Source of the DNA: a virus
Reading direction: 5' to 3' (one strand)
Virus record (IMG/VR): IMGVR_UViG_3300017991_000003
Span: 96,001 to 160,000 of that record
Length of the DNA stretch: 64,000 nt
In this document: positions 1-64,000 of the stretch, piece by piece
Layout of the letters: the number at the start of each line of letters is the position of its first letter
Position numbering within the stretch: the stretch's first letter is position 1
The notes under the pieces: generated by a model
What the model was told of the DNA's origin: nothing
The model's input: only the letters and a program-made list of their open reading frames with translations
Database searches by the model: none
Position numbers and translations under genes: made by a program

Positions 1-549
1 GACCAGGAGGCTCCGGGGGCGGAGGTTGATGTTCAGATTGGAGGCTATGCCCCGTAGCACCGGTGGACGGGACCGGGCCGCGTGGACGGCGAAGGCGATT
101 GAGGCTAGCCGGTGGTTGTTGTCGGCCGCAGACGGTGTGGTGGTGGCGGGGTTGTGCTTGCGGAGCGGGTCCGTGTCGGGGACCGGGTCGGGCAGCACCA
201 GGGGACCTACGCCGTTTTTGGCCAATCGGTGGTAAAGGCTTAGAGCTGCCAAAGCCCCGAGTCCCATAGCCGGCAGCAATGCGCGGTTGGAGACTCGAGC
301 GGGGCGTGGTGCGTCGACTGAGTCGGTCGACCACCAGGCGGACAGCCCTTCACGAACGGGCCCTTCATAGAGGGGCCACGTCTTCGTCAAGGCATCAATG
401 ACGGGGACGTACATTCAGATCCGGATAGGGAGGTGGAGATGTGTTCGTGTCGGCAAACAGTGGCTCACAGGACTCATGCCATGTCTGTTAGGTCTTTTCA
501 TGCGGGCCCCCAGGCGCTATCCTGAGCCTGTCAACAACTGGAGACGACC

Positions 550-1218
550 ATGTCGCAACGACCCACAGGTTCTCGCCCCGCCCCGCGCGGCTCGATGATG
601 TCCGCTGACGCCGCTGCCGCCGACGTGCGGGCTCGGCAAGAAGCCGCAGCCCAGGAGCAGCTACAGCAGCAGGCCCAGGCGGCCAATGAGGCTCCCTCTG
701 AGGAGCAGACCGAGCTCGACGAGGCCATCAGCTCCCAGATCCCCAAGGAGGTTCAAACCTCCCGCGGGATGCGCCCCTACGCCCAGTTCAAGAAGGAGTT
801 CGACGAGGTCTATGAGCAGGTCCGTGACAAGGACCACCTGCTCTCTGGTCGAGTGACATACTCGACCGAGCTGGCTGGTCTTCCTATCACCATCCAGAGC
901 CTGCGCCAACGGGACCGGCGGCTGCTGGCGGCCTGGGCCCCTGACGCCCGGGATGAGCATCGGGCATTCATGGATGGGGAGTTCCAGTACCGCTCCCGCC
1001 TGATGGTCCTGTCCCTGGTCCGGGTTGGGGATGTGGAGTTCCCGAGCCTGCCGATCAAGACGGATCCGGAATCTTGGGAGAAGCAGGACCCGATCCAGCA
1101 GGCCCTGTCCTACGTTGAAGACTGGGACGAGACCCTGTTCAACGTGATCTTCGGGCTCCTATCTGACCTCGAGACCGCCAAGCACTTCGCGCTGCTGGAG
1201 AACCTGGGAAACCCCTAG
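550..1218 (+). CDS. hypothetical protein (222 aa)
   Basis: ORF track; ATG at 550; Q/E/A-rich N-terminal region; no recognisable motif. Confidence 0.5.
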   Translation: MSQRPTGSRPAPRGSMMSADAAAADVRARQEAAAQEQLQQQAQAANEAPSEEQTELDEAISSQIPKEVQTSRGMRPYAQFKKEFDEVYEQVRDKDHLLSGRVTYSTELAGLPITIQSLRQRDRRLLAAWAPDARDEHRAFMDGEFQYRSRLMVLSLVRVGDVEFPSLPIKTDPESWEKQDPIQQALSYVEDWDETLFNVIFGLLSDLETAKHFALLENLGNP

Positions 1219-1265
1219 CCACCCCGCTCGCGTACTACCGAGTCCGCCTGCTGCTGCGGGGCGGG

Positions 1266-1559
1266 GTGGATCTAGCGGAGTTCTCCTTCCTCGAGCAGCA
1301 AGACTTCATCGAGTACGAGCGGAAGGAGCAGGCGATGCGGTTCGTCGAGCAGGCGACCCAGATCTACGCCACCGCCAAGGATACGGAAAGTGCTAAGGCC
1401 CTCGTTGAGCGGCTCCGGGAGGAGCTCTTCATCGGCCAGGCCCAGGCCAAAGCTGAGCGCACCAAGCGTCTGAGTGACGAGCTGGTCGAGGCGATCCACA
1501 AGACCTATTCGATCACTACGGCCGGCGGAGCCGCTATCCTTGAGGTGAGCAATGACTGA
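1266..1559 (+). CDS. hypothetical protein (97 aa)
   Basis: ORF track; apparent GTG start; 3' end overlaps next start (ATGA). Confidence 0.35.
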   Translation: MDLAEFSFLEQQDFIEYERKEQAMRFVEQATQIYATAKDTESAKALVERLREELFIGQAQAKAERTKRLSDELVEAIHKTYSITTAGGAAILEVSND

Positions 1560-2112
1560 ATCTTTCACCTCCCAGGTCCTCCGGCAGACCATCAAGCAGG
1601 TGCGGGCCGGGTCTCGAGACCTGACCAGCACCCGGCTTGAGCCTTACTACCGAGGGACGCGGCGCCTCTCGGCGGAGGAGGTGGCCAGCCGAGCCGCGGC
1701 CTCGGCCGCTTTTCGGCAGGAGGCTGGATTCCGACCTCTCTCCACGGCTGAGGCGGCCCAGCAGATCGGGGACAGCGGGGGCCGGGCCCTGTTCCTGACC
1801 CTCATGAGCGGGCTGGGACTGGAGCGTGAGTACGACGAGGACGTCGTCTCTCAGGATGCTGTGGAGGGGGTCCCGGATCTCGGGGACCGGACGACCTTTG
1901 CGGACACCAAAGCCGCCTCAGGCGCCTCGCTGACGGTCCAGGAGGCCCGTGCCGGCCTGCGGGCGGTCGAGGGCCTAGCCAGCCGCCTCCCCACGGGCGG
2001 GCAGGTCAAGCACATCCTTGAGCCCGCGCAGCCGGCCCTGGCGGATGATGATTCCGTGGTCCAGGAGCGGCTCGAGAAGATGTGGGACTACGTCCGCGAC
2101 CTGTTGCCGTAG
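1552..2112 (+). CDS. hypothetical protein (186 aa)
   Basis: ORF track; ATG start overlapping upstream stop. Confidence 0.5.
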   Translation: MTESFTSQVLRQTIKQVRAGSRDLTSTRLEPYYRGTRRLSAEEVASRAAASAAFRQEAGFRPLSTAEAAQQIGDSGGRALFLTLMSGLGLEREYDEDVVSQDAVEGVPDLGDRTTFADTKAASGASLTVQEARAGLRAVEGLASRLPTGGQVKHILEPAQPALADDDSVVQERLEKMWDYVRDLLP

Positions 2113-2163
2113 GTCCGGTCGGAGCGGGGGTTTATACTCCTAGCAGGCGTAGGAGCCGCTTCT

Positions 2164-2186
2164 CTGGCACTGGGTGCCAGTGCCAG
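2164..2186. repeat. palindromic element copy 1 (CTGGCACTGG-GTG-CCAGTGCCAG), perfect 10-bp arms
   Basis: read directly; lies 7 bp upstream of ATG 2193. Confidence 0.8.
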
Positions 2187-2192
2187 TAAACC

Positions 2193-4247
2193 ATGCCCGA
2201 CCCCTATCCGAACCAGAACCAGGCGCTGTACGCCCTCCAGCAGCGGATCCAGGCCCAGCAGCAGCAGCAAATGCGGGCTGAGTCCATGGCCGTGGGGGGC
2301 ACGAACTCCATGGCCACTGAGTCCATGCGGGTCTCGATGATGCTGCAACAGCAGCAGCTTCAGCTCCAGATGCAGCAGCAGATGCAGCAGCTGCGCTCGT
2401 CCATGTACGGGACGTTCACGGCTGGGGCGGGCGCCGCATCCCCGGTCATGCGCCAGAACTTCGGCTCTCTGGTGATGGGGGCTGGGGTGGCTCGGGGCGT
2501 CAACACGATGACCGGCGGGCTCCTATACCCGGACTACAACTACCATTGGGGCCTCACCCGGGCTCGGATGGAGCAGGACGCGTCGGACGAGCTCCGTCAG
2601 CGGATGTTCAGCGATGTCGGGAACGAGTTGATCGCTGGCCTGGTCCCGGACGTGATCCGACGCCGGACCGGGGCGGCCTTCGCAGGCTCGAGGCCTGAGT
2701 TTGTGCGGGCAGCTTATGCTCGCTACTCCGGTTTGCGGGGCGGGGACGTGGCCGCGTTCGGCGGTGGAGGTAACGTTGACGGACCTGGTCTGCGATTGCG
2801 GGCTGACGCGACACAGAGCTCAGCGCGGGCGTTCGAGGCCGGGCTTTTGAACCTCAACCGCCGGCTTGGGTATGCCCTCGGTAGCGATGAGGTGAGCATG
2901 CTCCAGGACGTCACGGCAGGCCTCTCGGTCCACCAGGCCTTCCGAGGTCAGCGCGCTGGGGAGTCGGTCCTTGCCTCGGATAACCGCCAGGTTCAGAGCC
3001 TGATTAGCAGCATTCATGACCTGAGTCGTGCTCTCCAGCTGAACGTTGATCAAACGCGCGAGATGGTGAACATGGGCCGGCAGCACGGCTTGATGCCTAA
3101 CAGCTCGGCGTTCCAGGCTCTGGGAGCCATCGGCCAGGGCGGAAACCTGATCCAGATGAGCAACGCGGATCGGGCCCGGTACGCTATGCCGATCATGGCT
3201 CAGGCCCGCGGGATGGGCATGGACGCGGTCACCGCAGTCAACCGGCGGTTCGGTAGTGCGGAGGGCGTCCTAGGCCGCTACCGGGCTGGCCTCATGTCTG
3301 ATGCGCAGCTGTTCCGATTCGGCGGGACCAGTGAGGACGACGCCGCGATGCGCGTCGCGGAGTATCAAGAGCGGCTCGGTCTGGGATACGCCTCGCGGTT
3401 CGGAGGCAGTCTTGGGGCACTCTCCTATGCGGGGCAGTCTGTCGGAGGTGCTATCAGCACCGGGGCCCGGTTGGGTGCGGTTCTTGGATCCAACCCTCTG
3501 GCAGGTTTGCGTGCTTCTATGAGTGGGGCGGTGCGCTCGAACATGGCAGGCTCGATGCAGATGGATGCTTACGCCTATGCGCAGGATGCCTACCGCATCG
3601 GCGAATCGATTCAACCGGGCGGCGGTGAGGTACTTGCCGCTCGAGTATTCGGCCAGATGATCGGTGAGTCTGACCCGGTTCAGGCTATGAACATGTATCG
3701 GCAAATTGCCGGTGAGGTCGGCGCTGTCCAGCGTGGTACGTCGCTCAGTGGGGCAGAGTCTCTGCGGTTTGTCCGTACCCGTCGAATGATGCAGCAGGTG
3801 ACCGGCGAAGCCCCGGATATGTTGGATACAGCTAGGCTGTATCAATCTTTGGCGGGACGGGATGTGACCGCGGTGAGTGTTGCCCGGGCGCTAGCCCTCT
3901 CGGGAGCAGGCAGCAACACGCAGACGTCGCGCGAGTCTATCAACAGTGGCTATCGACAGGCGTCCGTGGATAAGTTCCGAAAGCTGATTACGGGACAGAC
4001 GGATCCGTCGCTCCTAGCCGTGATTGCCGAGATCTCCAACCTAGATGGGACGGGACTATCGGTGGATGTTCTTCAGGACATGGCCATCAACAAGAACAGC
4101 TCTGGGTGGAACACCGACGCTGTCAGTGTTCGGGAGCTCCTGACGATGGATCAGTTCCTCGGTAACTTTGGGAAGATCAACAAGAACCCAGACAAGCCCC
4201 CGAGCGGGACTGAGAACAATCCGATCTACGTGAAGACGGTGAGCTGA
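2193..4247 (+). CDS. large hypothetical protein (684 aa), poly-Q/M-rich N-terminus, G/A/S-rich; possible virion or morphogenesis protein
   Basis: ORF track; ATG 2193; long uninterrupted frame; function is a guess from size and composition only. Confidence 0.6.
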   Translation: MPDPYPNQNQALYALQQRIQAQQQQQMRAESMAVGGTNSMATESMRVSMMLQQQQLQLQMQQQMQQLRSSMYGTFTAGAGAASPVMRQNFGSLVMGAGVARGVNTMTGGLLYPDYNYHWGLTRARMEQDASDELRQRMFSDVGNELIAGLVPDVIRRRTGAAFAGSRPEFVRAAYARYSGLRGGDVAAFGGGGNVDGPGLRLRADATQSSARAFEAGLLNLNRRLGYALGSDEVSMLQDVTAGLSVHQAFRGQRAGESVLASDNRQVQSLISSIHDLSRALQLNVDQTREMVNMGRQHGLMPNSSAFQALGAIGQGGNLIQMSNADRARYAMPIMAQARGMGMDAVTAVNRRFGSAEGVLGRYRAGLMSDAQLFRFGGTSEDDAAMRVAEYQERLGLGYASRFGGSLGALSYAGQSVGGAISTGARLGAVLGSNPLAGLRASMSGAVRSNMAGSMQMDAYAYAQDAYRIGESIQPGGGEVLAARVFGQMIGESDPVQAMNMYRQIAGEVGAVQRGTSLSGAESLRFVRTRRMMQQVTGEAPDMLDTARLYQSLAGRDVTAVSVARALALSGAGSNTQTSRESINSGYRQASVDKFRKLITGQTDPSLLAVIAEISNLDGTGLSVDVLQDMAINKNSSGWNTDAVSVRELLTMDQFLGNFGKINKNPDKPPSGTENNPIYVKTVS

Positions 4248-4948
4248 TGGGGAGCATCGACGACGTCCTGTCTGGCACCGGCCCCGACGATACGGATCTG
4301 ACCCAGGGTCCGCAGGTGTCGAGCTCGGATGATTACGAGATCGTGCTTGGGTACGATCCTGCGGATTATCGCCACCTGGGTGCGGCGATGGGGGCGGAGT
4401 ACGACAAGGTCCCTGCCACGCTGGTAGTTCGCGACATCGGAGACGCGGCCACGGCGCAGGAAGGGATCATCGATGCAGCCAGCACAGCGTTGGCTCAAGT
4501 ACTGCCCTTCCCGCTCGGTCTGGTAGCTAATGCTGGGCTCGAGATCGCGCTCTCGCCGATCGTATTCATCACAGACAAGCTGATCCTTACCAGCGCGGTC
4601 GAGCCTCGCAGCGCCCGATCGGCTATGGTGATGAGCTTCAATCAGCCGACGGTCTACACGTCGGGCATGCAGCCCTACATTTTCCGGTACGCGGGTCACG
4701 TGTTGATCAACGAGCTGGATGGGGACGGGCGCAACCAGTTCTACGCTGCCTACCGGGAGTACCTGCGCGCCTCAGCTAGCCTGGTCGGGGCGGAGCGGCA
4801 GACCATGCCGTGGGTCGTAGAGCTCACCTTCCGAGATATGTTCCGCGCCGGGTATGTGGTCGACCTGTCGATGTCGATCAACGCAGCAGAGCCTAGCAAG
4901 GCTGACATCTCGTTCACCCTCTTCGTGATCGATGACCGGTTCTCCTGA
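4247..4948 (+). CDS. hypothetical protein (233 aa)
   Basis: ORF track; start overlaps upstream stop. Confidence 0.55.
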   Translation: MGSIDDVLSGTGPDDTDLTQGPQVSSSDDYEIVLGYDPADYRHLGAAMGAEYDKVPATLVVRDIGDAATAQEGIIDAASTALAQVLPFPLGLVANAGLEIALSPIVFITDKLILTSAVEPRSARSAMVMSFNQPTVYTSGMQPYIFRYAGHVLINELDGDGRNQFYAAYREYLRASASLVGAERQTMPWVVELTFRDMFRAGYVVDLSMSINAAEPSKADISFTLFVIDDRFS

Positions 4949-5502
4949 TGGCCTTTGAACCTCGAGACACCGAGCTGCGGGAGCGCTTCGGCGAACAGGC
5001 CCAGGAGCTCTACGAGGGCGACCGGGCGGCTGTCCGTGTCTTCCCCCTGGATGCGACAGGGGCTCTGGTTTTGACCAATCCGGTGGCCGAGTTCGATCAG
5101 CTCTTGATCGGACGAGTCGAGGAGCCGGATCGGGAGCGGGTGCAGTACAGCCAGTCGTTTGACGGCAACAAGCTCTACGCCTACGGCAACGATCACCGGG
5201 TCTATGCGATCTCCGCGGCCTTGCTCGATACGGACCTGGGGACGACGATTCAACCCCCATCAGGCAGCGAGGCGAGCGCGTGGGAAGGGCGCGGGCATCG
5301 TGACTGGGTGCAGTTCTTCGAGCAGTACGCTAGTCTGTGGGCATGCGCTCGGGATCGTCTGCTGGTCCAGCTGACCTACGGTCGGCGCCAAGTCTACGGG
5401 GCCTTCCTTGAGTCGACGCCCAACCTCGTGGCCTCAGCGCCGCACCGGCTGGATCTCCTGCTCTCCTTTTACGTGACCCACAGTCAGCCCATCGAGTTCT
5501 GA
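4948..5502 (+). CDS. hypothetical protein (184 aa)
   Basis: ORF track; start overlaps upstream stop. Confidence 0.55.
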   Translation: MAFEPRDTELRERFGEQAQELYEGDRAAVRVFPLDATGALVLTNPVAEFDQLLIGRVEEPDRERVQYSQSFDGNKLYAYGNDHRVYAISAALLDTDLGTTIQPPSGSEASAWEGRGHRDWVQFFEQYASLWACARDRLLVQLTYGRRQVYGAFLESTPNLVASAPHRLDLLLSFYVTHSQPIEF

Positions 5503-8500
5503 TGACTGCCGAGACCCGAGCCGGCCTCCTAGCATCCCAGTGGAAGATCTTTCTGGATGGCGTGGAGGTTCCGCACCATGGGTTCAGCATGGTCATGTCT
5601 CAGGATCAGGTCAGCGAGGTGATGCTGAGCCTGGAGCCGGACAAGATCCTGCTCGAGCTTCGGCCGCAGACGATGGTGCACATCTTCGCCAAAGATCGAT
5701 TCCCTGACCCGGCTCCTGGGCAGGAGGATGAGGAAGGTGGTGTGCAGTTTGCCAAGACCTATACCTCGGACGAGGACGAGCTCAAGGACACGTGGCACCT
5801 GTTCTGGGAGGGCGTGGCCGCTGGGCGCACCCACCAGAAATCCAAGGGCAATAGGTCCATCCAGGTTCGAGCACGAGCCTTGGTAGAGAGCCTAGAGCGC
5901 ACCCCGGCCTTCATGATGGGTATGGGAGGGATCGAGTACAGCTCTATTGCTTCCGGCAGCCGACTGCCTGCGACTGTGGCGGGTGTGATCGAGGGCGGCG
6001 GGCCTTCGTCGGTAGACACGCTCAGCCTGTTCACGCTGGCGGATCTCTTCACTAACGACGGGGAGACCGGTTCCGATGTTCCTGGCCGTGATAGCGCTAC
6101 TCCGCGGTTCGCTGAGCGCTTGATCCGCTTGATCACCTACCTCAGTAGTTACAACGGGGTGCTACGTCAGCACGTGGTCCGTGGCCGGCTCCTGAACAAG
6201 ATCGCGTCTATCCCGGATAGCATCCTCGAAGGGATCCTCGAACGATCTGTGGGCCTGAGCCTGCTGGGCGACATGCAGAACCGAATCACGTCGCGCAGCT
6301 CGGTGCTCGACATCATTCGGCAGGTGATGTCCTATGGGTTCTATCACCTGGTCCAGGTCCCTATGCCTTACCGGCCGAGTAAGCAGCCGGAGATGGGATC
6401 GATGATCCCTACTCTGACCGGGAAGCAGGATGAGGAGCAGGCTACCGCCCACCAGATTCCCTACGAGTACTACCGGAACGACTACGTGTTCGTGCCGGAG
6501 ACGTACTACGCGCTGCCGCCTCCGTGCAACTTCGTGTTCCCGGATGAGATGGCAGACCTGTCCATCGGGCGGGAGTTCCAGTCGGAGCCGACGCGGCACC
6601 TGGTACAGGACCCGCACCTAGCCTCCTTCGTTGGTAACTTCTTCTACTGGCTGGCTCCTGAGGACATCATCCGCAAGGCGCGGGAGGGTGCTGGTGATGA
6701 CGTGACCTCGGCGAACCTCTTCGCCATGGCGTCCACGTTTGGCCGCTCGATCAACGTGAGCGGGGCCACGTCACCGTACGCATACCCGGACTCCGCCGAC
6801 TTGGAGAGCGGGTCGGTGCGTAGCCTCCTTGGCGCTGTATCGGACCTAGAGCTGGAGAAGGGTATTGTCCCGAGCTTCGGGCAGAACCGGTTCGAAGCCT
6901 TGGCAGCCGCGGCGTACCTGAGCCGCACAATCCCACGCACGGAGGACCAGGCCACGGCCCAGTCGATCGAAGACTTTGCTAACCCGGAAAATGCTGCGTA
7001 CGCCGACCTGATGGCGGCGGTGGCTAACTACCAGCTTCAGCTGATGCGCTACCGGCGCCAGGGCCAGGTCTCGATGCTTGGGCACCGGTGGATCATCCCC
7101 GGGCTTCCAACCATCATCTTCGACTCGGACATCTCGTACTTTGGTCAGGTCGTGTCGACCACCTTCGTGGTCAACTCTGATGGCCAGGAGTCGACGACTC
7201 TTCAGCTGGATCGTACTCGGCCTGTTCCGAAGATGGAGATCGAGGAGATCCGAGCCGCGCTCGAGGGCCTCTCCACGAAGCTCCAAGAGCTGCAAACCCA
7301 GAAGAGCAAGGTTGCGGACCAGGCGCTGGGGCAGACGATCTCCTCGGCGCTCTCAGGCCCCCTCGCGTCTCAGACTACGCAGTACGGCGGGCTGGGCGCC
7401 AAGATCGAGCAGACTCAGTCCGCGCTCCAGAACTGGAACACGTACATCGGTGGAGATACCGTCGACCTGGTTACGACGACGGGCGCTCCGATCCAGGAGA
7501 CTCTGACGATTGAGGGCACGCAGTTCGATGGGACCGGCTTGACGACCTACTTCCAGGACCTATCGACGGAGGCTGCGGAGATTCAAGCAGGCCTGGATGA
7601 GCTTCTGGTCGATGGGGCGGCTGTCGCAAAGGCTCTCAATACTGGGGAGATCGCTGTTGGCGGATCTGCTTTCTCCACGACCCTGACCAAAGGTGACCAG
7701 ACCATCTACGCGGCGGGCAATGTCAGTCCAGCGTACTTGGCATACCTGTTCCTCGACGTCCCGGTCCTGGTTGATACGACTGGGCAGATCACAGCAGCCA
7801 AGGCGGCGTTGGGTGACGGCTTCTCGGTGTCGGGACTCAAGAGCGCGCTAGGCTCCATTGTCAACGGCGGCGCCTCCAGCGACGTGTTTACAGGTGGCGA
7901 GGCCCCGAACACCGTGGCCGGTGCCCTCGCGGTCCTGACCGTGGCGGCGACGTACTACGAGCTGGCCACGGCGGCGATTGTCGAGTGGCTTACGATTCAG
8001 AAGGACATCGCAGATTCTGGCGAGAACTTGGACTTCCTCGATCTCCCGCCCTCGACCCAGGCTGCGGCTGATCAATCCTACAAAGACCAGTACCAGACGA
8101 TCGTCGACACACTGACGAATGAGATCATCGAGGACGGCCAGAAGGTCCTTGAGGACTTCGATACCCGCTTGGACTGGCCGGCGCCCCCGGCCTTCTTCTC
8201 TGAGGACTTGATTGCCACGGAGAAGTTGGATGACCTGTACCAGACCTCTTTCGGATGTAAGCCGTTCTACACCGGCCCGTACACGGCGACAGCAACGAAC
8301 GAGACTGTAGCGGCCATCCGAGCATCCTTGACTGAGTTGGATCTTGGGGAGCTTGAGACTGAGTCGGGCCTGAGTATGCAGGATCGACTGGAGTACTACC
8401 TCGAGTATCTGTCCGGGGTCTCGGCGTTGAACAACGTCTACCCCATCCTGGAAGGGCAGGAGGAGCTGACGGACGACGTGGCCCCGCCGCCTAGCTGGCA

Positions 8501-8981
8501 TGACGTGGCGGCAGCTGGTGGTGGGCAGGCCACGCCTTTCGAGTGGGCGCATCGGACGTTCCTCAAACGAGAGGCCACGAGCTTGGGGCAGTTCCTCGAG
8601 GATCACAAGCTCGAGCTCGTGACGCAGTTTGCCGACCGACCCACCACCAAGGAGTTCTATCAGATGCGTCCGGTCTCAGGATCGCAGACGACAACCGGAG
8701 CTGGGCTGGTATTCGACGATAGCCTCTTCAGTAAGCTGGTGGATGAGAAGAAGATGACCAACCCTGCATCCACTGTGGTTAGTGATGTTCTTGAGCAGGT
8801 TCTTCCTGGACCCTTCAACGCGGTGGCCGCCTCCGCGGTAGACGCGGCTTCAAGCGATCCATTGATCCAGGAGGCTCGAGAGCAGGCCACCAACAAGTAC
8901 CTGACCACTCAAGCACGGCAGGAGTTGATCCTGTCCTATGCCCGCAAGCACTTCGGCGACCGAGGTTTCGATGGCACGTGA
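5502..8981 (+). CDS. very large hypothetical protein (1159 aa); possible structural protein
   Basis: ORF track; 3.5-kb uninterrupted frame; no catalytic motif recognised. Confidence 0.65.
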   Translation: MTAETRAGLLASQWKIFLDGVEVPHHGFSMVMSQDQVSEVMLSLEPDKILLELRPQTMVHIFAKDRFPDPAPGQEDEEGGVQFAKTYTSDEDELKDTWHLFWEGVAAGRTHQKSKGNRSIQVRARALVESLERTPAFMMGMGGIEYSSIASGSRLPATVAGVIEGGGPSSVDTLSLFTLADLFTNDGETGSDVPGRDSATPRFAERLIRLITYLSSYNGVLRQHVVRGRLLNKIASIPDSILEGILERSVGLSLLGDMQNRITSRSSVLDIIRQVMSYGFYHLVQVPMPYRPSKQPEMGSMIPTLTGKQDEEQATAHQIPYEYYRNDYVFVPETYYALPPPCNFVFPDEMADLSIGREFQSEPTRHLVQDPHLASFVGNFFYWLAPEDIIRKAREGAGDDVTSANLFAMASTFGRSINVSGATSPYAYPDSADLESGSVRSLLGAVSDLELEKGIVPSFGQNRFEALAAAAYLSRTIPRTEDQATAQSIEDFANPENAAYADLMAAVANYQLQLMRYRRQGQVSMLGHRWIIPGLPTIIFDSDISYFGQVVSTTFVVNSDGQESTTLQLDRTRPVPKMEIEEIRAALEGLSTKLQELQTQKSKVADQALGQTISSALSGPLASQTTQYGGLGAKIEQTQSALQNWNTYIGGDTVDLVTTTGAPIQETLTIEGTQFDGTGLTTYFQDLSTEAAEIQAGLDELLVDGAAVAKALNTGEIAVGGSAFSTTLTKGDQTIYAAGNVSPAYLAYLFLDVPVLVDTTGQITAAKAALGDGFSVSGLKSALGSIVNGGASSDVFTGGEAPNTVAGALAVLTVAATYYELATAAIVEWLTIQKDIADSGENLDFLDLPPSTQAAADQSYKDQYQTIVDTLTNEIIEDGQKVLEDFDTRLDWPAPPAFFSEDLIATEKLDDLYQTSFGCKPFYTGPYTATATNETVAAIRASLTELDLGELETESGLSMQDRLEYYLEYLSGVSALNNVYPILEGQEELTDDVAPPPSWHDVAAAGGGQATPFEWAHRTFLKREATSLGQFLEDHKLELVTQFADRPTTKEFYQMRPVSGSQTTTGAGLVFDDSLFSKLVDEKKMTNPASTVVSDVLEQVLPGPFNAVAASAVDAASSDPLIQEAREQATNKYLTTQARQELILSYARKHFGDRGFDGT

Positions 8982-9711
8982 TACGACTGATCGGCCGAGT
9001 AAGGCCATCCGAGACGCCCGGAAGGATACCGATCTAGGTCTGGTAGAGCGGGCGCAGAAGGGCGACAAGGAGGCGCTGAACCGGCTGATCCGTAGCCACA
9101 TGGATCTGATCCAGATGAAGGCCCGCGGGTTCCGTAACGCCCCCATCCCAATCGCGGCGATCGAGGGTGAGGGTATGCGGCTTCTGGCTTTGGCGGTTAC
9201 CAAGTTCGACCCGTCCCAGGGTGTGGCCTTCCGCACGTTCCTCGACAACTACCTGCGCGGGCTCTACCGCTACGTCAACAGCAACAAGCGCGTGGACCGG
9301 GCGCCGGAGCACAGGCACCTGCGCTTCCACCGGTACGAGGCGGTCAAGGGCCTCCTGCGGGTGGAGCATAGTCGAGAGCCCACGGTGGCCGAGCTCTCCG
9401 ATGCGTTGGGCTGGAGCCCTACGGATGTGAAGCAGATGGACCGGATGATGTCCCAGCGTAGCCTGGCGGGCAGCGGCCTCGAGAACGTCAAGGCACTGGA
9501 CCAAGCGCACAGCCGGTACCAGGAGTCGGTTGAGCTGGCGTACGCGGGGTGGACCAAGCAGCAGCAGGCTGTCTACGATCTCAGCATGGGCGCGCACGGT
9601 AAGCAGCGCCTATCATCTGTGCCGGCCATCGCCCGCACCCTTGGGATCACGGCCGACAAGGTCTACAAGATCAAGCGGGAGCTGGCCCAGGAGCTTGGTA
9701 GTTCCCTATGA
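8971..9711 (+). CDS. sigma-70 family RNA polymerase sigma factor (phage-encoded)
   Basis: internal ATG at 8971 (GAGG 8 nt upstream) preferred over ORF-track start 8938; region-2-like LVERAQKGDKEALNRLIRSHMDLI...GMRLLALAVTKFDPSQGVAFRTFLDNYLRG and region-4-like HTH VPAIARTLGITADKVYKIKRELAQEL. Confidence 0.65.
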   Translation: MARDTTDRPSKAIRDARKDTDLGLVERAQKGDKEALNRLIRSHMDLIQMKARGFRNAPIPIAAIEGEGMRLLALAVTKFDPSQGVAFRTFLDNYLRGLYRYVNSNKRVDRAPEHRHLRFHRYEAVKGLLRVEHSREPTVAELSDALGWSPTDVKQMDRMMSQRSLAGSGLENVKALDQAHSRYQESVELAYAGWTKQQQAVYDLSMGAHGKQRLSSVPAIARTLGITADKVYKIKRELAQELGSSL

Positions 9712-10019
9712 GGATTCAGGACACACCAGAGAGTCTGCGCTTCAGTCACGTCCGCCGGCGGCCTCGATCCGAGTGGCCGAACAACTGGCTCAAGGGCGGG
9801 TCGGAGCCCGGCGACATCATGCTGCTCGAGGGAGACTGGGGGAAGATCGGCGGCATCCTCTGCTTGACCAAGACAGGGCGCTACATGGCGTTGACCGTGG
9901 CCCAGGTCTTCGAAGGCGCTGAGATCGAGTGGCCTGAGCCGGGGGCTGCCTTCTCGATTCACCTCATCGGCGACGCCGTCCAGCTAAAAGTAAAAGAAGA
10001 GCCCGAAGGCCCTTCCTGA
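9708..10019 (+). CDS. hypothetical protein (103 aa)
   Basis: ORF track; ATGA overlap with sigma gene. Confidence 0.4.
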   Translation: MRIQDTPESLRFSHVRRRPRSEWPNNWLKGGSEPGDIMLLEGDWGKIGGILCLTKTGRYMALTVAQVFEGAEIEWPEPGAAFSIHLIGDAVQLKVKEEPEGPS

Positions 10020-10033
10020 GCCCCGAGAGGCTC

Positions 10034-10252
10034 TCACAGGTCGCGGACGGTGAACCCGTACTGCTGGAACGTGGACCAAGTGTACGGGCTTGCCGTGCGT
10101 TCGGCCCAGTGCTTGGAGCAGTAGTAGGTCGTCTCGGTCCGGGTCAGTGCCTTAGTGGCCGGGGCATCGCACCGACCGCAGGGGATGCTGGCCCCGCCGC
10201 AGCTGGTGGCGACTAGCACGAGGAGCGCGAGCGTGGTGAGGAATCGTCGCAT
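10034..10252 (-). CDS. small secreted Cys-rich putative lipoprotein (72 aa)
   Basis: internal ATG at 10252 by codon counting; signal peptide MRRFLTTLALLVLVATSC with lipobox-like ATSC; 6 Cys; promoter-like motif upstream. Confidence 0.45.
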   Translation of the reverse strand: MRRFLTTLALLVLVATSCGGASIPCGRCDAPATKALTRTETTYYCSKHWAERTASPYTWSTFQQYGFTVRDL

Positions 10253-10302
10253 GACTATGTCGGGTGAGGGTGGTGGTTGGGGTATACACTCCCCAGTCAC
10301 CA

Positions 10303-10313
10303 TACTCATGCCC
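10303..10313 (-). promoter_or_regulatory. promoter-like motif copy (plus strand ATACTCATGCC)
   Basis: variant of the recurring GGACTYATGMC motif; 51 bp upstream of ATG 10252. Confidence 0.4.
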
Positions 10314-10337
10314 GACAGGCTCGCCGCTCTTGCTGGT

Positions 10338-10847
10338 TTAGGTGTCGAGCGTGCGAAGCGCCTCCCACTGCTCTTCCCACTTCTCAGCGTCGAAGATGCG
10401 GCGGTACTGCTCCACGGCTTCCGCCTCAGGAAGCGTTGGCATGACCGAAGTCTTGAACCAGTCCTCGATGCGCTGGAACAGCGGCCAGATGGAGCCGGTC
10501 CTTGGGTACACGTGAGCGCAGATCCGAGAACGCCTAGCAATCGTCTTTCGGGTCAGACGGGTGACTTCGAAGAAGGTCCAGTCTGAGGGGATCTGCCCAT
10601 CGTAGAGCAGTGGTGTCCCTGTCGGCCCGGTAGGGTGGAACCGCCACCCATCGCCGACCGGCGGCGCACCTAGCTCAGCTACATCGCCCCATGTTGCGAA
10701 CCCACGCAGGGGGTTCACGGTGAGGATGTCATCACGGACGCGGACATCCGGCCGCAGATCGAAGTGCACAGGGGTTAGTCCATCCATCAGGTGCATGATG
10801 ACTGGGCGCCAGATGTAGTCACCTACGCTGGTCTTGGGGAGGCTCAT
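10338..10847 (-). CDS. hypothetical protein (169 aa)
   Basis: ORF track; start overlaps stop of upstream gene. Confidence 0.5.
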   Translation of the reverse strand: MSLPKTSVGDYIWRPVIMHLMDGLTPVHFDLRPDVRVRDDILTVNPLRGFATWGDVAELGAPPVGDGWRFHPTGPTGTPLLYDGQIPSDWTFFEVTRLTRKTIARRSRICAHVYPRTGSIWPLFQRIEDWFKTSVMPTLPEAEAVEQYRRIFDAEKWEEQWEALRTLDT

Positions 10848-11401
10848 CAGAGGAAGTCGTCAAGGGCGTCAAGGGGATCGGTCGGCTTCGGTTTCTTTTT
10901 GCGGCGAGGAGCTCGCTTGGAGAGTGCCTCTCGAACCTGAGCCAGCGTGGCATCTCGAACGGCCACGTCAAAGGATAGCGGGTCTTTCCCAGCAGCCCGA
11001 TCGGCCGCAGCCTCCATACGAAGGTTTAGGTTGACCCATGCAGTCTCAGGTGTCGAGATAGTCTTGGTGCGCGGGAGGCGCCCAGCTGCTACGACAGGGA
11101 TTCGCGGTATCCCTTTGTAGATCCAGTACTTAGAGTAGAAGTGTCGGCCGACTGCGAGTTTGGCTCCCTGCTTCTGTACGTAGGCGCGTAGGCGCGCCCG
11201 CTGCTGTGCTGTGAGCGCGCTGAATCCTGCGACCAGGCTGCGCACGATCCATACGGCCGGCTCCTTGGTCGGGTGGCAGGCTCGATAGAAGCAAGGGGAG
11301 CAGGTGGGTTTGGCTCCCGGTCCGCCGAGATGCCCAGCAGCGGTGCAGCGTACCAGGTCCTCTTTGGCGGTAGGCCTGCCGCAGCGGCTGCACTTACTCA
11401 T
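10847..11401 (-). CDS. hypothetical protein with N-terminal Cys cluster (184 aa)
   Basis: ORF track; CxxC...CxxC near N-terminus; basic C-terminus. Confidence 0.5.
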   Translation of the reverse strand: MSKCSRCGRPTAKEDLVRCTAAGHLGGPGAKPTCSPCFYRACHPTKEPAVWIVRSLVAGFSALTAQQRARLRAYVQKQGAKLAVGRHFYSKYWIYKGIPRIPVVAAGRLPRTKTISTPETAWVNLNLRMEAAADRAAGKDPLSFDVAVRDATLAQVREALSKRAPRRKKKPKPTDPLDALDDFL

Positions 11402-11798
11402 TGGGCGAGATCAGGTCGAGCGGCTCCTCGGTGATTCCGGCCATTTCGAGGATCTGAATCGGGGTCAGCGCCTCGGTCGGGTCGTCGCTCCAGGTCATAC
11501 CGCCCGTGAGGAGGTAGACGCGCTTGTCGATGAGCAGCGTCCCCACGTCTCGGCGGTTGCTGTTCAGCACGTCGATCGCGCCCTTGATCGTTTCACTCAT
11601 CTCATCCAGGCGATCGTCCTCTGCATCGTCCTCGCCCCAGATGATGCTGCACATATCCAGCAGCCGGTCACGGGTCAGCGTCTCCGCCCTCTTCTCGAGC
11701 TCTTCGACGCCGTCAGGGTGGTCGGTGATGCAGTAGATCGTCTTACCGTCGTTGAAGGTCGGTAGCTGTGTGATGGCGAAGTTGAAGAATGCACCCAT
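11394..11798 (-). CDS. hypothetical protein (134 aa)
   Basis: ORF track; ATG at 11798. Confidence 0.5.
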   Translation of the reverse strand: MGAFFNFAITQLPTFNDGKTIYCITDHPDGVEELEKRAETLTRDRLLDMCSIIWGEDDAEDDRLDEMSETIKGAIDVLNSNRRDVGTLLIDKRVYLLTGGMTWSDDPTEALTPIQILEMAGITEEPLDLISPNE

Positions 11799-11821
11799 AA
11801 GAGAAAGAGGTGGGGGAGGTG

Positions 11822-11843
11822 CCCCGACCGGTGAGGGTCGGGG
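11822..11843 (-). terminator. terminator-like hairpin
   Basis: CCCCGACC-GGTGAG-GGTCGGGG; weak T-rich tail on minus strand. Confidence 0.35.
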
Positions 11844-11862
11844 CAGGATGGTGGTTGGTCGA

Positions 11863-12348
11863 TCAGTGCGTGTTGCCGGGGGCGGCCCAACCCGCGTGGG
11901 CGGGCACGGGATCGGCCGGCGGGTCCTCGACGGTGGTGGCCTCCGCGGGGAGCTCCGGCGGGTCCTCGTCGACCTCGGGGTGCTCGGCCGCCACGATCTC
12001 GTGGGCCGGCAGCACCTCGGTCGAGGCCGCGTGGACGAGGAAGACGTGACCGGCGGCGTTCGCGTTCTCCTCGGGGTAGAAGAGGTCCGTCCGCTCGACC
12101 ATCGCCAAGGCGAGGGCCTTGGGGACGATGAACACGGTGTCGTCCTCCCGCTCGTCGGGCATGTTGGCGACCTGGATCTGGACCTTCTTGATGTTCAGGT
12201 CCTGCGCGGGGTCGCCGGCCTCCTCGGGCATGTCGGCGAGGATGGGGTTGATCTCGACGGGGTCGATGTCGGCGGGGCGCTCGAGCATCAGGGTCCCCAA
12301 GGTGGTGAGGACGCGGACGGGGGCGGGAAGCAGGTTGATGATGCGCAT
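11863..12348 (-). CDS. hypothetical acidic protein (161 aa)
   Basis: internal ATG 12348 (MRIINLL) chosen; promoter-like motif 49-59 bp upstream; CA-rich leader. Confidence 0.5.
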   Translation of the reverse strand: MRIINLLPAPVRVLTTLGTLMLERPADIDPVEINPILADMPEEAGDPAQDLNIKKVQIQVANMPDEREDDTVFIVPKALALAMVERTDLFYPEENANAAGHVFLVHAASTEVLPAHEIVAAEHPEVDEDPPELPAEATTVEDPPADPVPAHAGWAAPGNTH

Positions 12349-12396
12349 GGTGGTTGTGGGTGGTTGAGGCTCCTGTGAGCCAAATCGGGGTTCAGG

Positions 12397-12407
12397 GGAC
12401 TCATGAC
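12397..12407 (-). promoter_or_regulatory. promoter-like motif copy (GGACTCATGAC)
   Basis: 49 bp upstream of ATG 12348. Confidence 0.5.
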
Positions 12408-12528
12408 TGATTTCACCAGGAATGTAGGAGAGGCTTGCAGGCCGGGCCCACTTCGGCCTATGCTTGACATGTCGCCACTGTGACGACACTTCTGGGCCGC
12501 GGCCCACAACCCAAGAAAGAGCAAGCAC

Positions 12529-12846
12529 ATGCCGCCTGAACTAGATATCAAGTGGGACCAGGTCCGTGACAGCCTGGCTCTCCAACTGAAGGACGAGGCC
12601 CACGCGCTTCTGGAGTCCACTGATGGGGACCTCGGAGGCTGGGCCGCCCAGATCGCTGCTGACATCGTGGAGGCCGCCTCCCTGGGGCGTGACGATCTCC
12701 TCGAGCACCTCAAGTCTCAGATGCGTACCCTAGCTGGCTCTAAGCGGGTCGAGATCCGTGAGGCCGGCTGGCGCACCCTGGACGCGGCCGTGGGAGCGGC
12801 GGTCAACGTCATGTCCACCATGGTCCGAGCCGCGGTGGTGGCCTGA
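12529..12846 (+). CDS. hypothetical protein (105 aa)
   Basis: ORF track; ATG 12529. Confidence 0.45.
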   Translation: MPPELDIKWDQVRDSLALQLKDEAHALLESTDGDLGGWAAQIAADIVEAASLGRDDLLEHLKSQMRTLAGSKRVEIREAGWRTLDAAVGAAVNVMSTMVRAAVVA

Positions 12847-13283
12847 TGAGTCGCCTCAAGACGCTTCTGACGGGCGCGGCTCTGCTAGTGGTTGCCGCCA
12901 GCTGCATCACTCCGCGCGCTACCGTCATCCTGGATGACGTGGAGGACTCCTCGATGCTAGTCATCGATGAGCACGATGCTTACGTCGCCCGTACAGATGG
13001 TGAGGGCTCCTGGGCTAGCATCGACGAGGCTGAGGCTGAGGCTATGCTCTCGCAGTCCGCGCTGTTCGCCGAGCTGTTCGCGGATGCCGACGGGACGGGC
13101 TACGTCCAGGTCTCGGTGTTCGAGGGCTTCGCTGACCCGGTGTTCGACCGCTACGTGGGCTGGGTCTCTGAGGAGTTCCCGTACGACCCCGCCGTCGACC
13201 CGATCGAGCCGCTCGACCGTCGAGTTAGGCTTCGAAGCGTCGCGCTGGTCCGTGATTACATCGAGCGGGTCAAAGGCGAATAG
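12846..13283 (+). CDS. putative lipoprotein (145 aa)
   Basis: signal peptide MSRLKTLLTGAALLVVAASC with lipobox-like AASC; acidic mature part. Confidence 0.5.
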   Translation: MSRLKTLLTGAALLVVAASCITPRATVILDDVEDSSMLVIDEHDAYVARTDGEGSWASIDEAEAEAMLSQSALFAELFADADGTGYVQVSVFEGFADPVFDRYVGWVSEEFPYDPAVDPIEPLDRRVRLRSVALVRDYIERVKGE

Positions 13284-13374
13284 CTCCGTCCGTCGAACCG
13301 GCCGAAGGCCCTGGAGTGCGATTTCCTCGTACTCCGGGGCCTTGCTCTATACTTGGGGGTGTGGAGGTAACCCC

Positions 13375-13641
13375 ATGACACCCGGTACGAAGAGCAGCGA
13401 GTACTCACTGACCAAAAATGCAGGCGCCGCGGGAGCGGCCGGTCTGTTGATCGCCTTGTTGACGGCGCTGCTCCAGGACGGCGGGATCCAGGATCTCGAG
13501 CTGACCTGGCCTGTGGCCGTGATCCTGGCTACCAGCATCGTAAGCCTGGCTGCCGTGGTCGTCAGCTATAACGTGTCCCGCGGCCTGGCTAAGAGCGAGG
13601 CGAGGGTCCCTGAGGATTACAAGAAGCCTGAGGGCTCGTGA
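13375..13641 (+). CDS. small membrane protein, two predicted TM segments (88 aa); holin-like by topology only
   Basis: internal ATG 13375 by codon counting, GGAGGT 8 nt upstream; hydrophobic stretches GLLIALLTALL and VAVILATSIVSLAAVVV. Confidence 0.45.
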   Translation: MTPGTKSSEYSLTKNAGAAGAAGLLIALLTALLQDGGIQDLELTWPVAVILATSIVSLAAVVVSYNVSRGLAKSEARVPEDYKKPEGS

Positions 13642-14069
13642 CCGGCCGCCTGATCCTCCTGCTCACGCTCGTCAGCTGTGCGGTGTTTCAGCCGGACGAG
13701 CTGTCGATGACCTATGAGCGCGGCTTCGGCCACTATGATGCCGACCCCTGGGAGGCGCCGATCTCGGAGGATCAACACACGATCGGGTTCGGTTTGACGT
13801 GGTACATCGGTACCACAATGCCACCGGCTAGGGCTGCTGTTCTTCAGCCAGGCCTGCTCGAGGATGACGAGCCCCCTAAACCGGCCCCACCCCAGCCGCC
13901 CGCCAGTGTGGCACCGGCTACCAGTGCCACAGAGCCGTACAGCCCGGCCATGGATCGGGCCCTGATCTACCAGATCACCACGCTGCTCGGTGCGTTCGTG
14001 GTGGCTTACCAGAACCGTCAGCGCCTCCCAGGCGTGAAGAAGGCCTCGGACGAGGGGAGCGCTGAATGA
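13638..14069 (+). CDS. Pro-rich putative lipoprotein (143 aa)
   Basis: GTG start overlapping upstream stop (GTGA); signal peptide with lipobox LVSC; Pro-rich linker. Confidence 0.45.
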   Translation: MTGRLILLLTLVSCAVFQPDELSMTYERGFGHYDADPWEAPISEDQHTIGFGLTWYIGTTMPPARAAVLQPGLLEDDEPPKPAPPQPPASVAPATSATEPYSPAMDRALIYQITTLLGAFVVAYQNRQRLPGVKKASDEGSAE

Positions 14070-14509
14070 GAGTTAGTCCAGACATCGTGTTCGGGATGCT
14101 TTGCGGCCTGGAGAAGCAGGCCGAGGAGCGTGAGGAGGTTACGGCCGAGGAGCTCGAGGAGGTTATCCCCGAGACGGACGATGAGCGAGACCTGCTCCAG
14201 CACATGATGCGGGTCGTTTGGGACTGCGGGGCTCGCCCGCTCCCGACCATGCCGCTGCTCTCCGAGAACGCCAAGCAACTAGAGAACACGGTTCTGCTCA
14301 GGGCCCTGGATCGAGCCAACAAGCGGCTCCTGCCAGGCGCCAAGCTGATCCGTAGCGGTCGTCCGATCACGGACATCTTGAAGAAGTTCAAGAAGATCCA
14401 GAGACGTGCCCTCAAGGGCTCGATGATCGGATTCCGCAAGACGATGAAGGCCAATCAGAAGGCTTTGATCACATCCGCGCGCCGCAGCGCCCGCTCCGCG
14501 TATCGATAG
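14066..14509 (+). CDS. hypothetical protein (147 aa)
   Basis: ORF track; ATG with GGGGAG upstream. Confidence 0.45.
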   Translation: MRVSPDIVFGMLCGLEKQAEEREEVTAEELEEVIPETDDERDLLQHMMRVVWDCGARPLPTMPLLSENAKQLENTVLLRALDRANKRLLPGAKLIRSGRPITDILKKFKKIQRRALKGSMIGFRKTMKANQKALITSARRSARSAYR

Positions 14510-14578
14510 TCTCGACGGCTCAGTTCGGCTGAGCGCTTCGGGGTATCGGTGCAAGGGGATCAACCACAGTAACTGCCC

Positions 14579-14872
14579 ATGACCAAAGCCAAGAAGAATG
14601 CCCGCGTCTTCGACTTCATTCAGTCTGAGTCGGAGCGAAAGCGCAAACGCCCCTGCCATGCCTGCATGACCGCCAAGGCTAAGCCTCAGGTGGACGAGGA
14701 TATTCGAGCGTGGCTCGAAGCCTGGTCGGCCGGCGAGGCTGGCGATACCACGTGGACTCGCTTCGTCGAGTGGCTCAAGCAAGAGCATGACATCAACCAT
14801 GGTCGCGTTCATCTAGCCAGGCATGCCTCGGAGTGTCTCGGCCTACCCAACCCAACGAAGTCCTATGCCTAG
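14579..14872 (+). CDS. hypothetical protein (97 aa)
   Basis: ORF track; ATG 14579. Confidence 0.4.
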   Translation: MTKAKKNARVFDFIQSESERKRKRPCHACMTAKAKPQVDEDIRAWLEAWSAGEAGDTTWTRFVEWLKQEHDINHGRVHLARHASECLGLPNPTKSYA

Positions 14873-15941
14873 CCGTAAGCCCAAGAAAGAGCCGGACACG
14901 CTTCTCCGCATGGAGAAGGCGGAGCACCAGGAGACGCGAGCCAAGATGGAGCGCGCAGCCCGTGCGCATCGGGCCGAGACGACAGAGCTTCGCCTCCTAC
15001 TCAAGCACGCTGATAAGCGTCGGGAGGAGCTCGAGACTGAGATCGATGCCTATTCCCACGCCCTTCGGCCGATCCGCCCGCCGAAGAAGATCCGGCCCCG
15101 CAAGAAGTCCAGCGTCAGCGAGTCGGTCCCGATCGTACTGGCCTCGGATTGGCACCTAGAGGAGCTGGTCCCTAGGGAAACGGTACAGGGGCTCAACGAG
15201 TACAACCCCGAGATCGCGGAGAAGCGAGCTGAGCGGTTCTTCACCAGTGTCCTGCGGCTGATCAATCTGAACAGGCAGCACACGCGGATTGACGACATGA
15301 TCTTGTGGTGCGGCGGCGATTTCATCACCGGCCACATTCATGAGGAGATGAAGGAGACGACGGCGATGGCCCCGCTAGAGGCGGTGGACTTCGCCGCTCG
15401 CCTTTTGCGGCGTGGCTTCGAGTTCCTGCTCAACCATGGAAAGCTCGACAGGATCATCGTTCCATGCTCCTTCGGCAACCACGGCCGCCTCACCCGCAAA
15501 CCCTTCACGACGAAGGCCGCGGAGCACAACCTCGAGTGGTTCATGTATGCCCAGCTGCGGCAGGCCTTCGAGAGTGACGATGCGATCGAGTTCCACGTCA
15601 CCCGTAGTCGGCTGCATGACACGGTCTCGGTCTTTGATCGAAGGATCCGGTTCCACCACGGGGAGGACCTCAAGTACGCCGGGGGCCAGCAAGGCGTCTA
15701 CGGCCGGCTACACAAGGCCCACCAGGCCTGGAACCAGACACGGCCCTGCTACCTCACGTGTGTTGGGCACTGGCATCAAGCCAAAGCATTCCAGGACCTG
15801 GGGATGATGAACGGATCGTTGATTGGCTACTCTGCCTATGCTCAGCTGCTTCAGTGTCAGTTCGAGCCGCCCCGTCAGATGATGTGCTTGGTCGAGAAGG
15901 ACCACGGGATGACGGGGTCCCACCCGGTATTTGTCGAGTAA
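14865..15941 (+). CDS. calcineurin-like metallophosphoesterase (possible nuclease or phosphatase)
   Basis: motifs SDWHLE (D-x-H), GGDFITGH (GD...H), FGNHG (GNH), GHWH; ATG 14865 preferred (8-nt overlap) over ORF-track 14823. Confidence 0.6.
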   Translation: MPSRKPKKEPDTLLRMEKAEHQETRAKMERAARAHRAETTELRLLLKHADKRREELETEIDAYSHALRPIRPPKKIRPRKKSSVSESVPIVLASDWHLEELVPRETVQGLNEYNPEIAEKRAERFFTSVLRLINLNRQHTRIDDMILWCGGDFITGHIHEEMKETTAMAPLEAVDFAARLLRRGFEFLLNHGKLDRIIVPCSFGNHGRLTRKPFTTKAAEHNLEWFMYAQLRQAFESDDAIEFHVTRSRLHDTVSVFDRRIRFHHGEDLKYAGGQQGVYGRLHKAHQAWNQTRPCYLTCVGHWHQAKAFQDLGMMNGSLIGYSAYAQLLQCQFEPPRQMMCLVEKDHGMTGSHPVFVE

Positions 15942-15943
15942 CT

Positions 15944-16282
15944 ATGAAGACTCAAGAACTCACCGTCGCCCGTGGTGACATGTACGGGCATCCTCTGGAT
16001 CACTTCTCCACCTCCGAAGAGCTCTACCAGCTGTGGCTCAAGCACTTCCGACACGAGCGTGAGTTGCTTGCCGAGGCCCTCTCAGGGATGCAGGCGGTGG
16101 ACGGTCGTCGGTACCTCTCAGATGAAGAGGCCCTTGCTATCCAACATGCGGCCAAGTTCGTGATCGACAAGCTGGTCCGAGCTGCGCGGTCGCCTCGGTA
16201 CGAAGATCATTGGGATGACATTGCCGGGTACGCCCGCACCGCCAAGATGGTTCTAGGCCTGATCCAGGAGGATGATGGCTAA
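15944..16282 (+). CDS. hypothetical protein (112 aa)
   Basis: internal ATG 15944 immediately after upstream stop. Confidence 0.45.
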   Translation: MKTQELTVARGDMYGHPLDHFSTSEELYQLWLKHFRHERELLAEALSGMQAVDGRRYLSDEEALAIQHAAKFVIDKLVRAARSPRYEDHWDDIAGYARTAKMVLGLIQEDDG

Positions 16283-16592
16283 GTTCGACAACAAAGAGTG
16301 GCGAGCCGCAATCCGTGCGCTGAAGGTGCTGTGCCCTTTGAGCGCTCGGGTTTCTGTCACTCGCGTCGAACTACCCGACGGTGATCTAGGCGACTGCGAC
16401 AACCGTCACGGCCGCTACTACATTCGGGTTCAGAAGATGGAGGACCTAGCCTTGTCCCTTCTGATCCTGACCCACGAGTGGGCTCACGCCATGATCTGGC
16501 CCCTGTACAAGGACCGCGACCCAGACCACACTGGGCACTTCGGGATTGCGTGGGCAGAGGCCTACCGCACCGTCTTCCACAACAACAAGTAG
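16272..16592 (+). CDS. small protein with HExxH motif (possible minimal zinc metallopeptidase-like)
   Basis: LTHEWAHAM HExxH motif; ORF track. Confidence 0.4.
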   Translation: MMAKFDNKEWRAAIRALKVLCPLSARVSVTRVELPDGDLGDCDNRHGRYYIRVQKMEDLALSLLILTHEWAHAMIWPLYKDRDPDHTGHFGIAWAEAYRTVFHNNK

Positions 16593-16593
16593 C

Positions 16594-17451
16594 ATGGTTC
16601 ATATTCAGTCGGTCAAGGCCGCCCGCACGAGCATCAACCGGCGGCGCGAGGATATCCAGGCGTTCGCCGCGGCTCCGAACCTTGACATGAAGGACAAGGT
16701 GGTGGTCATCCTCGGCAACAGCCCAGCCCTCAAGGAGGTTGACCTGTCTGTTCTGGACGACGTAGTTACCATCGGGGTCAACCGAGTCGCGGGGGTCTAC
16801 AAACCATCGGCGCTCTTGTTCACCGATCCACCGATCTACTACGTCGAGAAGGAGACCTACGACACTTTCGAGGGTCCCATCTTCACATGGCATGGGATCA
16901 CGCACAGCCTCGAGTGCTTGAAGCGGCCGAACGTCCGGTACTTCAATCTCCAGCCGGAGATCATGAACCTCAAGCACATCAAGTGGCCGTCGACACTCGA
17001 CGACCCTCTGATCCGTGAAGGAACCACCCCACCCTACGCTATCCAAATGGCAGTGCTCGGAGGCGCCAAGGCGGTGGGTATCCTCGGTGTCGACCACAGT
17101 GCGCCCGATCGGCATGCCCGTGGGCAGGAGACGCACTTCTTCGGAACTGTGCGCGGGTCCTGGTACTGCCGGGCCTGTACCCAGTGGTGCGGTCCTAAGC
17201 AGGTGGTTCGGCGTAACCGGGCTCGAGTCTGCCCGAACTGTCGAGCTGAGAATCAGCTGATGCGCCTAGCCAGCACAGGTGGGGGAGGGTGGACTAAGGT
17301 TCACGATGCGTTCTACAAGCAGTGCCGCCAGTGGGCGGCTGCTCGCGGTACCGCCATGTTCAACCTGTCGCCCTTTGCCGACACGCTAATCCATAAGGCT
17401 GAATGGCCTAAAATGACGTGTGAGGACCTAGTCCGCACACATCATGGCTGA
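16594..17451 (+). CDS. GT42-sialyltransferase / DUF115 (MptE-like) fold protein with C-terminal zinc ribbon
   Basis: N-terminal VVVILGNSPALKEVDLSVLDDVVTIGVNRV resembles the G-N-G-P-S-L...N motif of this family; GILGVDH; CRAC...CPNC; internal ATG 16594. Confidence 0.45.
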   Translation: MVHIQSVKAARTSINRRREDIQAFAAAPNLDMKDKVVVILGNSPALKEVDLSVLDDVVTIGVNRVAGVYKPSALLFTDPPIYYVEKETYDTFEGPIFTWHGITHSLECLKRPNVRYFNLQPEIMNLKHIKWPSTLDDPLIREGTTPPYAIQMAVLGGAKAVGILGVDHSAPDRHARGQETHFFGTVRGSWYCRACTQWCGPKQVVRRNRARVCPNCRAENQLMRLASTGGGGWTKVHDAFYKQCRQWAAARGTAMFNLSPFADTLIHKAEWPKMTCEDLVRTHHG

Positions 17452-17695
17452 TCGCTTTGAGCCGCCGACCACCCCGCCGGCATCCCTACCGCCCTCCGAC
17501 TTCTACCTCGGAGCGAAACTCGCGTATCAGCGCCCTCCCCAGGTCCGCCGTCGTCCAGAAGTTCGAGATCGCACTCGACTTCCCGGCTACATGAACGAGG
17601 CCCGTGTAGCTGAGCAGTGGGACGAGGCCAATCCCACTCGAGGTTCTCAGTTCGGTCACCCCAACGACGAGGCTCATCTATGGGCATGGATCTGA
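17444..17695 (+). CDS. hypothetical protein (83 aa)
   Basis: ORF track; Pro/Arg-rich, low confidence. Confidence 0.3.
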   Translation: MADRFEPPTTPPASLPPSDFYLGAKLAYQRPPQVRRRPEVRDRTRLPGYMNEARVAEQWDEANPTRGSQFGHPNDEAHLWAWI

Positions 17696-18039
17696 AAGTC
17701 ACGGACAAGGAGTGGACCGACGTCTCGTTCAAGACGGTCTCCGAGGTGCTTGAGGCCTGCTCAAGCCTGTTTGGGAAGATCATCCGCACGGTGCACGGGC
17801 CGTTTGGTGATGTGTACGTGGAGTACGAGGCGCACAACTCCGCCGCGTCGGCGGCGTTGAACCTGATCCCTGACACGATCATCACTGTATGGACTTCGAC
17901 CCAATCCACGGGTACCAAGACCCTCAAGATCCAGGCCAGCTACGACGACGTCGATGTGCACGAGCTCGTACTCGATCTGTTCGACATCGTCGACAAGTAC
18001 GTGGACGATCCGGCCCCCTCCCACCACTCGGTGCCGTGA
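17680..18039 (+). CDS. hypothetical protein (about 119 aa)
   Basis: internal ATG 17680 (or 17686) by codon counting. Confidence 0.4.
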   Translation: MGMDLKVTDKEWTDVSFKTVSEVLEACSSLFGKIIRTVHGPFGDVYVEYEAHNSAASAALNLIPDTIITVWTSTQSTGTKTLKIQASYDDVDVHELVLDLFDIVDKYVDDPAPSHHSVP

Positions 18040-18494
18040 AGTGCGACGCTCAGGTCACTCGGTTCGTGCATCGCCCCTACCGGGTGCCTGAGAAGGGTTA
18101 CAGGGTCACAGAGGATCAGGACTACGACTTCACGCGTTGCTACAGGGTGTTCGTCGCTCGCGGTACCGCGGAGGCGCGCAAGCTGGTCGACGTCGTAGCA
18201 CTAGCCGATCGAGACTGCCCTAGCGGTCATCGATCCTTTCAGGTGGTGCGTACCTTCTCCTTCGGGGCGGAGGATGACCTGGACCGGTATCTGCTTTGGC
18301 TCTTCGAGGAGTCGCTGATCGACTCGTTTGGTAACCGACCCCAGCTCGTCGTAGCCGAGCAGTGGAGTGTGACTGCTCAGGAAGAGCTGTCGGCCAAGAA
18401 TCTCCGGACGGCCTTCATCCATCCGGGCCGCCTCGATGAGTGGGGCGTGCTCTCCGGGGACACTGCGCGTAAAGGCGACCTGTCGATGTACTAA
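18036..18494 (+). CDS. hypothetical protein (152 aa), GTG start
   Basis: no in-frame ATG; GTG overlapping upstream stop (GTGA). Confidence 0.35.
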   Translation: MKCDAQVTRFVHRPYRVPEKGYRVTEDQDYDFTRCYRVFVARGTAEARKLVDVVALADRDCPSGHRSFQVVRTFSFGAEDDLDRYLLWLFEESLIDSFGNRPQLVVAEQWSVTAQEELSAKNLRTAFIHPGRLDEWGVLSGDTARKGDLSMY

Positions 18495-18517
18495 AAAGAG
18501 ACGCCTCAGCGTCTCTA
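18493..18517 (-). terminator. rho-independent terminator (minus strand)
   Basis: GAGACGC-CTCA-GCGTCTC hairpin with T-tract on minus strand. Confidence 0.55.
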
Positions 18518-18521
18518 CGCC

Positions 18522-18896
18522 CTAGGCGCGGTTCTTCAGGATCCAGTCGACGGGTATCTGAGCCAGCTCGGCGCTGTGCTTGGTGTAGGCTCGCCAGAAC
18601 CAGTCAGAGGTGAGCGCTCTCTGCTCCTCGTTGAGTGCGGGGTTCTCGTCGATAAGCGCTAGGATCTCGTTGATGAGGCGGTAGACGTCGAGCTCATGCC
18701 GCTGTTGCTGTGTTGCCTTGATAGCCAGGCGCCGATGCTGCTCGAAGTCGATATCTCGAAGGGCTGCTGACTGATTGATTAGTCGAACGAGCCCTTCGGA
18801 CGGGACCCACTCGGTGCGGGCGTAGCTGATCAGGTGTAGGAGGCGCTGGTTGATCTCCAGGCGCATCTCCACCTCGGGGCGTGTCGCTAGTTTCAT
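18522..18896 (-). CDS. hypothetical protein (124 aa)
   Basis: ORF track; ATG 18896; followed by hairpin terminator. Confidence 0.5.
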   Translation of the reverse strand: MKLATRPEVEMRLEINQRLLHLISYARTEWVPSEGLVRLINQSAALRDIDFEQHRRLAIKATQQQRHELDVYRLINEILALIDENPALNEEQRALTSDWFWRAYTKHSAELAQIPVDWILKNRA

Positions 18897-18929
18897 TACA
18901 TGAGTCTACCCGCTCGGGGCAGCTCTAGG

Positions 18930-18958
18930 CAAAAGAAGAAGGGCGCTGGTGGGCGCCC
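18930..18958 (-). terminator. rho-independent terminator (minus strand)
   Basis: GGGCGC...GCGCCC hairpin followed on minus strand by TTCTTCTTTTG. Confidence 0.5.
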
Positions 18959-18980
18959 CTCTTCGGGGATGGAAGAGCGG

Positions 18981-19352
18981 CTACTTGCCGTCCACCTCCT
19001 TGGCCTCCTCCTCGGGGGCCGGGACCTCCTCGAGCTCGACGCCGGCGGCGTTGCCGAGGGCCGCGTCGAGCTTGGCGCGGTTGCGCTCGTTGGCGATGTG
19101 CATGTCGGTCAGCTCGTTCTGCTTGGCCTGACCCCTCACGTACCTGTACACGAAGTAGGTGAAGGCGCACGCGGTCAGGAGGCTCGCGCCGGCCTGGGCG
19201 TAGTTGAGCCGGCTGGCCGACTTGGCCACGCCGACCTCGGCGTTGACCAGCTGCTGGGTCTGGTCGTCGGTGAGGGCGCCCAACCCTTCGAGGGGGTTGA
19301 CGGCGTCCAGGGAGGTGTCCAGGTCGGAGGCGATGCGGTTGATCGTTTCCAT
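18981..19352 (-). CDS. hypothetical protein with one predicted TM segment (123 aa)
   Basis: internal ATG 19352 (METINRI); CA-rich leader; terminator downstream. Confidence 0.45.
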   Translation of the reverse strand: METINRIASDLDTSLDAVNPLEGLGALTDDQTQQLVNAEVGVAKSASRLNYAQAGASLLTACAFTYFVYRYVRGQAKQNELTDMHIANERNRAKLDAALGNAAGVELEEVPAPEEEAKEVDGK

Positions 19353-19421
19353 GATGGGTGTTGATGTTGGGTGGTGCAGCGGATCTAGCCCCGTCTGGGC
19401 TGGAAAGATCCCCCGCTCACC

Positions 19422-19432
19422 AGACTCTTGCC
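19422..19432 (-). promoter_or_regulatory. promoter-like motif copy, variant (AGACTCTTGCC)
   Basis: 70 bp upstream of ATG 19352. Confidence 0.35.
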
Positions 19433-19560
19433 ACACAGCCCCCTGTTTTTGGCTTTCTAGGTACCACCAGGAGGCCTAAACTGGCTGTGTGCCCTCGACG
19501 TCGACTTTCCACTACGAGCATGTCTTTGACCCGTCCCAGACCGTCCTCAAGGGGCGGTCT

Positions 19561-20151
19561 ATGGATAGTGGCCACGGGACTGATCACGGATCTGGTCGTG
19601 GACGGCACGCTGCGGATGAGCCGCCGGAGCGCGTAAGTAAGGCGAGGAGGCTGAGTTACCGCGAACGACGTAAGCGCGGGCTGTCGCTGGCTGAGAGCTG
19701 GCTCACGGAGGATCGACCGGTGGAGCAGATGAACGACGAGGGTGCCAAGTACGGCGAGGCCAAGATCCGCACCTACCACCCATCCGGCCGGGTCACGGAC
19801 AAGAAGCATGTTCAACACCGCACCAAGCAGGGGAAGAACCCGGCGGGGCTCCAGCACAAGGAGACGGGTAGCACACCTGGCGGCCCTAAATGCAACGGCG
19901 GTAACCCCATGGTGAAGCGAGGGATGTCGGTGGCGGATGTGCGTCGAGTGGTTGAGGAGCCGCGCCTCGAGGGGATGGGGGAGAAGCTGGCTGAAGAGTT
20001 GGCTCCTGCGATTGATCCTGCGACCCGTATCCCGGGTGAGGACCCGAAGAAGCGGCTAAAGCGTCAGGCAGTTGCTTACGCCCATGAGGGGCTCCAGGCG
20101 CGGCGCAAGCTCGAGGCTCACTATCAGAATCGAGCGTTGAGGAATGGCTGA
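19561..20151 (+). CDS. hypothetical basic protein
   Basis: ATG 19561 with AAGGGG upstream; ORF track gives alternative GTG start at 19489. Confidence 0.4.
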   Translation: MDSGHGTDHGSGRGRHAADEPPERVSKARRLSYRERRKRGLSLAESWLTEDRPVEQMNDEGAKYGEAKIRTYHPSGRVTDKKHVQHRTKQGKNPAGLQHKETGSTPGGPKCNGGNPMVKRGMSVADVRRVVEEPRLEGMGEKLAEELAPAIDPATRIPGEDPKKRLKRQAVAYAHEGLQARRKLEAHYQNRALRNG

Positions 20152-20350
20152 GCGACAGTCTCGAGCGGTAGGTCGGCGACAGCGGCACGGCATCCCGGTC
20201 TCTGTCCCTCTCCCTAAGTTCTTGAAGCCAGCCAACTTGCGTCGAATCTCAGAGCGCAAACAAGAGAGCCCGGGTCGGACGTGGCCAGAGCTGATCCGCG
20301 AGGAGATCCTCAAGAGCGCCAAGAGCAAGAAGGCAGCCCGCCCGAACTAA
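20144..20350 (+). CDS. small basic protein (68 aa)
   Basis: ORF track; ATG overlapping upstream stop. Confidence 0.35.
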   Translation: MAERQSRAVGRRQRHGIPVSVPLPKFLKPANLRRISERKQESPGRTWPELIREEILKSAKSKKAARPN

Positions 20351-20429
20351 AAAACAGCTAGACCCCGAGGGAGGGGCCTAGCTGCGGGCAAGGAGGCCCG
20401 AAGGCCCCTCCTGCCCCACCATCACCTGG

Positions 20430-20918
20430 TCACGCGAGCTGCTCGGTCGGGATGACCCGGCCGTTCTGGCTCGCGCGGTGAGCGCGTCGGACCACTTCGG
20501 GGTCCTGGTGGGGGTGGTGGTCGTCGACGGTTCCGACGACCGGGAAGGTCTGCCGCTTGCGCGGCACGGCGATCCTGACGAGGCTGAAACCTTCCTTGCG
20601 GCAGTTCTTCTGCCACGTCCGTGCCTTCTGATCGATGAGCATGTCGCCGAGATCGTCGACGGTGATGGTCATGCGCAGCAGCCAGGGCGCGGCCTTGGCC
20701 AGCTGATCCAGGTCGAGGAGGAGAACGACCGGCATCTGGTCGCCCTTGAACCAGACCTCGTAGGCCTGGTACGCCTTCTGGCTGTCCCCGACCGTGATGA
20801 GGTCGTTGGGGTTCAGGGGGATTGCCGCGAAGATGCGGTCGGCCTGGCAGGCGAACTTTACGGCGTGCCCGCCGCGGAGTTCGAAGGCCCGGAACAGCCG
20901 GGGTTTGTAGTTAGCCAT
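20430..20918 (-). CDS. hypothetical protein (162 aa)
   Basis: ORF track; ATG 20918; promoter-like motif 40 bp upstream. Confidence 0.5.
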   Translation of the reverse strand: MANYKPRLFRAFELRGGHAVKFACQADRIFAAIPLNPNDLITVGDSQKAYQAYEVWFKGDQMPVVLLLDLDQLAKAAPWLLRMTITVDDLGDMLIDQKARTWQKNCRKEGFSLVRIAVPRKRQTFPVVGTVDDHHPHQDPEVVRRAHRASQNGRVIPTEQLA

Positions 20919-20957
20919 GGGTGGTGTGATGGTGGTGGGGTGAAACGGATCGTCACC

Positions 20958-20968
20958 CTACTTATGCC
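20958..20968 (-). promoter_or_regulatory. promoter-like motif copy (CTACTTATGCC)
   Basis: 40 bp upstream of ATG 20918. Confidence 0.5.
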
Positions 20969-20970
20969 AC

Positions 20971-21642
20971 CTACCCCTCCTCTTCTGGCCGGTCAGGGTC
21001 CACGACCCGGTCAGGGTCCAGACCCTCGACCTTGATGACCTCGGCAGCCGACAACCACTCCACACTGTCCACCGGGACGGCATAGGTGCCTACGGATTGA
21101 TAGTGCTTCTCGCTTAGCATCGTCATCAAGCCGAGGTACTCCGTAGAGTCGCGCAGGCGCAGCATGACTTGCGTGTGGTGCGCGGGGCAGATCACGTGGT
21201 AGACGAGGGTCTCGTGATCATCCAGCTCTTGCTGAGCCCTGTGCCACGTTTCTGGCTCAGGCTTCAGAGCTCGGCCGATAATCCCGCGGCTGATCATGGA
21301 GGCACCTTCTTGATCCGCAGCCTGGGCGCGGTGTAGGGCCTCAGGGATGGGGGGTGCCTCGTCGACGGCGCCGGCGATCATCACGATCGGCTTGTCCCCG
21401 AGCATCTGAACCATGCCCAGCGAGATGTCTATGTCAGGATCTCGGCCCAATAGCCTCTCGGTGATCCGCAAGATCTGATTGGGGTCGATCTTGACGCCTA
21501 CCTCGATACGCAGCGTTCGCCCCTCGTACCCCTCCTTGAGGATGGCGAAGGGCATGGAGCTGTCGATCAGGTAGTTCAGGACAATCTGAACCAGCTCGTG
21601 ATCGTTTCGAGCCAGGTGGATGGTGTTAGCCATGTCGGTCAT
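20971..21642 (-). CDS. hypothetical protein (223 aa)
   Basis: internal ATG 21642 in ATGA overlap with upstream gene. Confidence 0.5.
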   Translation of the reverse strand: MTDMANTIHLARNDHELVQIVLNYLIDSSMPFAILKEGYEGRTLRIEVGVKIDPNQILRITERLLGRDPDIDISLGMVQMLGDKPIVMIAGAVDEAPPIPEALHRAQAADQEGASMISRGIIGRALKPEPETWHRAQQELDDHETLVYHVICPAHHTQVMLRLRDSTEYLGLMTMLSEKHYQSVGTYAVPVDSVEWLSAAEVIKVEGLDPDRVVDPDRPEEEG

Positions 21643-21935
21643 CAGGCGCCCTCCGGAGAGCAGTAGATTACCCACTGGGTCCCTTTGGGGAGACCCGGGA
21701 TCTCGGTGTAGGACAGGCCCCCGCCGACCAGGGCGAACAGCTGATCGAGCTCGTTGCCGAAGACGGAATGCTCAGGCACCTCGAGGCCGTATGTGTCACT
21801 GTACGTGACTTCGAGGGCGGTGATGTGCTGCATCTGGCCATTGATGGTGAGCCACATCCCGTCCTTAGGGAGCGCTCGGCCGGGGTGATCGGGGTCGAGC
21901 TCCCAGTCTGGGAGCAGGTTGACGATGTTCGTCAT
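21642..21935 (-). CDS. hypothetical protein (97 aa)
   Basis: internal ATG 21935 (MTNIVNLL); promoter-like motif 34 bp upstream. Confidence 0.45.
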   Translation of the reverse strand: MTNIVNLLPDWELDPDHPGRALPKDGMWLTINGQMQHITALEVTYSDTYGLEVPEHSVFGNELDQLFALVGGGLSYTEIPGLPKGTQWVIYCSPEGA

Positions 21936-21968
21936 GGTGGTTGTAGGGGGTAAAGGGGGCGCGTCACT

Positions 21969-21979
21969 GGACTTATGAC
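21969..21979 (-). promoter_or_regulatory. promoter-like motif copy (GGACTTATGAC)
   Basis: 34 bp upstream of ATG 21935. Confidence 0.5.
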
Positions 21980-21981
21980 CC

Positions 21982-23907
21982 ATGCGTCCGCGCGCTTGGC
22001 TTACACTTTTGGACGTGGCTACGATCAAGAACACCCCGCAGAGCGAGCTCATCGAGAGCCAGACCTGTCCCTCGGCTCTCCAGGAGCTTGTGGACCTAGT
22101 AGATACCCAGCTGGAGACCGTCCTAGGGCCGCTGGGGTTCGATCTAGAGATCATCTACGCGGAGATCAAGGGCAAGCAGGCGGGGGATCTCTGGGACGCG
22201 GTGGTGACGGGCCCTCTCGAGGCGGCAGGCTCGGCGGTGGAGGAGGCGTTCGGATACGACCCGACGTCCATCTCAGCTAGTAAGGCGGAGATCGAGAACG
22301 CGCTCACGGCCATCGTGGATCCGAACAACATCCTGGCGGCCCTCACCCCAATCAAGGAACTAGGCGGGGCGCTCCTGTCTACGGACAAGCTGGTAGAGGG
22401 GGATCTGAGCCCTACGGGGCTGATCAACCAGATCCTGGACCCGACCAAGGAGAAGCAGCTCGACGGTCTTACCGAGTGCAATGAGAACGTGGTCACGGCC
22501 ACGGCGGCAACGATCACTCAGGTTGTAGCCGGTGCGGCTAACGAGGTGCTCAAGAAGGTGGGGGCAGCTCAGTCGATCCTCAGCATGGGTATGTCGCAGC
22601 TGGAGAACTTCGGCGAAGGCCTCTTCCTGCTCGCGGGAGACGCGCTGAACACGGTTCACAACGCTGAGATCATTCTTATCGACCAGATCCTCGACGTCCT
22701 CGTTGAGATGCGAGCGCTGGTGGAGGAGATGGGGAACGAGCCCTTCGGTTTCAACCACTCCAAGGTGGTGCAGGCGGCTCAGACCAACCTGCTCCAGGCG
22801 GACTCCCTCCTGTCGGCGGTCCAGGCAAAGATCGAGACTCGAGCGGGGTTTGACGGCACCTCCTACGACGCGGCTCGATCGATCATCCAGTACGTAGAGG
22901 AGCTCTTGTGCGAGGCGTCAGATGAGTTCGATCTCGGCTTTAGCTCGAAGCCGTATCGACTCCTGTCCCTGGTCTTGACCCTCGAGGCCTACCAGGCTCT
23001 CTGGTATGCCCGGGCTCAGAAAGGGGAGAGCAGCGCGGAGGGGTTGATCAGCTTCCCTGGCAGCCTGCTGAGCCAGCTCCAGACGGATAACTTCTTCTCC
23101 CCGATCATCGCTCTGGTTCGTTGCCAGTTGAACAAGGTGATCCAGGACATGGCGGATACGGACATCCGCGGCGAGCTCCTGCTCTACATCACCAAGGAGA
23201 AGAAGTGGTGCCTCGAGCTCAAGGTCCTGAACGAGACGATGAAAGCCTCGCGCAGCCTTCTTGAGGCGGGAGATGAGGCAGCCGAGTTCTCGGATCTGAT
23301 CCTGGAGGGTGTGGAGACCTACGAGGATACCAAGAAGCTGGTTACAGCTACCGCAGCCGAAGCGCAGGAAAGCATCACAGATGTCCTCACCTACGCACGA
23401 CTCAAGGTCCAGAACCAGTTGACCCCCACTAACCGAGTGACCTCTCGAATCGACGAGGCGGTATCCATCCTCACGCTTCGACGCTCTCAGATCCAGGCGC
23501 AGAGCCAGGCGCTCCTCAGCCTGCTCGGCTTGGGTAACACTGATTTCCTGCAAGGGCTGGCCTACGCCAAGCAGTTCGCAGAGTTCCTATCAGGCAAAGG
23601 CCTGGACGCCATGCTAGGGAGCCTACTTGACGGGGACTTCGACGGTGTCTTCGGGGCTGACGCCTTGACAGCCTCGATAGGCGGCAAGGTAGAGGCCTAC
23701 GCCACCAAGGTCCTCGGCTGTCTAGACACCCAGGACCCAAGCGCGACTGACAAGCTATACACAGTAGCAAAGCAGGCCAACGACGATCTTCGGGCCCAGG
23801 ACGTGCTCGTCAATCTCATCGACGGCTCTGCTTCGCTGTTTGCTCAGGGGGCGCTACTTGAGGCGCAAGAGCGCAGCGTCGACCTGAGCACGATCGAGCT
23901 AAGCTGA
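21982..23907 (+). CDS. large hypothetical protein (641 aa), L/A/E/Q-rich, probably alpha-helical
   Basis: ORF track; ATG 21982; palindromic element overlaps its stop. Confidence 0.6.
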   Translation: MRPRAWLTLLDVATIKNTPQSELIESQTCPSALQELVDLVDTQLETVLGPLGFDLEIIYAEIKGKQAGDLWDAVVTGPLEAAGSAVEEAFGYDPTSISASKAEIENALTAIVDPNNILAALTPIKELGGALLSTDKLVEGDLSPTGLINQILDPTKEKQLDGLTECNENVVTATAATITQVVAGAANEVLKKVGAAQSILSMGMSQLENFGEGLFLLAGDALNTVHNAEIILIDQILDVLVEMRALVEEMGNEPFGFNHSKVVQAAQTNLLQADSLLSAVQAKIETRAGFDGTSYDAARSIIQYVEELLCEASDEFDLGFSSKPYRLLSLVLTLEAYQALWYARAQKGESSAEGLISFPGSLLSQLQTDNFFSPIIALVRCQLNKVIQDMADTDIRGELLLYITKEKKWCLELKVLNETMKASRSLLEAGDEAAEFSDLILEGVETYEDTKKLVTATAAEAQESITDVLTYARLKVQNQLTPTNRVTSRIDEAVSILTLRRSQIQAQSQALLSLLGLGNTDFLQGLAYAKQFAEFLSGKGLDAMLGSLLDGDFDGVFGADALTASIGGKVEAYATKVLGCLDTQDPSATDKLYTVAKQANDDLRAQDVLVNLIDGSASLFAQGALLEAQERSVDLSTIELS

Positions 23908-23926
23908 CACTGGGAGGGAGTGTCAG
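23904..23926. repeat. palindromic element copy 2 (CTGACACT-GGGAGGG-AGTGTCAG)
   Basis: overlaps stop codons of the convergent genes 21982-23907 and thyX. Confidence 0.8.
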
Positions 23927-24780
23927 TAAGGCTGCGTCTGCATGCCTGTGATCTCCAGAAGTCCGTCGACCTCTTCGGTCTGAGCATCGAACAAGAGGCC
24001 CGGGCACTGCTCCATCAGGATCTCGTAGACCTGGTTGAAGATCAGGCGGATTTCCCATTCGGCATGCCGGGAGGTGCGCATCATCAGCATGTGCCGCAGG
24101 GAGCGGACGTTAGCGGACCACCCCAGCTCGTTGGCTTGCCCGTTGGGAAGGACGCGTCGCAGGGCCGAGGTGACCTTCTTCTTGGTAGCGAAGTCCCGGA
24201 TCGGCTCGTCCGGTAGGGCTGATGGGTCTCCCCAGCTGCGGCGCGCTTCCTCGAGCTCGTCATCGGAGCAGACGCCCAAGCGGAGCCGCATCGCGTCGTA
24301 GTGGTCTGTGATGGCGTTGATGACTAGCTCTACTTCATCCATGACCGGAGCCAGGATAGGGTCGACGACGACGTCCAGCTGATCCGTGCGGACGTACCGA
24401 CCACTGGTTTGACTGAAGGCCGTGCCGGCGCGATGCCGAACCATCTCGTGGGTGAAGACGCGGGAGCAGTTCGTGGTTACGAAGTTGAAGGACACATGCT
24501 CGAAGACGCTGCCGTGTCCGTGCTCCAGGGTGGCTCGCACGTTGTCGGCGATGTCACGCGTGCGGCTGATGTTCTCGTTCTTGCCTGGGGTCAGGGCGCT
24601 GTAGCAGAGCTTGGCGTAGAAGCTCGAGATGATCTCCAGATCAGACAGCCCCTGCTGCCTCGCCTTGGCGATGTCAGCCAAGAAGGAGGATTGGTTCGTG
24701 GCTCGGAGATACCCGCTGACAGCGTGGAGGTCCAGCTGGGTGCATCCGATGAGGTGTGTGGTGGGTTCGACGATGGTCAT
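23923..24780 (-). CDS. thyX: flavin-dependent thymidylate synthase ThyX
   Basis: ThyX signature R-H-R-x7-S in HEMVRHRAGTAFSQTSGRY; internal ATG 24780 (MTIVEPT) preferred over ORF-track 24864. Confidence 0.8.
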   Translation of the reverse strand: MTIVEPTTHLIGCTQLDLHAVSGYLRATNQSSFLADIAKARQQGLSDLEIISSFYAKLCYSALTPGKNENISRTRDIADNVRATLEHGHGSVFEHVSFNFVTTNCSRVFTHEMVRHRAGTAFSQTSGRYVRTDQLDVVVDPILAPVMDEVELVINAITDHYDAMRLRLGVCSDDELEEARRSWGDPSALPDEPIRDFATKKKVTSALRRVLPNGQANELGWSANVRSLRHMLMMRTSRHAEWEIRLIFNQVYEILMEQCPGLLFDAQTEEVDGLLEITGMQTQPY

Positions 24781-24896
24781 AGGTGTAGGGGGCTGCGGGG
24801 TTGAGGCTCCAGTAAAGCAGATGGGACCGGCTTCTGCCTTGTTCTTGTCTCTTTTTCTTGACAAGCAGGCACACGCGCAAGAGACTGAGTCAGATC

Positions 24897-24908
24897 GGTC
24901 ATGAGTCC
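24897..24908 (+). promoter_or_regulatory. promoter-like motif copy in plus orientation (GGTCATGAGTCC)
   Basis: same core CATGAGTCC on the coding strand, about 95 bp upstream of exonuclease ATG 25001. Confidence 0.4.
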
Positions 24909-25000
24909 TATGAGGCCACCGGTGTTGATCACATCCCTAGGCCACACCCGAACTAGGTGAGAGCCGGCTCCTGCCGGCCCTTCTGTTTTTGGAACCAAGC

Positions 25001-25792
25001 ATGAAACGACCCTTCGCTCCCTTTGACATCGAGACCGCCAAGGTCCTTCCAGAGGATGTCGAGGACATCCGAGAGCATCGCCCGCTGGGAGTCTCCTGCG
25101 CCGTCCTCGTGGTCGGTGATTCGGTCCCTCTTCGTTTCTTCAACCCCGACGATCTCGCGTGGACCCAGGAGCATGCGCAGATGTTCCTGACCACGCTCGA
25201 GCAACACATCGAGGACGGCATCCGCGTGGCTAGCTGGAATGGTCTTGGCTTTGACCTTGACATCCTGGCCGAGGAGGCTGGGGAAGGGGAGTGGCGCGAG
25301 AAGGCCCGCAAGATCGCACTCAACCACTACGACTTGATGTTCCAGGTCATGTGCACCAAGGGCTATCCGGTTAGCCTCCAGAACTCCTGCAAGGGCTTCG
25401 GCCTCGAGGGTAAGCTGGCATCGGTCGGCGGCGCCAAGGCCCCCGCCATGTGGGCGGAGGGGCATAGGCAGGAGGTCCTGGACTACTGTGCTCAAGACGT
25501 GAAGGCGACCCTCGAGGTCTTCGAGTCTGTGGAGTATGCAAGCGAGTTCCGGTGGATCTCTAAGAAAGGGCGCCCGAACTCGTTCGACTGTCCGGAGCTC
25601 CTGACGGTTTCGCAGTGCTTGGAGCTCCCGGAGCCGAACACGAGCTGGATGGACAACCCTATCCCGCGGACGGCTTTCACCCACTGGCTGTACGAGGATG
25701 TCGAGCGTCCGATGCAGCAACCTGTCACGAAGCCCGCAGACCCCACTCCAACAGGGTTTGGTGAGCTGGACTTCATTCAACCCAGGCAGTAA
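25001..25792 (+). CDS. DnaQ-like 3'-5' exonuclease
   Basis: FDIET (Exo I D-x-E) and YCAQDV motifs; ATG 25001 (ORF-track start 24989 is TTG). Confidence 0.55.
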   Translation: MKRPFAPFDIETAKVLPEDVEDIREHRPLGVSCAVLVVGDSVPLRFFNPDDLAWTQEHAQMFLTTLEQHIEDGIRVASWNGLGFDLDILAEEAGEGEWREKARKIALNHYDLMFQVMCTKGYPVSLQNSCKGFGLEGKLASVGGAKAPAMWAEGHRQEVLDYCAQDVKATLEVFESVEYASEFRWISKKGRPNSFDCPELLTVSQCLELPEPNTSWMDNPIPRTAFTHWLYEDVERPMQQPVTKPADPTPTGFGELDFIQPRQ

Positions 25793-25794
25793 TC

Positions 25795-26106
25795 ATGGCC
25801 ACACACTTCTGCGTCCTTCAAGACGCTATTCGACCTCTGAGTTCCGAAGAGGACGCGACCCTCCTGGCGTTCCTTCAATGGTGCCGAGAGAGCGAGACCC
25901 GCGCTGCGTGGGTAGATGCCTCTGCTTACGTGCTCGAGGGCACGCATTCCGTCATCATTGATGCAGGACTTCTGCGGGGTAACCTGGAGTCTGCGTACTC
26001 ACTCAACCAAGGAGAGCTTCCCTGCCCGGACGCTGTTCGAGACGTCCTCCCCATCCTGGCCAAGCTCTGTGATCAGGATACTCCCCTCGTCTGGCTCAGT
26101 TGGTAA
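25795..26106 (+). CDS. hypothetical protein (103 aa)
   Basis: ORF track; ATG 25795. Confidence 0.45.
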   Translation: MATHFCVLQDAIRPLSSEEDATLLAFLQWCRESETRAAWVDASAYVLEGTHSVIIDAGLLRGNLESAYSLNQGELPCPDAVRDVLPILAKLCDQDTPLVWLSW

Positions 26107-26109
26107 CCC

Positions 26110-26343
26110 ATGCAAGACAAAACTCACATCGTCGTGATGACTGTTACGAGCGGCCGACCCTCCGATGAGGTGGCCAAGCAGGTCCGGCAGCAGTTGGCTC
26201 ACGCAGACTGCCCGTTCACGACCACGCGCGTGCAGGCGGCAGAGCTACCGGAGCACGCGCAGATCACGCAAGTAACGGTGGGGGCCAAGACGCACCCCGA
26301 GTCCCTGATCTTTCCCATCGAGCTGGTCTCGAGCAATGACTGA
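26110..26343 (+). CDS. hypothetical protein (77 aa)
   Basis: ORF track. Confidence 0.4.
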   Translation: MQDKTHIVVMTVTSGRPSDEVAKQVRQQLAHADCPFTTTRVQAAELPEHAQITQVTVGAKTHPESLIFPIELVSSND

Positions 26344-26869
26344 GCATCTATCCCTCACGCCTAGGGTCAAAGGCGCGCATGCCTTCGCAACCGCGGCCCA
26401 CATGGGCCAAGAGCGCTTCACCGGTGAGAACTACATCACCCACCCTGAGGCCGTGGCCGAGATCGTCTATCAGGCCTTTGGCCACGAGGCGATGATCGAG
26501 TCGCTCCTCATCCTCGCGCTGCTTCACGACGTCTTGGAGGATCAAGGGGAGCACATCTTTCTCGAGGAGCTCCAGGTCGTCGACGGGTTCAGCTACAAGC
26601 TGGTCCTTGAGAAGGATGTGGGGATGATCAAGCTGGCATCCGAGGTCTTGCTCCGTCGTGATGAGATGGGCGCCCTCTGGGCTCTAACTAAGGGATCGAA
26701 AGAGCCGTACGACCAGTATGTCGATCGGTGCCTAGGTAACGCGCTGGCTCGCAAAATCAAGTGGGCCGACACGACGCACAACCGGAGCACGTTGCCCGAG
26801 GGGCACAGCCTCTTCGCGCGCTACAACAAGACCCTGGCCCGTCTAGACGAGGTGCTGTCCGATGAATAG
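26336..26869 (+). CDS. HD-domain hydrolase, SpoT/Mesh1-like (putative (p)ppGpp alarmone hydrolase)
   Basis: N-terminal AHMGQERFTGENYITHPEAVAEIV followed by LALLHDVLEDQ (HD motif in RelA/SpoT hydrolase context). Confidence 0.6.
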   Translation: MTEHLSLTPRVKGAHAFATAAHMGQERFTGENYITHPEAVAEIVYQAFGHEAMIESLLILALLHDVLEDQGEHIFLEELQVVDGFSYKLVLEKDVGMIKLASEVLLRRDEMGALWALTKGSKEPYDQYVDRCLGNALARKIKWADTTHNRSTLPEGHSLFARYNKTLARLDEVLSDE

Positions 26870-27098
26870 CCACCCGTACCTAGAGCGGTGCCCGTGCTGC
26901 GGGGATGCGCCGTTCGATCCGTTCATGTACGGGTCAGTGTTCCTCGATGGCTGGCAGCGTGTCTGGGAGGGCATCAAAGCCTTCCTCGGGCGCCGCCCCC
27001 CGCGGTACATGACCCTCATCTGCTGGAAGTGCAAACACATCGTCGCCCACGTAGGGATCGACGGCGGCATGAACATGGAGAAGAAGCATGGCTCGTAG
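26862..27098 (+). CDS. small zinc-ribbon protein (78 aa)
   Basis: CPCC...CWKC cysteine pairs. Confidence 0.45.
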   Translation: MNSHPYLERCPCCGDAPFDPFMYGSVFLDGWQRVWEGIKAFLGRRPPRYMTLICWKCKHIVAHVGIDGGMNMEKKHGS

Positions 27099-27621
27099 CT
27101 GGACGCAGTTCGAGCAGCAGGTAGCTAGCCCCCCGTACGCGCTGTCCGAGGAGGCAGCGAAGGACTGGGTTACTCACGCTGAAGCCGGGAACATCGAACT
27201 CTGGGTCAACAACCTCTACCTGGTACTGATCTACCGAGGCGACATCGTCCCGTGCGACGACGCCCTTCGCCCGCGTAACCCGGTGTGGTTGAGCATCCGG
27301 CGTGTGGAGCGCGGGAAGCTACCTCGAGACTGGCGTGACCTCCAGAGGATCAAGAATGAGATCCTGGGTACGCAGTACGAGCTGGTTGAGCTCTTCCCTG
27401 CTGAGGAGCGGCTCGTGGACGAGGCGGATCAGACGCACCTCTGGGGCTTCGAGTCTGTCGGCGCGCGCTTCCCGTTCGGCTACACCGAGCGGGTCATCGG
27501 TACCCCTGAGCAGGCTGAGTCTCTTGGTGGAACCCTACGTGAGTTTGAGTACAAGCCTGGCGAGTGGCATCACCCGCCGGCTCGCGAGCGTCGTGAGGCG
27601 CAGGAGGGCTCTGATGCCTGA
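27088..27621 (+). CDS. hypothetical protein (177 aa)
   Basis: ORF track; GGAG upstream of ATG. Confidence 0.5.
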   Translation: MARSWTQFEQQVASPPYALSEEAAKDWVTHAEAGNIELWVNNLYLVLIYRGDIVPCDDALRPRNPVWLSIRRVERGKLPRDWRDLQRIKNEILGTQYELVELFPAEERLVDEADQTHLWGFESVGARFPFGYTERVIGTPEQAESLGGTLREFEYKPGEWHHPPARERREAQEGSDA

Positions 27622-27805
27622 GTATCGTGTGTATGCCCTTGTGCGCGGTTCTAAGTACCTCGGCACGGTCGAGGCTGACAGCAAGGAAGAGGCCGAGAAG
27701 GTCGCATGGAATGAGCTCGATCACTTCGTGGGGCTATGCCATCAATGCTCCAAAGAGATTGATGATCCTGAGGTCGATGAGCTCGACATCCTGGAGAACG
27801 AATGA
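27614..27805 (+). CDS. hypothetical protein (63 aa)
   Basis: internal ATG 27614 overlapping upstream stop; contains CHQC. Confidence 0.4.
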   Translation: MPEYRVYALVRGSKYLGTVEADSKEEAEKVAWNELDHFVGLCHQCSKEIDDPEVDELDILENE

Positions 27806-27823
27806 GTAAGAAGACGAGCGCTG

Positions 27824-28084
27824 ATGAGTGACGCAACCAAGCAGAGGAGTCTGGATCGAGAACTGTGTGGCGTTCCACGCTACGAGCTGTGGCTGGAGTA
27901 CCCTGAGAGCGATTCATGGAGGTGCCTTGATCTGCGGCAAGAGCATCGCTTCAGCAGCAAGAAGAAAGCCTTCCAAGACGCTAAGTACTACACCCAATGG
28001 CATCCAGATCGTGGACGTGCCTGCGTGTTCGATCGTAAGACAGGACATGTCATAGCGGTTTTCTACCCGGAGCAAGGCAAATGA
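27824..28084 (+). CDS. hypothetical protein (86 aa)
   Basis: ORF track; preceded by a 9-codon mini-ORF that duplicates the start of the next gene. Confidence 0.4.
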   Translation: MSDATKQRSLDRELCGVPRYELWLEYPESDSWRCLDLRQEHRFSSKKKAFQDAKYYTQWHPDRGRACVFDRKTGHVIAVFYPEQGK

Positions 28085-28332
28085 GTAAGAAGATGAGCTC
28101 GGCTGTGGCCGAGGCTTTGAACATCAAGCGGGCTCATCGAGCCATCACTGCGCTCGCCGCGTACAAGCAAACGCAGCTCGGCGAGTCTGGTCCTGTGTGT
28201 CGGGATACCCTTGTTGACCTGTTGGTTGATCTGCGGCACGCGCTGGACGTCGTGGATCTAGGCATCACGCTCGAAGAGGCTCTTCGGATCTCCGAGGACC
28301 ACTACACCATCGAATCCGCCGAGGCCGAGTAG
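28081..28332 (+). CDS. hypothetical protein (83 aa)
   Basis: ORF track; GGAG upstream. Confidence 0.45.
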   Translation: MSKKMSSAVAEALNIKRAHRAITALAAYKQTQLGESGPVCRDTLVDLLVDLRHALDVVDLGITLEEALRISEDHYTIESAEAE

Positions 28333-28366
28333 CCTCACAACCCTGGGACCTAGGTCCCTTTTAGCC

Positions 28367-30778
28367 ATGCACCGAGCCACACTCATTACCACCGTCCCCA
28401 ACCTCCCCAAGTTCATCCTACGCGGCGTTGTACCACTGCCGCGTGGCTACACATTCGGCGGACCCGGCCAGGACTGCCCTTTTACCATCAAACACCCCCT
28501 GCTGGATGAGAACTGCCCGACGCAGTGGCAACCGGTAAGCTACTACCCGTCGGAGGTGGGACAGGACGCCGAGGTCGCGTCGGCCGAGATTCTTGCCGTG
28601 ATCGACCGCGATGATCTTCCGCCGGGTGTGCGCGCCTTCTTCCAGCTACATGAAGAGGCCAGTGCCTGGTCGTACCCCGAGCCGGCCACCGAGGCGATCC
28701 TGATGACGCAGATGAAGGACGCGGTGCGTCTGCGCGCTACGGATTTCTTCGGCAACGTCTACGAGGCATCCCTGTCTCGCAACATGTTTGCGCAGGTCCC
28801 CGGAGGCCCGAGCGGGCTACCCACCGGTCCGGGAACGATCCTCGACACGCGGACGCATCGCATGGGCTGTGCGATGGGCACGGTGGAGACACACGGGTGG
28901 CTTGACAAGAAGGGCCCGGGTACGGCGGAGGCCCTGCCGTGGTTCTTGGGCTGGCAGGCATTCTTCTCTGTCCGCACCGGCTCGGACGTGGTCGAGCTCG
29001 CGCTCAACGTGCACAACGCCTTCAGCCCTCCCAAGAATCTGTCGGACCCTGCGGGCCATATGTACTTCAAGGAACTCAGCCTGGTGGTGCCCAAGGGCTG
29101 GGCGATCATGTCGGAGTGGCCAGAGCCGTCGATGGGTTCTCCGAAGCCTGATGACAACGACGCCTTCTACGTCATCCCGCTGGTGGCGGCCAATGAGGAC
29201 GGCACGATGCATATGATGGCGCAGCAGGCGGAGCGGGAGTGGCGCCTAGTCCTCTTTGAGGAGGGGAACCAGAGCAACGCACAGGAGGTGCTCAACCAGT
29301 ATGGTTGGGCTGTCCCCGCGCACGACACTGCCGAGGCGGGCCTTGAGAATCCCTGGTGCTGGCAGAACGAGGAGACGGGGAACTACCAAGCACAGCGTTT
29401 CCCGGTCCCGTCCCTGGACCCGCAAGCCTGCCTGGAGCGCACCCTCGTCGAGTACTCGAAGATCCGGGCGGCGTTGGCCTCTCGTACGGCGGTGCAGTAC
29501 CCCGACGCCAAGCCTTATGGTTACTTCCATCCCTACGGCGTGTCCTATGGTGGCATGACTGGGGGCAGCGAGATCTTCCCCTTCGACGGTCTCGTGGAGC
29601 TTACGGCCGGGTCGGTCGAGGGCTTGCTCTACACCCGAGCGCTGCACTTCATGTACAGCTGTCGTCAGCAGGGGATGATCTACAACATCAAGGGCAAGCC
29701 GACCCGCTTCGAGGACTACCTCAAGGATGGGACGTGCGACTGGCACTACCTCAACGCCAAGTGGTATCCCGGCTATGACGGGGACTACGACTTCCTGAAC
29801 GCTGTCTCGACACACCGGCCGGCCATCGAGGCCGCGGGACAGCTCCCGGTCTACGAGCCGCAGGTGACTCGCGAGTATGGCAGCTACTCTTCGTACTATC
29901 AGCCGCAGGACTTCCAGCACTACGTCCGACGCACGCGTAGCTGTCGGACGCTGGCGTGGCTGGACAACGACCCGCTAGCCAAGCGCAAGCTCGAGATGCT
30001 CGCCGAGATCGGGCTGATGTGGTACCACGACATGCCGAGCAACTCGGCGGCCGGCGTCTTCGGCCACCTCTCCACGGAGATCACCGACGGCGGCGACGGC
30101 ATGACCATCCCCGAGGGGCGTGGCGCTGCTTGGGTCATGGACACGGCGGCCGCGGCCTATGCCGTAGGTGAGAAGAGCTGGCGAGACCGCGCTGTCGTCC
30201 GCTCCTGGTTCGAGGCGGTGACCTTCGTACTACGCTCAAGCCTGACCCCGGCCGGCATCTGTCAGGGCTACCGCAAGGGCAAGATGGTCACCATGCACCC
30301 CTTCCTGGGGCAGTACGTCGTCTGCCACCCGTTCGAGCAGGGCCTCCTAGCCCACGGCATGCAGGCCATCCTCAAGTCGGTGTGTGAGGGGCTCGAGGGC
30401 GCCGAAGAAGGACTCTGTCGTGAGTTCCTCCAGATCCAGGCTGATGGGCTGGCCCGCTACATGTGGCGTGACGGTACTGGCGGCGCGTGGACGAAGATGG
30501 CGGTGGGCCCACTCGATGGTGAGCCCTTCGAGTCCATTGACGAGGTCCCCGAGGACGGGTTCTATGGCCCCTACCCCGAGGTCTGGCAGATCGTTCCCGG
30601 CATGGCCTACGCGCTGGCCGATCCCGAGCTCTCCAACGTGACGCGCACCGCACTCATGGCTCGGGTCACGGACTATGCTGGCGGGCACCCGGATCCTGTG
30701 GAGTGGTTCGAAGGGCAAGGCCTGAAGATGATCGAAAACCGGGCGCCGCTGCTTGCATGGCTCCAGTTGAACGACTAG
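28367..30778 (+). CDS. large hypothetical protein (803 aa), W/Y/G-rich; possibly enzymatic or structural
   Basis: ORF track; ATG 28367; followed by hairpin plus T-tract terminator. Confidence 0.65.
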   Translation: MHRATLITTVPNLPKFILRGVVPLPRGYTFGGPGQDCPFTIKHPLLDENCPTQWQPVSYYPSEVGQDAEVASAEILAVIDRDDLPPGVRAFFQLHEEASAWSYPEPATEAILMTQMKDAVRLRATDFFGNVYEASLSRNMFAQVPGGPSGLPTGPGTILDTRTHRMGCAMGTVETHGWLDKKGPGTAEALPWFLGWQAFFSVRTGSDVVELALNVHNAFSPPKNLSDPAGHMYFKELSLVVPKGWAIMSEWPEPSMGSPKPDDNDAFYVIPLVAANEDGTMHMMAQQAEREWRLVLFEEGNQSNAQEVLNQYGWAVPAHDTAEAGLENPWCWQNEETGNYQAQRFPVPSLDPQACLERTLVEYSKIRAALASRTAVQYPDAKPYGYFHPYGVSYGGMTGGSEIFPFDGLVELTAGSVEGLLYTRALHFMYSCRQQGMIYNIKGKPTRFEDYLKDGTCDWHYLNAKWYPGYDGDYDFLNAVSTHRPAIEAAGQLPVYEPQVTREYGSYSSYYQPQDFQHYVRRTRSCRTLAWLDNDPLAKRKLEMLAEIGLMWYHDMPSNSAAGVFGHLSTEITDGGDGMTIPEGRGAAWVMDTAAAAYAVGEKSWRDRAVVRSWFEAVTFVLRSSLTPAGICQGYRKGKMVTMHPFLGQYVVCHPFEQGLLAHGMQAILKSVCEGLEGAEEGLCREFLQIQADGLARYMWRDGTGGAWTKMAVGPLDGEPFESIDEVPEDGFYGPYPEVWQIVPGMAYALADPELSNVTRTALMARVTDYAGGHPDPVEWFEGQGLKMIENRAPLLAWLQLND

Positions 30779-30824
30779 ATTGAGGGTCGATCGCAGGTAG
30801 GCATCTGTGGTCGGTGTAGAGGTA

Positions 30825-30863
30825 GGCCCGGTACCGCACGCAGCGGCGCCGGGCCTTCTTTTT
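30825..30863 (+). terminator. rho-independent terminator-like hairpin plus T-tract
   Basis: GGCCCGG...CCGGGCC followed by TTCTTTTT after stop of 28367-30778. Confidence 0.55.
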
Positions 30864-30865
30864 AG

Positions 30866-30888
30866 CTGGCACTGGCTAGGAGTGTCAG
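30866..30888. repeat. palindromic element copy 3 (CTGGCACT-GGCTAGG-AGTGTCAG)
   Basis: sits between a plus-strand and a minus-strand hairpin terminator at a convergent junction. Confidence 0.8.
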
Positions 30889-30912
30889 TAAAAAGAGAGC
30901 CCCGAAGGGCTC
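30889..30912 (-). terminator. rho-independent terminator (minus strand)
   Basis: GAGCCC-CGAA-GGGCTC hairpin followed on minus strand by TCTTTTT. Confidence 0.6.
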
Positions 30913-30944
30913 CGGCCCCTGAGGGCTCCGGCCCCGCAGGGGGC

Positions 30945-31286
30945 CTACTGGTCTCGGCGCTTCTTGAGATCCTCGATCCAGCGGGAGACCGCTTCGATCA
31001 TCTCGTACGGCACGCCCTCGTGCCGAAGGATCGCCTCGGCATCGGCGATCTGCTGGTTGAGCTCCGGGCGGGCCAGCTCCGGTTCGGGCTCCGGCTCCGC
31101 CGTCTTCGCGGTGCTGGCGCCGCAGGCCGCGAGACCCATGACGGCCTCGCCGACCTTGGCGATCTCGCCCGCGAGCTCGACGACGTTCCCCTCGAGCTCC
31201 CAGCTCGAGGCGCTTTTGAGGACCTCGCGACCGTCATCGGTCAGGACGGTGAGGGTGTAGGCGGGGATGTTGATCGAGATTTTCAT
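30945..31286 (-). CDS. hypothetical protein (113 aa)
   Basis: internal ATG 31286 (MKISIN); own promoter-like motif, conserved leader hairpin and terminator. Confidence 0.5.
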   Translation of the reverse strand: MKISINIPAYTLTVLTDDGREVLKSASSWELEGNVVELAGEIAKVGEAVMGLAACGASTAKTAEPEPEPELARPELNQQIADAEAILRHEGVPYEMIEAVSRWIEDLKKRRDQ

Positions 31287-31305
31287 CTGGGTGGGTGGTG
31301 GTGAT

Positions 31306-31335
31306 GGTGTCTCCGGAGTAGACATCTCCGGATCA
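31306..31335 (-). promoter_or_regulatory. conserved 5' leader element with hairpin (stem TCCGGA/TCCGGA, loop GTAGACATC)
   Basis: aligns with the 46202 and 47869 copies; stem differs by a compensatory pair of substitutions. Confidence 0.55.
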
Positions 31336-31337
31336 CT

Positions 31338-31348
31338 AAACACATGCC
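31338..31348 (-). promoter_or_regulatory. promoter-like motif copy, variant (AAACACATGCC)
   Basis: 52 bp upstream of ATG 31286. Confidence 0.4.
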
Positions 31349-31385
31349 CCACAACCCCCTCTTAGTTGCTGTTTCAGGTACCAGC

Positions 31386-31407
31386 TAAAAGAGGGGCCGA
31401 AGCCCCT
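31386..31407 (-). terminator. rho-independent terminator (minus strand)
   Basis: AGGGGC-CGAA-GCCCCT hairpin with TCTTTTAG on minus strand. Confidence 0.5.
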
Positions 31408-31429
31408 AGCCGGCTTACGGGCCGGCGAC

Positions 31430-31627
31430 CTAGCTCACGATAGCGGCATAGAGTGCACCTGATCCCAGGGCCATCCACAGGATGACACCCACGATCATGG
31501 CTCCGATGAAGAGCCAACTCACAGTCGCCTCATACCAGTCGGCGTCCGCGCCGGGTCTGAGATCCTCTCTGCCGCGGATCAGCCACGGGATGAACTTGAA
31601 GGCCATGACGAGGGCGAAGGCCAGCAT
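31430..31627 (-). CDS. small membrane protein (65 aa)
   Basis: ORF track; two hydrophobic segments; hairpin terminator downstream. Confidence 0.4.
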   Translation of the reverse strand: MLAFALVMAFKFIPWLIRGREDLRPGADADWYEATVSWLFIGAMIVGVILWMALGSGALYAAIVS

Positions 31628-31662
31628 AGGAGCCCAACTACCCAGCAGAACAATACCATGGT

Positions 31663-32067
31663 CTATACCTCCTCCTCGAAGAGCTTCCAGACCTCGAAGT
31701 CGCTGAGCCGGCGCCTCGAGCCGTCCTGCATGACCCAGCAGGGATCACCCATCACATCGAACTGGGCCAGCGTTACGCGGTCGTTCACGTCATGCCACGT
31801 CTGGGCTACATGCACCGGGTGAGACCGGAGCGTCGTCGGCACGACCCGGGGCAGGACCTGGTCCGTGCGGCTCCACAGCTTGGTGGATGGCGTGCGGCTG
31901 AAGGTCAGCTGACCGTCCAGCAGGATCTTCTCGAGTCGACGAACGTCCTCAGCCATTCGGTCCTCACCAGCGGCCTCAAGGCTTTCTCGATCGGCAGCCA
32001 GCATCTTGTAGAGCAGGGTGACAAGCTCGAGTTCCATCTCGAAGGCGAAGATCGCTGTGTTACTCAT
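31663..32067 (-). CDS. hypothetical protein (134 aa)
   Basis: ORF track; ATG 32067. Confidence 0.45.
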   Translation of the reverse strand: MSNTAIFAFEMELELVTLLYKMLAADRESLEAAGEDRMAEDVRRLEKILLDGQLTFSRTPSTKLWSRTDQVLPRVVPTTLRSHPVHVAQTWHDVNDRVTLAQFDVMGDPCWVMQDGSRRRLSDFEVWKLFEEEV

Positions 32068-32118
32068 CGGGCATCTCCAGGCTCTGGAAGCAGTCTTCGG
32101 TGCGTTTTCGGATAGTCA

Positions 32119-32355
32119 TCAGGAGTCCTCGTCAAGCGGCCCAAGACCGAAGAAGTCGGGATCACAGGCGAGGGCTTCACAGGCCTCGTGTGCCGCTGCT
32201 TCGGTCAGGATGCGGTGTTCCAGGACTTCCCAGGACAAGGCCCAGTCGCCCTGTTCGCTTTCGCGAACCATGTGCTCCAGGCTCGTGGCCTCCCACCTCA
32301 TATCCCCTTCGGGAACGAGGAGGGTGACCGCGATCTGGATCTTCTGAAGGCCCAT
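32119..32355 (-). CDS. hypothetical acidic protein (78 aa)
   Basis: ORF track; start overlaps upstream stop. Confidence 0.4.
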   Translation of the reverse strand: MGLQKIQIAVTLLVPEGDMRWEATSLEHMVRESEQGDWALSWEVLEHRILTEAAAHEACEALACDPDFFGLGPLDEDS

Positions 32356-33530
32356 TAGAAGGCGATCTTCTTGAGGACCTTGCCGCCGGCCGTCTCGAGG
32401 GTGACCTTCTTGTCGCCGTGCGGGATGTCCCGCGCCAGCTCCGTCAGACCACCGACGAACGCCCAGGCCGTGAGGGGATCGCCGTAGCGGTCCTCACGCT
32501 CAGCAGCACGATCGAGCCCGTCTCGGATCAGGCCGAGCGGGAGCCCGAGCTTCTTGTCCGAGAACAGGAAGTCCTCGGCCTCGTCACGATCGTCGCCCAG
32601 CCTGAACCGGCGAGCCGCCTCGATGGCGTTCTCCTCCGTATCCGTTCGGCTGTTCATGTAGTTCGTGACCTTGCCGCGGGCCTCACCCCAGCGCGCTTTG
32701 ACGCTGCCGACGTGACGCAGGCGGAACTCGAGGCTCTGCTGCACACCCCAGATGATGTGGTTGCCGCAGACGCCATCGAAGATGAACGCGAGGCCCACGA
32801 GGGCACCGTCGCCCACCTCGGAGTTACGCCAGATCATGCCGCGCATGAACCTGTCCTCCTCCCCGAACGAGCGCTCGGGGTGGACCATCAGGAAGAAGCA
32901 GTCGTGGTCCGACACGTAGACACCGGCGGGGGCGATCATGTCCCCCTCCTTCACCTGGATACCGCCCTTGTTGCCCTCGATCAGATCGTCGGCCGTAGCC
33001 GGGCGGGCACGCGGGTCGTCGGGGTTGGCCGGCCGTGCCGGCGGGACCTTCCAGCCCAAGTTGGTGAAGGGTAGCAGCCTGTCGGCCACCTCCCAGTTCC
33101 AGATGCGGGCGTACCGGTCAGACGTCCACGAACGCAGCGTCAGGACGTCCTCCCCGTCCTGGTGGAAGAGGAGCTGCTTGACGGGTTCGTCGTCGACGTC
33201 CTGGGCTTGGAGGTTGTAGTTGAGGTTCTGCGCGGCCATGGAAGTCGGCAGCCGGCGCATGTAGTCGGCAGGAACCCGCATGGATCGGCACAACTGCCCA
33301 AAGGCGTAGTGCGTCATCATCGCGGGCTGCCCGTTGGCGCCGACTAGGCGTAGGTCACGCTGGCCTTCGTCGCCCACCTCCCGCACACGCAGGACGCTGG
33401 GACGAGCAGCTGATTCGATAGCACGCTCGGCGTGCTCGTAGGCGGCGACGCGCGCTTCTTGAATGGTCCAGAAGCGCTCATCGTCAGGGCGGGTGAGCCA
33501 TTGGCTCGCCGCGGTCATGATCTCGGTCAT
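32355..33530 (-). CDS. hypothetical protein (391 aa); weak resemblance to DUF932 phage/plasmid family
   Basis: ORF track; ATG 33530; motifs VSDHD and VCGNH recalled as DUF932-like, not verified. Confidence 0.55.
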   Translation of the reverse strand: MTEIMTAASQWLTRPDDERFWTIQEARVAAYEHAERAIESAARPSVLRVREVGDEGQRDLRLVGANGQPAMMTHYAFGQLCRSMRVPADYMRRLPTSMAAQNLNYNLQAQDVDDEPVKQLLFHQDGEDVLTLRSWTSDRYARIWNWEVADRLLPFTNLGWKVPPARPANPDDPRARPATADDLIEGNKGGIQVKEGDMIAPAGVYVSDHDCFFLMVHPERSFGEEDRFMRGMIWRNSEVGDGALVGLAFIFDGVCGNHIIWGVQQSLEFRLRHVGSVKARWGEARGKVTNYMNSRTDTEENAIEAARRFRLGDDRDEAEDFLFSDKKLGLPLGLIRDGLDRAAEREDRYGDPLTAWAFVGGLTELARDIPHGDKKVTLETAGGKVLKKIAF

Positions 33531-33542
33531 ATTGTCCGTGGG

Positions 33543-33896
33543 TTAGATATCACAAGGACCCCAGTACAGCCGCTTGCGACGACGTGTTGAGAGGCCTGGG
33601 GGCGGTCGCAGTGTGGGGTCTTGCTGTAGCGCGTCGTACATTAGGTCTTGTACCTGCTCGCCTAGCTTGATTTCTGTGACCCCGTTCCTGGAGCAGAAGA
33701 AACCAGAAGCGCCCTGCTCGTAGGTTTTCAGGACTGCGGTGTAGCGCACCGCGATGAAGGTCACGACATCCGGAAGATCAAAAGTCTTCAGGAAGTCGTG
33801 GATGAGTTGAGCGGCAAACTGAGCTACGCCGTGTTGATCACCGTCGATACGTAGCCAGACATGTTGTGGGAGTGGCCTCTTGTCTTGATCGAGCAT
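33543..33896 (-). CDS. hypothetical protein (start ambiguous)
   Basis: ATG 33896 chosen; ORF-track start 34073 would give an 8-nt overlap with the upstream gene and is equally possible. Confidence 0.4.
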   Translation of the reverse strand: MLDQDKRPLPQHVWLRIDGDQHGVAQFAAQLIHDFLKTFDLPDVVTFIAVRYTAVLKTYEQGASGFFCSRNGVTEIKLGEQVQDLMYDALQQDPTLRPPPGLSTRRRKRLYWGPCDI

Positions 33897-34065
33897 GGTA
33901 GGCTCAATAGTGATGATCAGGTCTTGCTGCGGCGTGCCCGCTCTTGGAGTCGCGCTGACGGAGTGCCTTTGATCTGTGCCGGGCCGCCATTGAGCGATCT
34001 GTTGCTGCCACCACTGAACGTGCGCTGGCGCTGGGGCGGGTACGGAGGTGCAGAGCTGTGTGTAC

Positions 34066-34518
34066 CTATTCATTGACCTGCTGCTGCTGTTGCCGGGCCT
34101 GCTCGCGTTGATTCAGGATGTACCGAACCCCGGCATCGCCTAGCTCGTGGATGCTCTTGAACTCGACCCCTTCTCTGCTGATGAGGGCGACGGACGCTAC
34201 CTGCTCATTGAGTGCCGGCTTAGAGCACCATCCCACGACGATCACGTACCTGACGTCGTTGCGGTTGAAGTACTCTAGAAACTCGCTGACCTTGTTGGCG
34301 GCGGGCTCTAGCTCCGAGCCCTGGTCGTCACAGTAGAACCACACCTGTTGCGTCTCGATCTCGAAGTCGAACCGCCACTCGTCATCGATGTCGTAGTCCA
34401 CCGCGTCGGCGTGCTCGGCGTGCTCAGCCTGCTGTGCCTTTACGTCGTACCACCAGTCGAGCTCCTCTTGATCGGTTACGGGGATCTCGAAGGAGAACTG
34501 GGAATAGTACTCAGCCAT
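34066..34518 (-). CDS. hypothetical strongly acidic protein (150 aa)
   Basis: ORF track; every codon checked against the sequence; D/E-rich, W-rich. Confidence 0.5.
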   Translation of the reverse strand: MAEYYSQFSFEIPVTDQEELDWWYDVKAQQAEHAEHADAVDYDIDDEWRFDFEIETQQVWFYCDDQGSELEPAANKVSEFLEYFNRNDVRYVIVVGWCSKPALNEQVASVALISREGVEFKSIHELGDAGVRYILNQREQARQQQQQVNE

Positions 34519-34795
34519 CAGCCGGCGCCTCCTCGGGCTTGTTCTTCTCGAGGAAGTCCTCGACGTACTCGTTGATGATGGTCATGGCCGACGCGGTGTC
34601 ACCGGTGTCCTTGATGAGATCGCTTGCCTTGAAGAGCACGTTGATCGGGCCCATGGCGTCGATCTTGTCGCGCGCCTCCATGAGCTCGCAGATCCAATCC
34701 ACGATCTGGTCGTGGCGTTGGCGGACGATGGTGGTGCACCCGAGGATCTCGGAGAGGCGCTTCTCGACTTCGGCTTTGTGCTTGCTGTTGGTCAT
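34511..34795 (-). CDS. hypothetical protein (94 aa)
   Basis: ORF track. Confidence 0.45.
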   Translation of the reverse strand: MTNSKHKAEVEKRLSEILGCTTIVRQRHDQIVDWICELMEARDKIDAMGPINVLFKASDLIKDTGDTASAMTIINEYVEDFLEKNKPEEAPADG

Positions 34796-34797
34796 GA

Positions 34798-34959
34798 CTA
34801 ATCGGCCTCGGTGACGTCGACGGCCATGTGTACGGTGAGGGTGGAGGGGTCGTCTCCGCCGAGAATCTCTCGGATGGCCGCTTGCTGGTTCTCGGTCGGG
34901 ACGAGCGTGACAGCGTCGTCGGTGTTGTTGAGGATGACGATGGAGTAGATGATTTCCAT
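34798..34959 (-). CDS. small hypothetical protein (53 aa)
   Basis: C-terminal part of a longer R/P-rich ORF; start re-set to internal ATG 34959. Confidence 0.3.
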   Translation of the reverse strand: MEIIYSIVILNNTDDAVTLVPTENQQAAIREILGGDDPSTLTVHMAVDVTEAD

Positions 34960-34961
34960 GA

Positions 34962-35492
34962 CTACATCTGGATCTTGACGGCGGCGATGAGCCCGGTGAG
35001 GACCGGGTCGCCCAGCTGGGCGGCGTACGTCTCGAGAGCCTCGAGGAGGGACGGCAGCGCGTCCGCGCTCTGGCCGTTGGTAGCGGGAGCGGCCTTGGCC
35101 GGCTTGTCGAAGTCGAGCTGCCCCTGCTTGGCGCCGGCGTAGCGCAGCGGGTCCGCGATGCGGCCGGCGTCCTCGGGCGAGTTGCCCTCGGCCAGGGCCC
35201 GCAAGTACGGCCACGCGAGCCTGTTGCGGTTGCGGTTGCGGTCGATCAGCGTCTGGCCAAGCTCGGTCAGCTTGACGTTGTGGAAGCGCGAGTACTCGAT
35301 TGCCCCCGTCTTGCGGATCTGATCCCGACGCGAGCCGGCGCTGCTCAGTCGGCGGAGCGGGTCGTCGGGGATGGAGAACTGCATGGCGTGGTTGTCCGGC
35401 CAGCTTCCGGTCATCTCCTTGTGGTGCCACATGAAGAGCAGGGCGGTCAGCAGGTTCTGGGTCACGGGCTTGGGCTTGTCTTGAGTGGTCAT
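34962..35492 (-). CDS. hypothetical protein (176 aa)
   Basis: ORF track; ATG 35492. Confidence 0.5.
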   Translation of the reverse strand: MTTQDKPKPVTQNLLTALLFMWHHKEMTGSWPDNHAMQFSIPDDPLRRLSSAGSRRDQIRKTGAIEYSRFHNVKLTELGQTLIDRNRNRNRLAWPYLRALAEGNSPEDAGRIADPLRYAGAKQGQLDFDKPAKAAPATNGQSADALPSLLEALETYAAQLGDPVLTGLIAAVKIQM

Positions 35493-35821
35493 AGGTGGTC
35501 GGGGTTCGGGACGGTGTTGGTGAGGAGGATGTGCATCCAGGTACGTAGGGACTGCCAGCAGGGGTCGATGTGCTTCCCTTGCTGTCTATCCCACGTCGCC
35601 AGGGCGTGGAGCGTGTTCATCAGATTCATGGGAGGGCCCGGCAGGTACTCATCATCTTCGAGATGCTTGGGGCGCGCCCCCTCGACTAGGGCGTCGTAGC
35701 CCTTCTCGGTCACGAAGGTGATTTCTTGGAGGGCTACTCCCTCCCAGGTCTCGCCTCCGAAGTCGACCTGGACCGGGATGATCGGCGTACCCGGCTCGAG
35801 GTTTTGAAAGGTGAGGCTCAT
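35489..35821 (-). CDS. hypothetical protein (about 110 aa)
   Basis: ATG 35821 in ATGA overlap (ORF-track start 35827). Confidence 0.45.
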   Translation of the reverse strand: MSLTFQNLEPGTPIIPVQVDFGGETWEGVALQEITFVTEKGYDALVEGARPKHLEDDEYLPGPPMNLMNTLHALATWDRQQGKHIDPCWQSLRTWMHILLTNTVPNPDHL

Positions 35822-36357
35822 ACCCACTTCTCCTCGATGAGCTTACGGAGGGCCTTCAGGCACATCCGCTGCCGACCGGCGGTCATACGCATCTTCGTGA
35901 ATCGGTGACTATCGATCAACCGATCAACAAGGATCAGGGCGAGGCCCTTGTTCTCGTCGCCCGCTTGAACAGGGATCGACATCTTCTTGGGCTTCTGCGC
36001 CTTCTTACGCCCTTTCTTGAGGGCCTTCACCGCAGCGGGCTCCGAGGCGTAGCGCATGGCGTGCTTGATGACCGGCCACTCGTCCGGGTGAGCTCCGACT
36101 TGCTGAGCCAGGCGTTTACCAAGCTCGGTCAGCTCGCCACGGTCCCGGCCCACCGTACGCATCAGGCCCATGTTCTTGAGCTCGGCCTTGTAGGTTCCGA
36201 CGGTCGACGCCTTGAGCAGCGTCTTACCAGTCCCGCGTGGGAACCGGCGTGTGATCTGAACGCAAGGCCATCGCTTGACCTGCTGCTGGTAGTGGTAGTA
36301 GAAGGCTAGCAGGTCCTGCTGCCGCTTGCTCAGCTCTCGGATTGTTTCGACAAGCAT
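35818..36357 (-). CDS. hypothetical basic protein, possibly DNA-binding (179 aa)
   Basis: ORF track; K/R-rich; promoter-like motif 33 bp upstream. Confidence 0.5.
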   Translation of the reverse strand: MLVETIRELSKRQQDLLAFYYHYQQQVKRWPCVQITRRFPRGTGKTLLKASTVGTYKAELKNMGLMRTVGRDRGELTELGKRLAQQVGAHPDEWPVIKHAMRYASEPAAVKALKKGRKKAQKPKKMSIPVQAGDENKGLALILVDRLIDSHRFTKMRMTAGRQRMCLKALRKLIEEKWV

Positions 36358-36389
36358 GGGTAGGTGGTGGGGTAGAGGTGATCGACATG

Positions 36390-36400
36390 AGACTTATGCC
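36390..36400 (-). promoter_or_regulatory. promoter-like motif copy (AGACTTATGCC)
   Basis: 33 bp upstream of ATG 36357; terminator of the tRNA unit lies just beyond. Confidence 0.5.
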
Positions 36401-36411
36401 ACAGTCCCTGG

Positions 36412-36450
36412 TCTAAAAAGAGAGCCCAACCCGAGGGGGTTGAGCTCTCT
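36412..36450 (-). terminator. strong hairpin plus T-tract terminator ending the tRNA transcription unit
   Basis: 13-bp stem with one mismatch (GAGAGCCCAACCC / GGGTTGAGCTCTC), followed on minus strand by TTTTTAGAC. Confidence 0.6.
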
Positions 36451-37003
36451 GGAAGTGCCCGGGCCCGCCCCTTTCATCGCAGTCCAACGAGTGGGACAAG
36501 GGGGATGCCGTAAGGGCCCGGGCTTGTAGGTGCGGAGCCGTGCCAGGATCACGGCCCCGCGGTGCTGTGGAAGTAGCTTGGCCCCCCAAGGAGGTGGGAT
36601 GAGCCGCCGTAGCTACGATGAGGCTCGCAGTCGGGCATGGTGCTACCCGGCCAACAGCGTGGCGATACGCCGAGACCCGGATCGCCGCCGGATAAGGTGG
36701 CCCCCGTCGTGACGTGCTCAGCTCACGCTCGAGGGGTTGGAAGACCTGCCATCTAGGATCAGTGGGATCCCCATCCCTTTGCACTCCTCGGAGAGTGTGC
36801 CGCTCCTGCGGCTGATGTGATGGCAGGTGGAAGACACCCACAGGTAGCAAGAACCGGCCTGGATGACCTCTTCGTTGCCCTAGGACCGGGGTCAGAGCCT
36901 TCCGGGCGCGCCTGTGGGTGATTGGGAAAGCCGAGCACGTCATCAACGCCGCTTGTGCGTCTGCTTGGTTGGTGGAGACGTGTGACGCTGCTCGGCTTTT
37001 GTA

Positions 37004-37090
37004 TGGTGCAGGAAGGGGGACTCGAACCCCCACGCCCGGGTGGGCACGTGGACCTAAACCACGGGCGTCTACCGATTCCGCCACTCCTGC
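37004..37090 (-). tRNA. tRNA-Leu (anticodon TAG)
   Basis: cloverleaf read by hand on minus strand: acceptor GCAGGAG/CTTCCTGC, anticodon loop TTTAGGT, long variable arm, T-arm GGGGGTTCGAGTCCCCC, encoded CCA. Confidence 0.8.
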
Positions 37091-37164
37091 ATGTAAAGGC
37101 ATCGATGACCCGTGGGAGAGTTTCCCCACTCTGTGTTGAGCCCACAGATCATCGATGTGATTGA

Positions 37165-37250
37165 TGGTGCGGGAGGAGGGACTCGAACCCTCACGCCCGA
37201 AGGCAGTGGATTTTGAATCCACCGTGTCTACCGATTCCAACCACCCCCGC
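37165..37250 (-). tRNA. tRNA-Leu (anticodon CAA)
   Basis: acceptor GCGGGGG/CTCCCGC, anticodon loop TTCAAAA, long variable arm, T-arm GAGGGTTCGAGTCCCTC, encoded CCA. Confidence 0.8.
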
Positions 37251-37504
37251 AGAGGGAGTGCCCCGCCGGCCGGAGCCGACGGGGCGAGTGCCTGTCTTTC
37301 CAGACTGTCCGCCCCGTTCGTATCATGCGCTAGGGGCTCTCGACAGTTCACTACGCCGCCATGCGGACGTCGGTGTTGGCATTTGAAAGCCAGAAGGTAC
37401 AGACGCCACCGGGCAACTATTCTCTGCTCGTAACTATACCCGCGAGCACGTCGGGTTGAAAGGTGGGCTGCCGAGGACGCGCCTCGACAGCCCGTGGGGG
37501 ATCA

Positions 37505-38125
37505 TCAGAAGTCGGGACGCAGCGTGTCTGCCGCGATCAACGTCAACTCCGGAGCGGACGGAGCTCCGGTCACGACAGCCTGGGGATCCATCTGCGCCAC
37601 GGAGTGCAGCTCGTGCGTCTCCATGAGTCTAAGTAGCGCAAAGAATCCGTAGGCGCGCAGCTCGTCCTCTTCTGAGTCGGAGCGCGGCGCGTGCCTGATG
37701 AGGGCCCCCGGGACGAGGTCTGCGTCGGACAGCACCACCCAGTGATCTGTCCAGACAATCGGCTCCAGTTGAGGAACCAGCTGCGAAGCCACCAGGTCGG
37801 CTAGCCCTTCACTCAGCGGGAAGGGACGCTGAGGAGCGCACAGGTGCGTAAGCTCATGTGCGATCACGAAGCGCTGCCGGTACGGCGGCTGATCAAGCCA
37901 GTTCGGATGGAGCACGAGGTAGACCTCGTCCGCGGCATGGGCCACCAGAGCAAGCCTGTCGATCTCACTCGACACGCACACCTGGGGGACCACACCTCGG
38001 TCATGCCCGATCATCTGCACCACCTGTGGACGCAGTTCATCGAGCAGACCCTCAGCACGCTCGACGGCTGGGTGAGCGCTGGCGCAGGCAGCCAGCGGCA
38101 GGCAGGAGATGATCAAGGACTTCAC
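37505..38125 (-). CDS. putative lipoprotein with HExxH motif (possible secreted zinc metallopeptidase-like)
   Basis: GTG start in GTGA overlap; signal peptide MKSLIISCLPLAAC (lipobox LAAC); FVIAHELTHL. Confidence 0.5.
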   Translation of the reverse strand: MKSLIISCLPLAACASAHPAVERAEGLLDELRPQVVQMIGHDRGVVPQVCVSSEIDRLALVAHAADEVYLVLHPNWLDQPPYRQRFVIAHELTHLCAPQRPFPLSEGLADLVASQLVPQLEPIVWTDHWVVLSDADLVPGALIRHAPRSDSEEDELRAYGFFALLRLMETHELHSVAQMDPQAVVTGAPSAPELTLIAADTLRPDF

Positions 38126-39024
38126 GGGATCGGAACCCCCTGCTTCTCGATGGTCAGCGGGGTCACGAACCGCTCGCCCTGCGCGTACTGCATCAGGTCG
38201 AAGCGGATGCTCTCGAGCAGTCCCTCGCTGCCGAGGGGTAGGAGGCCGGCGTCGATGACGACCTCGCTGCCCCACAGCGCGGAGCCGGCCCGGGTCTTGG
38301 ACCAGGCCAGGGCGTGCTGGCTGCCGTCTTGGTAGCCGAGGCTACCGCTGGCGACCATGTCGGAGCTGTCGTTCAGCGCCCGGATCAGGAGCTTGCCCTG
38401 CCCGTGGTCGACGTAGGCGGTGACGGTGTAGGCCCAGAGAACGTCGTCGATCAGCTGGTTGATGGCCCAGTCCTCGCCGCCTGTGAGGTACCAGGCCTGC
38501 ACGATGGCGTGGGCCTCGACCTCGCTGGCGGCGGTCACCAGGAACTCACCGTAGGCGTCCATGTCGTCCTGGTGGTCGTAGGCGTCCACGGACGTCAAGG
38601 AGACCAGGAACTGCTGGAGCTCGTGGGGCTTGCTGAGATCGATGATCACCTGGTTGCCGCCGAGGGGACCGGACGTGGGTCGGCCGACGAGCTCGAGCTG
38701 CTGGGTCGCGTCGGCCAAGGTGCCTGAGAAGGTGGTGACCACGGAGCCCTCCGGAAGGAGGACCGCCGTACCGGGGGCGTACACCCCGGCGTAGCGGGCG
38801 CCGGACTTGGTGATGACCTCGACCCGGAGGTTGGTCGGGATGTCGGCCGGCACGTCACCTTGGAGGGTGCCGTCACCCTTCTTCTCCAGGCTGGCTTCCC
38901 AGCCCGAGAGCTGGACGGTGATGCCGTCACCCTCTTCGAGGTCGAGGACTTCCTCAGTCGCCGTACAGGCGACGAAGCTGAACATCAGCAGGATGAGGAG
39001 GATGAACGTGTGTTGGATGCGCAT
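38122..39024 (-). CDS. putative lipoprotein (300 aa)
   Basis: internal ATG 39024 with AGGAGA 5 nt upstream; signal peptide MRIQHTFILLILLMFSFVAC (lipobox FVAC). Confidence 0.55.
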   Translation of the reverse strand: MRIQHTFILLILLMFSFVACTATEEVLDLEEGDGITVQLSGWEASLEKKGDGTLQGDVPADIPTNLRVEVITKSGARYAGVYAPGTAVLLPEGSVVTTFSGTLADATQQLELVGRPTSGPLGGNQVIIDLSKPHELQQFLVSLTSVDAYDHQDDMDAYGEFLVTAASEVEAHAIVQAWYLTGGEDWAINQLIDDVLWAYTVTAYVDHGQGKLLIRALNDSSDMVASGSLGYQDGSQHALAWSKTRAGSALWGSEVVIDAGLLPLGSEGLLESIRFDLMQYAQGERFVTPLTIEKQGVPIP

Positions 39025-39109
39025 GGCGTCTCCTGTTGGGTTGGGTGGGAACAGTGGAGGCTCGAAGCCTCGGGGTATCAGTAGACTCGTGACACAAACC
39101 CGATAAGGT

Positions 39110-39541
39110 TTACAGCGAATCCAGGGCATCTAGGGCGTCTGTGAGGCCCTCAGCAGCCTCTTGAGCAGCGTCCGCCTTGGCGCTCTTCTTCCGCTTCTTC
39201 CCCTTCTTCTTGTGATGCAGGGCGGCCAGGCGAGCCCCCTGCTCCCGCTGAGCGTCCGTCACGGACTCCTCGCATAGGGTCTTGTACTCCGCCTCGGTGG
39301 GGATGACGCCCTCGGGTCGCGTCTTGGTGTCCGCGTAGGGGCGGTGGGCCCAGAAGAAGCAGACGTGGTCCGGGCAGTTCTTGATGGCGTCCCGGTAGCC
39401 CTCGTTGCCGACACAGGCTCGGCAGTTGAGGTCGACAGCGGATCGGAGGCTGCTACCGTGATCAGCTTTGACGGCGACGGTGGGGCGGGCGAGGCGGACG
39501 TCGTTCTCGACGCAATCGATGATGTCAGGCTTGGTGGTCAT
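39110..39541 (-). CDS. hypothetical protein with Cys pairs and K-rich C-terminus (143 aa)
   Basis: ATG 39541; palindromic element lies immediately 5' of the start. Confidence 0.45.
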   Translation of the reverse strand: MTTKPDIIDCVENDVRLARPTVAVKADHGSSLRSAVDLNCRACVGNEGYRDAIKNCPDHVCFFWAHRPYADTKTRPEGVIPTEAEYKTLCEESVTDAQREQGARLAALHHKKKGKKRKKSAKADAAQEAAEGLTDALDALDSL

Positions 39542-39543
39542 GT

Positions 39544-39566
39544 GTGGCACTGGCTAGGAGTGTCAG
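39544..39566. repeat. palindromic element copy 4 (gTGGCACT-GGCTAGG-AGTGTCAG)
   Basis: divergent region; immediately 5' of ATG 39541 (minus) and just upstream of a TTGACA hexamer preceding the GroES-like gene. Confidence 0.75.
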
Positions 39567-39625
39567 GGTGGGAAAACTGTCTCCATATCTTGACAGAGGG
39601 GCGCCGGCTAGGCACGATCCCTGGC

Positions 39626-40141
39626 ATGGAAACGACAACGACAGAGGCCCGCCCTGAGCTACAGCTTCGGCCGTTGGCCGGGCGGGTGATGATTCGAGTG
39701 GACGAGGCCCCCACGATGAGCGCAGGTACGCGAGGCCGTCAGGTCTATCTACCCGAGAGCGTCCAGAAGGAGGAGAAGGCGAACTACCGGTTCGGTACGG
39801 TCGTGGCCCTAGGGGACCCCGCGCTGCATCCGAAGACCGGCAGGCCGATCCCGTGGGCTGTGCATGTAGGCACCAAGGTCTGCTTCCAGTTCGGGGCTGA
39901 CCTTACAGGTGAGCGAGAGCTCCAGTACACAGGAGGCGTGGCCCATGCGGTGTGCTTTGCTGAGGATCTGATTTACGCCATCGAGGATGATTATGAGATT
40001 CAGCCGACTCCCGTATGCCCCAACAGCGTAGGGGTTGCGCTACGCCGCGCTCTGATGAACGACGACTGGCTGACCGAGGAGCAGGTTGACACCCTGAGCC
40101 GGCGGCTCGCGTGCACGATTGCCGGGGTTGTGCCCGCGTGA
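39626..40141 (+). CDS. GroES/Cpn10-like protein with C-terminal extension
   Basis: LRPLAGRVMIRVDE...SAG...GTVVALGD...VHVGTKVCF pattern resembles co-chaperonin GroES; internal ATG 39626. Confidence 0.45.
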   Translation: METTTTEARPELQLRPLAGRVMIRVDEAPTMSAGTRGRQVYLPESVQKEEKANYRFGTVVALGDPALHPKTGRPIPWAVHVGTKVCFQFGADLTGERELQYTGGVAHAVCFAEDLIYAIEDDYEIQPTPVCPNSVGVALRRALMNDDWLTEEQVDTLSRRLACTIAGVVPA

Positions 40142-40776
40142 GAATCGGCCGCACTTCCGATCTAGCGCCCTGGCCGCTCTTCATCGGCTTCTACACCCCG
40201 GAGTACGAGGAAGAGGCCGGGGAGCTTCGTAAGACCCTGGACGCGTTCGGGCTGCCACACGAGATCGAACCCGTCGAGTCCACGGGTAGCTGGTGGCTCA
40301 ACACGCAGATCAAGGCTCAGATCATTTTGCTCAAGCTACGGGATCACCTGGGTCGACCGCTGGTCTACCTGGACTGCGATGCCCGAGTCAGGCAGGCTCC
40401 TACCTTGTTCCGCTCCCTGCATCACCAGTGCGACTTCGCGGCTCACTTCCGACCGGATCGACGATTCGAATGCGGTCGAGAGCTTTTGAGCGGGACGCTG
40501 TACTTCAGCGGCTCGCCGGCTTGCCAGGGCCTGGTACAGGCTTGGATCGATGAGAATGAGCGCCAGGCTGCGATCAAGAGTAGCAACAAGCTCCGCCTCA
40601 TGGATCAGAGAACCTTGCAGACGGTCCTGGCTAAGGAGATCGAGGAGTACGGTCTTATGTTCACCGAGCTCCCTGCTACCTACGTTCAGATCTTCGACAT
40701 CATGCGCGACGCCGGCGACCCGGTGATCGAGCATCTCCAGGCCAGCCGCCGATTGAGGAACAAGGTTGGTCACTAG
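40138..40776 (+). CDS. hypothetical protein, possible glycosyltransferase-like
   Basis: GTG start in GTGA overlap; YLDCDARV acidic motif; assignment weak. Confidence 0.4.
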   Translation: MRIGRTSDLAPWPLFIGFYTPEYEEEAGELRKTLDAFGLPHEIEPVESTGSWWLNTQIKAQIILLKLRDHLGRPLVYLDCDARVRQAPTLFRSLHHQCDFAAHFRPDRRFECGRELLSGTLYFSGSPACQGLVQAWIDENERQAAIKSSNKLRLMDQRTLQTVLAKEIEEYGLMFTELPATYVQIFDIMRDAGDPVIEHLQASRRLRNKVGH

Positions 40777-40788
40777 ACTCATGACTCA

Positions 40789-41547
40789 ATGAAGCGACTG
40801 ATCTACCAGGTCTGCGTTGGCCCGCCTGACCCGCTCTACGACAAGTGCACGCGCACTGTTGCGGCCTACTGCAAGCGCCTCGGCATCGCGTACATCAAGC
40901 AGACCGAGCCGGTCCTGAAGATCCGCCCGAACCCCGCTACGAGCGGGAGAAGCCAGAACGCTGTTGAACGACTAGGGTACCTGCCGATCTTCGAGAAGGA
41001 GAACGCACTCGCCCACCTTGGTGAGTTCGATCAGGTGGCCATTATCGACTCCGATATCTGGATCAGGGAGGAGGCACCCAACATCTTCGAGGAGCTCGAG
41101 GAGGGTGTTGACTTCATGGGGGTGGTCGAGCGAACCGCACCCATCACGCCGCAGTATGATCGGAAGCTCAAGAGCTACGCGCGCGGCCAGTACGGTCGTC
41201 CGGACTTCCCCTTCATGAACATGGGGCTCATGCTCATGAACAAGAGCCTGCGCCGCTTCTGCCCCGAGCCTCCTCGGGAGTTTCTGGCGCGTCCGGAGTT
41301 CCAGGCCTTCGTGGATGGGCGGGGGGCCTACAAGTGGAGCACGGACCAGACCCTGCTCAACACCTGGTTGACCAGCGATCCCGACATGGTCGTGAAGCCT
41401 CTCGACTGGCGGTGGAACGCCCTGTACGGGGCGCTGGTGCCCGGGTCGATAGAACAGGCCCACTTCGTTCACTTCTTCCTCAAGAACCACCTGGATAGCC
41501 AGGATCCCGACAAGCTCCTTCAGACACAAGGCCGCAAACGCGTTTAG
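40789..41547 (+). CDS. putative glycosyltransferase (nucleotide-diphospho-sugar transferase, DxD type)
   Basis: AIIDSDIW DxD-like motif; ATG 40789. Confidence 0.45.
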   Translation: MKRLIYQVCVGPPDPLYDKCTRTVAAYCKRLGIAYIKQTEPVLKIRPNPATSGRSQNAVERLGYLPIFEKENALAHLGEFDQVAIIDSDIWIREEAPNIFEELEEGVDFMGVVERTAPITPQYDRKLKSYARGQYGRPDFPFMNMGLMLMNKSLRRFCPEPPREFLARPEFQAFVDGRGAYKWSTDQTLLNTWLTSDPDMVVKPLDWRWNALYGALVPGSIEQAHFVHFFLKNHLDSQDPDKLLQTQGRKRV

Positions 41548-41551
41548 CCCC

Positions 41552-42229
41552 ATGAGCAAAGTACCACCCCTATTCATTCACGTACCGAAGACCGGTGGCA
41601 TGTCCGTGCACCATGGACTAGGCCGCCTGATCCGAGAGACGCTGTCTCGAGACAAGCTGAAGTCTCTGGACTACGCGGCGACGATCGAGCAGCACATGCG
41701 CTCCAAGGGTGAGCCTACTCCGGGGTACCGTCATGCCCGGTGGCGTGACGTCAAGCCGGGGTGGCGGGATAAGGGCCGCTGTTTCACGGTGCTGCGCAAT
41801 CCGTGGTCCCGTGTGGTCAGTCGCTACCGGTTCGGACTCAATACCTGGGCGACGCGTCCCTACAACTACACGAACTTCGAGGAGTTTCTTGCGGAGCATG
41901 AGGAGTGGGGCCAAGAGCCGTACTACTGGCACCGCGCCGTGCGGGGCTGGTACCCTGCGGTGGATCACGTGACGGACGGCCAGGGCAACCTCAAGTGCGA
42001 TGTTCTGCGTACGGAGCACCTGGACGATGACATCTGGGCCTACTTCGGGAAGCGGCTACCTCCGCGCCGACGCAACGTCACGCGCGGCGATGCCGTGGAC
42101 TACAAGACCTTCTACGACGATCGAACCATCCAGCTGGTGGCAGACTGGTATGCCGAGGACATTGAGATGTTCGGCTTTGACTTCGACACGCCGGCGACGA
42201 AGAACCTGTGGGAGGGCCTAGGAGCATGA
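41552..42229 (+). CDS. sulfotransferase family protein
   Basis: FIHVPKTGGMSV (HIPKTGG-type PAPS 5'-phosphosulfate binding motif) and RNPWSRVVSRYRF. Confidence 0.6.
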   Translation: MSKVPPLFIHVPKTGGMSVHHGLGRLIRETLSRDKLKSLDYAATIEQHMRSKGEPTPGYRHARWRDVKPGWRDKGRCFTVLRNPWSRVVSRYRFGLNTWATRPYNYTNFEEFLAEHEEWGQEPYYWHRAVRGWYPAVDHVTDGQGNLKCDVLRTEHLDDDIWAYFGKRLPPRRRNVTRGDAVDYKTFYDDRTIQLVADWYAEDIEMFGFDFDTPATKNLWEGLGA

Positions 42230-42783
42230 TGGTTGGCAAGAACCAGGGCAGTCTCCTGGTTGTGCAGCAGATCCCAGAGAACAGCGTGGGTGCCGAGCTC
42301 GGCGTCTGGCGCGGGGACACATCAGCCCGCTTCCTAGCTAGCGGTAAGATCAAGCACTTGCACCTGGTGGATGCTTGGAGTCCCGACCCTTACTACGGCA
42401 TCGAAGGCTACCGAGAGAAGTACGCCAAGCTGGTCGGATCGGGTGATCTCGACGCCTTTCGCGCCTACTACGACGCGGTCCTAGCCGGTGTCCGCAGGCG
42501 GTTTCAAGGCCAGCCCGTTACGATCCACCAAACCACTGTGCACGAGTTTCTGACTGAGCCCCCGGAGGATCTCGACTGGGTCTACGTGGACGCGAGTCAC
42601 GAGTACCTCGACGTCCTTGATGATCTCGAGCGCTGTGCCCGTCACGTGGATCTGATCTTTGGGGATGACTACGGCAACAAGCCAGGGGTGGTTCGCGCTG
42701 TCGACGAGTTTGATCGGACGCACCCCGAGTGGCACCTCCAGGTCCTGGGCAAGAACCAGTACCGCCTCGATAGGAAGGTCTGA
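42226..42783 (+). CDS. class I SAM-dependent methyltransferase (TylF/O-methyltransferase-like)
   Basis: ELGVWRGDTS and VYVDASHEY; ATG 42226 in ATGA overlap. Confidence 0.5.
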   Translation: MMVGKNQGSLLVVQQIPENSVGAELGVWRGDTSARFLASGKIKHLHLVDAWSPDPYYGIEGYREKYAKLVGSGDLDAFRAYYDAVLAGVRRRFQGQPVTIHQTTVHEFLTEPPEDLDWVYVDASHEYLDVLDDLERCARHVDLIFGDDYGNKPGVVRAVDEFDRTHPEWHLQVLGKNQYRLDRKV

Positions 42784-43289
42784 TGCACCCATCAAGCAAG
42801 GCCAATATGAGGGAGGCCTGGGCACTCGTTCCCGACCCCCACCGCGTCGGGGACGTCCTTGATGTAGGCGGCGGTCGTGGCGGGGAATACCAGGAAATCT
42901 GGAAAGGGTGTGCTAGCTACCGAACGGCTGACATTGCAGGTGACTGCGACCTCTTGATGCCTGGTGAGTACGAGATTCCACTTCCGGATGATTCGATCGA
43001 TGTGGTGATTAGCGGCCAGACACTGGAGCATGTCCGCAACCCTTTCCGCCTCGTCACCGAGATGCGCCGGGTACTGAAGCCCGGTGGCTACGTGGTGATC
43101 ATCGCCCCGTCCGCGGGCCCGGCCCATTTCAAGATCGACTGCTGGCGCTTCGTCCGGGATGCGTTCCGGGCCATCGCCCACGAGTGCGATCTAGAGGTTG
43201 TTGCCGATTGGATCTATACCGGGGACTCTGGCCGAGGTCCTAACAAGCAGTGGAACGATCACACCTTCGTGGGGAGGAAGCCCGAGTGA
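42783..43289 (+). CDS. class I SAM-dependent methyltransferase
   Basis: VLDVGGGRGG (motif I), VISGQTLEHV, LKPGGYVVI. Confidence 0.6.
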   Translation: MHPSSKANMREAWALVPDPHRVGDVLDVGGGRGGEYQEIWKGCASYRTADIAGDCDLLMPGEYEIPLPDDSIDVVISGQTLEHVRNPFRLVTEMRRVLKPGGYVVIIAPSAGPAHFKIDCWRFVRDAFRAIAHECDLEVVADWIYTGDSGRGPNKQWNDHTFVGRKPE

Positions 43290-43987
43290 ATGCGTATGCC
43301 ATCACGCTCTTCGGTAACGAGACCAGCACCCAGAGCGTTGACAAGCTCTTTGAGTCCCATGTGGCGCTTGAGCAGCATTTCGATCTGATCCGCTTCCCGG
43401 CCATCACTCCTGACCAGAACCAGGAGATCATGGCGGAGGAGCGCCTGGTGTGGACCTATCCCTGGGAAAACAACCGGCTGGATGGGATCACTGGCTTGAA
43501 GCTGCATCCCTACGCCACACGTGATCGGGGTGCGCGGATCGCCTGCTTCCTATCGCACTACCACCTCTGGAAGCTGGCCTGCGAGACTGGGGAGTGGGTG
43601 ATGATCCTGGAGGACGACACGGTATTCACCAAGCACCTAGACCTAGACAGCCTGCCTTACCGTGAGTGGAGCGCCGTCGGCATCAACAACCCACTAGGGG
43701 CGACGCGTCGAGCGCCTGTGTTCCACGACAAGGTCGTGGCGCAGCGTCCGACTCCGATCATCGAGACCCCGTGGGTTGATGATGAAGTCAGGACCCCGCA
43801 GGGGCTGGCCGGCCACAGTGCCTACATGATCAGCCCTGAGCTGGCTAAGGACCTGATCCATCGAGCCCGTCATGCGGGTTGCTGGCCTAACGACGCATTG
43901 ATGTGCAAGCAGCTGTACCCTGGGAAGCTCGGGGTCACAACCGAGTTCTACACCCGAGTCCAGCAGACCCCGAGTACTCTGGCATGA
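43286..43987 (+). CDS. glycosyltransferase family 25-like
   Basis: GTG start (GTGA overlap); ACFLSHYHLWK and ILEDDTVF motifs. Confidence 0.5.
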   Translation: MNAYAITLFGNETSTQSVDKLFESHVALEQHFDLIRFPAITPDQNQEIMAEERLVWTYPWENNRLDGITGLKLHPYATRDRGARIACFLSHYHLWKLACETGEWVMILEDDTVFTKHLDLDSLPYREWSAVGINNPLGATRRAPVFHDKVVAQRPTPIIETPWVDDEVRTPQGLAGHSAYMISPELAKDLIHRARHAGCWPNDALMCKQLYPGKLGVTTEFYTRVQQTPSTLA

Positions 43988-44646
43988 AGGCGCGCGTCAT
44001 CACCCTGATCCACAACAAGCGATCTGTTCAGGTAGCGAATCGGTGCATTGAGAGCGCTGCAAGGTTCGGCGTTGAGGTTGATATCTTCCCGGCCATCAGG
44101 GCGGCGGATAACCCCAAGGCCCTGATGTTCGAGCGGAAGTTCTCGATGAAGGGGTTTGAGGACAATGAGTACTCGCGTCTTGAGCCGTGCCTGGCTACGT
44201 TCCTCTCCCACTCTCGCCTATGGGAGCTTGCGGTGCTGCTAAAGGAGGCAGTCCTGATCCTCGAGCACGACGCTGTGTTCCAGGCTCCGCTCCCGGAGAT
44301 GATCGAGGAGCGGGTGAAGATGCTCTGCAATCTGGGCAAACCGAGCTTCGGCTCCTTCAAGACCCCGAAAGAGGGGCTAGGCCCGTTCGTGTCCAAGCCC
44401 GGCGGCTATCTAGGCGGCGCCCACGCGTACCTGGTCCAGCCTGAGGCCGCTGAGGTGATGTTGGAGAAGGCCAAGACAGAGGCGGAGCCGGCCGATGTGT
44501 TCATCCAGAAGAAGCGCTTCCCCTGGATGACTGAGTACTACCCGTGGCCGGTGATCTGCGATGACTCCTTCTCCACCATCCAGAAGCCCGCAGGTTGCAC
44601 GGCCAAGCACAACAAGGTCGAGATCATCGATCAGGATGAATCGTGA
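43984..44646 (+). CDS. glycosyltransferase family 25-like (paralogue of previous)
   Basis: ATG 43984 in ATGA overlap; ATFLSHSRLWE and ILEHDAVF. Confidence 0.5.
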   Translation: MKARVITLIHNKRSVQVANRCIESAARFGVEVDIFPAIRAADNPKALMFERKFSMKGFEDNEYSRLEPCLATFLSHSRLWELAVLLKEAVLILEHDAVFQAPLPEMIEERVKMLCNLGKPSFGSFKTPKEGLGPFVSKPGGYLGGAHAYLVQPEAAEVMLEKAKTEAEPADVFIQKKRFPWMTEYYPWPVICDDSFSTIQKPAGCTAKHNKVEIIDQDES

Positions 44647-44879
44647 GGCTGCTAAGTCGCGCCTACTGGGCGGAGGTCGTCGAGTGCGACTACTGCCCTA
44701 ATCCTGAAGAACCGCCCGCGCTTGTTTGTGGTGTCTGCGGCGATACGGGGAAAGCCCCGCGATGGCGTCGGGCTTGGCGCGATGTCTTCCGGTGTAGTGC
44801 TCTGGTGGGCCATCCTGATAGGAGCCCTGCTTGTGGGGGCGTTGGCTCAGTAAAAACAACGCGTTGTTTTGTCGGGTAG
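44643..44879 (+). CDS. questionable Cys-rich small ORF
   Basis: ORF track; reads through an AT-rich palindrome; may be non-coding. Confidence 0.2.
   Translation: MRLLSRAYWAEVVECDYCPNPEEPPALVCGVCGDTGKAPRWRRAWRDVFRCSALVGHPDRSPACGGVGSVKTTRCFVG
44853..44870. repeat. AT-rich perfect palindrome AAAACAACGCGTTGTTTT
   Basis: stands out in GC-rich context; convergent junction between the glycan island and the HTH operon. Confidence 0.7.
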
Positions 44880-44885
44880 GTAGCT

Positions 44886-44901
44886 AAAACAACGTGTTGT
44901 T
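44886..44901. repeat. AT-rich near-palindrome AAAACAACGTGTTGTT
   Basis: second copy 33 bp from the first. Confidence 0.65.
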
Positions 44902-44939
44902 AGGCACCCCAGCGCCCGAGGGCGCCGGGGGCCTGGTTC

Positions 44940-45197
44940 TCAGGGGCGGAGCCGCAGCCCCCGAGAGGTGACCAGCACCTTACGGTGCGGGACCTTGGGG
45001 AGCTTCGGCAGGGGCGGGAGGTCGACGTCGGTGTCGACGACCGCCTCCACCAGGGACTCGCCGTCCGCCCCGCTGATGTGGAGGCGGCGGTGCTCGCTGT
45101 TCTCGGTCACGTGGACCGAGCCCAGCGGGGTTTTGACCTTGGCGATGGTTCGCTCGGGGGCGATCCACGCCAAGATCTCGTCGAAGAACCCCATCAC
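44940..45197 (-). CDS. hypothetical protein (85 aa)
   Basis: ORF track; last gene of a 5-gene overlapping operon. Confidence 0.4.
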   Translation of the reverse strand: MMGFFDEILAWIAPERTIAKVKTPLGSVHVTENSEHRRLHISGADGESLVEAVVDTDVDLPPLPKLPKVPHRKVLVTSRGLRLRP

Positions 45198-45376
45198 TTG
45201 CAGAGCAGCGGGTTCTTCCCCCGCTGCTTGATGCGGCGCACCCTCGCGCGGAGGGTGTGCTCGATGGAGAGGGGCTGCCCGCGGAGGCGGGAGGTGACGG
45301 CGATGTCTAGGCCGCGCATGGGGGAGATCTTCCCCCGGCGGACCTTGAGCATCACCTGGCGACTGAGATTGCTCAT
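45194..45376 (-). CDS. hypothetical basic protein (60 aa)
   Basis: ORF track; overlapping start/stop. Confidence 0.4.
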   Translation of the reverse strand: MSNLSRQVMLKVRRGKISPMRGLDIAVTSRLRGQPLSIEHTLRARVRRIKQRGKNPLLCK

Positions 45377-45573
45377 GTGGTCAGGTGGTCGGCGAAGGCC
45401 CAGGTGACGGCCTCCGCGAAGTTGGGGGTGAGGGTGGCGTAGCCCGTCTCTACGTGGGAGACGTGGGACTGACTGAACCCGATACGCGCAGCGAACTGCG
45501 CTTGGGACAGGCCCAGCCCCTTCCTGATCCAGCGGACCAGGCGGGGGCTGAGCTCGACGGTGGTGGCGATCAC
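45373..45573 (-). CDS. XRE-family helix-turn-helix transcriptional regulator
   Basis: LGLSQAQFAARIGFSQSHVSHVETG HTH pattern. Confidence 0.6.
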   Translation of the reverse strand: MIATTVELSPRLVRWIRKGLGLSQAQFAARIGFSQSHVSHVETGYATLTPNFAEAVTWAFADHLTT

Positions 45574-45857
45574 GACGCCTCCTCCGCGTCCGCCCAGGCT
45601 CGGGCGATCTGACGCATGGGAGCCCTCTGGGAGAGGGGCCGGACGGTCACGAGAGTGATGAGACGCTTGTGGCCGATCGTGATGAGCGGCTGCTCGTAGC
45701 CGCCCCGCGAGGCGGCCTCACGCACCTTCTTTTTGAAGGTGGTGAGCTGCGGGCTGTGAGCAGGCAGGCCGATCAGGGATTGACCTACTTCCTCGAACAC
45801 CTCGCAGATGACCTCGGGCATGAGGGGCCGCAGCGGTTCTCGCATGGGGTTCTTCAT
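45570..45857 (-). CDS. hypothetical protein (95 aa)
   Basis: C-terminal protein-like part of a longer R-rich ORF; internal ATG 45857 in ATGA overlap. Confidence 0.4.
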   Translation of the reverse strand: MKNPMREPLRPLMPEVICEVFEEVGQSLIGLPAHSPQLTTFKKKVREAASRGGYEQPLITIGHKRLITLVTVRPLSQRAPMRQIARAWADAEEAS

Positions 45858-46198
45858 CGGATCTCGAACCCCAGCTTTTCGGCGAGTTCGACCGTGGCGG
45901 TGCGGCTCGTGTGGTGGCGGGAGAACGCCACCTCGCCGGTGGCGAGGTCCACGTACCAGCGGTTGCCGCCGCCAATGCCGTAGATCGTCACGTGACCGGA
46001 CTGGCCACGCATACGCAGGGCGTGGCCCCACGTGTATTGAGAGGACTCGGGGTCCTCGATGGAGTCCATCTGGCTCAGGAGCCAGGCGACCCCGTTTGCG
46101 TCGCGGCGCTCCTCGTCGTAGGTCGACGAGAAGCCCTCGACTTCTGCCATGTCGATGAGCGTCTCGGCGCTCATGATACGACCGGTCAGGGTGGTCAT
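45854..46198 (-). CDS. hypothetical protein (114 aa), first gene of operon
   Basis: ORF track; ATG 46198 directly abutting the conserved 42-bp leader cassette. Confidence 0.5.
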   Translation of the reverse strand: MTTLTGRIMSAETLIDMAEVEGFSSTYDEERRDANGVAWLLSQMDSIEDPESSQYTWGHALRMRGQSGHVTIYGIGGGNRWYVDLATGEVAFSRHHTSRTATVELAEKLGFEIR

Positions 46199-46201
46199 GG
46201 T

Positions 46202-46243
46202 GTTGGGTGGTGAGGGTGTCTCCGGGTAGACATCCCCGGATCA
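46202..46243 (-). promoter_or_regulatory. 42-bp leader cassette GTTGGGTGGTGAGGGTGTCTCCGGGTAGACATCCCCGGATCA with hairpin
   Basis: identical over 42 bp to 47869-47910; abuts start codon. Confidence 0.6.
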
Positions 46244-46245
46244 TT

Positions 46246-46256
46246 AGACTTATGCC
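46246..46256 (-). promoter_or_regulatory. promoter-like motif copy (AGACTTATGCC)
   Basis: 48 bp upstream of ATG 46198. Confidence 0.5.
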
Positions 46257-46357
46257 CTAACCTCTCCCCCTCCTGGCGCTTTTGGTCCATACTGGGGGCA
46301 CAACTTGACGCCCTTCGGGGCCGTCTCCCACGGATAACACAACTCCAGGAGAAGAGC

Positions 46358-47062
46358 ATGCTGCTCAACAACTTCAGCGTCCGCGTGCCTGAGGGACGCG
46401 AGCACCACCAGTACGTGGAGCTCCAGCACGACACCAAGTACAGCCTCGTCCTCGCCAACAAGAACACCGAGGACTGCGACGCCCGGGTAGAGATCGATGG
46501 GCAGGCTGTTGGGACCTGGCGGATCAAGGCCAAGTCCACGGTCCGGCTCGAGAGGCCGGTTGACTCGGAGGGTAGGTTTACCTTCTACAAACAAGGCACC
46601 GAGGAGGCGAGCAAGGCTCAGCTCGAGGCAGTCGGCGAGGACAAGCTCGGCCTGGTCTGCGTGTGGTTCACCCCGGCTAAGCGACAGCAGGTACCGCAGT
46701 GGATCAGTACCCCGCAGTGGGGCAGTCACTACCCGTCGCCTACGCCCCCGCCGATCCCCTTGGATTACCAAGTCGACTGCAACACGATCCAGACGGCTTT
46801 CTTCTGCGCGAGCTCTGCGGATATGCCTTCGATGAGCCAGAAGAGCGTGGGCTCGATCACGCGAGAGGCGCGCCTTATGTCTTCAGGAGGCACGGGCCTC
46901 TCGGGTAAGAGCACACAGCAGTTCGTTGAGGCTCAAGAGCTCGACCTAGACATGGATCGACAGACCTTCATCGCCCTGCGCCTCGTGTGCGTGGAGAAGG
47001 AGGAGTCGGACATCCGTCCTCTGGTGCAGCGAGCCACCCCTGTACCGCCGCCCCTGAAGTGA
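46358..47062 (+). CDS. hypothetical protein (234 aa)
   Basis: ATG 46358 with AGGAGAAGAG upstream. Confidence 0.55.
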   Translation: MLLNNFSVRVPEGREHHQYVELQHDTKYSLVLANKNTEDCDARVEIDGQAVGTWRIKAKSTVRLERPVDSEGRFTFYKQGTEEASKAQLEAVGEDKLGLVCVWFTPAKRQQVPQWISTPQWGSHYPSPTPPPIPLDYQVDCNTIQTAFFCASSADMPSMSQKSVGSITREARLMSSGGTGLSGKSTQQFVEAQELDLDMDRQTFIALRLVCVEKEESDIRPLVQRATPVPPPLK

Positions 47063-47076
47063 GGCAAAAAAGAAGG

Positions 47077-47099
47077 CTGGCACTGGCTCCCAGTGTCAG
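47077..47099. repeat. palindromic element copy 5 (CTGGCACTGG-CTC-CCAGTGTCAG); likely also a bidirectional terminator
   Basis: flanked by AAAAAAGAAGG upstream and TCTTCTTCT downstream at a convergent junction. Confidence 0.75.
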
Positions 47100-47114
47100 T
47101 CTTCTTCTCGCGGC

Positions 47115-47483
47115 TCACTCGGAGACGGCTCCAGCGGCTCGCATGGCCAGCGAGTGCAGGTAGTCGTACCGGTCCTTGAAGACATCGAAGGCCACAGTGC
47201 GGAGCTCGGCCTGGACCCAGGTGGCGTACTCGACCGGCGGTTCTTTCTGGATCAGCTCTTCAACGATCTCCCGAGGGAGGTAGGCGATGATCCAGTTCAT
47301 GTCGTCCACGCGTCCCCCAGATCCCGGAGGTCCGAAGCCCAGCTGGTGCACAGCGTACTGAGCGCTTTCGATGAAGTCCTCGGGAACGTCGAAGTCGTCT
47401 CGCCGGCCAGCAGCGAGCACCATGGCGGCCCAAGCCGCGTGGATACCTTGCCGGTACCCGCGCAGGTATTCGTCTTTAGTCAT
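47115..47483 (-). CDS. hypothetical protein (122 aa)
   Basis: ORF track. Confidence 0.5.
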   Translation of the reverse strand: MTKDEYLRGYRQGIHAAWAAMVLAAGRRDDFDVPEDFIESAQYAVHQLGFGPPGSGGRVDDMNWIIAYLPREIVEELIQKEPPVEYATWVQAELRTVAFDVFKDRYDYLHSLAMRAAGAVSE

Positions 47484-47868
47484 GGTTAGGAGGGGTTTGG
47501 CAGGTCTGGTAGATGCGGGCCATCTGGTCGAGCGCCGTCAACCGGATGGTGATGATCTTGCGGGCCACGTTTGCGACGGTCGCGCCACTGCCCTGCCGCA
47601 TCGACAGCTTGTGCGGCCGGGTCTGAAGGAGCTCAACGAGGTCCGTGTGAGCGAGGCGCTCGCGGAGGTCGGTGACGTACTCCGTGAGGAAGCCCTGAAG
47701 CTCCCCCGGCGGGTTGGCGGTCAGGACTGCCTTGGCCCTCGTGGGCGCGGTCCCGTCGAGCTGGCTCTGGAGGCGATCCCCGAAGGGAATCTGGGAGACC
47801 AGCTCGGCCCAGAGCCAGTCCCGGGCCAGGACCGCTGCCTGGCTGTAGATCTTGTCGGCGTGCTTCAT
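47476..47868 (-). CDS. hypothetical protein (130 aa), first gene of operon
   Basis: ATG 47868 abutting the conserved 42-bp leader cassette. Confidence 0.5.
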   Translation of the reverse strand: MKHADKIYSQAAVLARDWLWAELVSQIPFGDRLQSQLDGTAPTRAKAVLTANPPGELQGFLTEYVTDLRERLAHTDLVELLQTRPHKLSMRQGSGATVANVARKIITIRLTALDQMARIYQTCQTPPNHD

Positions 47869-47910
47869 GTTGGGTGGTGAGGGTGTCTCCGGGTAGACAT
47901 CCCCGGATCA
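47869..47910 (-). promoter_or_regulatory. 42-bp leader cassette, second identical copy
   Basis: identical to 46202-46243. Confidence 0.6.
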
Positions 47911-47912
47911 AA

Positions 47913-47923
47913 GGACTCATGAC
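47913..47923 (-). promoter_or_regulatory. promoter-like motif copy (GGACTCATGAC)
   Basis: 45 bp upstream of ATG 47868. Confidence 0.5.
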
Positions 47924-48050
47924 AGACCCAAGAGATGGGTTTGGCCCGCTAGTCCCTGGCACACATCCCGGCCTAGGCCCTAGACTTAGGACGAACCCTA
48001 AGGGCTCTTTCTGGGCCCCAAGTCCCCTTCTAACCGGATCCTGAGACACC

Positions 48051-48320
48051 ATGGACGCCGCCACTCTGTTCGAATCCCAGCTCCGCGAGAGCCTGGAGCG
48101 CCACAACACCCCCTCCATCATGGACAAGATCGCCGCTTTCCACGCGGAGCAGGGCGATCTCGTCGAAGACGTTGTTGAGGAGCTCCCCCTGGAAGACCGA
48201 CTCGCCAAGGTCGCTGAGGCCATCTCTGCTCGCCTGAACAGCGAGCCCGAGGAGCCCGAGGAGCCCGGGGAGGTCGAGGAGACCCCCGAGCAGAGCCTGC
48301 TCGAGCGCCTCCGCGGCTAG
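48051..48320 (+). CDS. hypothetical acidic protein (89 aa)
   Basis: ORF track; ATG 48051. Confidence 0.45.
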   Translation: MDAATLFESQLRESLERHNTPSIMDKIAAFHAEQGDLVEDVVEELPLEDRLAKVAEAISARLNSEPEEPEEPGEVEETPEQSLLERLRG

Positions 48321-48324
48321 ACCG

Positions 48325-48729
48325 GTGGATCTGGGGGTCGTTCAGGTCTCTGATCAAGTCCTGACCCCGGGCCTGGGGGACGCTCCGGTCCGGGTGTCAG
48401 GTCTTCGTGCCCTCGTACAGCAGGCGGTCATCGAGCTCATCTCGAACCCCCTGCCGGAGCGAGGGCGCGGGGCTGGGCTAGCTCAGCTCGTTGCAGCCCT
48501 GCCTCCCCAGAACCAGGCACAAGCTCGTGGCACCTTTGCGCAGGCCGTGAGCTCCGCCAAGACGCACATCTTGGCCAACCAGCGCTACGCTTCCAACCTC
48601 ACCGCGAACGAGCGGCTGCAAGACATGACCCTGCTTCGGGCCGAGCTCAATGGGCTCGTCTGGGAGATCGACATCAGGATCACCAACGTAGCCGGCGAGT
48701 CCGCCACCTTTGCCCTGCCGGTCAGCTGA
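48325..48729 (+). CDS. hypothetical protein (134 aa)
   Basis: ORF track; apparent GTG start. Confidence 0.4.
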   Translation: MDLGVVQVSDQVLTPGLGDAPVRVSGLRALVQQAVIELISNPLPERGRGAGLAQLVAALPPQNQAQARGTFAQAVSSAKTHILANQRYASNLTANERLQDMTLLRAELNGLVWEIDIRITNVAGESATFALPVS

Positions 48730-49796
48730 TGACGTCCCACAAGAGTACCCACAAGGACAAACTACCCGGCGGACTTGCGGACAAGATGCGAGATGCCGTC
48801 TTCGCGGCCTCCGCCCTCAAGGCGGGAACCAAGGTGGAGATGGAGCATACTGATGATCCGCAGCTAGCCAAGGAGGTAGCTAAGGACCATCTCGCCGAGG
48901 ATCCGCAGTACTACAAGAAGCTGCGGAAGATGGAGAAGAAGGCCGGTGGCTACGCCACCGGCTCGGTTGAGGTCGCCTCGCAGGTAGGTCGTAGGGTCTT
49001 GCCCGCCTGGAGCCGGTCGAAGAAGATTCCCGCGGGAGCGAAGCGTGCCGCAGGTATGGTTAGGCAGCAGCCGTTCGCCCCTGGTGGGAAAAACAGCCTG
49101 ATCCCCGCTTCGTCGACGACTCGCAAGCCGCTCCCGACCTTCACCTCGACATCCAAGCCGATGAGCATGGCCAAGGCCGCGATGCTGCAAGGCATGGTGA
49201 ACACGCTGGCTAAAGAGGCGGGGTGGGTGGATAAGCTCAAAGGCGGAGCCAAGAAGGCTCCCGGTGTGATCGCCCGAGAGGGCGCAGGCATCGCAACGTG
49301 GGGAGTCGGGGAAGGGGTGGCCAACAAGCTCATTCCCCGGTGGAAGCCCCCGACCCCGCGCGTGAAAGTGGCTGGGGTTGATAAGGAGGCCATCCTTCAG
49401 GCCTTGCTATGGGCGCCGGCCCTGTATGAAGGGGCCAAGGCCGCCGGCCGCGTAGCGGCTAAACCGTTCAAATCCCTCAAGCGTGGGCTAGCCCCGAAGA
49501 GCCCCAAGATCCAAGGACCGCACCCTGAAGTGCGCGCTGCGAACACCCCTGAGGTGGCTAAGGTCGCGGTATGGGGGACGCTCGCCCGTGTGGCTACTAA
49601 GCTGGCCCCTCGATTGGCTAAGGTGGCTCCGAAGACGAGTGCCCGTCTAGCGACGGCTACGCCGCAATCTACCAAGGCGCTCGCAGGACGCGCCGGTAAG
49701 GCGGCTGCTAGGGATGCGGCGCTGGGAGCCGGTACGATGGGCGCAGCTAACGCGGCAAGCCACGTGGCCCGACCGAAACGCCCTAACCCTCTGTAG
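48729..49796 (+). CDS. basic A/K/P-rich protein (355 aa); possible nucleic-acid-binding or internal virion protein
   Basis: ORF track; composition only. Confidence 0.5.
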   Translation: MTSHKSTHKDKLPGGLADKMRDAVFAASALKAGTKVEMEHTDDPQLAKEVAKDHLAEDPQYYKKLRKMEKKAGGYATGSVEVASQVGRRVLPAWSRSKKIPAGAKRAAGMVRQQPFAPGGKNSLIPASSTTRKPLPTFTSTSKPMSMAKAAMLQGMVNTLAKEAGWVDKLKGGAKKAPGVIAREGAGIATWGVGEGVANKLIPRWKPPTPRVKVAGVDKEAILQALLWAPALYEGAKAAGRVAAKPFKSLKRGLAPKSPKIQGPHPEVRAANTPEVAKVAVWGTLARVATKLAPRLAKVAPKTSARLATATPQSTKALAGRAGKAAARDAALGAGTMGAANAASHVARPKRPNPL

Positions 49797-49805
49797 GGAT
49801 TAGAG

Positions 49806-52800
49806 ATGGCTGAGTTCAAGGACTGCCAGAGCCCGAGCCCCCTGACCGGGCGGATCGGCCCCGATCTGATCGAAGAGGTTGGCGGGGTCTCTCTGGCAGG
49901 TGTGTTGGCAGGCACGGAGACGCTGCCGGTTGGTGCAATCCCTGTCACAGCCCCGCTTTATGACAGTCCGAGCCCTACAGGTACGGCTATTGGACTGCGG
50001 TTGGATTCGAGCCTGACGGTTGATGCCCAGGGCCGGCTCAGTATTGCTGGAGCCCCATCGCCCGCGGCCCACGCCTCGAGCCACGAGCCTGGCGGGTCTG
50101 ATCCGATCACCCCTGCTGCCTTTGACGGGCTTATCACCCCGCCGGTCGCCACGACGGTTGTCCTTGGCGGTGTCAAGGACGGTGACGGCGTCTCGATCGC
50201 CGGTGACGGCACCCTGACCCTCGATCTGGCCGCCGCCAGTGGCCTCGAGATCAGCGGCGGGACCCTGAGACTGGCACTGGGTACCGGTGTCAGCTTCAGC
50301 GGCAACGATCTGGTCCTGGACGAGGCCACGGACTCCACGCTGGGCGGCATCATCGCCGGCACGGGTCTATCAGTCAGCTCGGGTACGGCGAGCCTCAACG
50401 CCCCCCAAGTCACGGGAGCCTCCCTAGCGGGCAGCACTCTGGTCTGGGATACCAGCCCGAGTGCCCAGAGTCCCAGCCCTGCTCTGAGGCTTCCGGCGAG
50501 CTTCACGTACACCAAGGCGATCCCGCAGTCGCAGCTGCCGACCGCGGCCTACGGCAGCCCGGGCAGCTCGAGCCCCAGCCCGCAGCTCGGCCTTGTCCGC
50601 ATCTATGGCCCGAGCGAGGGCCTGACGCTTAGCGATGGGCTCCTGTCGCTGGCGACTCCGATCAGCACGGATCACCTACCCACCGCTACTGGTCTAGGTG
50701 GGCGAGGCATCGTCCGCGCGGGCCTACTTGACGGTACGGGCGTCTACGTCTCCAACAGTACGACCGGCCAGCTGGCGATCCTGATTGACGCCACGTCGGA
50801 CACGTTGGCGTTGTCGTCGAGCGGGATCAAGGTCAAGTCCAATCGCTTCCTGGCGCTGACTGGCACCGGTAACCTCCCCAGCCCCGCGGCGAGCCCGAGC
50901 CCGGGGACTGACGGCTGGATGACCGGGTCGGTTCGATTCACCAACGACCTGGGTGAGCCTGCGATCCGCACCGGTAACCAGCGGATCCGCTACGAGTTCG
51001 GGGCCAGCCCGTCTCCCGGGGCGATCCTGGCATCGGCTGATCTAAGCGATCTACTAACGTACCAGGAGATCAGCACACTCATCTCCCAGGCTGAGCTTGG
51101 TGTCGAGGTTTGGACTCCTGGGCGACCTGTGCAGGCAGAGCCGGGTACGAGCCTAGGTGCGTTGGCGGAGCTCTCGGCCGGGGATCGGTTCCTTACGAGC
51201 ACGTCGTCCAACACCAACCCCGGCGGTGACTGGAATGCGCACAACTGCGTGTTCGCGGTCTGGACGGAAACGGCTCCCGATACCTTTACCTGGGTCTATG
51301 AGACCCCCACGGTCAACACCTGGTTCACAGACGACGTAACTGGGGACACGTGGGCTGTTGTTGTCGGCTCCCCCTCCCCGAAGTCGCCCTCACCGAACCC
51401 GTCGCGAGAGGCTTTCCGGTATCGCGCTCGTCAAGATGACACAGCATCGACGGCCCGAGCTGGTCGCGTGCGTGTCCCGACGACCAGTGGCCTCGTCATG
51501 GACGGCGAGGATATTCGGCTATCCCTCGCCTCGGACATCGGGGTCAGTACGGGCCTGCGTCTGATCACCCGAGCTCGCAACAACGCGCTAGCTCTCGATC
51601 TCAGCCGGTCCCAAGGGATCTTGGAGCTCAACTCCGACGGGCGCCTTCAGGTTGCCGCGTCCTCGATCCAGGCCACGGAGATCGCGGACAACACCATCGT
51701 CCTCGACAACCTGGCCGCGGATCAGGTGACAGGCGGTACCAAAGACTTCATCGCCACGCAGTACGACGGGCTATCCGTCCGGCTGGTGGGGGACTCGGAA
51801 GACTTCCGCGTCACTGGGGCGCCTGTCAGCACGGCTACGACCATTCTGATCCACACCGAGGACGGTATCGGTGTGGCGGAGGAGTCGATCAACACTGACG
51901 CTCTCTCGGACGAGGCGGTTAGCTACAGCAAACTCCTGATGCCCACGGCCTCCGGTCTGGAGGACAACGGGCAGGACAAGGTCCGGGTCAAGCTCCAGAC
52001 CCGCAGCGGCCTCGAGCGAACGGTGGATGGCCTGGCGGTCAACATCCATGACGTGGTGGACGATGCCACGATTGAGCTCGACACATCCACGGGCGGCTTG
52101 CGCGTCAAGACAGGTAGCCTGACGTCGTCGTACTTCGCGTCGGGCCTGGCGATCTCGGCCTCGGTCCTCACGCTGGGAGCCCCTATGCTCTCGTCGAGCG
52201 GGCTCCTGACCTTCTGCTACCAGAGCCCTCTGGTCCTGACCGGCAGCCCCGGCTGCTTGACGATCGGCGAAGGCTTGATCAGCTCGCCGTATCTCGGCAC
52301 CGGGTCGGTCAGCTACGCCAAGCTCAAGCTGGCGAGCCCCTCCGGCATCACGCAGACGGCCGGCGGTATCAAGGTCGACATCTCGACGGGTCTCGCCTTC
52401 AGCGGCAACCAGATCGTGGTCGACCAGGTGCCGGCAGACGCGATGGCACTGGATGCGGATTCGGCGTTGTACGCCGCTAGCCCGACCAGTCCGCTGACGC
52501 AGCTGGAGCTGAGCATCCGGGTCAGCAGCCCGTTCACGCAGACGGGTGGTACGCTGGATCTAGCGGACGAGGGTGTTCAGGTGAGTCACCTGGATCGCTC
52601 CAAGCTGCGCGGTAGCTTCCTGGCCAGCGGCCTCGAGGCCGGCCTAGGTACCCAGACCAGTCCCTTCGACTCTTGGGTCACGAGCCCGGCGTTCTACACC
52701 GGCTCGGACGCCCCGGGTATGCGGGTGGCTACGCGGACGCGATCCGATCACGACTACCTGGATGCGGCGGGTCAGGGACAAGGCACGTTCGAGCCCTATA

Positions 52801-53594
52801 GCTTGACGCTGCTTCAACTTGGTGGCACGCCCTCGGGCAGCGACTACCAGAACCGACTGGCCCCGACGCTCAACAGCATCGGTCTTCCGCACCTAGCCCT
52901 CGGCAACGAGACCCTGGCCCCCACGGACTCCGATCGGCTGCCGACTGGTTTCGGTAGCTACAAGGCGCTGGTCCAGAGCGGGAAGCTGCCCACGAGCCCG
53001 GTGACGAGCCGCGGCTGGGCAGTGGCTAACCTGTCGGAGAACATCCCAGCTGTCCGAGTCGGTCCGGGCCTCAGCATCACGGCTGCGGGCTTCGTGGTTC
53101 CGAGCGATGTCCAGGCGGATCAGATCCTCCTGGGCACCACGTCTCGCGAGACCAGTCCGCGCGGGGTCTCGAGTCTTGCGCTTGTGCGTGACGGGGGATT
53201 GAGCAGCCCGGTCACGGATGGGGCGCTGGCGCTCGGCTACGACGTATCGGACTTCGAGGTCACCTCGGCGCTTGGCCTTGGCCGACGTCAGGCGTACCAA
53301 GAGGAGTACACGGGCGCCTCGGTTCCCGCAGCGGCGAGCGGGTACTACACCTTCGCTCTGACGCTGGGGAGCTCGCAAGGCCTTGTGCCCGGCACGGTGT
53401 CGGTCCACGTCAACGGCCTACGTCTCGAAAGCCCCTTCTTCAGCTACACCAGCCCCTCGATCACCTCGAAGGAGGTGTACCTCAACGAGTCGGCAAGCCC
53501 TGGCCCCAACCTGGCCTACACGTTGAGCCAGTCTACTAGCCCGGACGTTCTTGACCGGGTTGTCATTCGCTATCGAACCCGTCCGACCTCATGA
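49806..53594 (+). CDS. giant S/T/G/P-rich fibre-like protein (1262 aa); putative tail fibre or adhesin
   Basis: ATG 49806; recurrent SPSP motifs; Gly/Ser/Thr-rich repeats. Confidence 0.6.
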   Translation: MAEFKDCQSPSPLTGRIGPDLIEEVGGVSLAGVLAGTETLPVGAIPVTAPLYDSPSPTGTAIGLRLDSSLTVDAQGRLSIAGAPSPAAHASSHEPGGSDPITPAAFDGLITPPVATTVVLGGVKDGDGVSIAGDGTLTLDLAAASGLEISGGTLRLALGTGVSFSGNDLVLDEATDSTLGGIIAGTGLSVSSGTASLNAPQVTGASLAGSTLVWDTSPSAQSPSPALRLPASFTYTKAIPQSQLPTAAYGSPGSSSPSPQLGLVRIYGPSEGLTLSDGLLSLATPISTDHLPTATGLGGRGIVRAGLLDGTGVYVSNSTTGQLAILIDATSDTLALSSSGIKVKSNRFLALTGTGNLPSPAASPSPGTDGWMTGSVRFTNDLGEPAIRTGNQRIRYEFGASPSPGAILASADLSDLLTYQEISTLISQAELGVEVWTPGRPVQAEPGTSLGALAELSAGDRFLTSTSSNTNPGGDWNAHNCVFAVWTETAPDTFTWVYETPTVNTWFTDDVTGDTWAVVVGSPSPKSPSPNPSREAFRYRARQDDTASTARAGRVRVPTTSGLVMDGEDIRLSLASDIGVSTGLRLITRARNNALALDLSRSQGILELNSDGRLQVAASSIQATEIADNTIVLDNLAADQVTGGTKDFIATQYDGLSVRLVGDSEDFRVTGAPVSTATTILIHTEDGIGVAEESINTDALSDEAVSYSKLLMPTASGLEDNGQDKVRVKLQTRSGLERTVDGLAVNIHDVVDDATIELDTSTGGLRVKTGSLTSSYFASGLAISASVLTLGAPMLSSSGLLTFCYQSPLVLTGSPGCLTIGEGLISSPYLGTGSVSYAKLKLASPSGITQTAGGIKVDISTGLAFSGNQIVVDQVPADAMALDADSALYAASPTSPLTQLELSIRVSSPFTQTGGTLDLADEGVQVSHLDRSKLRGSFLASGLEAGLGTQTSPFDSWVTSPAFYTGSDAPGMRVATRTRSDHDYLDAAGQGQGTFEPYSLTLLQLGGTPSGSDYQNRLAPTLNSIGLPHLALGNETLAPTDSDRLPTGFGSYKALVQSGKLPTSPVTSRGWAVANLSENIPAVRVGPGLSITAAGFVVPSDVQADQILLGTTSRETSPRGVSSLALVRDGGLSSPVTDGALALGYDVSDFEVTSALGLGRRQAYQEEYTGASVPAAASGYYTFALTLGSSQGLVPGTVSVHVNGLRLESPFFSYTSPSITSKEVYLNESASPGPNLAYTLSQSTSPDVLDRVVIRYRTRPTS

Positions 53595-54130
53595 CTCTCA
53601 AGCGCGTCACTTGGGTAGGTGATCGTCACCGCCCCCGTCCTCGCTACCGCGGTTTCCGTCGCGGCGTCCCTCAGCTAGTGACCAAAGAGGTTGCTGATCT
53701 CATGATTCGGGATCACGGTCCTGATGTGATCGTGGCTGATCGACTAACTAAGGTGGCTGAGCATGTGGGCGTTGATGTCGAGCGTCGCGAGTTTGAGCAG
53801 ACTACCCGCGGCGAGGGCGATGAGCGTCCGCGGTGGCGCGGTCCTGAGGCTAACGCTCCCGCGTACCGAGGCACCCCATCGCACCGGATCAACTTCTCGT
53901 GGTCGGCTCGAGGAGCTACCTTTCGGCCTGTGCAATACCGAGTGTACCGCGGGACAAGCCTGGATAACCTCCAGCTCCTGACCACGCAGGACGCTGACTC
54001 AGCTCGAGTGAGCGTTGATACCACAGTCGCGGGCCGCACGACGTACTACTACGGTGTGTCCTATGTCGACAACCGCGGCTTCGAGAGCGAGATCACGATC
54101 GCTGGATCAGCCACCACACCCACTTTCTGA
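53591..54130 (+). CDS. hypothetical protein (179 aa), tandem paralogue A
   Basis: shares KRV(T/S)W(V/F)GDR, VVAD...VAEH(V/I)G...(E/D)R(R/K)EF, Y(R/Q)(V/L)YRGT and Y(Y/I)Y(G/S)V(S/T)Y with the next ORF. Confidence 0.5.
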   Translation: MTLKRVTWVGDRHRPRPRYRGFRRGVPQLVTKEVADLMIRDHGPDVIVADRLTKVAEHVGVDVERREFEQTTRGEGDERPRWRGPEANAPAYRGTPSHRINFSWSARGATFRPVQYRVYRGTSLDNLQLLTTQDADSARVSVDTTVAGRTTYYYGVSYVDNRGFESEITIAGSATTPTF

Positions 54131-54149
54131 CCTCTAACCCCACAGACTC

Positions 54150-54692
54150 ATGACGACCTCTATTCGAAAGCGGGTGAGCTGGTTCGGTGACCGGACCACG
54201 CGCATCCCCAAGCATCGCGGGCTTCACCCGAGCGGTACTCCGACGGAGATGCCTGAAGATGATGCCAACGACCTGATCCGAGACTATCCCAGTCACCTCG
54301 TGGTGGCTGACCCGATCACGTTGGTTGCGGAGCACATCGGTGAAGAGGTGGACCGGAAGGAGTTCTACGACGCTGGATACCGCTCCTACGGTACGCAGCC
54401 TGTGAAGTGGAAAGGCCCTGCGGTGACCTCGGTCACGCCGACGGCCAGCCCGGCTACGTCGCCTACGATCGTGTGGGACGCGATGCCCGCTCGGTTTGCT
54501 CCTCAGAGCTATCAGCTGTACCGAGGTACCGCGGCAGCGCCGAAAACGACGCTGGTGGGCTCGACTACCCTCCTGACGCTCAGCGAGGCCCCGCCGGCTC
54601 AAGGCACCTACATCTACAGCGTGACCTACACGGATCCCCACGGGTATGAGAGCGACGTCGGTACGTCGGTGTCTCACTACTCGTCTCCGTGA
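54150..54692 (+). CDS. hypothetical protein (180 aa), tandem paralogue B
   Basis: see paralogue A. Confidence 0.5.
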   Translation: MTTSIRKRVSWFGDRTTRIPKHRGLHPSGTPTEMPEDDANDLIRDYPSHLVVADPITLVAEHIGEEVDRKEFYDAGYRSYGTQPVKWKGPAVTSVTPTASPATSPTIVWDAMPARFAPQSYQLYRGTAAAPKTTLVGSTTLLTLSEAPPAQGTYIYSVTYTDPHGYESDVGTSVSHYSSP

Positions 54693-54715
54693 TACGATCC
54701 CACTAACGACACGTC

Positions 54716-55738
54716 ATGGTCCACATCAAACAGGTTCGTGGGGTCCCCAGCTATCTGAGCTTGGCGACCCCGCTCACCCCGCAGGGTGACACGGTGACCC
54801 AGGTCATCACTGGGCAGAAGACGTGGACCACGAGCGCGAGCACTAACGACCGTAGCGCGCTGGCCGCTAGTGTCCCCGGACGCTTCGACTCGAACGGTAC
54901 GGACGAGGCTGCTGCGGCGTTGTTCGGGGCCTCAAGCGGTATCTTCCGCTCGACGCTCGGGTTCTGGGGTAACAGCGAGGCCAATGGCATGCTGTCCTGG
55001 GCGCCGATCGCCACCCCGGTCAATCAGGACTTCGGCCGGTTCATGATCACCAACAGCCGCACGGCTACTGGTGATGCTTGGGACCCCGCGACTAATGGTG
55101 GTGCGGATACCGGCGTCAGCGGCTTGGTGCAGTACTACGCGGAGTTCCCGGCGCTGCGGCAGTCCGTGCCTGTGGCTTCGCCATCTGACTACGCAGATGA
55201 GACGGGGCTACCGGCGCCTCCTCTTACTTTCGGCCACCTCAAGCTGTTCGCTCGTCAGGGCAACCCAGCCTACGGGTATGAGGCAAGCCCTGGGCGGGAG
55301 TTCGGGCTTAGCTACCTGTCCTACAGCGTTCCTTCGGGATCGATCGAAGAAGACATCGCGACATATCAGCGCGCTGATGTGCGGTACGGGGCGGCTCAGG
55401 TATCGCACATCCATGTGGACACGTGGAGCCCGTCGACCACGATCTACCCCTTCGTGGCTCCGGGAGACGTTCGCATCACGCAGCTTGCTCTCATCGGGTC
55501 AGCAACCGTAGCCACATCTACCCTATCTGGCTACAACCACGCGCAGGTGAGTCCGGGCTACCTCTTCTCCGCAAGCCCTGTGTCGGCTATTGGCGCCGGC
55601 TCCCCGGTGAGCTACTCGCCTGATCAGTACCGAACGATGGCCCAGGGGGATTGGCTCAGCCTTAGCTGGGCCGGCTCCTCGAGCCCCCTCACCAACCTGA
55701 CGATCAGCGTCTCCTATAACCCCATCTATCCGAGCTGA
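54716..55738 (+). CDS. hypothetical protein (340 aa), S/T/G-rich
   Basis: ORF track; ATG 54716. Confidence 0.5.
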   Translation: MVHIKQVRGVPSYLSLATPLTPQGDTVTQVITGQKTWTTSASTNDRSALAASVPGRFDSNGTDEAAAALFGASSGIFRSTLGFWGNSEANGMLSWAPIATPVNQDFGRFMITNSRTATGDAWDPATNGGADTGVSGLVQYYAEFPALRQSVPVASPSDYADETGLPAPPLTFGHLKLFARQGNPAYGYEASPGREFGLSYLSYSVPSGSIEEDIATYQRADVRYGAAQVSHIHVDTWSPSTTIYPFVAPGDVRITQLALIGSATVATSTLSGYNHAQVSPGYLFSASPVSAIGAGSPVSYSPDQYRTMAQGDWLSLSWAGSSSPLTNLTISVSYNPIYPS

Positions 55739-55740
55739 CT

Positions 55741-58029
55741 ATGTCGAAGAACCCCCTGAACCTGGGTAAGCACGCGGCACACTACGGTCAGATCGAAATG
55801 ATCGACGGGGCCTACCTGCTGAAAGGCACCGCCACCACGTACATGGTCCTGTACGGTGCCGGCACTGCGCTGGATCGGGGTCAGGTGACTGTGCTGGACG
55901 CTATTTCCGGTTACGCAGTGATCGACCGAGCTCTGGTAGGGGTACGCGGGGCTGGTAAGCTCAAGCCCGCAGCGCCGGTCGCGGCGATAAGCCATGAGGT
56001 CAAGGTGAGCGCTAAAGGCCCCATCCTGTCGACCTTGTATGAGGATGTCATTGACGGCATCACCCGCCGCCGGGAGCACGCCTACTGGGTTGAGGGTAAC
56101 TGCGTGCATGTGCTGATCTCTCAGCAGGGCGCGGGATCAACCGAGTATGAGTCCAACTACTCAGGGGTCTACGGCGGTCGCTTTGATGATGAGCTCGCCG
56201 CGGATCTGGTGGAGATGACGGGCACGCTGACGGTCCCCACTGTGTCGGCGATGATCAAGGAGTCGGGAGAGCCCGAGAAGCCGCGGTTCTTCTCGCACAT
56301 GATGGACCTTGGCTGGTCACACGCTTCGGCGTTTGATCTGCCTAACCCAGCTGTGGTCGAGGATCCACACGCCTGGACGTACTCTACTGCGGGTAAGTAC
56401 AAGAAGAACACCGCTGGAGCCCTGCAAGGGCCTCTTCAAGAGATGCTGCTGGGGTCCGCGTCGTATGACATCGTCGACTGCTTGGTCCACCCAGCACAGT
56501 CCGCTCCCCGTATTCCCAAGCGATCACTACAGCCTTGGACGCTCTTGACCAGTCGCGGCGAGTCGTGGGATCACTTCGAGAAGTACCTCGAGTGGCGTGC
56601 GGAGATGGGTATGACCAGTGGGGTGATCTACCCCATGTTCTGGTGGCAGGAGATCAACTACCCTCCGAGCGTGGTTCAGGCCAACGGCCAGCACTGGTAT
56701 CCCGCCGGCGATCACGAGGGTTTCGCCAGCTTCTGCGCTATGGCCCGTGCGCTTGGCTTCGACGTCGGCGGCTACACCTTGTGGGGCATTCAGAAGGAGA
56801 CTGTCCCTAACTACAACCCAGGTGATCGGGTACTCGAGAGCAGCGGTGCCCCGCGCCCGTCGGTGTGGGAGTCCAATGTGTGGCTTAGTCGGGAAGAGCA
56901 GACGCAGAAGTACATGGACCTGTACCTGCCTAAGCTTCGAGATGAGTACCACTGGAGCATGATCTTCTACGACGTGGAGACCTACGCAGATCCCACGCAC
57001 GGCAACGGGGATCACGTGGACATGACGGCCGGCAGCCTGTGCGGAACGCTGGCTGGCTGCATCGCTGCGCGTCGAGAATGGATGCAGTACGGACAGGACG
57101 TCCTAGGCCCGGACGCGTTTGCTCATGGCGAAGGTAGTCGAGGCGGCTACCTAAATGATCAGGAGTACCTGTGGGCCGGTGTGATGACTGGCTTGAACAA
57201 GTCGATCAACACCAACAGCGGTAAGGAGGAGATCCAGACCACCGACCCTGATCGCACGATGCTCAGCTGGCCTATGGCTCTTGAGTACGTGTGGGCCGTG
57301 GAGAACCAGGTGTTCGCTCATACGCCTAACTTCCCAGGACGCACCTTCTCCCCCAACGACGCGAGTCTCCAAGACCCCGGAGTCGGCGGCCTCTTCCCAT
57401 TCAGTGTGAAGATGGTGGATGCGCTACGAGCTGTGAACTTGATGCACGGCCGTATGGGTGCTCTTCCGATCAATGGACAAGGGCACGAGGCTTTCCTGTC
57501 AAAGCGCGAGCAGGTCAAGGAGTACTACATCGCCTCGGCGATCTCAGCCTTCACGCGTGACCTCAGCGTCCCCACGATCCACTACCACAGCGACGAGCAC
57601 GGCTATGAGACCTTCTCGCAGCGCTACGCTCGTACAGGTCTAGACGGCTTCCGCCGTACACGTGTACGCCTGGTCTTCGAGTCAGGTCTCGAGGTCTATG
57701 TGAGCCTGGACAAGCAGCCGTGGGTTCTGCCTGACCGGTTTGGTGTGACGATCGAGGAGTTCGGCTACTTCTGCTTTGGGTCGGTCAACAACACGCTGGT
57801 GGTGGGCGGTAGTTGCTCCGCTCCCGTCACAGGCAACAAGCGGGTTGACTTCGTCATGATCCCCGGCGTGCTCACGGCGGTGGATGGTCGCGGTGAGGTG
57901 ACGAACTTCCTCGGCATGCCCGTGCCCGGAGGCCGGCTAGTGGTGCGCGACTACAAGAGGCAGTTCGTGATCAATGAGGGCACTGACGGGGTGCTGCACA
58001 AGTCGCTGACTACCTCGCACGGGTTCTAG
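55741..58029 (+). CDS. large hypothetical protein (762 aa); possibly tail-associated enzyme
   Basis: ORF track; W/Y-rich central region; functional guess from context only. Confidence 0.6.
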   Translation: MSKNPLNLGKHAAHYGQIEMIDGAYLLKGTATTYMVLYGAGTALDRGQVTVLDAISGYAVIDRALVGVRGAGKLKPAAPVAAISHEVKVSAKGPILSTLYEDVIDGITRRREHAYWVEGNCVHVLISQQGAGSTEYESNYSGVYGGRFDDELAADLVEMTGTLTVPTVSAMIKESGEPEKPRFFSHMMDLGWSHASAFDLPNPAVVEDPHAWTYSTAGKYKKNTAGALQGPLQEMLLGSASYDIVDCLVHPAQSAPRIPKRSLQPWTLLTSRGESWDHFEKYLEWRAEMGMTSGVIYPMFWWQEINYPPSVVQANGQHWYPAGDHEGFASFCAMARALGFDVGGYTLWGIQKETVPNYNPGDRVLESSGAPRPSVWESNVWLSREEQTQKYMDLYLPKLRDEYHWSMIFYDVETYADPTHGNGDHVDMTAGSLCGTLAGCIAARREWMQYGQDVLGPDAFAHGEGSRGGYLNDQEYLWAGVMTGLNKSINTNSGKEEIQTTDPDRTMLSWPMALEYVWAVENQVFAHTPNFPGRTFSPNDASLQDPGVGGLFPFSVKMVDALRAVNLMHGRMGALPINGQGHEAFLSKREQVKEYYIASAISAFTRDLSVPTIHYHSDEHGYETFSQRYARTGLDGFRRTRVRLVFESGLEVYVSLDKQPWVLPDRFGVTIEEFGYFCFGSVNNTLVVGGSCSAPVTGNKRVDFVMIPGVLTAVDGRGEVTNFLGMPVPGGRLVVRDYKRQFVINEGTDGVLHKSLTTSHGF

Positions 58030-58030
58030 C

Positions 58031-58053
58031 TAAAAAAGAGCCCCGAAGGGCTC
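58031..58053 (-). terminator. rho-independent terminator (minus strand), same hairpin as 30897-30912
   Basis: AAAAAAGAGCCCCGAAGGGCTC; T-tract on minus strand. Confidence 0.6.
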
Positions 58054-58074
58054 CTAGACCTTGTTCGGGCCTAA

Positions 58075-58578
58075 CTAGGGCGAGCTCTCGTTGATGCGTA
58101 GCTGGGCTACGATCGGCCAGTACAGGCAGTTCGAGACGCTGTTGTAGACGACATACGAGATGTGATCTCGAGGCTCAGCTCGTCGATTGACGCTCTGCGC
58201 AATGAAGCGAGCTTGTCGGCAGTCTGCACGCTGTAGCGCGGGAAGCAGCCAACCAGCAGGCTCTGTGCGGGATCCCTCTTTCCGTGGGACGCGTCCGGCT
58301 TCGATCGTGGCGACGACCGTACCTGTTCGACGACCTGTCTTGGACGAGGGTCGCCAAACCACCTGATCCCCTACCGCGAAGTCCGCGTAGCCACGCAAGG
58401 CTGGGAGGATCGGAACAGGTTGAAGGTACCAATACACGGTGGCGTCTGTGGCGTAGCGCGGGTTCGTTTCGTAGTAGCGCTTCTTGGCCATGTCCAGGCG
58501 GCGGATGGCCGCGGCCTCTGAGTACAGAACGACACCGATGGGGGTGTCGTTCTGCATCAGAACGTATGCGAGCTTCAT
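58075..58578 (-). CDS. hypothetical protein (167 aa)
   Basis: ORF track; C-terminal half paralogous to 58974-59531. Confidence 0.5.
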   Translation of the reverse strand: MKLAYVLMQNDTPIGVVLYSEAAAIRRLDMAKKRYYETNPRYATDATVYWYLQPVPILPALRGYADFAVGDQVVWRPSSKTGRRTGTVVATIEAGRVPRKEGSRTEPAGWLLPALQRADCRQARFIAQSVNRRAEPRDHISYVVYNSVSNCLYWPIVAQLRINESSP

Positions 58579-58730
58579 CCTTGATCAGCGTCGCAGTTGG
58601 TGCACAGCTTGACCGGAGCGGTCTTGCAGCCGTCGTCGACCGCAGCGTCCTCCTCTACGTGCCCGCAGTACAGGCACTTGAAGACGAGGACCTCGTAGTG
58701 GTCTTCCGTTCGGATGGTGTCGAGGTACAT
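58575..58730 (-). CDS. small zinc-ribbon protein (about 51 aa), not in ORF track
   Basis: hand-translated MYLDTIRTEDHYEVLVFKCLYCGHVEEDAAVDDGCKTAPVKLCTNCDADQG; ATGA overlap with downstream gene. Confidence 0.35.
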   Translation of the reverse strand: MYLDTIRTEDHYEVLVFKCLYCGHVEEDAAVDDGCKTAPVKLCTNCDADQG

Positions 58731-58753
58731 GGGTGGTGTCAAGGGATGGGCGG

Positions 58754-58984
58754 TCAGAGGGAGTACCGACTCGGCCGGCCGCAGTGCTTGCAGTACATCT
58801 GGCTGTACAGCCGGAACTTGAGCATGACGAGCTCGCCTGAGTCACCGGGCCGCGGCATCTCCGCCCCGGAGGGTTGGATGCCTTCGTCGGCCTTACAAGT
58901 CCAACTGTGGTTGCCGAACAGACAGCCAAGGGCGACTCCTAGGCGTTTGATGCGCGCCCAGAGCCTGGTGAGCCTAGCAGACAC
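58754..58984 (-). CDS. questionable small ORF (76 aa)
   Basis: ORF track; start uncertain. Confidence 0.25.
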   Translation of the reverse strand: MSARLTRLWARIKRLGVALGCLFGNHSWTCKADEGIQPSGAEMPRPGDSGELVMLKFRLYSQMYCKHCGRPSRYSL

Positions 58985-59531
58985 GATCGACCTCCTTCAT
59001 GTAGGGCTCCTTGTGAGTGTGCCGGCCGGTCATGGTCTGGCAGTCGATGAGGCGAGCAGGCCTGAGAGCCGATACACGCGGCCAGTACAGGTGGTTACCG
59101 ACGAGGACGAGGTAGGACACGTGATTGCGTCCGTACCCGCCTCCGAGCTTGGCAGTGCTGTAGCGATCGAGGCCCAATCTCTTGAGCTTGTCGTTCAGCA
59201 GCCCGCCGTGAGAGCACTGACCACGTGTCGGACGCACGCCTGCCGGGACGATCGCAACGACCTGTCCGGTCTTCTGAGTGGTGTAACCACTTGAGGAACT
59301 CTTCCAGGTCACCCTGGACCCGACGATGAAGTCAGACTGCAACTCCTCTGTGTGCTGCTTAGCCAGAAGGAGGAGCTTCTCGACACCGCGCGGAGCGTGC
59401 TTCTTGAGGAACTCATCGAGCTCTCGTAGGTGTATCGTCTCGGTCGCGCAACCAGTAGCTGCGATCGTGAGGCGGGGAGGCAAGATCACATCGTCTTGGA
59501 TGTGAACTTGGTCAGTGAAGTGGTGCTCCAT
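58974..59531 (-). CDS. hypothetical protein (185 aa)
   Basis: internal ATG 59531 (MEHHFTDQ); motifs G.(Q/R)V.W...S..........TG.VVA and H(V/I)SY.V......LYWP.V..LR shared with 58075-58578. Confidence 0.5.
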   Translation of the reverse strand: MEHHFTDQVHIQDDVILPPRLTIAATGCATETIHLRELDEFLKKHAPRGVEKLLLLAKQHTEELQSDFIVGSRVTWKSSSSGYTTQKTGQVVAIVPAGVRPTRGQCSHGGLLNDKLKRLGLDRYSTAKLGGGYGRNHVSYLVLVGNHLYWPRVSALRPARLIDCQTMTGRHTHKEPYMKEVDRVC

Positions 59532-60145
59532 CAGAAGCCTCCGAACAGGGAGTTGGCATTGTCGATCCGCAGCGCCGCGGCCACGGTTTCGAAGCCTCCG
59601 GAGAACTCGCTTAGGGCGCGAGCGATCAAGGCATCGGCATCGGCGGCAGTCATGGGGCTGTTGAGATCCCGACAGATAAACACGCCAAAGAAACCACCGC
59701 CATCCTCGAAACTGGAGAACGTCAGCCGCGTGACGCCGCTGATGTTGTTGTAGGTGACCAAGGCGCGCTCCCGCTGGGACTCGGTCAGCAGCGGGTTGAG
59801 GGGGCGGGCGGCCATCAGGAGCAGTCGGGGCACCTCGTTCTCTACCTGAGGCTCGTCGATCGCGCCGCTGAGGAAGAAGAGGGTGCCTTCGACTCGTTCG
59901 GTCCACCCGAAGGCGGTGCTCTGGTCTTCTCCCTCGGTGATGGGGATGACGGCCTCGCGGTGCTTGAAGGCTTTCGAGATCTCGCGAGCGTTGGCCTTGG
60001 TCGTGAAGTCCTCGTTGTAGTAGTAGGTGTCCTTCTCAGCCGGCACGACTGCCAGCTGACCTTGGAGAGGCGACTTCTGGTCGGAGGACAGGCAGGTGAT
60101 GAAGAGCGAGGCGACGAGCGTCAGTGCGAGGTTGGTGTATTTCAT
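59531..60145 (-). CDS. putative lipoprotein (204 aa)
   Basis: signal peptide MKYTNLALTLVASLFITC (lipobox FITC). Confidence 0.55.
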   Translation of the reverse strand: MKYTNLALTLVASLFITCLSSDQKSPLQGQLAVVPAEKDTYYYNEDFTTKANAREISKAFKHREAVIPITEGEDQSTAFGWTERVEGTLFFLSGAIDEPQVENEVPRLLLMAARPLNPLLTESQRERALVTYNNISGVTRLTFSSFEDGGGFFGVFICRDLNSPMTAADADALIARALSEFSGGFETVAAALRIDNANSLFGGF

Positions 60146-60186
60146 GGTTGGGTAGTGTTGTTAGGCGTTGGGGTTTACTGTGTGGG

Positions 60187-60372
60187 TCACGGCCTCACCC
60201 CACGGATCTTGTAGTAGGCCAAGGCGCAGGCCCCGAGGGGCCATAGCGCGACGGCACTGAAGGTCGGGGTGCCCTTCATCCGGGCACGGTCACAGGTCTT
60301 GGCGAGGGCCAGGAGTTCGTGGGAGACGACGGCTCCAAGGGCGTAGAGGGTGGTGAGGGCGAGGTAGATCAC
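60187..60372 (-). CDS. small membrane protein (61 aa), GTG start
   Basis: hydrophobic VIYLALTTLYALGAVV and AVALWPLGACALAYY; GTGA overlap with upstream stop. Confidence 0.3.
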   Translation of the reverse strand: MIYLALTTLYALGAVVSHELLALAKTCDRARMKGTPTFSAVALWPLGACALAYYKIRGVRP

Positions 60373-60761
60373 GGCTTGTCCTCCGGTGCGGGTGTAGGTG
60401 GGGCGGGGATGGGGAGGTAGCCGACGTACCAGGAGTCGTCCGCGTTGAAGTACTCTCCGTAGCGACAGGTAGATGTCCATTCGGTTCCGTCCCACCGGGC
60501 GACAACACAGGCCAGGGAGTCGCGCTCGCATAGCAAGACCTCGCGCCCGTCCCGAGGCGCACTCTCCATGTCCCGCCACTCGGTAGCCTCGGCAAGCTGG
60601 CGGCGGGCCTCGCGCCACATCTTCATCGCGGCCCTCCGGCGCTCTTGGTCGTGCTGGGCGTCGGCCTCCAGGTCGGCCACTAGGGCCAGGAGGGCACCGC
60701 GGCGCCCCGTGAACATGGTGGCCTTGGCCAGCAGCGCCCGCGCCTCGTCGAGCCTACTCAT
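60369..60761 (-). CDS. hypothetical protein (130 aa)
   Basis: ATG 60761 (8-nt overlap) preferred over ORF-track 60806. Confidence 0.45.
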   Translation of the reverse strand: MSRLDEARALLAKATMFTGRRGALLALVADLEADAQHDQERRRAAMKMWREARRQLAEATEWRDMESAPRDGREVLLCERDSLACVVARWDGTEWTSTCRYGEYFNADDSWYVGYLPIPAPPTPAPEDKP

Positions 60762-61413
60762 CGCTTCCTCCCAGGCCAGCGGCCCGTGCGGCGGCGCGGG
60801 CTTCAAAGAGACTGTTGTAGTGGATGTGGGGTTCGTCGAGCCACCGCTCGACCTTGCCGAACAGCTCCTCCCCCGCCGCGACCTTGGCCCTCAGGGCGGC
60901 CCAGGCTTCACGCGGGTTGGCGTTGGGGCACAGGTCTTCGTGCATCACGGAGTCGCAGCCGTCCAAGCAGTCAGGCCCCTCGTTGATGATGGCGGTCAGC
61001 CGTTCGACCTCGGCGCGGGTTTCGGCAAGCTGCGCGGAGGCTTTGACCGCTTCGTCCCAGCCGCGCTCGGGCTCGGTGTGGGCGAGGGCGGCGTCGATGT
61101 CGTCGATCCTCCCGGTGTCGTCGTCGCAGAAGTCGCACTCGTAGAACTTGGCGAGGAGCCAGCGAACGTCCTCCTCTAGCACCCGGACGCGCTCGGCCAG
61201 GGCGTCGCGATCGCGCCAGAGCCCGGCCAGAGCCTCATTGGAGATCGGGGACTCGACGACCCGCTCGCGCTCGGTGGATTCGCGGGCGATAGCGTCTCGG
61301 AGGGCCCGGCGATCCGACGCCATCTCGGGCGAGTCCTCGTCGTAGTTGATCGCGGTGCAGATCAGGTTGTCGATGCACTCCTCGACGCTCGGGGTGGAGT
61401 GATTAGTGGTCAT
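60754..61413 (-). CDS. coiled-coil Cys-rich protein, paralogue family member
   Basis: internal ATG 61413 (MTTNHSTPSVEE) with GGAG upstream; shares N-terminal motif and ALAHTEPE block with 61403-62377. Confidence 0.5.
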   Translation of the reverse strand: MTTNHSTPSVEECIDNLICTAINYDEDSPEMASDRRALRDAIARESTERERVVESPISNEALAGLWRDRDALAERVRVLEEDVRWLLAKFYECDFCDDDTGRIDDIDAALAHTEPERGWDEAVKASAQLAETRAEVERLTAIINEGPDCLDGCDSVMHEDLCPNANPREAWAALRAKVAAGEELFGKVERWLDEPHIHYNSLFEARAAARAAGLGGSDE

Positions 61414-62377
61414 TTTGAATCTCCGGGGCGGTGTGGTCAGTACAGAAACGGCTACCCTCAATGGTGTCGGCGTTGCACCGGGGCTCCCCGATAGGGTGGA
61501 CGGGACACTTGCCCGGGGCGGCGGGCTCGGTGCGGGCGGCCTCCTCGTCGAGGCGCTCCTCGTCGTCCACGAACTTGCACGACGGGCAGAACGGGCCGGG
61601 GTGGTTATGCCCGGCGGTGAACGGACCAACCGTGTCGTCGCAGGACACGCAAGTCAGGGGCCCATCCGGGGCGGCGGGGCGGTTATCCCACCATGCAGCA
61701 CCTTTCGGGTTGCCGTGGCCGCACCCATCCTCCGAGGAGCCGCACTCCTCACAGAAGGTGTCGCCCGGCAGCGGCTGATCATGCAGGTCGCACGGCCCCG
61801 CCTCGAACGGTAGGCGTTTGAAGCGGGTGGCGTTCACCGCCTCGATGGCTCGCTCGGACCACGGGTTGACCTCGGGCTCGGTGCGGGCCAGGGCGGTGTC
61901 GAGGCGTTCCCAGAAGTCCCCAGGCGCGGGGCGGGAAAAGTAGCTCATCTTGGGCGACCGGGAGTGCTGTTTCATCTCGGCACCAAGCGCCTCCAGCGCC
62001 CGGATCCGCTCGGCCAGGGCGTTGCGCTCGGCTTCGAGTTCCCGCTCGCGCTCGGCGGACTCGACGCGGAGTTTGACGTACCCAGCGCCCACCTCTTCGA
62101 GCTTGCGTTGGAGGTCGGCCTCGCGTTCGGCGGACTCCTCGACCTGTACGGCCATGACCTTCACGCAGTCGTTCACGTTGTCGTGCGGGCAGTCGCCGGT
62201 CGCGCAGCCGTGCCATTGGGGCTCGCGCTCGGCGGGCTCGCGGCCAGCACGGATCAGGCGGGCGGCATTGTGGTAGTTAGCCTGGTCCTCCGTGTTGCCT
62301 TGTAGGCGCGACTCCTCCTCTCGGAGCGCCAGGAACTCCAGCGTCCACTCGAGGCTCGGGGTGGGGTGGTTACTCAT
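61403..62377 (-). CDS. coiled-coil protein with multiple Cys clusters, paralogue family member
   Basis: internal ATG 62377 (MSNHPTPSLEW); ALARTEPE block; several CxxC pairs; N-terminal part of ORF-track frame is R-rich and rejected. Confidence 0.5.
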   Translation of the reverse strand: MSNHPTPSLEWTLEFLALREEESRLQGNTEDQANYHNAARLIRAGREPAEREPQWHGCATGDCPHDNVNDCVKVMAVQVEESAEREADLQRKLEEVGAGYVKLRVESAERERELEAERNALAERIRALEALGAEMKQHSRSPKMSYFSRPAPGDFWERLDTALARTEPEVNPWSERAIEAVNATRFKRLPFEAGPCDLHDQPLPGDTFCEECGSSEDGCGHGNPKGAAWWDNRPAAPDGPLTCVSCDDTVGPFTAGHNHPGPFCPSCKFVDDEERLDEEAARTEPAAPGKCPVHPIGEPRCNADTIEGSRFCTDHTAPEIQNDH

Positions 62378-62534
62378 CGGTCTGCTCCGGTGTGTAGGGG
62401 TTGTCGGTCGGGTCCTGGCCGAAGGCGTGGTTCCACCCCAAAGCGTACGCCTCGGCCTTCGCGGCCTGGATCGCGGCGTAGAGGGCGGACTCGGCGGCGT
62501 CGCGGTCCCGCATCCTCCAAGGGCGTGGGTCCAT
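62370..62534 (-). CDS. small hypothetical protein (start ambiguous)
   Basis: ATG 62534 or GTG 62600; only the C-terminal part of the ORF-track frame looks protein-like. Confidence 0.3.
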   Translation of the reverse strand: MDPRPWRMRDRDAAESALYAAIQAAKAEAYALGWNHAFGQDPTDNPYTPEQTDE

Positions 62535-62592
62535 GCAATACTGCGACTGCGCCGAGATGGCCTGGCGGACCTCCTTCTCGCACGGTCGGGGG

Positions 62593-62916
62593 CTATCCAC
62601 GGGCGGCCTCCTGCGCGGCCCGACGGACCGCATCCAGCTCCTTCTTCCTGGTTGCCGCCCAGTCCTTCGCTTTGAAGTAGGCGGACTCGGCCACGCGCAG
62701 CGCCCGGTCCCACGCCTCGGCCTCCGTCGGACACCAATCCTCGATCGAGACCGTGGTGAGGTGCTCGGTGGCGCGGCACCGCTCCACGCGGATCTGCTTC
62801 GCGGTCCGCTTGAGGACGGGGACGACGAAGCACTTGGGTGTCGGGTCGTTGTAGCTCGCGGACCGCACAACGTAGTGGAACTCTTCGTCTTGGTTCGGGG
62901 TCGGTTGGTCACTCAT
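62593..62916 (-). CDS. hypothetical protein (107 aa), N-terminal motif family member
   Basis: internal ATG 62916 (MSDQPTPNQDEE); start region AGACCGATGAGT shared with 62377. Confidence 0.45.
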   Translation of the reverse strand: MSDQPTPNQDEEFHYVVRSASYNDPTPKCFVVPVLKRTAKQIRVERCRATEHLTTVSIEDWCPTEAEAWDRALRVAESAYFKAKDWAATRKKELDAVRRAAQEAARG

Positions 62917-62953
62917 CGGTCTTGTCCTCCTTGGGGTCGAGCCAGGGGGCGGC

Positions 62954-63151
62954 TCATTGGAAATCCTCATGCCCCGAGTCGCGGAGCCTCTTGATTTCGC
63001 CCTGTGCCCAGTCCAGGCACTCACGAGAGTGGGCAATCAGCGCTTCAGCCTTGTGAATCGACTCCCTGTGCTTCTTGACCCATGCTGTGAGGCTGTCACG
63101 TATGGATTCGTCGCGCGGGCGAAGCCCATGGAATCTGTAGAAGGCGATCAT
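62954..63151 (-). CDS. hypothetical protein (65 aa)
   Basis: ORF track. Confidence 0.4.
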   Translation of the reverse strand: MIAFYRFHGLRPRDESIRDSLTAWVKKHRESIHKAEALIAHSRECLDWAQGEIKRLRDSGHEDFQ

Positions 63152-63393
63152 CGCGGGCCCTCCTGCTCCAGGTGGGCGTCGATCAGGTCCAGCATTTCCA
63201 GGGCATCCTGGAGGGCTTCCTCCTTAGAGTAGCGCCACTCCCTCTCCCCGCTGTAGGAGAGGAAACCCTGCCAGAACCCGCCGGCCATGCGGTCGAGGCG
63301 GTCTCGGCGGACTTCTTTCGGAGATTGAGGGGCCGGCAGGACCCCCTCGGCGACGAGGTTCCTCACGACAAACTCAATGTCATTGCTATTCAT
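63148..63393 (-). CDS. hypothetical protein (81 aa)
   Basis: ORF track; overlapping start/stop. Confidence 0.4.
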   Translation of the reverse strand: MNSNDIEFVVRNLVAEGVLPAPQSPKEVRRDRLDRMAGGFWQGFLSYSGEREWRYSKEEALQDALEMLDLIDAHLEQEGPR

Positions 63394-63757
63394 CGCTTCC
63401 CCCCTGCTCCCCGAGGAGCGCGGCGAGGCGAGTTGAAACGGTAGCGGTGTGGTTCGTCTTCATTGGATACCCCACGTGGTGCAGGAAGGGTTGCAGCTGG
63501 AACAACACCTCCCGGGCCTCAAGGGCGTAGGCCAGGAGGGCGGGGGCGGCGGCAAGAAGTGCGACGAAAGCGTCCAACTCTTTACGAGGCACATCATGAG
63601 GCGCACTACACGACGCCATGAACTTGTTCTCCTTCGTGGGCTTGTCTAGCCGCACGGAGTCGCGAAGCGTGTAGATCAGGCGGTCTTCGACAAGGAGTTC
63701 GGGTATGTGTCCGGCCAGTGCGTCCAGGTCGAGCTCGTTGTAGTGGGTGGGGTTCAT
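63386..63757 (-). CDS. hypothetical protein (123 aa)
   Basis: internal ATG 63757 (MNPTHYNELDLD); promoter-like motif 35 bp upstream. Confidence 0.45.
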   Translation of the reverse strand: MNPTHYNELDLDALAGHIPELLVEDRLIYTLRDSVRLDKPTKENKFMASCSAPHDVPRKELDAFVALLAAAPALLAYALEAREVLFQLQPFLHHVGYPMKTNHTATVSTRLAALLGEQGGSDE

Positions 63758-63791
63758 TGTTCGGTCCGTGGTAAGAGAAACAGGCGTCAGT

Positions 63792-63802
63792 GGACTTATG
63801 CC
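63792..63802 (-). promoter_or_regulatory. promoter-like motif copy (GGACTTATGCC)
   Basis: 35 bp upstream of ATG 63757. Confidence 0.5.
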
Positions 63803-63819
63803 ACGGACGCCTGCTCTAT

Positions 63820-63842
63820 CTGGCACTGGTACCTAGTGTCAG
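63820..63842. repeat. palindromic element copy 6 (CTGGCACT-GGTACCT-AGTGTCAG)
   Basis: overlaps stop of the HTH gene 63839-63988 and abuts the promoter-like motif of the next gene. Confidence 0.8.
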
Positions 63843-63988
63843 CCTTCGTACAGCTTCTGGACCGATGTCCCCAGCGCCTTGGCGATCTTGCTCATGGTCG
63901 GCCACTTAGGGATGAAGCGGCTGTGCTCGGCAGCGTTGATGTACTGACGCTCTTTACCTACACGTCGACCCAGCTCAGCTTGGCTCAT
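63839..63988 (-). CDS. XRE-family (Cro/CI-type) helix-turn-helix regulator (49 aa; may extend beyond window edge)
   Basis: hand-translated MSQAELGRRVGKERQYINAAEHSRFIPKWPTMSKIAKALGTSVQKLYEG; classic HTH_XRE pattern; not in ORF track. Confidence 0.55.
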   Translation of the reverse strand: MSQAELGRRVGKERQYINAAEHSRFIPKWPTMSKIAKALGTSVQKLYEG

Positions 63989-64000
63989 ATTTTTAGCCTC

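What the first reader, a model, noticed from the sequence alone, without database searches (positions are those of the whole stretch)
8971..9711. Phage-encoded sigma-70-family sigma factor at the end of a large plus-strand block
Region-2-like and region-4-like segments are recognisable. It lies immediately after a run of very large ORFs (2193-8981) that may be structural, so it could redirect host RNA polymerase to phage promoters of the type described above.
Basis: partly seen in the sequence, partly recalled or inferred. Interest (0 to 1): 0.5.

Follow-up and report, generated by a model that had tools for sequence, protein, structure and literature searches.

The report
Divergent phage sigma factor, confirmed
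The gene at 8971-9711 is a real but very divergent bacterial-type sigma factor carried by a large uncultivated phage. Phage sigma factors are a well-known way to redirect the host's RNA polymerase, so this is a new member of a known class rather than a new kind of thing.

Summary
Confirmed. ORF 8971-9711(+) encodes a 246-aa sigma-70-family protein with sigma2, sigma3 and sigma4 domains. Support: Pfam Sigma70_r3 above threshold, PHROG 351 at 8e-19, RpoS/RpoH/SigA in PDB at 1e-9 to 1e-12, and AF2 plus Foldseek hits that are all sigma factors. It scores far below the cut-off of every named sigma subfamily. The word-indexed search of 5.8 billion proteins found six close relatives, and their contigs yielded three more.

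The contig (about 175-193 kb) is listed in IMG/VR and matches no GenBank phage.

The gene is the penultimate one of a 9-gene, 9.5-kb plus-strand operon. Its ATG overlaps the stop of a 1159-aa protein, and a ~100-aa gene follows it. This trio is conserved in six lineages of 46-63% GC. The big protein belongs to an unannotated family of about 1,166 clusters. One or a few distant members carry peptidoglycan-hydrolase domains, so "structural" is plausible but unproven.

I also found a candidate cognate promoter: CMAAAA-N16-..T..GK-CATRAGTC-NNN-TGA. It has 14 sites in the window against 0-1 in shuffles, and recurs in five related lineages. Thirteen sites lie upstream of minus-strand genes, mostly small. 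Canonical sigma-70 promoters are not enriched.

That this sigma reads this motif is inference, at about 50%. Overall: a new member of a known kind, of modest interest.

The parts
8971..9711 (+). Sigma-70-family sigma factor gene (246 aa)
9031..9288 (+). Sigma2 domain (residues ~21-106): core-binding and -10-recognition helices. Includes EGEGMRLLALAVTKFDPSQGVAFRTF and LRGLYRYVNSNKRVDR.
   Evidence: Residue-by-residue alignment to RpoS regions 2.1-2.4. AF2 helices H21-106 have pLDDT ~80-87. Invariant columns in the family alignment.
9313..9453 (+). Sigma3 domain (residues ~115-161)
   Evidence: Pfam Sigma70_r3 on residues 124-156, above the gathering score. Three AF2 helices at 115-161.
9454..9501 (+). 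Low-confidence linker (residues 162-177) in the position of region 3.2
   Evidence: pLDDT below 50. The identification rests on position only.
9502..9705 (+). Sigma4-like C-terminal helix-turn-helix domain (residues ~178-245). Putative recognition helix TADKVYKIKRELAQEL.
   Evidence: Weak alignment to RpoS region 4. TIGR02997 aligns residues 23-237 and NF005642 aligns 26-242. AF2 pLDDT is 85-90. On its own the domain is not significant against PDB sigma4.
5502..8981 (+). 1159-aa protein whose stop overlaps the sigma start. It belongs to a large unannotated family and is probably virion- or ejection-associated.
   Evidence: The AF2 model failed (pLDDT 43.7).
550..5502 (+). Upstream genes of the same operon: 550/595-1218, 1266-1559, 1552-2112, 2193-4247, 4247-4948 and 4948-5502. 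All are of unknown function.
   Evidence: No family hits. Synteny is conserved in L004, L010, L012 and L013; L008 holds only the tail of the operon.
9708..10019 (+). Conserved ~100-aa gene with an ATGA overlap on the sigma stop. A candidate sigma partner or anti-sigma, by position only.
   Evidence: No family hit.
9994..10017 (.). GC-rich hairpin at the convergent end of the operon. It scores as a terminator on the minus strand.
463..502 (-). Candidate phage promoter (-36 to +4) in the divergent region upstream of the sigma operon. It points away from the operon, towards the 200-aa gene and the reverse-transcriptase gene.
10295..10334 (-). Candidate phage promoter upstream of the small gene 10034-10252
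12390..12429 (-). Candidate phage promoter upstream of the operon 12348 to 10338
19415..19454 (-). Candidate phage promoter
20951..20990 (-). Candidate phage promoter
21962..22001 (-). Candidate phage promoter
24876..24915 (+). Candidate phage promoter, the only plus-strand-directed copy, upstream of the polymerase-exonuclease gene at 24989
31331..31370 (-). Candidate phage promoter
36383..36422 (-). Candidate phage promoter
39076..39115 (-). Candidate phage promoter
40768..40807 (-). Motif copy with no obvious downstream gene in this orientation; the exception among the 14 sites
46239..46278 (-). Candidate phage promoter
47906..47945 (-). Candidate phage promoter
63785..63824 (-). Candidate phage promoter

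Best explanation
Shown: 8971-9711 encodes a bona fide but highly divergent sigma-70-family factor of 246 aa with the three-domain build sigma2-sigma3-linker-sigma4. It lacks region 1.1 and so has group-3-like architecture. It sits on a ~175-193-kb uncultivated phage genome. It is the penultimate gene of a 9-gene, ~9.5-kb plus-strand operon and is stop/start-coupled to a 1159-aa protein upstream and a ~100-aa protein downstream. This trio is conserved in six phage lineages.

Inferred from the family: the protein binds the host's core RNA polymerase through sigma2 (beta-prime clamp helices) and sigma4 (beta flap), displaces the host sigma, and directs initiation at phage promoters.

Inferred, at about 50%: its cognate promoter is the non-canonical two-block element found here. 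That element is C-34 M A-32 A A-30 A, then a 16-nt spacer carrying T-17 and G-14, then C-12 A T R A G T C-5, then NNN, then T-1 G+1 A+2. It precedes 13 gene units in the window. Twelve are minus-strand, mostly small genes, including the reverse-transcriptase unit. One is the plus-strand DNA-polymerase exonuclease unit. Each unit has a frequent 5' hairpin and a C/A-rich leader that lacks a Shine-Dalgarno sequence.

The residues that read -12 and -35 in sigma-70 are replaced here (Q437 to G, T440 to Y, W433 to N, R584 to A, R588 to Y, Q589 to K). These equivalences come from the alignment to RpoS, with sigma-70 numbering taken from memory. The replacements fit a promoter that has C at -12, G at -7 and an A-rich -35.
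For: Sigma identity:
- Pfam Sigma70_r3 scores 30.8 bits against a cut-off of 25.3.
- PHROG 351 gives 8e-19 over residues 24-240.
- PDB gives RpoS, RpoH, SigF and SigA at 4e-9 for the single sequence and 1.7e-12 for the profile.
- The AF2 model has pLDDT 75 and is all-helical with three bundles.
- The top 50 Foldseek PDB hits are all sigma factors, over ~239 aligned columns.
- The named BFVD hits are almost all phage sigma factors.
- NCBIfam full-length alignments cover residues 23-237 and 26-242.

Phage context:
- The contig is an IMG/VR UViG.
- PHROG hits include exonuclease, ThyX and polymerase exonuclease.
- Only 19 Pfam families hit 65 ORFs, and none is a housekeeping family.

Conserved operon.

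Promoter motif:
- TCANNNGACTYATG has 15 hits against 1.5 expected.
- The two-block matrix gives 14 hits against 0-1 in shuffles.
- In an ungapped alignment of 20 sites the -35 block shows A-32 in 16 of 20 and C-34 in 15 of 20, at a canonical 16-nt spacing.
- An ATG lies 24-65 nt downstream at most of the 20 aligned sites.
- Independent sites occur in L012 and L013, in genomes of 46-49% GC.
- Canonical sigma-70 promoters total 2 against about 8.6 expected over the first 53 kb.
Against: - No experiment links this sigma to core polymerase or to the motif.
- Pfam does not detect region 4, region 2 is below threshold, and the C-terminal domain alone has no significant sigma4 hit.
- The sigma gene lies in an operon that looks virion-related and therefore late, while the motif precedes genes that look early or middle (small ORFs, replication, reverse transcriptase). 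That is an awkward timing for a classical cascade.
- A host RpoH-like sigma could read a CAT-type -10 with an A-rich -35.
- Only 64 kb of the ~175-193-kb genome was seen, so other transcription factors or an RNA polymerase could lie elsewhere.
- One motif copy (40768) has no downstream gene.
Confidence: 0.75

Rival explanations
1. The protein is a sigma factor, but the CATRAGTC motif is read by something else: a host alternative sigma such as an RpoH-like factor, or another phage factor. The phage sigma would then serve a different promoter class, for example late promoters that are weakly conserved or lie outside the window.
For: The motif resembles sigma-32-type promoters (A-rich -35, CAT at -12 to -10, similar spacing; from my own knowledge of the RpoH consensus). 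The sigma gene sits in a probable late or virion operon, while the motif precedes early-looking genes. No copy of the motif points into the sigma operon.
Against: The motif travels with the sigma family through lineages of 46-63% GC, which probably infect different hosts. No second conserved promoter class was found upstream of the plus-strand operons. The sigma residues at the -12 and -35 reading positions are changed in a way that fits a non-canonical motif.
Confidence: 0.3
2. The sigma is an auxiliary host-manipulating gene. It would switch on or jam a host regulon, as the sporulation-like sigma factors of Bacillus phages do, rather than drive phage genes.
For: Such phage sigma factors exist and are non-essential for phage growth (PMC9429907). 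Structural neighbours include phage SigF-, SigG- and SigK-like proteins.
Against: The protein falls far below every host subfamily cut-off, 46 bits against 190-550, so it is not a recent host copy. Its fixed position in a conserved phage operon across six lineages, and a phage-wide non-canonical promoter motif, both suggest a core phage function.
Confidence: 0.1
3. The sigma works with a phage-encoded multisubunit RNA polymerase rather than with the host enzyme. The large upstream ORFs could be very divergent beta or beta-prime subunits.
For: The large upstream proteins have no detectable family. RNA polymerase subunits of phiKZ-like phages are notoriously hard to detect.
Against: There is no NADFDGD-like catalytic motif in any frame of the window. 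One or a few distant members of the 1159-aa family carry cell-wall hydrolase domains, not polymerase domains. In the jumbo-phage survey, phages with their own RNA polymerase lack sigma factors and phages with sigma factors lack a polymerase (PMC7824862).
Confidence: 0.03
4. The contig is not a phage but a cellular chromosome, a plasmid or another mobile element that carries an ordinary alternative sigma factor.
For: No capsid, portal or terminase gene was recognised in the 64-kb window. There was no match to any GenBank phage at DNA level.
Against: The contig is an IMG/VR viral genome. The few identifiable genes are phage-typical. There are two tRNAs, dense short ORFs and no housekeeping families. 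The neighbouring protein family includes lysin fusions.
Confidence: 0.03

Closest known systems
Phage-encoded sigma-70-family factors that take over host RNA polymerase (Bacillus phage SPO1 gp28 and gp34; the sigma factors of 'group 2' jumbo phages; PHROG 351)
   Same: A phage gene with sigma2, sigma3 and sigma4 domains. It matches PHROG 351 at 8e-19. Its structural neighbours in BFVD are sigma factors of Bacillus, cyanobacterial and Vibrio phages. The expected mechanism is recruitment of host core polymerase to phage promoters (PMC7824862; PMC9429907).
   Different: Identity to any of them is only 14-29%. The word-indexed search of 5.8 billion proteins found six close relatives, and their contigs yielded three more. 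The gene is embedded at the 3' end of a long operon of large unknown, probably virion, proteins rather than among early or middle regulatory genes.
Bacterial group 2 and group 3 sigma factors (RpoS, RpoH/sigma-32, SigF/SigG, FliA)
   Same: These are the best sequence and structure matches. The protein shares the group-3 domain build, with no region 1.1. The candidate promoter has CAT at -12 to -10 and an A-rich -35 with a 16-nt spacer, which recalls RpoH and sporulation-sigma promoters (consensus recalled from memory).
   Different: The protein scores 40-46 bits against curated cut-offs of 190-550 bits, so it belongs to none of these subfamilies. The key DNA-reading residues are replaced. The promoter has an invariant G at -7 and a TGA start block.
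T4 gp55 (with gp33) and the other 'minimal' phage sigma factors
   Same: A phage sigma that serves non-canonical phage promoters.
   Different: gp55 is a truncated, region-2-only sigma that needs gp33 and the sliding clamp (textbook knowledge; for gp33 and minimal sigmas). This protein keeps sigma3 and a sigma4-like HTH domain, and the candidate promoter has a -35 block.
ECF (group 4) sigma factors with a co-transcribed anti-sigma
   Same: A small conserved gene is translationally coupled directly downstream of the sigma gene, which is the usual sigma and anti-sigma layout.
   Different: A sigma3 domain is present, so the protein is not an ECF sigma. The window protein has no listed match to TIGR02937, and its L010 relative scores 29.6 bits against a cut-off of 42.9. 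The downstream protein has no anti-sigma family hit and no zinc-binding anti-sigma motif or membrane segment visible by eye.

Membership tests
Sigma-70 family (bacterial-type sigma factors) | Sigma2 domain (regions 2.1-2.4: core binding, -10 recognition and melting) | tested here: met
   phmmer against PDB aligns residues 23-164 to RpoS 78-220 at E 4e-9, with the conserved EG..GL..AV.KFD...G..F.T pattern. The profile search gives 1.7e-12. Pfam Sigma70_r2 is only sub-threshold, 14.8 bits against 24.
Sigma-70 family (bacterial-type sigma factors) | Sigma3 domain (regions 3.0-3.1) | tested here: met
   Pfam PF04539 scores 30.8 bits against a gathering score of 25.3, on residues 124-156. It is also precomputed for 5 of the 6 close relatives.
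Sigma-70 family (bacterial-type sigma factors) | Sigma4 domain (regions 4.1-4.2: HTH, -35 recognition, beta-flap binding) | tested here: met
   Single-stretch alignments to TIGR02997 (residues 23-237, model positions 63-292 of 298) and NF005642 (26-242). PHROG 351 covers 24-240. AF2 predicts a C-terminal helical domain with pLDDT 85-90. Foldseek aligns ~239 columns to sigma factors in holoenzyme structures. Caveat: there is no Pfam Sigma70_r4 hit, and the domain alone has no significant PDB sigma4 hit; the best match is an invertase HTH at E 0.07.
Sigma-70 family (bacterial-type sigma factors) | Binds core RNA polymerase and confers promoter-specific initiation | not testable with these tools
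   Needs biochemistry (pull-down, in vitro transcription).
Named sigma subfamilies (RpoD/SigA, RpoS, RpoH, FliA/WhiG, SigB/F/G, ECF) | Score above the curated NCBIfam cut-off of the subfamily model | tested here: not met
   The best score is 46.1 bits against 384.5 (TIGR02997). FliA scores 40.6 against 189.6, SigBFG 40 against 234, and RpoH 37-40 against 241-323.
ECF (group 4) sigma factors | Two-domain build (sigma2 and sigma4 only, no sigma3) | tested here: not met
   A sigma3 domain is present.
Phage-encoded sigma factors (PHROG 351) | Significant match to the phage sigma profile, and location on a viral genome | tested here: met
   PHROG 351 at 8.2e-19. The contig is IMGVR_UViG_3300018080_003942, and a relative lies on a 183-kb UViG.
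Sigma-70-type promoter (for the candidate motif) | Two conserved blocks about 16-18 bp apart, a purine start about 7 nt after the -10 block, and location upstream of genes in the sense orientation | tested here: met
   The ungapped alignment of 20 sites has blocks at -34 to -29 and -17 to -5 with a 16-nt spacer, and T-1 G+1 A+2 nearly invariant. An ATG follows 24-65 nt downstream at most of the 20 sites. Transcription starts were not measured.
Sigma-70-type promoter (for the candidate motif) | Match to the housekeeping consensus TTGACA-N17-TATAAT (A-11 and T-7) | tested here: not met
   A-11 is kept, but -12 is C and -7 is G in 20 of 20 sites. Canonical promoters are not enriched in the window.

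The most novel reading that the evidence does not exclude
The sigma factor is made with, and packaged alongside, the virion or ejection proteins of its operon. It would be delivered into the next host cell with the DNA, so that host core polymerase is captured at once for the non-canonical CATRAGTC promoters that precede the early-looking gene units. This would be a sigma-factor counterpart of the injected RNA polymerases of N4 and phiKZ.

This reading would explain three observations. The sigma gene is stop/start-coupled to a ~1,100-aa protein of a lysin-associated family in six lineages. No canonical host promoters are evident. The motif sits in front of replication, reverse-transcriptase and small-gene units rather than structural genes.
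Probability: 0.1. Interest if true: 0.75.

Novelty: new member of a known kind. Interest (0 to 1): 0.35.

Why it matters
Phage sigma factors are a classic take-over device, and about 13% of reference phage genomes carry one (PMC9429907). The gene class itself is therefore not news.

What is useful here is the set of pieces needed for a direct test in an almost wholly uncharacterised clade of ~150-190-kb environmental phages:
- a divergent sigma with altered DNA-reading residues;
- a sharply defined candidate promoter with 14 copies in the window;
- a conserved three-gene module of large protein, sigma and ~100-aa protein.

If the pairing holds, it adds a new orthogonal sigma and promoter pair, and a way to predict transcription units in this clade from sequence. 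If the sigma proves to be virion-delivered, that would be a new infection strategy.

Tried and rejected
1. AF2 model of the 1159-aa upstream protein, built from 6 sequences. It reached pLDDT 43.7 and is unusable, so no fold search was run on it.
2. Pfam, PHROGs, NCBIfam, PDB sequence searches and tblastn against phages for the operon proteins all returned nothing. The weak PHROG 'tail protein' hits (E 0.002-0.008) for the 527-aa protein of L010 are not reliable.
3. Reading the motif in the opposite orientation (TCANNNGACTYATG), either as a promoter of leaderless mRNAs or with its ATG as a start codon. I rejected this because the distances to start codons are inconsistent, and the reverse orientation places a gene 24-65 nt downstream at most of the 20 aligned sites and reveals a -35 block.
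4. A sigma-54-like reading of TGGCA...TGA, or of the CTGGCACTGGGTGCCAG palindrome at 2160-2185. The spacing is wrong (by eye).
5. A second promoter class for the plus-strand operons. I found only a weak TTTTCA-N17/18-TATSCT candidate upstream of the sigma operon, shared by the window and L004, and it is not convincing.
6. A divergent RNA polymerase in the window. No NADFDGD-like motif was found.
7. Host assignment through ThyX. The only hit was a 19-kb contig of a Saccharibacteria MAG at 49% identity, which is uninformative.
8. Template and variable repeats of a diversity-generating retroelement near the reverse-transcriptase gene. No direct repeat of 40 nt or more was found in L001 1-12000.
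9. Near-identity DNA search against GenBank phages. No match.
Full report
**1. The observation**

The + strand carries an ORF from ATG 8971 to TGA 9709-9711 (246 aa). The frame is already open from ATG 8938, but public gene calls and the identical database protein P0001 start at 8971. The ATG overlaps the stop of the preceding 1159-aa ORF, as ATGGCACGTGA with the stop at 8979-8981. Codon-position GC (GC3 0.82) is typical of coding sequence in this 62.7% GC window.

**2. Is it a sigma factor?**

Yes. The evidence by source:
- Pfam finds Sigma70_r3 above its gathering score (30.8 against 25.3 bits, residues 124-156). Sigma70_r2 is below threshold (E 0.026, residues 39-92).
- PHROG 351 'RNA polymerase sigma factor' matches at 8.2e-19 over residues 24-240.
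- phmmer against all PDB chains returns sigma factors almost exclusively, 59 of the 60 listed (RpoS 4e-9, SigF, RpoH, SigA, RpoD). The residue-level alignment covers regions 1.2-3.1, and there is a weak second stretch on region 4.
- A profile of the six close relatives raises the RpoS match to 1.7e-12.
- AF2 on that alignment gives pLDDT 75.4. The model is all-helical, with three bundles at residues ~21-106, 115-161 and 178-245, and low-confidence linkers at 108-113 and 162-177.
- The 50 best Foldseek hits in the PDB are all sigma factors, over 220-270 aligned columns. TM-scores of about 0.3 are low, probably because free and polymerase-bound sigma differ in domain arrangement.
- In the viral structure library the named hits are almost all phage sigma factors, at 11-22% identity.

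Region 4 is the weakest part. There is no Pfam r4 hit, and the C-terminal 70 aa alone give only an invertase HTH at E 0.07. Against this, full-length RpoD/SigD models align in one stretch to residues 237-242, and the TxDKVYKIKRxL helix lines up with the 4.2 helix TRERVRQIQ of RpoS.

**3. Which kind of sigma?**

It has no region 1.1 and keeps sigma3, so the build is group-3-like and not ECF. Every NCBIfam subfamily model hits at 1e-12 to 1e-9 but at 40-46 bits, against cut-offs of 190-550 bits. It therefore belongs to the superfamily but to no named subfamily.

By the RpoS alignment, with sigma-70 numbering from memory, several DNA-reading residues are replaced:
- the -12 readers Q437 to G and T440 to Y;
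- the melting wedge W433 to N;
- the -35 readers R584 to A, R588 to Y and Q589 to K.

The replacement residues are themselves largely conserved within the family.

**4. Where is it?**

The word-indexed search of 5.8 billion proteins found six close relatives at 45-100% identity. Their contigs yielded three more: L010 (55%), L012 (49%) and L013 (46%). The identical gene lies on metagenomic contigs of 92-193 kb, and one of them is an IMG/VR viral genome. No GenBank phage matches at DNA level, and tblastn finds only remote phage sigma factors at 24-29% identity.

Of 65 window ORFs, the few recognisable functions are phage-typical: exonuclease, ThyX, polymerase exonuclease, an HD phosphohydrolase, methyltransferases and Cpn10. 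Nothing is a housekeeping family, and no other sigma family was hit. There are two tRNA-Leu genes.

**5. The operon**

Sigma is gene 8 of 9 in a plus-strand unit, 550/595-10019. Stop/start overlaps occur at 4247, 4948, 5502, 8971/8981 and 9708/9711. The unit ends at a GC-rich hairpin at 9994-10017.

The order [~190][~680-810][~230][~185][~1000-1160]-sigma-[~100] recurs in L004, L012 and L013. L010 has it with a 527-aa gene in place of the ~230 and ~185 pair. L008 holds only the tail of the operon. In L013 a metallophosphoesterase gene is inserted before the ~100-aa gene. The sigma start lies within 0-11 nt of the upstream stop in every case.

None of these proteins hits Pfam, PHROGs, NCBIfam or PDB. 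An exhaustive profile search shows that the 1159-aa protein belongs to a large unannotated family: 1,166 representative clusters at E up to 1e-3, conserved mainly over the N-terminal ~600 aa. Among 46 distant members, one or a few carry endolysin, SLT or GH19 domains. P0122, for example, has an SLT domain at residues 493-538. Such fusions are typical of tail-tip or ejection proteins, so 'structural' is plausible but weakly supported. The AF2 model of this protein failed.

**6. A candidate cognate promoter**

A k-mer screen of intergenic DNA turned up GACTCATG. It occurs 8 times against 2.8 expected, always outside or at the very edge of called genes. The longer form TCANNNGACTYATG has 15 hits with at most one mismatch, against 1.5 expected.

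Read on the opposite strand, 20 sites (14 in the window, 6 in relatives) align without gaps. The conserved positions are:
- C-34 in 15 of 20 sites, A-32 in 16 of 20 and A-30 in 12 of 20;
- a 16-nt spacer carrying T-17 (16 of 20) and G-14 (20 of 20);
- C-12 A-11 T-10 R A-8 G-7 T-6 C-5, nearly invariant;
- NNN, then T-1 G+1 A+2, also nearly invariant.

This is the geometry of a sigma-70-family promoter with a pyrimidine-purine start. It is not the housekeeping consensus, because -12 is C and -7 is G.

In this orientation an ATG follows 24-65 nt downstream at most of the 20 sites. The stretch between usually holds a short hairpin, with one compensatory change between the 46239 and 31331 copies, and then a C/A-rich leader.

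A two-block matrix finds 14 window sites against 0-1 in shuffles. It also finds sites not used for training in L012 and L013, whose GC is 46-49%. The motif block is the only invariant block in the divergent region upstream of the sigma operon across four lineages. Canonical TTGACA/TATAAT promoters total 2 against about 8.6 expected over the first 53 kb.

Because the motif travels with the sigma family across genomes of very different composition, a phage-encoded reader is the most economical explanation, and this sigma is the only candidate seen. This remains inference.

**7. A timing puzzle**

Thirteen of the 14 copies point along the minus strand, and 12 of those precede a minus-strand gene unit. 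These are mostly small genes and include the unit holding the reverse-transcriptase gene just left of the window. One copy drives the plus-strand polymerase-exonuclease unit. None drives the sigma operon.

If the operon is late and virion-related, a classical early-to-late cascade does not fit easily. Three options remain:
- the operon is not late;
- the motif is read by a host RpoH-like sigma, and the phage sigma serves other promoters;
- the sigma is packaged and injected.

**8. Comparison and novelty**

Phage sigma factors are well known. About 13% of reference phage genomes have one (PMC9429907), and large phages without their own polymerase typically do (PMC7824862). This is therefore a new and very divergent member of a known kind. 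The conserved module of large protein, sigma and ~100-aa protein, together with the sharply defined non-canonical promoter, are the points worth testing.

**Verdict**
- Novelty: new member of a known kind.
- Interest: 0.35.

Noticed in passing
Window-wide, e.g. upstream of the minus-strand starts at 10252, 12348, 19352, 20918, 36357, 46198 and 47868, and the plus-strand start at 54150: Most genes lack a Shine-Dalgarno sequence. First genes of transcription units instead have C/A-rich leaders such as CACCCTCACCACCCAACACC, which resemble the 3' end of 16S rRNA rather than complementing it. Internal genes start at ATGA or GTGA stop/start overlaps. This hints at an SD-independent host or translation mode.
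   Followed up: partly
L001 1-1444, just left of the window; the 200-aa gene reaches window ~1-414 on the minus strand: A reverse-transcriptase gene (Pfam RVT_1, 367 aa) sits downstream of a 200-aa gene, and the motif copy at 463-502 points into this unit. It may be a diversity-generating retroelement. No template or variable repeat was found within the 12 kb available.
   Followed up: partly
9708-10019 (+): A conserved ~100-aa protein (WPxNWL...PGD..LL.G.WG..GGIL) is translationally coupled to the sigma stop in four of the six lineages and lies just downstream in the other two. It has no family hit. It could be a sigma partner or an anti-sigma.
   Followed up: partly
19440-19450, 31375-31385 and 63810-63825; also L004 ~19690: A subset of the motif promoters carries a palindromic TGGTACCTA element about 25-26 nt upstream of the 20-nt core of the motif (about -45). 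It may be the binding site of an additional regulator.
   Followed up: no
46199-46260, 47869-47925 and 31300-31350: Three copies of a ~50-nt repeat cover the promoter core, a hairpin (CCGGGGATGTCTACCCGG or CCGGAGATGTCTACTCCGG, with a compensatory change) and a CACC-rich leader.
   Followed up: partly
37004-37090 and 37165-37250 (-), within the 36358-38121 stretch where my ORF filter called no gene: Two tRNA-Leu genes (anticodons TAG and CAA). The rest of this 1.76-kb stretch is unexplained.
   Followed up: no
12348 (-) and 21935 (-); also L004 ~12690 and L012 ~13937: Small paralogous genes with similar N-termini (MRIINLLP, MTNIVNLLP, MRNVKIINLT) each sit directly behind a copy of the promoter motif.
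   Followed up: no
2160-2185 (+), about 10 nt upstream of the 684-aa gene: A perfect 10-bp inverted repeat, CTGGCACTGG-GTG-CCAGTGCCAG, lies inside the operon. A related CTGGCACTGGTACC occurs at ~63812. It could be an RNA hairpin or an operator.
   Followed up: no
48729-58029 (+): A second block of large ORFs (355, 1262, 180, 340 and 762 aa). Four of the five have unusually high second-position GC, and none of those scanned has a family hit. They are perhaps tail fibres.
   Followed up: no

Follow-up and report, generated by a model that had tools for sequence, protein, structure and literature searches.

Alarmone signalling, comprising (p)ppGpp, (p)ppApp and the pyrophosphorylation of tRNA by toxSAS enzymes including CapRel, is known to obstruct phage replication, and phage-encoded hydrolases are one published countermeasure to it. 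Phage T7 is restricted by the stringent response (bioRxiv 10.64898/2026.01.27.700999), and CapRel is a proven anti-phage toxSAS (PMC9712102). Small alarmone hydrolases (SAHs) were described in many phages and prophages by Jimmy et al. 2020, who already proposed a counter-defence role for them; the stand-alone SAHs of the Salmonella phages PVP-SE1 (PbcSpo) and SSU5 (PaSpo) neutralised all five toxSAS toxins tested (PMC7229694). According to Kurata et al., SAHs also reverse the pyrophosphorylation of tRNA 3' ends by toxSAS enzymes. An 'HD-alarmone PDEase' was listed by Iyer et al. among the counter-defences of jumbo phages (PMC7824862), and phage genome papers routinely annotate SAH-type genes (PMC12846349).

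The closest structurally described system is Aph1 (adenosine 3'-pyrophosphohydrolase 1; PDB 7smg) from a Bacteroides caccae prophage, which is (p)ppApp-specific and shows no detectable ppGpp hydrolysis. Ahmad et al. 2023 defined the Aph1 family by the six residues D24, R96, D116, R119, K133 and Y134; of these, D24 and R119 were shown by mutagenesis to exclude ppGpp, and a D24R/R119A variant gains ppGpp hydrolysis (PMC10083569). Mutation of the HD motif abolishes Aph1 function, and ATfaRel is inactivated by mutating the homologous Asp. The cellular, non-viral SAHs MESH1 (human, Drosophila), RelH of C. glutamicum and PaSAH of P. aeruginosa contain nine or more helices, one of them an additional C-terminal helix (PMC10083569). 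Here we compare with these systems a gene located in a 64,000-nucleotide stretch of DNA, referred to as the window in the following.

A single-domain hydrolase with a complete active site

An ORF running from ATG to TAG occupies 26336-26869 (+), exactly the coordinates given in the preliminary description, and specifies a protein of 177 aa. The preliminary description had assigned this ORF to a RelA/SpoT-type hydrolase on the basis of two peptide strings, and both are contained in its translation, with AHMGQERFTGENYITHPEAVAEIV corresponding to residues 21-44 and LALLHDVLEDQ to residues 60-70. The codon composition is gene-like for a window with 62% GC (GC3 0.79, GC2 0.35), and the ORF overlaps its neighbours by 8 nt on both sides (ATGACTGA upstream, ATGAATAG downstream). 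A later start at Met23 was ruled out, because the helix made up of residues 9-21 is conserved and can be aligned with the homologues.

In single-sequence searches, the protein matched the NCBIfam model of the spoT_relA N-terminus (E 9.5e-11) and PHROG 990, 'metal-dependent phosphohydrolase' (E 3.5e-25). All 18 matches in a PDB sequence search were RSH-family (RelA/SpoT homologue) hydrolase domains or stand-alone SAHs, with Rel of T. thermophilus (TtRel) as the top match (E 7.7e-9). The Pfam model HD_4 (PF13328) reached 26.5 bits over residues 14-73 only, which is below its gathering cut-off of 27.2; the shortfall of 0.7 bits is probably caused by an insertion that splits the domain (see below), and the precomputed annotation of the sequence collection does assign PF13328 to this protein. 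A profile was then built from the query and 44 homologues (45-sequence alignment), and a second MAFFT alignment comprised 19 sequences. With an E-value limit of 0.001, the profile matched 23 different PDB sequences, and all 23 are RSH-family hydrolases, among them SpoT, Rel of four species, Aph1, MESH1, RelH and PaSAH, with E values from 1e-10 to 4e-32 and SpoT of A. baumannii as the best match (E 3.6e-32). Judged by these sequence comparisons, the similarity to RSH hydrolases is far beyond chance. The assignment made in the preliminary description is hence supported by spoT_relA, PHROG 990 and the PDB matches, with HD_4 staying under its cut-off; none of the PDB matches of the profile is an unrelated HD phosphohydrolase.

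The structural model of the protein has the HD-domain fold with the RSH-specific helical topology. Its hydrolase helices span residues 9-175, so that the 177 aa contain a single hydrolase domain without synthetase or regulatory domains. Aph1 is the top structural match, and the predicted build is similarly compact, i.e. an eight-helix protomer without extra N- and C-terminal helices, to which a beta element appears to be added by the insertion; MESH1, RelH and PaSAH carry no such element. The link from the T118-K119 motif to the K..D motif is short, as in Aph1 and unlike in the long RSH enzymes, whereas the N149-Y163 loop is 6 residues shorter than that of Aph1. In contrast to the long RSH enzymes SpoT and Rel, the protein lacks synthetase, TGS and ACT domains, and HNRSTL replaces the canonical HNMRTL. 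A library of viral structures contained 17 proteins with the SAH fold.

The residues expected of an RSH hydrolase are in place throughout the domain. A residue-by-residue alignment with TtRel located the N-terminal motif A21-H22-x-G-Q25-x-R27 ... Y33-x-x-H36-P37 at 26396-26446 (+), where the query reads A21-H22-M-G-Q25-E-R27...Y33-I-T-H36-P37; the stretch AHxGQxR-x-G-E-x-Y-I-T-HP is nearly identical to that of TtRel. H22, Y33 and H36 are invariant in the 45-sequence alignment, and Q25, R27 and P37 nearly so. The HDxxED motif H64-D65-V-L-E68-D69 (26525-26542, +) is invariant in both alignments. Further downstream follows K142-x-x-D145-x-x-x-N149, read here as K142-W-A-D145-T-T-H-N149, and then S151-T152-L153-P154 (26759-26782, +); D145 and N149 are invariant in both alignments, and K142 is nearly invariant among homologues, with Thr in the nearest one. 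R162-Y163 (26819-26824, +) are the equivalents of Aph1 K133-Y134, a proposed pyrophosphate contact, and Y163 is invariant in the 45-sequence alignment. The metal-binding tetrad H...HD...D is complete (H36, H64, D65, D145) and invariant in both alignments, and every invariant or nearly invariant column of the 45-sequence alignment is present in the query. By analogy with characterized enzymes, H64 and D65 would act as metal ligands together with H36 and, as the fourth ligand, D145, whereas E68 and D69 would form the catalytic acid pair. Nothing in the sequence points to a degenerate, RelA-like pseudo-hydrolase.

Gene block, related contigs and a lineage-specific insertion

The SAH gene comes fourth in a dense run of co-directional genes beginning at 24989, which has terminator-like hairpins at both ends, just upstream of the block (24963-24978, +) and just downstream of the short genes (28342-28354, +), both of which are consensus matches only. 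The first gene of the run (24989-25792, +) encodes a PolB-exonuclease-like, RNase H-fold 3'-5' exonuclease (PF10108, 3e-10; PF13482, 2.8e-8), which also matches PHROG 403, 'DNA polymerase exonuclease subunit'. Directly upstream of the SAH gene lies an ORF of 77 aa (26110-26343, +) that ends 8 nt into the SAH gene, and the SAH gene in turn shares its last 8 nt with the start of a gene for a protein of 78 aa with four cysteines (CPCC...CWKC; 26862-27098, +). This protein gave no Pfam or PHROG match, and its designation as zinc-ribbon-like refers to the sequence pattern alone. The next gene (27088-27621, +) encodes a DUF7694 protein of 177 aa (Pfam PF24746, 3.6e-12; PHROG 7839, 6.4e-13). The flavin-dependent thymidylate synthase ThyX (23923-24864, -; Pfam Thy1, 1e-40) is divergently oriented with respect to the block, and gene callers place its start later, resulting in 285 aa. 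Of the neighbours named in the preliminary description, ThyX and the exonuclease could thus be confirmed, the latter through PolB-exonuclease and RNase H-like matches and not as a DnaQ-like enzyme, for which no family match was obtained; the four-cysteine protein is present, but without a family match.

SAHs such as ATfaRel and Aph1 are encoded in type IV toxin-antitoxin or immunity arrangements, adjoining a toxSAS, Tas1/Apk or MuF-toxin gene. Such an arrangement is absent here. The flanking genes (77, 78, 103 and 177 aa) carry no synthetase or MuF domain according to Pfam and PHROGs, and among the 88 ORFs of the window there was no RelA_SpoT synthetase or MuF match in Pfam at E 1e-3 or better, a search that a highly divergent toxin could escape. 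The DUF7694 protein was considered as a hidden synthetase and rejected, its comparison with PDB sequences giving only insignificant matches (E 0.18 or worse). From this we conclude that the SAH is an orphan and not one half of a toxin-antitoxin or toxin-immunity pair. In this respect it differs from Aph1, with its adjoining MuF-(p)ppApp synthetase toxin, and resembles the SAHs of PVP-SE1 and SSU5, which are likewise orphan single-domain RSH hydrolases of lytic or large phages and for which the same role has been proposed.

Only one close relative of the protein was found (42-46% identity); the other homologues compared by BLASTP are 37% identical or less, and relatives in cultured phages in GenBank at most about 33%. 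The close relative, P0123, is encoded on contigs that are collinear with window positions 19489-34795 (L119 1-13820) and share 16 genes with it at 30-68% protein identity. The shared order comprises a 663-aa protein, ThyX, the exonuclease, a small ORF, the SAH, the four-cysteine protein, the DUF7694 protein, a small ORF and an 806-aa protein. On L119, the counterpart of the 77-aa ORF (58 aa, 43% identity) has the same 8-nt overlap with the SAH gene, the counterpart of the four-cysteine protein (79 aa, 51% identity) retains all four cysteines and the same overlap, and the syntenic DUF7694 protein is 63% identical. The diverged relative phage was recovered from other metagenomes (JGI 3300078350, ENA ERZ28668939 and Logan ERR14976768). 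We conclude from the collinear contigs and the identical overlaps that two or more diverged phages of a single lineage have retained the SAH, its insertion and its immediate partners; the collinear block delineates this lineage, a small group of large high-GC phages that consist mostly of ORFans. A physical or regulatory link between the SAH and the two proteins encoded on either side of it (77 and 78 aa) is possible. Relatives of the SAH are also encoded on 32 IMG/VR contigs, and none of these loci is syntenic with the window, synteny being restricted to the close relative (L119-L122); the SAH therefore does not belong to a widely conserved module. A scan of metagenome contigs with P0123 was dominated by long Rel/SpoT genes sharing one pattern and returned no informative locus.

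A further homologue, P0004, is encoded on a Logan contig of 17.4 kb (L003, SRR30650739) within a one-strand run of short ORFs, which also encodes a nicotinamide phosphoribosyltransferase, a nucleoside deoxyribosyltransferase, a metallophosphatase and a PTH2-type peptidyl-tRNA hydrolase; judged by these predicted products, its neighbourhood is one of phage-like auxiliary metabolism.

The insertion shared with P0123 comprises residues ~74-110 (26555-26665, +; net +24 aa) and was delimited by BLASTP, motif spacing and the structural model. It is located between the HDxxED and the T118-K119 motif, where the BLASTP alignment with Aph1 contains gaps of 6 and 21 residues. HDxxED and the K..D motif are spaced by 72 in the query, compared with a median of 48 in 131 relatives, and P0123 alone shares this value. 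When 1.84 billion cluster representatives were searched exhaustively with HMMER, 2345 relatives were obtained at E 0.001 or better, of which P0123 (170 aa, E 1e-28) is the only one that spans the insertion region in one aligned stretch; the insertion is absent from every other homologue examined. Within it, the sequence is conserved between the two proteins (DG[FY][ST]Y.L..., VLLRRDEM.ALW). In the model, strands 74-81, 84-95 and 98-107 form a three-stranded beta-meander, with a pLDDT of 74-78 and an input alignment that held no homologues in this region, and this meander is predicted with moderate confidence to replace the short helix-turn-helix of the relatives. There is a slim chance that the conserved insertion, together with the three translationally coupled genes for the small protein, the SAH and the four-cysteine protein, marks an SAH variant whose substrate range or regulation is unlike that of any characterised SAH, for example one that recognises pyrophosphorylated tRNA or another macromolecular 3'-pyrophosphate, or that is controlled by its zinc-ribbon partner.

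Substrate pocket and proposed role

To compare the substrate pockets, the Aph1 positions were mapped to the query through BLASTP and MAFFT alignments. D24 of Aph1 corresponds to R27, R96 to R131, D116 to S151, R119 to P154, K133 to R162 and Y134 to Y163. Of the six signature positions, three (R131, R162, Y163) are identical or conservatively substituted. The three base-proximal residues differ, including both specificity determinants proven by mutagenesis, and the SAH therefore falls outside the Aph1 family. TtRel R43, R44 and S45, whose base-contact roles have been described along with the equivalence of N150 and Aph1 N114 (PMC10083569), align with R27, F28 and T29 of the query, and N150 corresponds to N149. 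By the register of the HN..T helix, TtRel T153 would correspond to T152, and with this assignment guanine contacts of TtRel are reproduced at R27, N149 and T152. The query has Phe at the position of TtRel R44, and TtRel M157 is without a clear counterpart.

From the Rel-like pocket (Arg27, Thr29, Asn149, Thr152), which lacks the Asp/Asp/Arg signature, we infer that (p)ppGpp is a likely substrate, a prediction that derives from a handful of residues. Guanine is most likely accepted by the pocket as judged from its sequence, and activity on both purines is possible. Among the 131 parsable closest 50%-cluster representatives, Arg occupies the R27 position in 115 and Asp in 7, and the commonest triple at positions 27/151/154 is R/S/P, which is found in 42 of them including the query. 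The closest sequences of the query share the clade motif HN.STLP.GHSL..RY, and 540 GenBank phage records hold genes similar to P0125, a member of the same Arg-type clade. Phage contigs in IMG/VR carry both Arg-type and Asp-type SAHs. As a practical rule, compact phage SAHs can be divided into an Asp type, with the Aph1 signature and adenine specificity, and an Arg type with a Rel-like pocket, to which the query belongs; this rule gives predictions of substrate preference that can be tested cheaply.

Taken together, the product of the ORF is probably a single-domain SAH from the RelA/SpoT-homologue family that is catalytically competent and with which a large uncultured phage would counter alarmone- or toxSAS-imposed arrest. 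According to the proposed mechanism, H36, H64, D65 and D145 would hold a divalent metal (Mn2+ or Mg2+), as in related enzymes, and the E68/D69 pair together with the metal would activate a water molecule. The activated water would then cleave the 3'-pyrophosphate ester of a 3'-pyrophosphorylated purine nucleotide, releasing pyrophosphate; (p)ppGpp would be the likely substrate, and (p)ppApp or 3'-pyrophosphorylated tRNA might be accepted too. No synthetase gene adjoins the SAH, which is therefore a stand-alone auxiliary gene, placed in a tight block beside genes of nucleotide and DNA metabolism, and its likely role would be to keep the infected cell out of alarmone- or toxSAS-imposed growth arrest. 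Several points count against this explanation: the substrate is predicted from few residues; Aph1, the closest structure, does not detectably hydrolyse ppGpp, and three of its signature positions are retained; TtRel R44 is replaced by Phe and M157 has no clear counterpart; HD_4 stays 0.7 bits under its cut-off; K142 is Thr in the nearest homologue; the insertion lies inside the catalytic domain and may affect activity; and capsid, portal and terminase genes were not recognised (see below). Phage SAHs are already established, and the query is a divergent further example that combines a compact Aph1-like build with a Rel-like, Arg-type pocket. It comes from an uncultured lineage of large phages with high GC and mostly family-less genes; it raises no new question, and its value lies in the annotation and in a candidate for enzymology.

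The main target in vivo could instead be tRNA whose 3' CCA end has been pyrophosphorylated by toxSAS enzymes (CapRel, PhRel, FaRel2), in which case the protein would be a dedicated anti-defence enzyme aided by its beta insertion. We consider this rather unlikely as the principal function, although several observations are consistent with it: MESH1 and ATfaRel restore aminoacylation of FaRel2-modified tRNA, the SAHs of PVP-SE1 and SSU5 neutralise CapRel, PhRel, PhRel2 and FaRel2 (PMC7229694), CapRel is itself an anti-phage system (PMC9712102), and the query is an orphan in a phage with a conserved lineage-specific insertion that has no assigned role. However, SAHs known to act on tRNA do so without such an insertion, and nothing in the sequence separates an activity on tRNA from one on nucleotides; moreover, a tRNA target overlaps with the SAH function proposed above and does not exclude it.

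Another reading is a (p)ppApp-specific hydrolase of the Aph1 type that protects the cell or the phage against (p)ppApp-making toxins (Tas1/Apk, FaRel) and leaves (p)ppGpp alone. The pocket makes this distinctly unlikely, with Arg27, Pro154 and Ser151 at the positions of Aph1 D24, R119 and D116, and Aph1 itself gains ppGpp hydrolysis when D24R and R119A are introduced (PMC10083569). In addition, the window contains no MuF-toxin or synthetase gene, and the bona fide Asp-type proteins among the relatives and in IMG/VR phages are clearly distinct from the Arg-type clade of the query.

Viral setting of the window

The window contains about 88 probable genes, roughly three quarters of which match no family. 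The recognisable ones include ThyX, two exonucleases, a sigma-70-like protein, methyltransferases, a Cpn10-like protein and HTH regulators, and none of the 88 ORFs matches a housekeeping family. One of the exonucleases (PHROG 284, 1e-41) has its best relatives in cyanophages and in an uncultured phage of 485 kb. Positions 1-12230 are identical, with zero mismatches, to the end of IMGVR_UViG_3300018080_003942, a contig of 91.6 kb catalogued as viral. The SAH itself was not matched in a peptide-pattern search of IMG/VR, and the link was established through another protein of the window. The identical SAH protein is also present on metagenomic contigs of 38 to 193 kb; compared with the ENA and JGI contigs among these (L001, L002), the window differs by a one-base indel somewhere in 16336-36869. 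No capsid, portal or terminase gene was recognised with Pfam and PHROGs in the 88 ORFs, in the ten largest proteins searched to E 0.1, or in 9 kb further upstream on the viral contig. The viral assignment thus rests on the IMG/VR classification and on gene content and is well supported but indirect. By the IMG/VR identity, the phage-like gene content and its orphan status, the SAH is encoded in a phage genome without a cognate toxin.

An origin from a bacterial chromosome, a plasmid or another non-viral element, where the SAH would serve alarmone housekeeping or act as antitoxin to a distant toxin, could be argued from the missing structural genes, from the failure to retrieve the SAH-bearing part in IMG/VR, and from the fact that SAHs are common in bacteria. 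We regard it as very unlikely in light of the identity to a viral contig, the prevalence of family-less ORFs with zero housekeeping matches, the phage-typical character of the recognisable genes (ThyX, the PHROG 284 exonuclease, the sigma-like factor), the short, co-directional and overlapping genes, and the phage-like contexts of the closest homologues. Finally, the generic Pfam HD model matches at 24.1 bits while HD_4 stays marginally under its threshold, human MESH1 has been reported as an NADPH phosphatase, and a nucleotide-metabolism gene, ThyX, is close by, but a different HD enzyme that is RSH-like at the HD motif only (a dNTP triphosphohydrolase, a 5'-nucleotidase, an HD-GYP cyclic-dinucleotide phosphodiesterase or a Mesh1-like NADPH phosphatase) is extremely improbable and largely refuted by the uniform RSH identity of the profile's PDB matches and by Aph1 as top structural match.

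Several other features of the window and its surroundings were recorded. Two adjacent tRNA-Leu genes are located at 37004-37090 and 37165-37250 on the - strand, with the anticodons TAG and CAA, and a long GTG ORF that runs over both of them (36413-37351) is probably spurious. A gene at 8938-9711 (+) matches sigma-70 region 3, seen as a faint Sigma70_r3 match of this gene in L004, and PHROG 351, 'RNA polymerase sigma factor', is matched somewhere within the window at 9e-19; the sigma-like protein suggests that the phage redirects the host RNA polymerase. About 250 bp upstream of window position 1, a reverse transcriptase of 367 aa (Pfam RVT_1) is encoded on the same viral contig (L037 3151-4254, -; also L004 898-2001), and a search of the surrounding 7 kb for the template/variable repeat pair of a diversity-generating retroelement was negative. 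Single ORFs of the window match Cpn10/GroES, glycosyltransferase family 25, a sulfotransferase and a SAM-dependent methyltransferase, and a DUF5661 match lies at 48729-49796. A gene at 49806-53594 (+) encodes a Ser/Thr/Gly/Ala-rich protein of 1262 aa with many SPSP motifs, which matches no family and gave no tblastn match against GenBank phages. Two further large ORFans lie downstream of it (54716-55738 and 55741-58029), and all three may be tail-fibre or host-recognition proteins, a guess made from their composition.

What the first reader, a model, noticed from the sequence alone, without database searches (positions are those of the whole stretch)
30866..30888. Six-copy 23-bp palindromic element CTGGCACT-N7-AGTGTCAG in intergenic positions
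Copies at 2164-2186, 23904-23926, 30866-30888, 39544-39566, 47077-47099 and 63820-63842. The arms are nearly invariant while the central 3-7 nt vary, the signature of a dimeric DNA-binding site or a stem-loop. Context differs: three copies sit at convergent gene ends, one abuts a promoter-like motif just downstream of an HTH gene, and two sit directly in front of start codons. In four copies the arms pair with one G-T (G-U) mismatch in the same orientation. Copy 5 is flanked by an A-tract and a T-tract and could double as a bidirectional terminator.
Basis: seen in the sequence. Interest (0 to 1): 0.65.

Follow-up and report, generated by a model that had tools for sequence, protein, structure and literature searches.

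The report
Dispersed 23-bp palindrome of a jumbo phage
An uncultured large phage carries at least 14 copies of one 23-bp palindrome, between genes and in-frame inside genes. Related phages keep it at the same places with both arms changed together, so it is most likely the DNA recognition site of a still unidentified dimeric protein and not a generic hairpin or a host repeat.

Summary
All six listed copies exist. The window holds two more, at 13908 and 50271, both inside genes (8 sites against 0.02 expected by chance). The window is part of a ~175-kb metagenomic phage contig. Four more copies lie just past the window end in a 3406-aa gene, and two lie upstream, giving at least 14.

It is not a host repeat: 185,579 species genomes gave only scattered single hits.

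Three related phages (56-64% amino-acid identity) carry the element at six shared positions with lineage-specific arms: CTGRCAC, CTGGYAC and CTGATAC. The spacing never changes (7-bp arms, 9-bp gap, in all 23 copies found by the spacing scan). Copies inside genes arose by substitution without indels, and 9 of 10 sit in the same reading frame. One copy lies in a pocket between two convergent terminators. The strand carrying G·T wobbles is not conserved.

This favours a duplex-DNA site for a symmetric, co-evolving protein, acting genome-wide like stoperators or KorB operators, over an RNA stem-loop. No binding protein was identified. The candidates are a conserved 66-aa XRE HTH protein and a C4 zinc-finger protein. 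The biological role is inferred, not shown.

The parts
2164..2186 (.). Copy 1, CTGGCACTGGGTGCCAGTGCCAG: a perfect palindrome with 10-bp arms. It lies between genes 1552-2112 and 2193-4247, 6 nt before ATG 2193 and 25 nt after a TATACT -10-like hexamer (2133-2138).
13908..13930 (.). New copy, GTGGCACCGGCTACCAGTGCCAC, inside gene 13638-14069 (+). It starts at codon position 1 and encodes V-A-P-A-T-S-A-T.
23904..23926 (.). Copy 2, CTGACACTGGGAGGGAGTGTCAG. It fills the 15-bp gap between the convergent genes 21982-23907 (+) and ThyX 23923-24780/24864 (-). Both stop codons (TGA) lie in its arms. Relative 1 has a copy at the same site (L038 5959, plus a second at 6030).
30866..30888 (.). Copy 3 (the flagged one), CTGGCACTGGCTAGGAGTGTCAG. 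It lies in the convergent gap between the 803-aa gene (ends 30778) and gene 30945-31286 (-). Relative 1 has a copy at the same site (L038 12502).
30824..30864 (+). Intrinsic-terminator-like hairpin plus T-tract for the + strand operon (-27.3 kcal/mol), ending just before copy 3.
30889..30913 (-). Intrinsic-terminator-like hairpin plus T-tract for the - strand operon, ending just before copy 3 from the other side. Together with the previous part it leaves copy 3 in a pocket that should be little transcribed.
39544..39566 (.). Copy 4, GTGGCACTGGCTAGGAGTGTCAG, in a divergent control region. It lies 2 nt from the start codon (39541) of the C4 zinc-finger gene 39110-39541 (-) and 23 nt upstream of the -35 of the rightward promoter. 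Relative 1 has a copy at the same site (L038 21040).
39590..39628 (+). Conserved promoter TTGACA-17-CACGAT, followed 7 nt later by ATG 39626, the start of the Cpn10-like gene 39626-40141. The transcript is apparently leaderless. The block is conserved in relative 1.
47077..47099 (.). Copy 5, CTGGCACTGGCTCCCAGTGTCAG, between the convergent genes 46358-47062 (+) and 47115-47483 (-). Its A-tract and T-tract flanks extend the hairpin, making it a plausible bidirectional terminator. Relative 1 (L051 7568, plus 7618) and relative 2 (L054 1609) have copies at the same site.
50271..50293 (.). New copy, CTGGCACTGGGTACCGGTGTCAG, inside the 1262-aa gene 49806-53594. It is in frame 0 and encodes L-A-L-G-T-G-V-S. 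It was made by substitutions: the relatives align here without gaps but have no site.
63820..63842 (.). Copy 7, CTGGCACTGGTACCTAGTGTCAG. Its right arm holds the stop codon of the XRE HTH gene, and it lies upstream of the hairpin and promoter-like motif at 63778-63811. Relative 1 (L051 17938) and relative 2 (L054 16735) have copies at the same site; relative 3 does not.
63839..64000 (-). 66-aa XRE-family HTH gene. It runs to 64039, just past the window end. It is conserved in all four phages and is a candidate binding protein.
39110..39541 (-). 143-aa C4 zinc-finger protein (CxxC...CxxxxCxxWxxRP) with a basic tail and no Pfam family. It is the first gene of the leftward operon and abuts copy 4. 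It is the second candidate binding protein.

Best explanation
The element is a genome-wide set of recognition sites on duplex DNA for one sequence-specific, two-fold-symmetric (dimeric) DNA-binding protein that co-evolves with this phage lineage. Each site is two inverted half-sites, [C/G]TGRCAC(Y)GG, held at a fixed distance (23 bp overall).

The protein is probably phage-encoded. There are two candidates: the conserved 66-aa XRE HTH protein, whose stop codon lies in copy 7, and the C4 zinc-finger protein, whose start codon abuts copy 4.

My committed reading of the role is as follows. The bound protein acts as a global transcription barrier or regulator. It insulates the ends of convergent operons, sits in or beside three control regions (copies 1, 4, 7), and blocks or paces transcription through very long late genes. 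This is functionally like mycobacteriophage stoperators or the KorB operators of plasmid RK2.

What is shown:
- The sites are real and enriched.
- They are specific to this phage lineage.
- They are conserved in position.
- Their dyad symmetry and spacing are under selection.
- Copies inside genes were created by substitution.

What is inferred:
- That the ligand is a protein binding duplex DNA (about 0.55-0.6).
- That the role is transcriptional and not genome organisation or partition (about 0.3 against 0.2 within that).
For: 1. Enrichment. There are 8 sites in 64 kb against 0.02 expected, 12 sites in 75.6 kb of contiguous genome, and 2 more upstream on the same IMG/VR contig.

2. Not a host repeat. 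The species-genome scan gave 31 scattered single hits with no homology to the window. The metagenome scan gave 118 single unrelated hits.

3. Positional conservation with concerted arm change. The five intergenic syntenic sites are conserved in relative 1 or relative 2. The sixth shared site, inside the giant gene, is shared with relative 3. The arms are CTGRCAC (window), [C/G]TGG[T/C]AC (relatives 1 and 3) and CTGATAC (relative 2). On the 27-copy alignment, 86.5% of arm cells are complementary. There are 22 double-sided changes against 11.8 in shuffles, exceeded in 0 of 500 shuffles.

4. Rigid geometry. Every one of the 23 copies that the spacing scan found in the four genomes has exactly 9 bp between its 7-bp arms. 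This holds even where the centre cannot pair, as in GGCTAGG and GGGAGGG.

5. Copy 3 lies between two convergent intrinsic terminators, and the arrangement is kept in relative 1. An RNA-level role is therefore unlikely at that copy.

6. In-gene copies arose without indels, by substitutions that change amino acids. The site at codon 822 of the giant gene is shared by the window and relative 3, with arms changed in concert (LTLVASAS against LVLVAGTS). The site at codon 1343 has moved by 2 codons. Nine of 10 in-gene copies are in the one frame that encodes small residues (P about 4e-4).

7. Arm mismatches include A·C, A·A and T·T. The strand that carries the G·T wobbles is not conserved.

8. A conserved 66-aa XRE HTH of the CylR2/PbsX type is present. 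From my own knowledge, CylR2 of this size binds a 22-bp inverted repeat as a dimer.
Against: No binding protein has been identified.

The HTH recognition helix is identical in relatives 1 and 2, although their half-sites differ. Relative 3 has the HTH gene but no copy next to it.

No ParB, KorB or other classic global-site binder was found among 83 proteins.

The conserved cores of the two half-sites are about 15-16 bp apart, roughly 1.5 helical turns. That is unusual for a simple HTH dimer.

A palindrome is also a hairpin in either transcript, and copy 5 looks like a true bidirectional terminator.

The phage's lifestyle, temperate or lytic, is unknown. A stoperator-type silencing role therefore has no independent support.

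Only about 93 kb of a genome of at least 175 kb was examined.
Confidence: 0.55

Rival explanations
1. The element is an RNA stem-loop. It is a conserved hairpin in the transcripts that acts as a terminator, a processing site (of the RNase III or Cas6 kind) or an mRNA-stabilising 3' structure, perhaps recognised by a sequence-specific RNA-binding protein.
For: - The arms pair, folding at -8 to -17 kcal/mol for the better strand.
- Four of the seven intergenic copies are at convergent 3' ends.
- Copy 5 has an A-tract, a hairpin and a T-tract, folding at -30.1 and -25.6 kcal/mol.
- Covariation of both arms is seen.
- Because the arms are palindromic, either transcript forms nearly the same hairpin.
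Against: - Copy 3 lies between two terminators and should be little transcribed.
- The overall length is fixed at 23 bp even when the centre is unpaired. Loop length in functional hairpins usually drifts.
- On the transcribed strand, copy 7 and the four giant-gene copies have A·C mismatches and fold at only -2.6 to -10 kcal/mol.
- Relative 1 copies carry A·A and T·T mismatches in the arms.
- Only one copy has a U-tract.
- Half of the copies lie inside ORFs, where termination or cleavage would be harmful.
- There is no Rfam match.
Confidence: 0.2
2. The copies are binding sites for a host transcription factor that the phage has recruited, for example an HrcA/CIRCE-like regulator. On this view the arm changes between phages track different hosts.
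For: - The half-site CTGGCACTG matches the CIRCE half-site TTAGCACTC at 6 of 9 positions (from my knowledge of the CIRCE consensus).
- Copy 4 is upstream of a Cpn10 (GroES-like) gene.
- Phages are known to carry host-regulator sites, for example CtrA sites in alphaproteobacterial phages (PMC9437464; title and abstract seen).
Against: - The spacer is 5 bp against 9 bp in CIRCE. No true CIRCE exists in the window.
- Only 1 of 14 copies is near a chaperone gene.
- Copies at convergent ends and inside structural genes make little sense for a promoter-specific host factor.
- No species genome shows even two copies in an 8-kb locus.
Confidence: 0.1
3. The element is a polar, replication-linked signal, or a single-stranded-DNA hairpin (for example a fork barrier, a priming signal or a translocase guide). 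On this view the G/A asymmetry marks direction.
For: - All seven heterotypic copies up to 63.8 kb have one polarity, and the four beyond 67.9 kb have the other.
- GC skew changes sign at the same place.
- The window copies are more evenly spaced than random (CV 0.385, P = 0.008).
Against: - Polarity is not conserved at the same sites in relative 1.
- The four reversed copies are all in one gene, where codon choice (Thr/Ala against Ala/Val) can explain the polarity.
- The 13908 copy breaks the pattern.
- The even spacing fails once the giant-gene cluster is included.
Confidence: 0.07
4. The element is a miniature mobile palindrome of the REP, MITE or PATE kind, spread by a transposase.
For: Copies within one genome resemble each other more than they resemble copies in the relatives. 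Relative 1 has tandem pairs and one extra duplicated copy (L052 7157 and 7568).
Against: - Six sites are syntenic across phages that share only 56-64% amino-acid identity.
- In-gene copies align with the relatives without any indel, so they were not inserted.
- At 23 bp, the length is not a multiple of 3.
- No Y1/RAYT or other transposase was found among 83 proteins.
- There are no flanking target duplications.
Confidence: 0.03

Closest known systems
Stoperators of Cluster A mycobacteriophages (L5 gp71-type immunity repressor)
   Same: One short sequence is repeated many times across a phage genome. The copies lie mostly in short intergenic gaps or overlap stop codons, as copies 2 and 7 do here. 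The sequence co-evolves with the repressor between related phages. Binding stops elongating RNA polymerase as well as repressing promoters (PMC9283540 and PMC6550527, abstracts seen).
   Different: Stoperators are 13-bp asymmetric sites bound by a monomer, and they are oriented with transcription. This element is a 23-bp palindrome. Half of its copies are inside ORFs. The phage is a large uncultured one of unknown lifestyle, and no repressor homologue has been linked to the sites.
KorB operators (OB) of IncP plasmid RK2, and ParB-parS centromere sites, including the dispersed sites of prophage N15 (from my own knowledge)
   Same: These are dispersed perfect or near-perfect palindromes bound by a dimer. 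Some lie at promoters, and others lie far from any promoter or inside genes. They serve global regulation, partition or both.
   Different: OB is 13 bp and parS is 16 bp. They need a ParB/KorB-family protein, and none was found among the 83 proteins scanned. Only part of the genome was seen.
Conserved 17-bp palindromes of Cluster O mycobacteriophages, and similar family-specific phage repeats (from my own knowledge; not checked in a paper here)
   Same: These are family-specific, multi-copy, dyad-symmetric motifs in phage genomes, with conserved arms and a variable centre. Their function is unknown.
   Different: The sequence, length and phage group differ. To my knowledge, in-gene, in-frame copies with site turnover have not been described for them.
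CIRCE operator / HrcA (TTAGCACTC-N9-GAGTGCTAA; from my own knowledge)
   Same: It is an inverted repeat of 9-bp arms sharing xTxGCACTx with this element's arms. One copy here lies upstream of a GroES-like gene.
   Different: The spacer is 5 bp here against 9 bp in CIRCE. No real CIRCE is present in the window. Thirteen of the 14 copies are unrelated to chaperone genes.
REP elements with RAYT transposases
   Same: These are short palindromes of about 20-35 bp, repeated in intergenic DNA, often at convergent gene ends. Their sequence is genome-specific.
   Different: REPs belong to bacterial chromosomes, number in the hundreds, vary in length, and are linked to a RAYT gene. Here there is no RAYT, the length is fixed, the positions are syntenic, and in-gene copies were made by substitution.

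Membership tests
Stoperator system (Cluster A mycobacteriophages) | A 13-bp asymmetric site (GGTGGMTGTCAAG-like), oriented with transcription. | tested here: not met
   The element is a 23-bp palindrome with no such sequence.
Stoperator system (Cluster A mycobacteriophages) | Many copies across the phage genome, in short intergenic gaps or at stop codons. | tested here: met
   There are 14 copies. Seven are intergenic, and copies 2 and 7 contain stop codons.
Stoperator system (Cluster A mycobacteriophages) | Bound by the phage immunity repressor, blocking elongation. | not testable with these tools
   This needs EMSA, ChIP and transcription assays.
ParB-parS / KorB-OB | A ParB/KorB-family protein is encoded by the element. 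| tested here: inconclusive
   Pfam found no ParB domain at a significant score among 83 proteins of the window and its flanks. There was only a sub-threshold HTH_ParB hit to the XRE protein, at E = 0.009. About half of the genome was not seen.
ParB-parS / KorB-OB | A 13-16-bp palindrome of the family consensus. | tested here: not met
   The sequence and length differ.
CIRCE / HrcA | 9-bp arms TTAGCACTC separated by exactly 9 bp. | tested here: not met
   There are no matches at up to 3 mismatches. The element's spacer is 5 bp when read with 9-bp arms.
CIRCE / HrcA | Located between the promoter and the start of chaperone operons. | tested here: not met
   Only copy 4 is near a Cpn10 gene, and it lies upstream of the -35.
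REP / RAYT | An associated Y1 (IS200-like) transposase gene. | tested here: inconclusive
   None was found among the 83 proteins scanned. The genome was only partly seen.
REP / RAYT | Copies arise by insertion and are not conserved in position. | tested here: not met
   The sites are syntenic, and the codon alignments have no indels.
Intrinsic (bidirectional) terminator | A GC-rich hairpin followed by a U-tract on the transcribed strand. | tested here: not met
   Only copy 5 has the tracts. At copy 3 the tracts belong to separate flanking terminators. Copies 1, 2, 4 and 7 have none.
Sigma-54 promoter (TGGCAC-N5-TTGCW) | A -12 TTGC placed 5 nt after the -24 TGGCAC. | tested here: not met
   Reading the copies directly shows no TTGC at the required spacing.
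Known RNA families (Rfam 15) | A match at the gathering score. | tested here: not met
   Only two tRNAs matched in the window.

The most novel reading that the evidence does not exclude
A previously unknown global DNA-binding system of an uncultured jumbo-phage lineage. A lineage-specific dimeric protein reads about one 23-bp palindrome per 6 kb. Selection for these sites is strong enough to rewrite codons inside structural genes, with the sites turning over like enhancer motifs. The sites organise, silence or partition the whole phage chromosome, possibly with a polarity tied to replication direction.
Probability: 0.2. Interest if true: 0.7.

Novelty: new variant of a known kind. Interest (0 to 1): 0.5.

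Why it matters
Regulation in uncultured large phages is almost unknown. Nearly every large protein tested here has no Pfam or PHROG match.

A short motif that is conserved in position, changes in concert in both arms between relatives, and is written into coding sequence gives a direct handle on the regulation. It defines a binding site that can be used to pull out its protein by DNA affinity or DAP-seq. It marks transcription-unit boundaries in an otherwise unannotated genome. It also offers a natural series (CTGRCAC, CTGGYAC, CTGATAC) for studying how a protein and its many sites change specificity together.

If the sites act as roadblocks or organisers, this would extend the stoperator/KorB principle to a new phage group and to symmetric sites placed inside genes.

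Tried and rejected
- Known phage: there was no DNA or protein match for the region or for the 803-aa protein. No Pfam or PHROG hit was found for seven of the ten proteins tested.
- Host repeat: rejected by the species-genome scan.
- Sigma-54 promoter: the TGGCAC is present, but there is no -12 element.
- CIRCE: the spacing is wrong and no real CIRCE is present.
- Rfam: no family matched.
- Mobile element: rejected on synteny and on the indel-free codon alignments.
- Identifying the binding protein through co-variation of the XRE HTH recognition helix: not informative. Relatives 1 and 2 share the helix but differ in half-site, and relative 3 lacks the adjacent copy.
- More HTH homologues with genomic context: the word-indexed search returned only the query itself. 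IMG/VR gave one extra relative.
- IMG/VR searches with alignments of the 803-aa and 1262-aa proteins found nothing.
- AlphaFold of the zinc-finger protein without an alignment gave pLDDT 46 and is unusable. Its family of 118 clusters has no Pfam or PDB relative.
- Distant homologues of the 803-aa protein turned out to be cellular genes with no element nearby.
- Leftward promoter at copy 4: it could not be placed, so it is unknown whether that copy is transcribed.

Full report
**Observation**

The pattern CTGGCACT-N7-AGTGTCAG, allowing up to 2 mismatches, hits seven places in the window against 0.09 expected from dinucleotide-preserving shuffles. A slightly degenerate form, STGRCAC-N9-GTGYCAS, hits eight places exactly against 0.02 expected.

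Two copies were missed, and both lie inside genes:
- 13908-13930 (GTGGCACCGGCTACCAGTGCCAC), in gene 13638-14069.
- 50271-50293, in the 1262-aa gene 49806-53594.

The stated contexts are right. Copies 2, 3 and 5 sit in convergent gaps. Copy 2 holds the TGA stop codons of both flanking genes in its arms. Copy 1 ends 6 nt before ATG 2193. Copy 4 ends 2 nt before the minus-strand ATG at 39541. Copy 7 holds the stop codon of an XRE HTH gene and precedes a hairpin that carries a promoter-like motif. Six of the eight window copies fall in the 4.6% of the window that is non-coding (P about 2e-7).

**Where the window comes from**

The window has 62% G+C, many small genes, two tRNA-Leu genes, a phage sigma factor (PHROG 351), an exonuclease, ThyX, and Cpn10-like and DUF932 proteins.

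The region 28000-34000 has no DNA match to any deposited phage, and its 803-aa protein has no protein match either. Exact-protein look-ups place the window on a 174,660-bp ENA contig and on JGI metagenome 3300018080 contigs.

An IMG/VR contig of 91.6 kb from that same metagenome overlaps window 1-7022 at 100% identity. It carries two further copies upstream, L001 6134 (intergenic) and L003 5735 (in a gene).

Extending past the window end (L046) reveals a 3406-aa gene with four more copies, at about 67900, 68323, 69520 and 71083 in window numbering. At least 14 copies are therefore known in about 93 kb examined.

Most genes lack a Shine-Dalgarno sequence. Sigma-70-type promoters are present, for example TTGACA-17-TATCTT at L046 8428-8456. 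The nearest cultured relatives of the exonuclease are Synechococcus and Bacteroidota phages, at about 36% identity. The host is unknown.

**Not a host repeat**

An exact scan of one genome from each of 185,579 species gave 31 scattered single hits in unrelated taxa. That is about the number expected by chance. None had a second relaxed copy in its locus or any homology to the window.

IMG/VR gave only this phage plus two single hits.

**Relatives**

Three related phages were recovered through homologues of the 803-aa, 1262-aa and HTH proteins:
- Relative 1: L038-L041 and L051-L053, about 60% amino-acid identity.
- Relative 2: L054, 56% identity.
- Relative 3: L056, 58-63% identity.

They carry 23-bp palindromes at the same places:

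| Site | Window | Relative 1 | Relative 2 | Relative 3 |
|---|---|---|---|---|
| 641/663-aa gene / ThyX gap | 23904 | L038 5959 and 6030 | not covered | not covered |
| Gap after the 803/806-aa gene | 30866 | L038 12502 | not covered | not covered |
| Divergent zinc-finger / Cpn10 region | 39544 | L038 21040 | not covered | not covered |
| Gap after the GT25 genes | 47077 | L051 7568 and 7618 | L054 1609 | not covered |
| 3' end of the HTH gene | 63820 | L051 17938 | L054 16735 | absent |
| Codon 822 of the giant gene | 69520 | absent | not covered | L056 4457 |

The arms differ by lineage. They are CTGRCAC...GTGYCAG in the window genome, [C/G]TGG[T/C]AC... in relatives 1 and 3, and CTGATAC...GTATCAG in relative 2.

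On the 27-copy alignment, T2, G3, A6, C7 and their partners are invariant or nearly so. Overall, 86.5% of arm cells are complementary. There are 22 cells with changes on both sides against 11.8 in shuffles, a value reached in 0 of 500 shuffles. Because related copies share ancestry, this test shows that dyad symmetry is maintained. It does not show that a hairpin forms.

**DNA site or RNA hairpin**

Several results point to duplex DNA:

1. The distance between the 7-bp arms is 9 bp in all 23 copies that the spacing scan found in the four genomes. This holds even where the centre cannot pair, as in GGCTAGG and GGGAGGG.

2. Copy 3 lies between two convergent terminator-like hairpins with U-tracts (-27.3 and -16.3 kcal/mol), one for each incoming operon. 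Relative 1 keeps this layout. That copy should therefore be little transcribed.

3. In-gene copies align with the relatives' genes without any gap and differ by substitutions that change residues. An example is CTG ACA CTG GTT GCC AGT GCC AG in the window against CTG TCG TTG GTT AGC ACA CAG AG in relative 1. At codon 822 the window and relative 3 both have a site, but with their own arms. At codon 1343 the site has shifted by two codons. Nine of 10 in-gene copies start at codon position 1, the frame that yields Leu/Val-Ala/Thr/Val-Leu/Pro...Ser/Gly/Thr-Ala/Val/Thr-Ser/Thr (P about 4e-4). The exception is L003 5735.

4. Copy 7 and the four giant-gene copies have A·C mismatches on the transcribed strand (-2.6 to -10 kcal/mol). 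Relative 1 copies tolerate A·A and T·T.

5. All copies within a genome share one arm sequence. A generic hairpin does not need that. It implies a sequence-reading factor acting in trans.

The in-situ origin and the synteny also rule out a mobile REP/MITE-like element. No Y1 transposase was seen among 83 proteins.

**What it probably does**

The positions are as follows:
- Four convergent operon ends.
- One divergent control region. Copy 4 lies 23 nt upstream of the conserved, apparently leaderless promoter TTGACA-17-CACGAT-7-ATG at 39590-39628, and 2 nt from the start of the leftward operon.
- Two tandem unit boundaries (copies 1 and 7).
- Seven places inside ORFs, four of them in the first 4 kb of a 10-kb gene.

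One bound protein acting as a barrier or regulator of transcription throughout the genome could account for all of these. That is the principle of stoperators (PMC9283540, PMC6550527) and of KorB operators (from my own knowledge). A genome-organising or partition role of the parS or matS type fits the in-gene and 'quiet pocket' copies equally well and cannot be separated from it here.

Copy 5 alone also has the anatomy of a bidirectional intrinsic terminator.

**Candidate binding proteins**

Two candidates were found:
- The 66-aa XRE HTH (window 63839-64039) is conserved in all four phages and is of the CylR2/PbsX type.
- The 143-aa C4 zinc-finger protein with a basic tail (39110-39541) has its gene abutting copy 4 both in the window and in relative 1. 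Its family of 118 clusters has no Pfam or PDB relative.

Neither is established. The HTH recognition helix does not track the half-site changes, and relative 3 has no copy next to its HTH gene. A second HTH gene (45373-45573) lies in an insertion that is absent from the relatives, so it is unlikely to be the factor.

**Unexplained**

- The polarity of the G/A asymmetry switches between 63.8 and 67.9 kb, where GC skew also changes sign.
- Copies within the window are more evenly spaced than random (CV 0.385, P = 0.008).
- It is not clear why copies cluster in the 5' third of the giant gene.

**Verdict**

This is a real, strongly non-random, lineage-specific and positionally conserved 23-bp dyad element. 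It is best read as the duplex-DNA site of an unidentified co-evolving dimeric protein (about 0.55). An RNA-hairpin role is the main rival (about 0.2).

It works like known dispersed operator systems but meets the defining features of none of them. I rate it a new variant of a known kind, with interest 0.5.

Noticed in passing
window 471, 12398, 21970, 36391, 39084, 46247, 47914, 63793 (+ strand coordinates of GACTYATG/GACTCGTG): A second recurring motif. Read on the minus strand it is G(G/T)CAT(A/G)AGTC, lying about 35-55 nt upstream of minus-strand start codons and followed by C/A-rich leaders without a Shine-Dalgarno sequence. It may be the promoter type of the phage's own sigma factor. At 63786-63804 it sits in the loop of the hairpin next to copy 7, and it is conserved in relatives 1 and 2.
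   Followed up: partly
window 46217-46243 and 47884-47910; variant at 31308-31334: A 27-nt exact repeat, TGTCTCCGGGTAGACATCCCCGGATCA. It forms a hairpin, TCCGGG-N-CCCGGA, in the leaders of three minus-strand units, between the motif above and the start codon.
   Followed up: partly
window 39590-39628; L038 21081-21124: A conserved promoter, TTGACA-17-CACGAT, with ATG 7 nt after the -10. The Cpn10-like gene (39626-40141) therefore appears to be leaderless. The automatic gene call at 39716/39717 is probably too short.
   Followed up: partly
window 8938-9711: A phage-encoded RNA polymerase sigma factor (PHROG 351 at E = 9e-19; Pfam Sigma70_r3).
   Followed up: partly
just upstream of the window: L045 898-2001: A reverse transcriptase (RVT_1) gene lies about 0.25-1.35 kb upstream of window position 1. 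It is possibly a diversity-generating retroelement or a retron. No template/variable repeat pair was looked for.
   Followed up: no
beyond the window end, about 67054 onwards (L046 1-6340, minus strand of that locus): A giant 3406-aa gene with a tail/baseplate-like N-terminus. It is conserved in relatives 1 and 3 at about 58-64% identity. GC skew turns negative across it.
   Followed up: partly
window 13799-13816: An 18-bp palindrome, GTGGTACATCGGTACCAC, built from relative-1-type half-sites at the wrong spacing (4 bp instead of 9). It lies in the same gene as the 13908 copy and may be a decayed or nascent site.
   Followed up: no
window 37004-37090 and 37165-37250 (-): Two tRNA-Leu genes (anticodons TAG and CAA) lie inside what the ORF list shows as ORF 36413-37351. 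That ORF is probably not a gene.
   Followed up: no
window 44940-46244 (-): A four-gene minus-strand block that includes a second 66-aa XRE HTH (45373-45573). It interrupts the glycosyl-/methyl-transferase operon and is absent from relatives 1 and 2, so it is a lineage-specific insertion.
   Followed up: partly
whole window: Most genes have no Shine-Dalgarno sequence, and many start codons follow C/A-rich stretches such as ccaccacccATG. This suggests a host with little Shine-Dalgarno use. The best exonuclease hits are to Synechococcus and Bacteroidota phages.
   Followed up: partly
window 28367-30778: The 803-aa protein has no Pfam or PHROG family. It does have homologues at about 30% identity in cellular genomes, in non-phage contexts (L042, L049).
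   Followed up: partly
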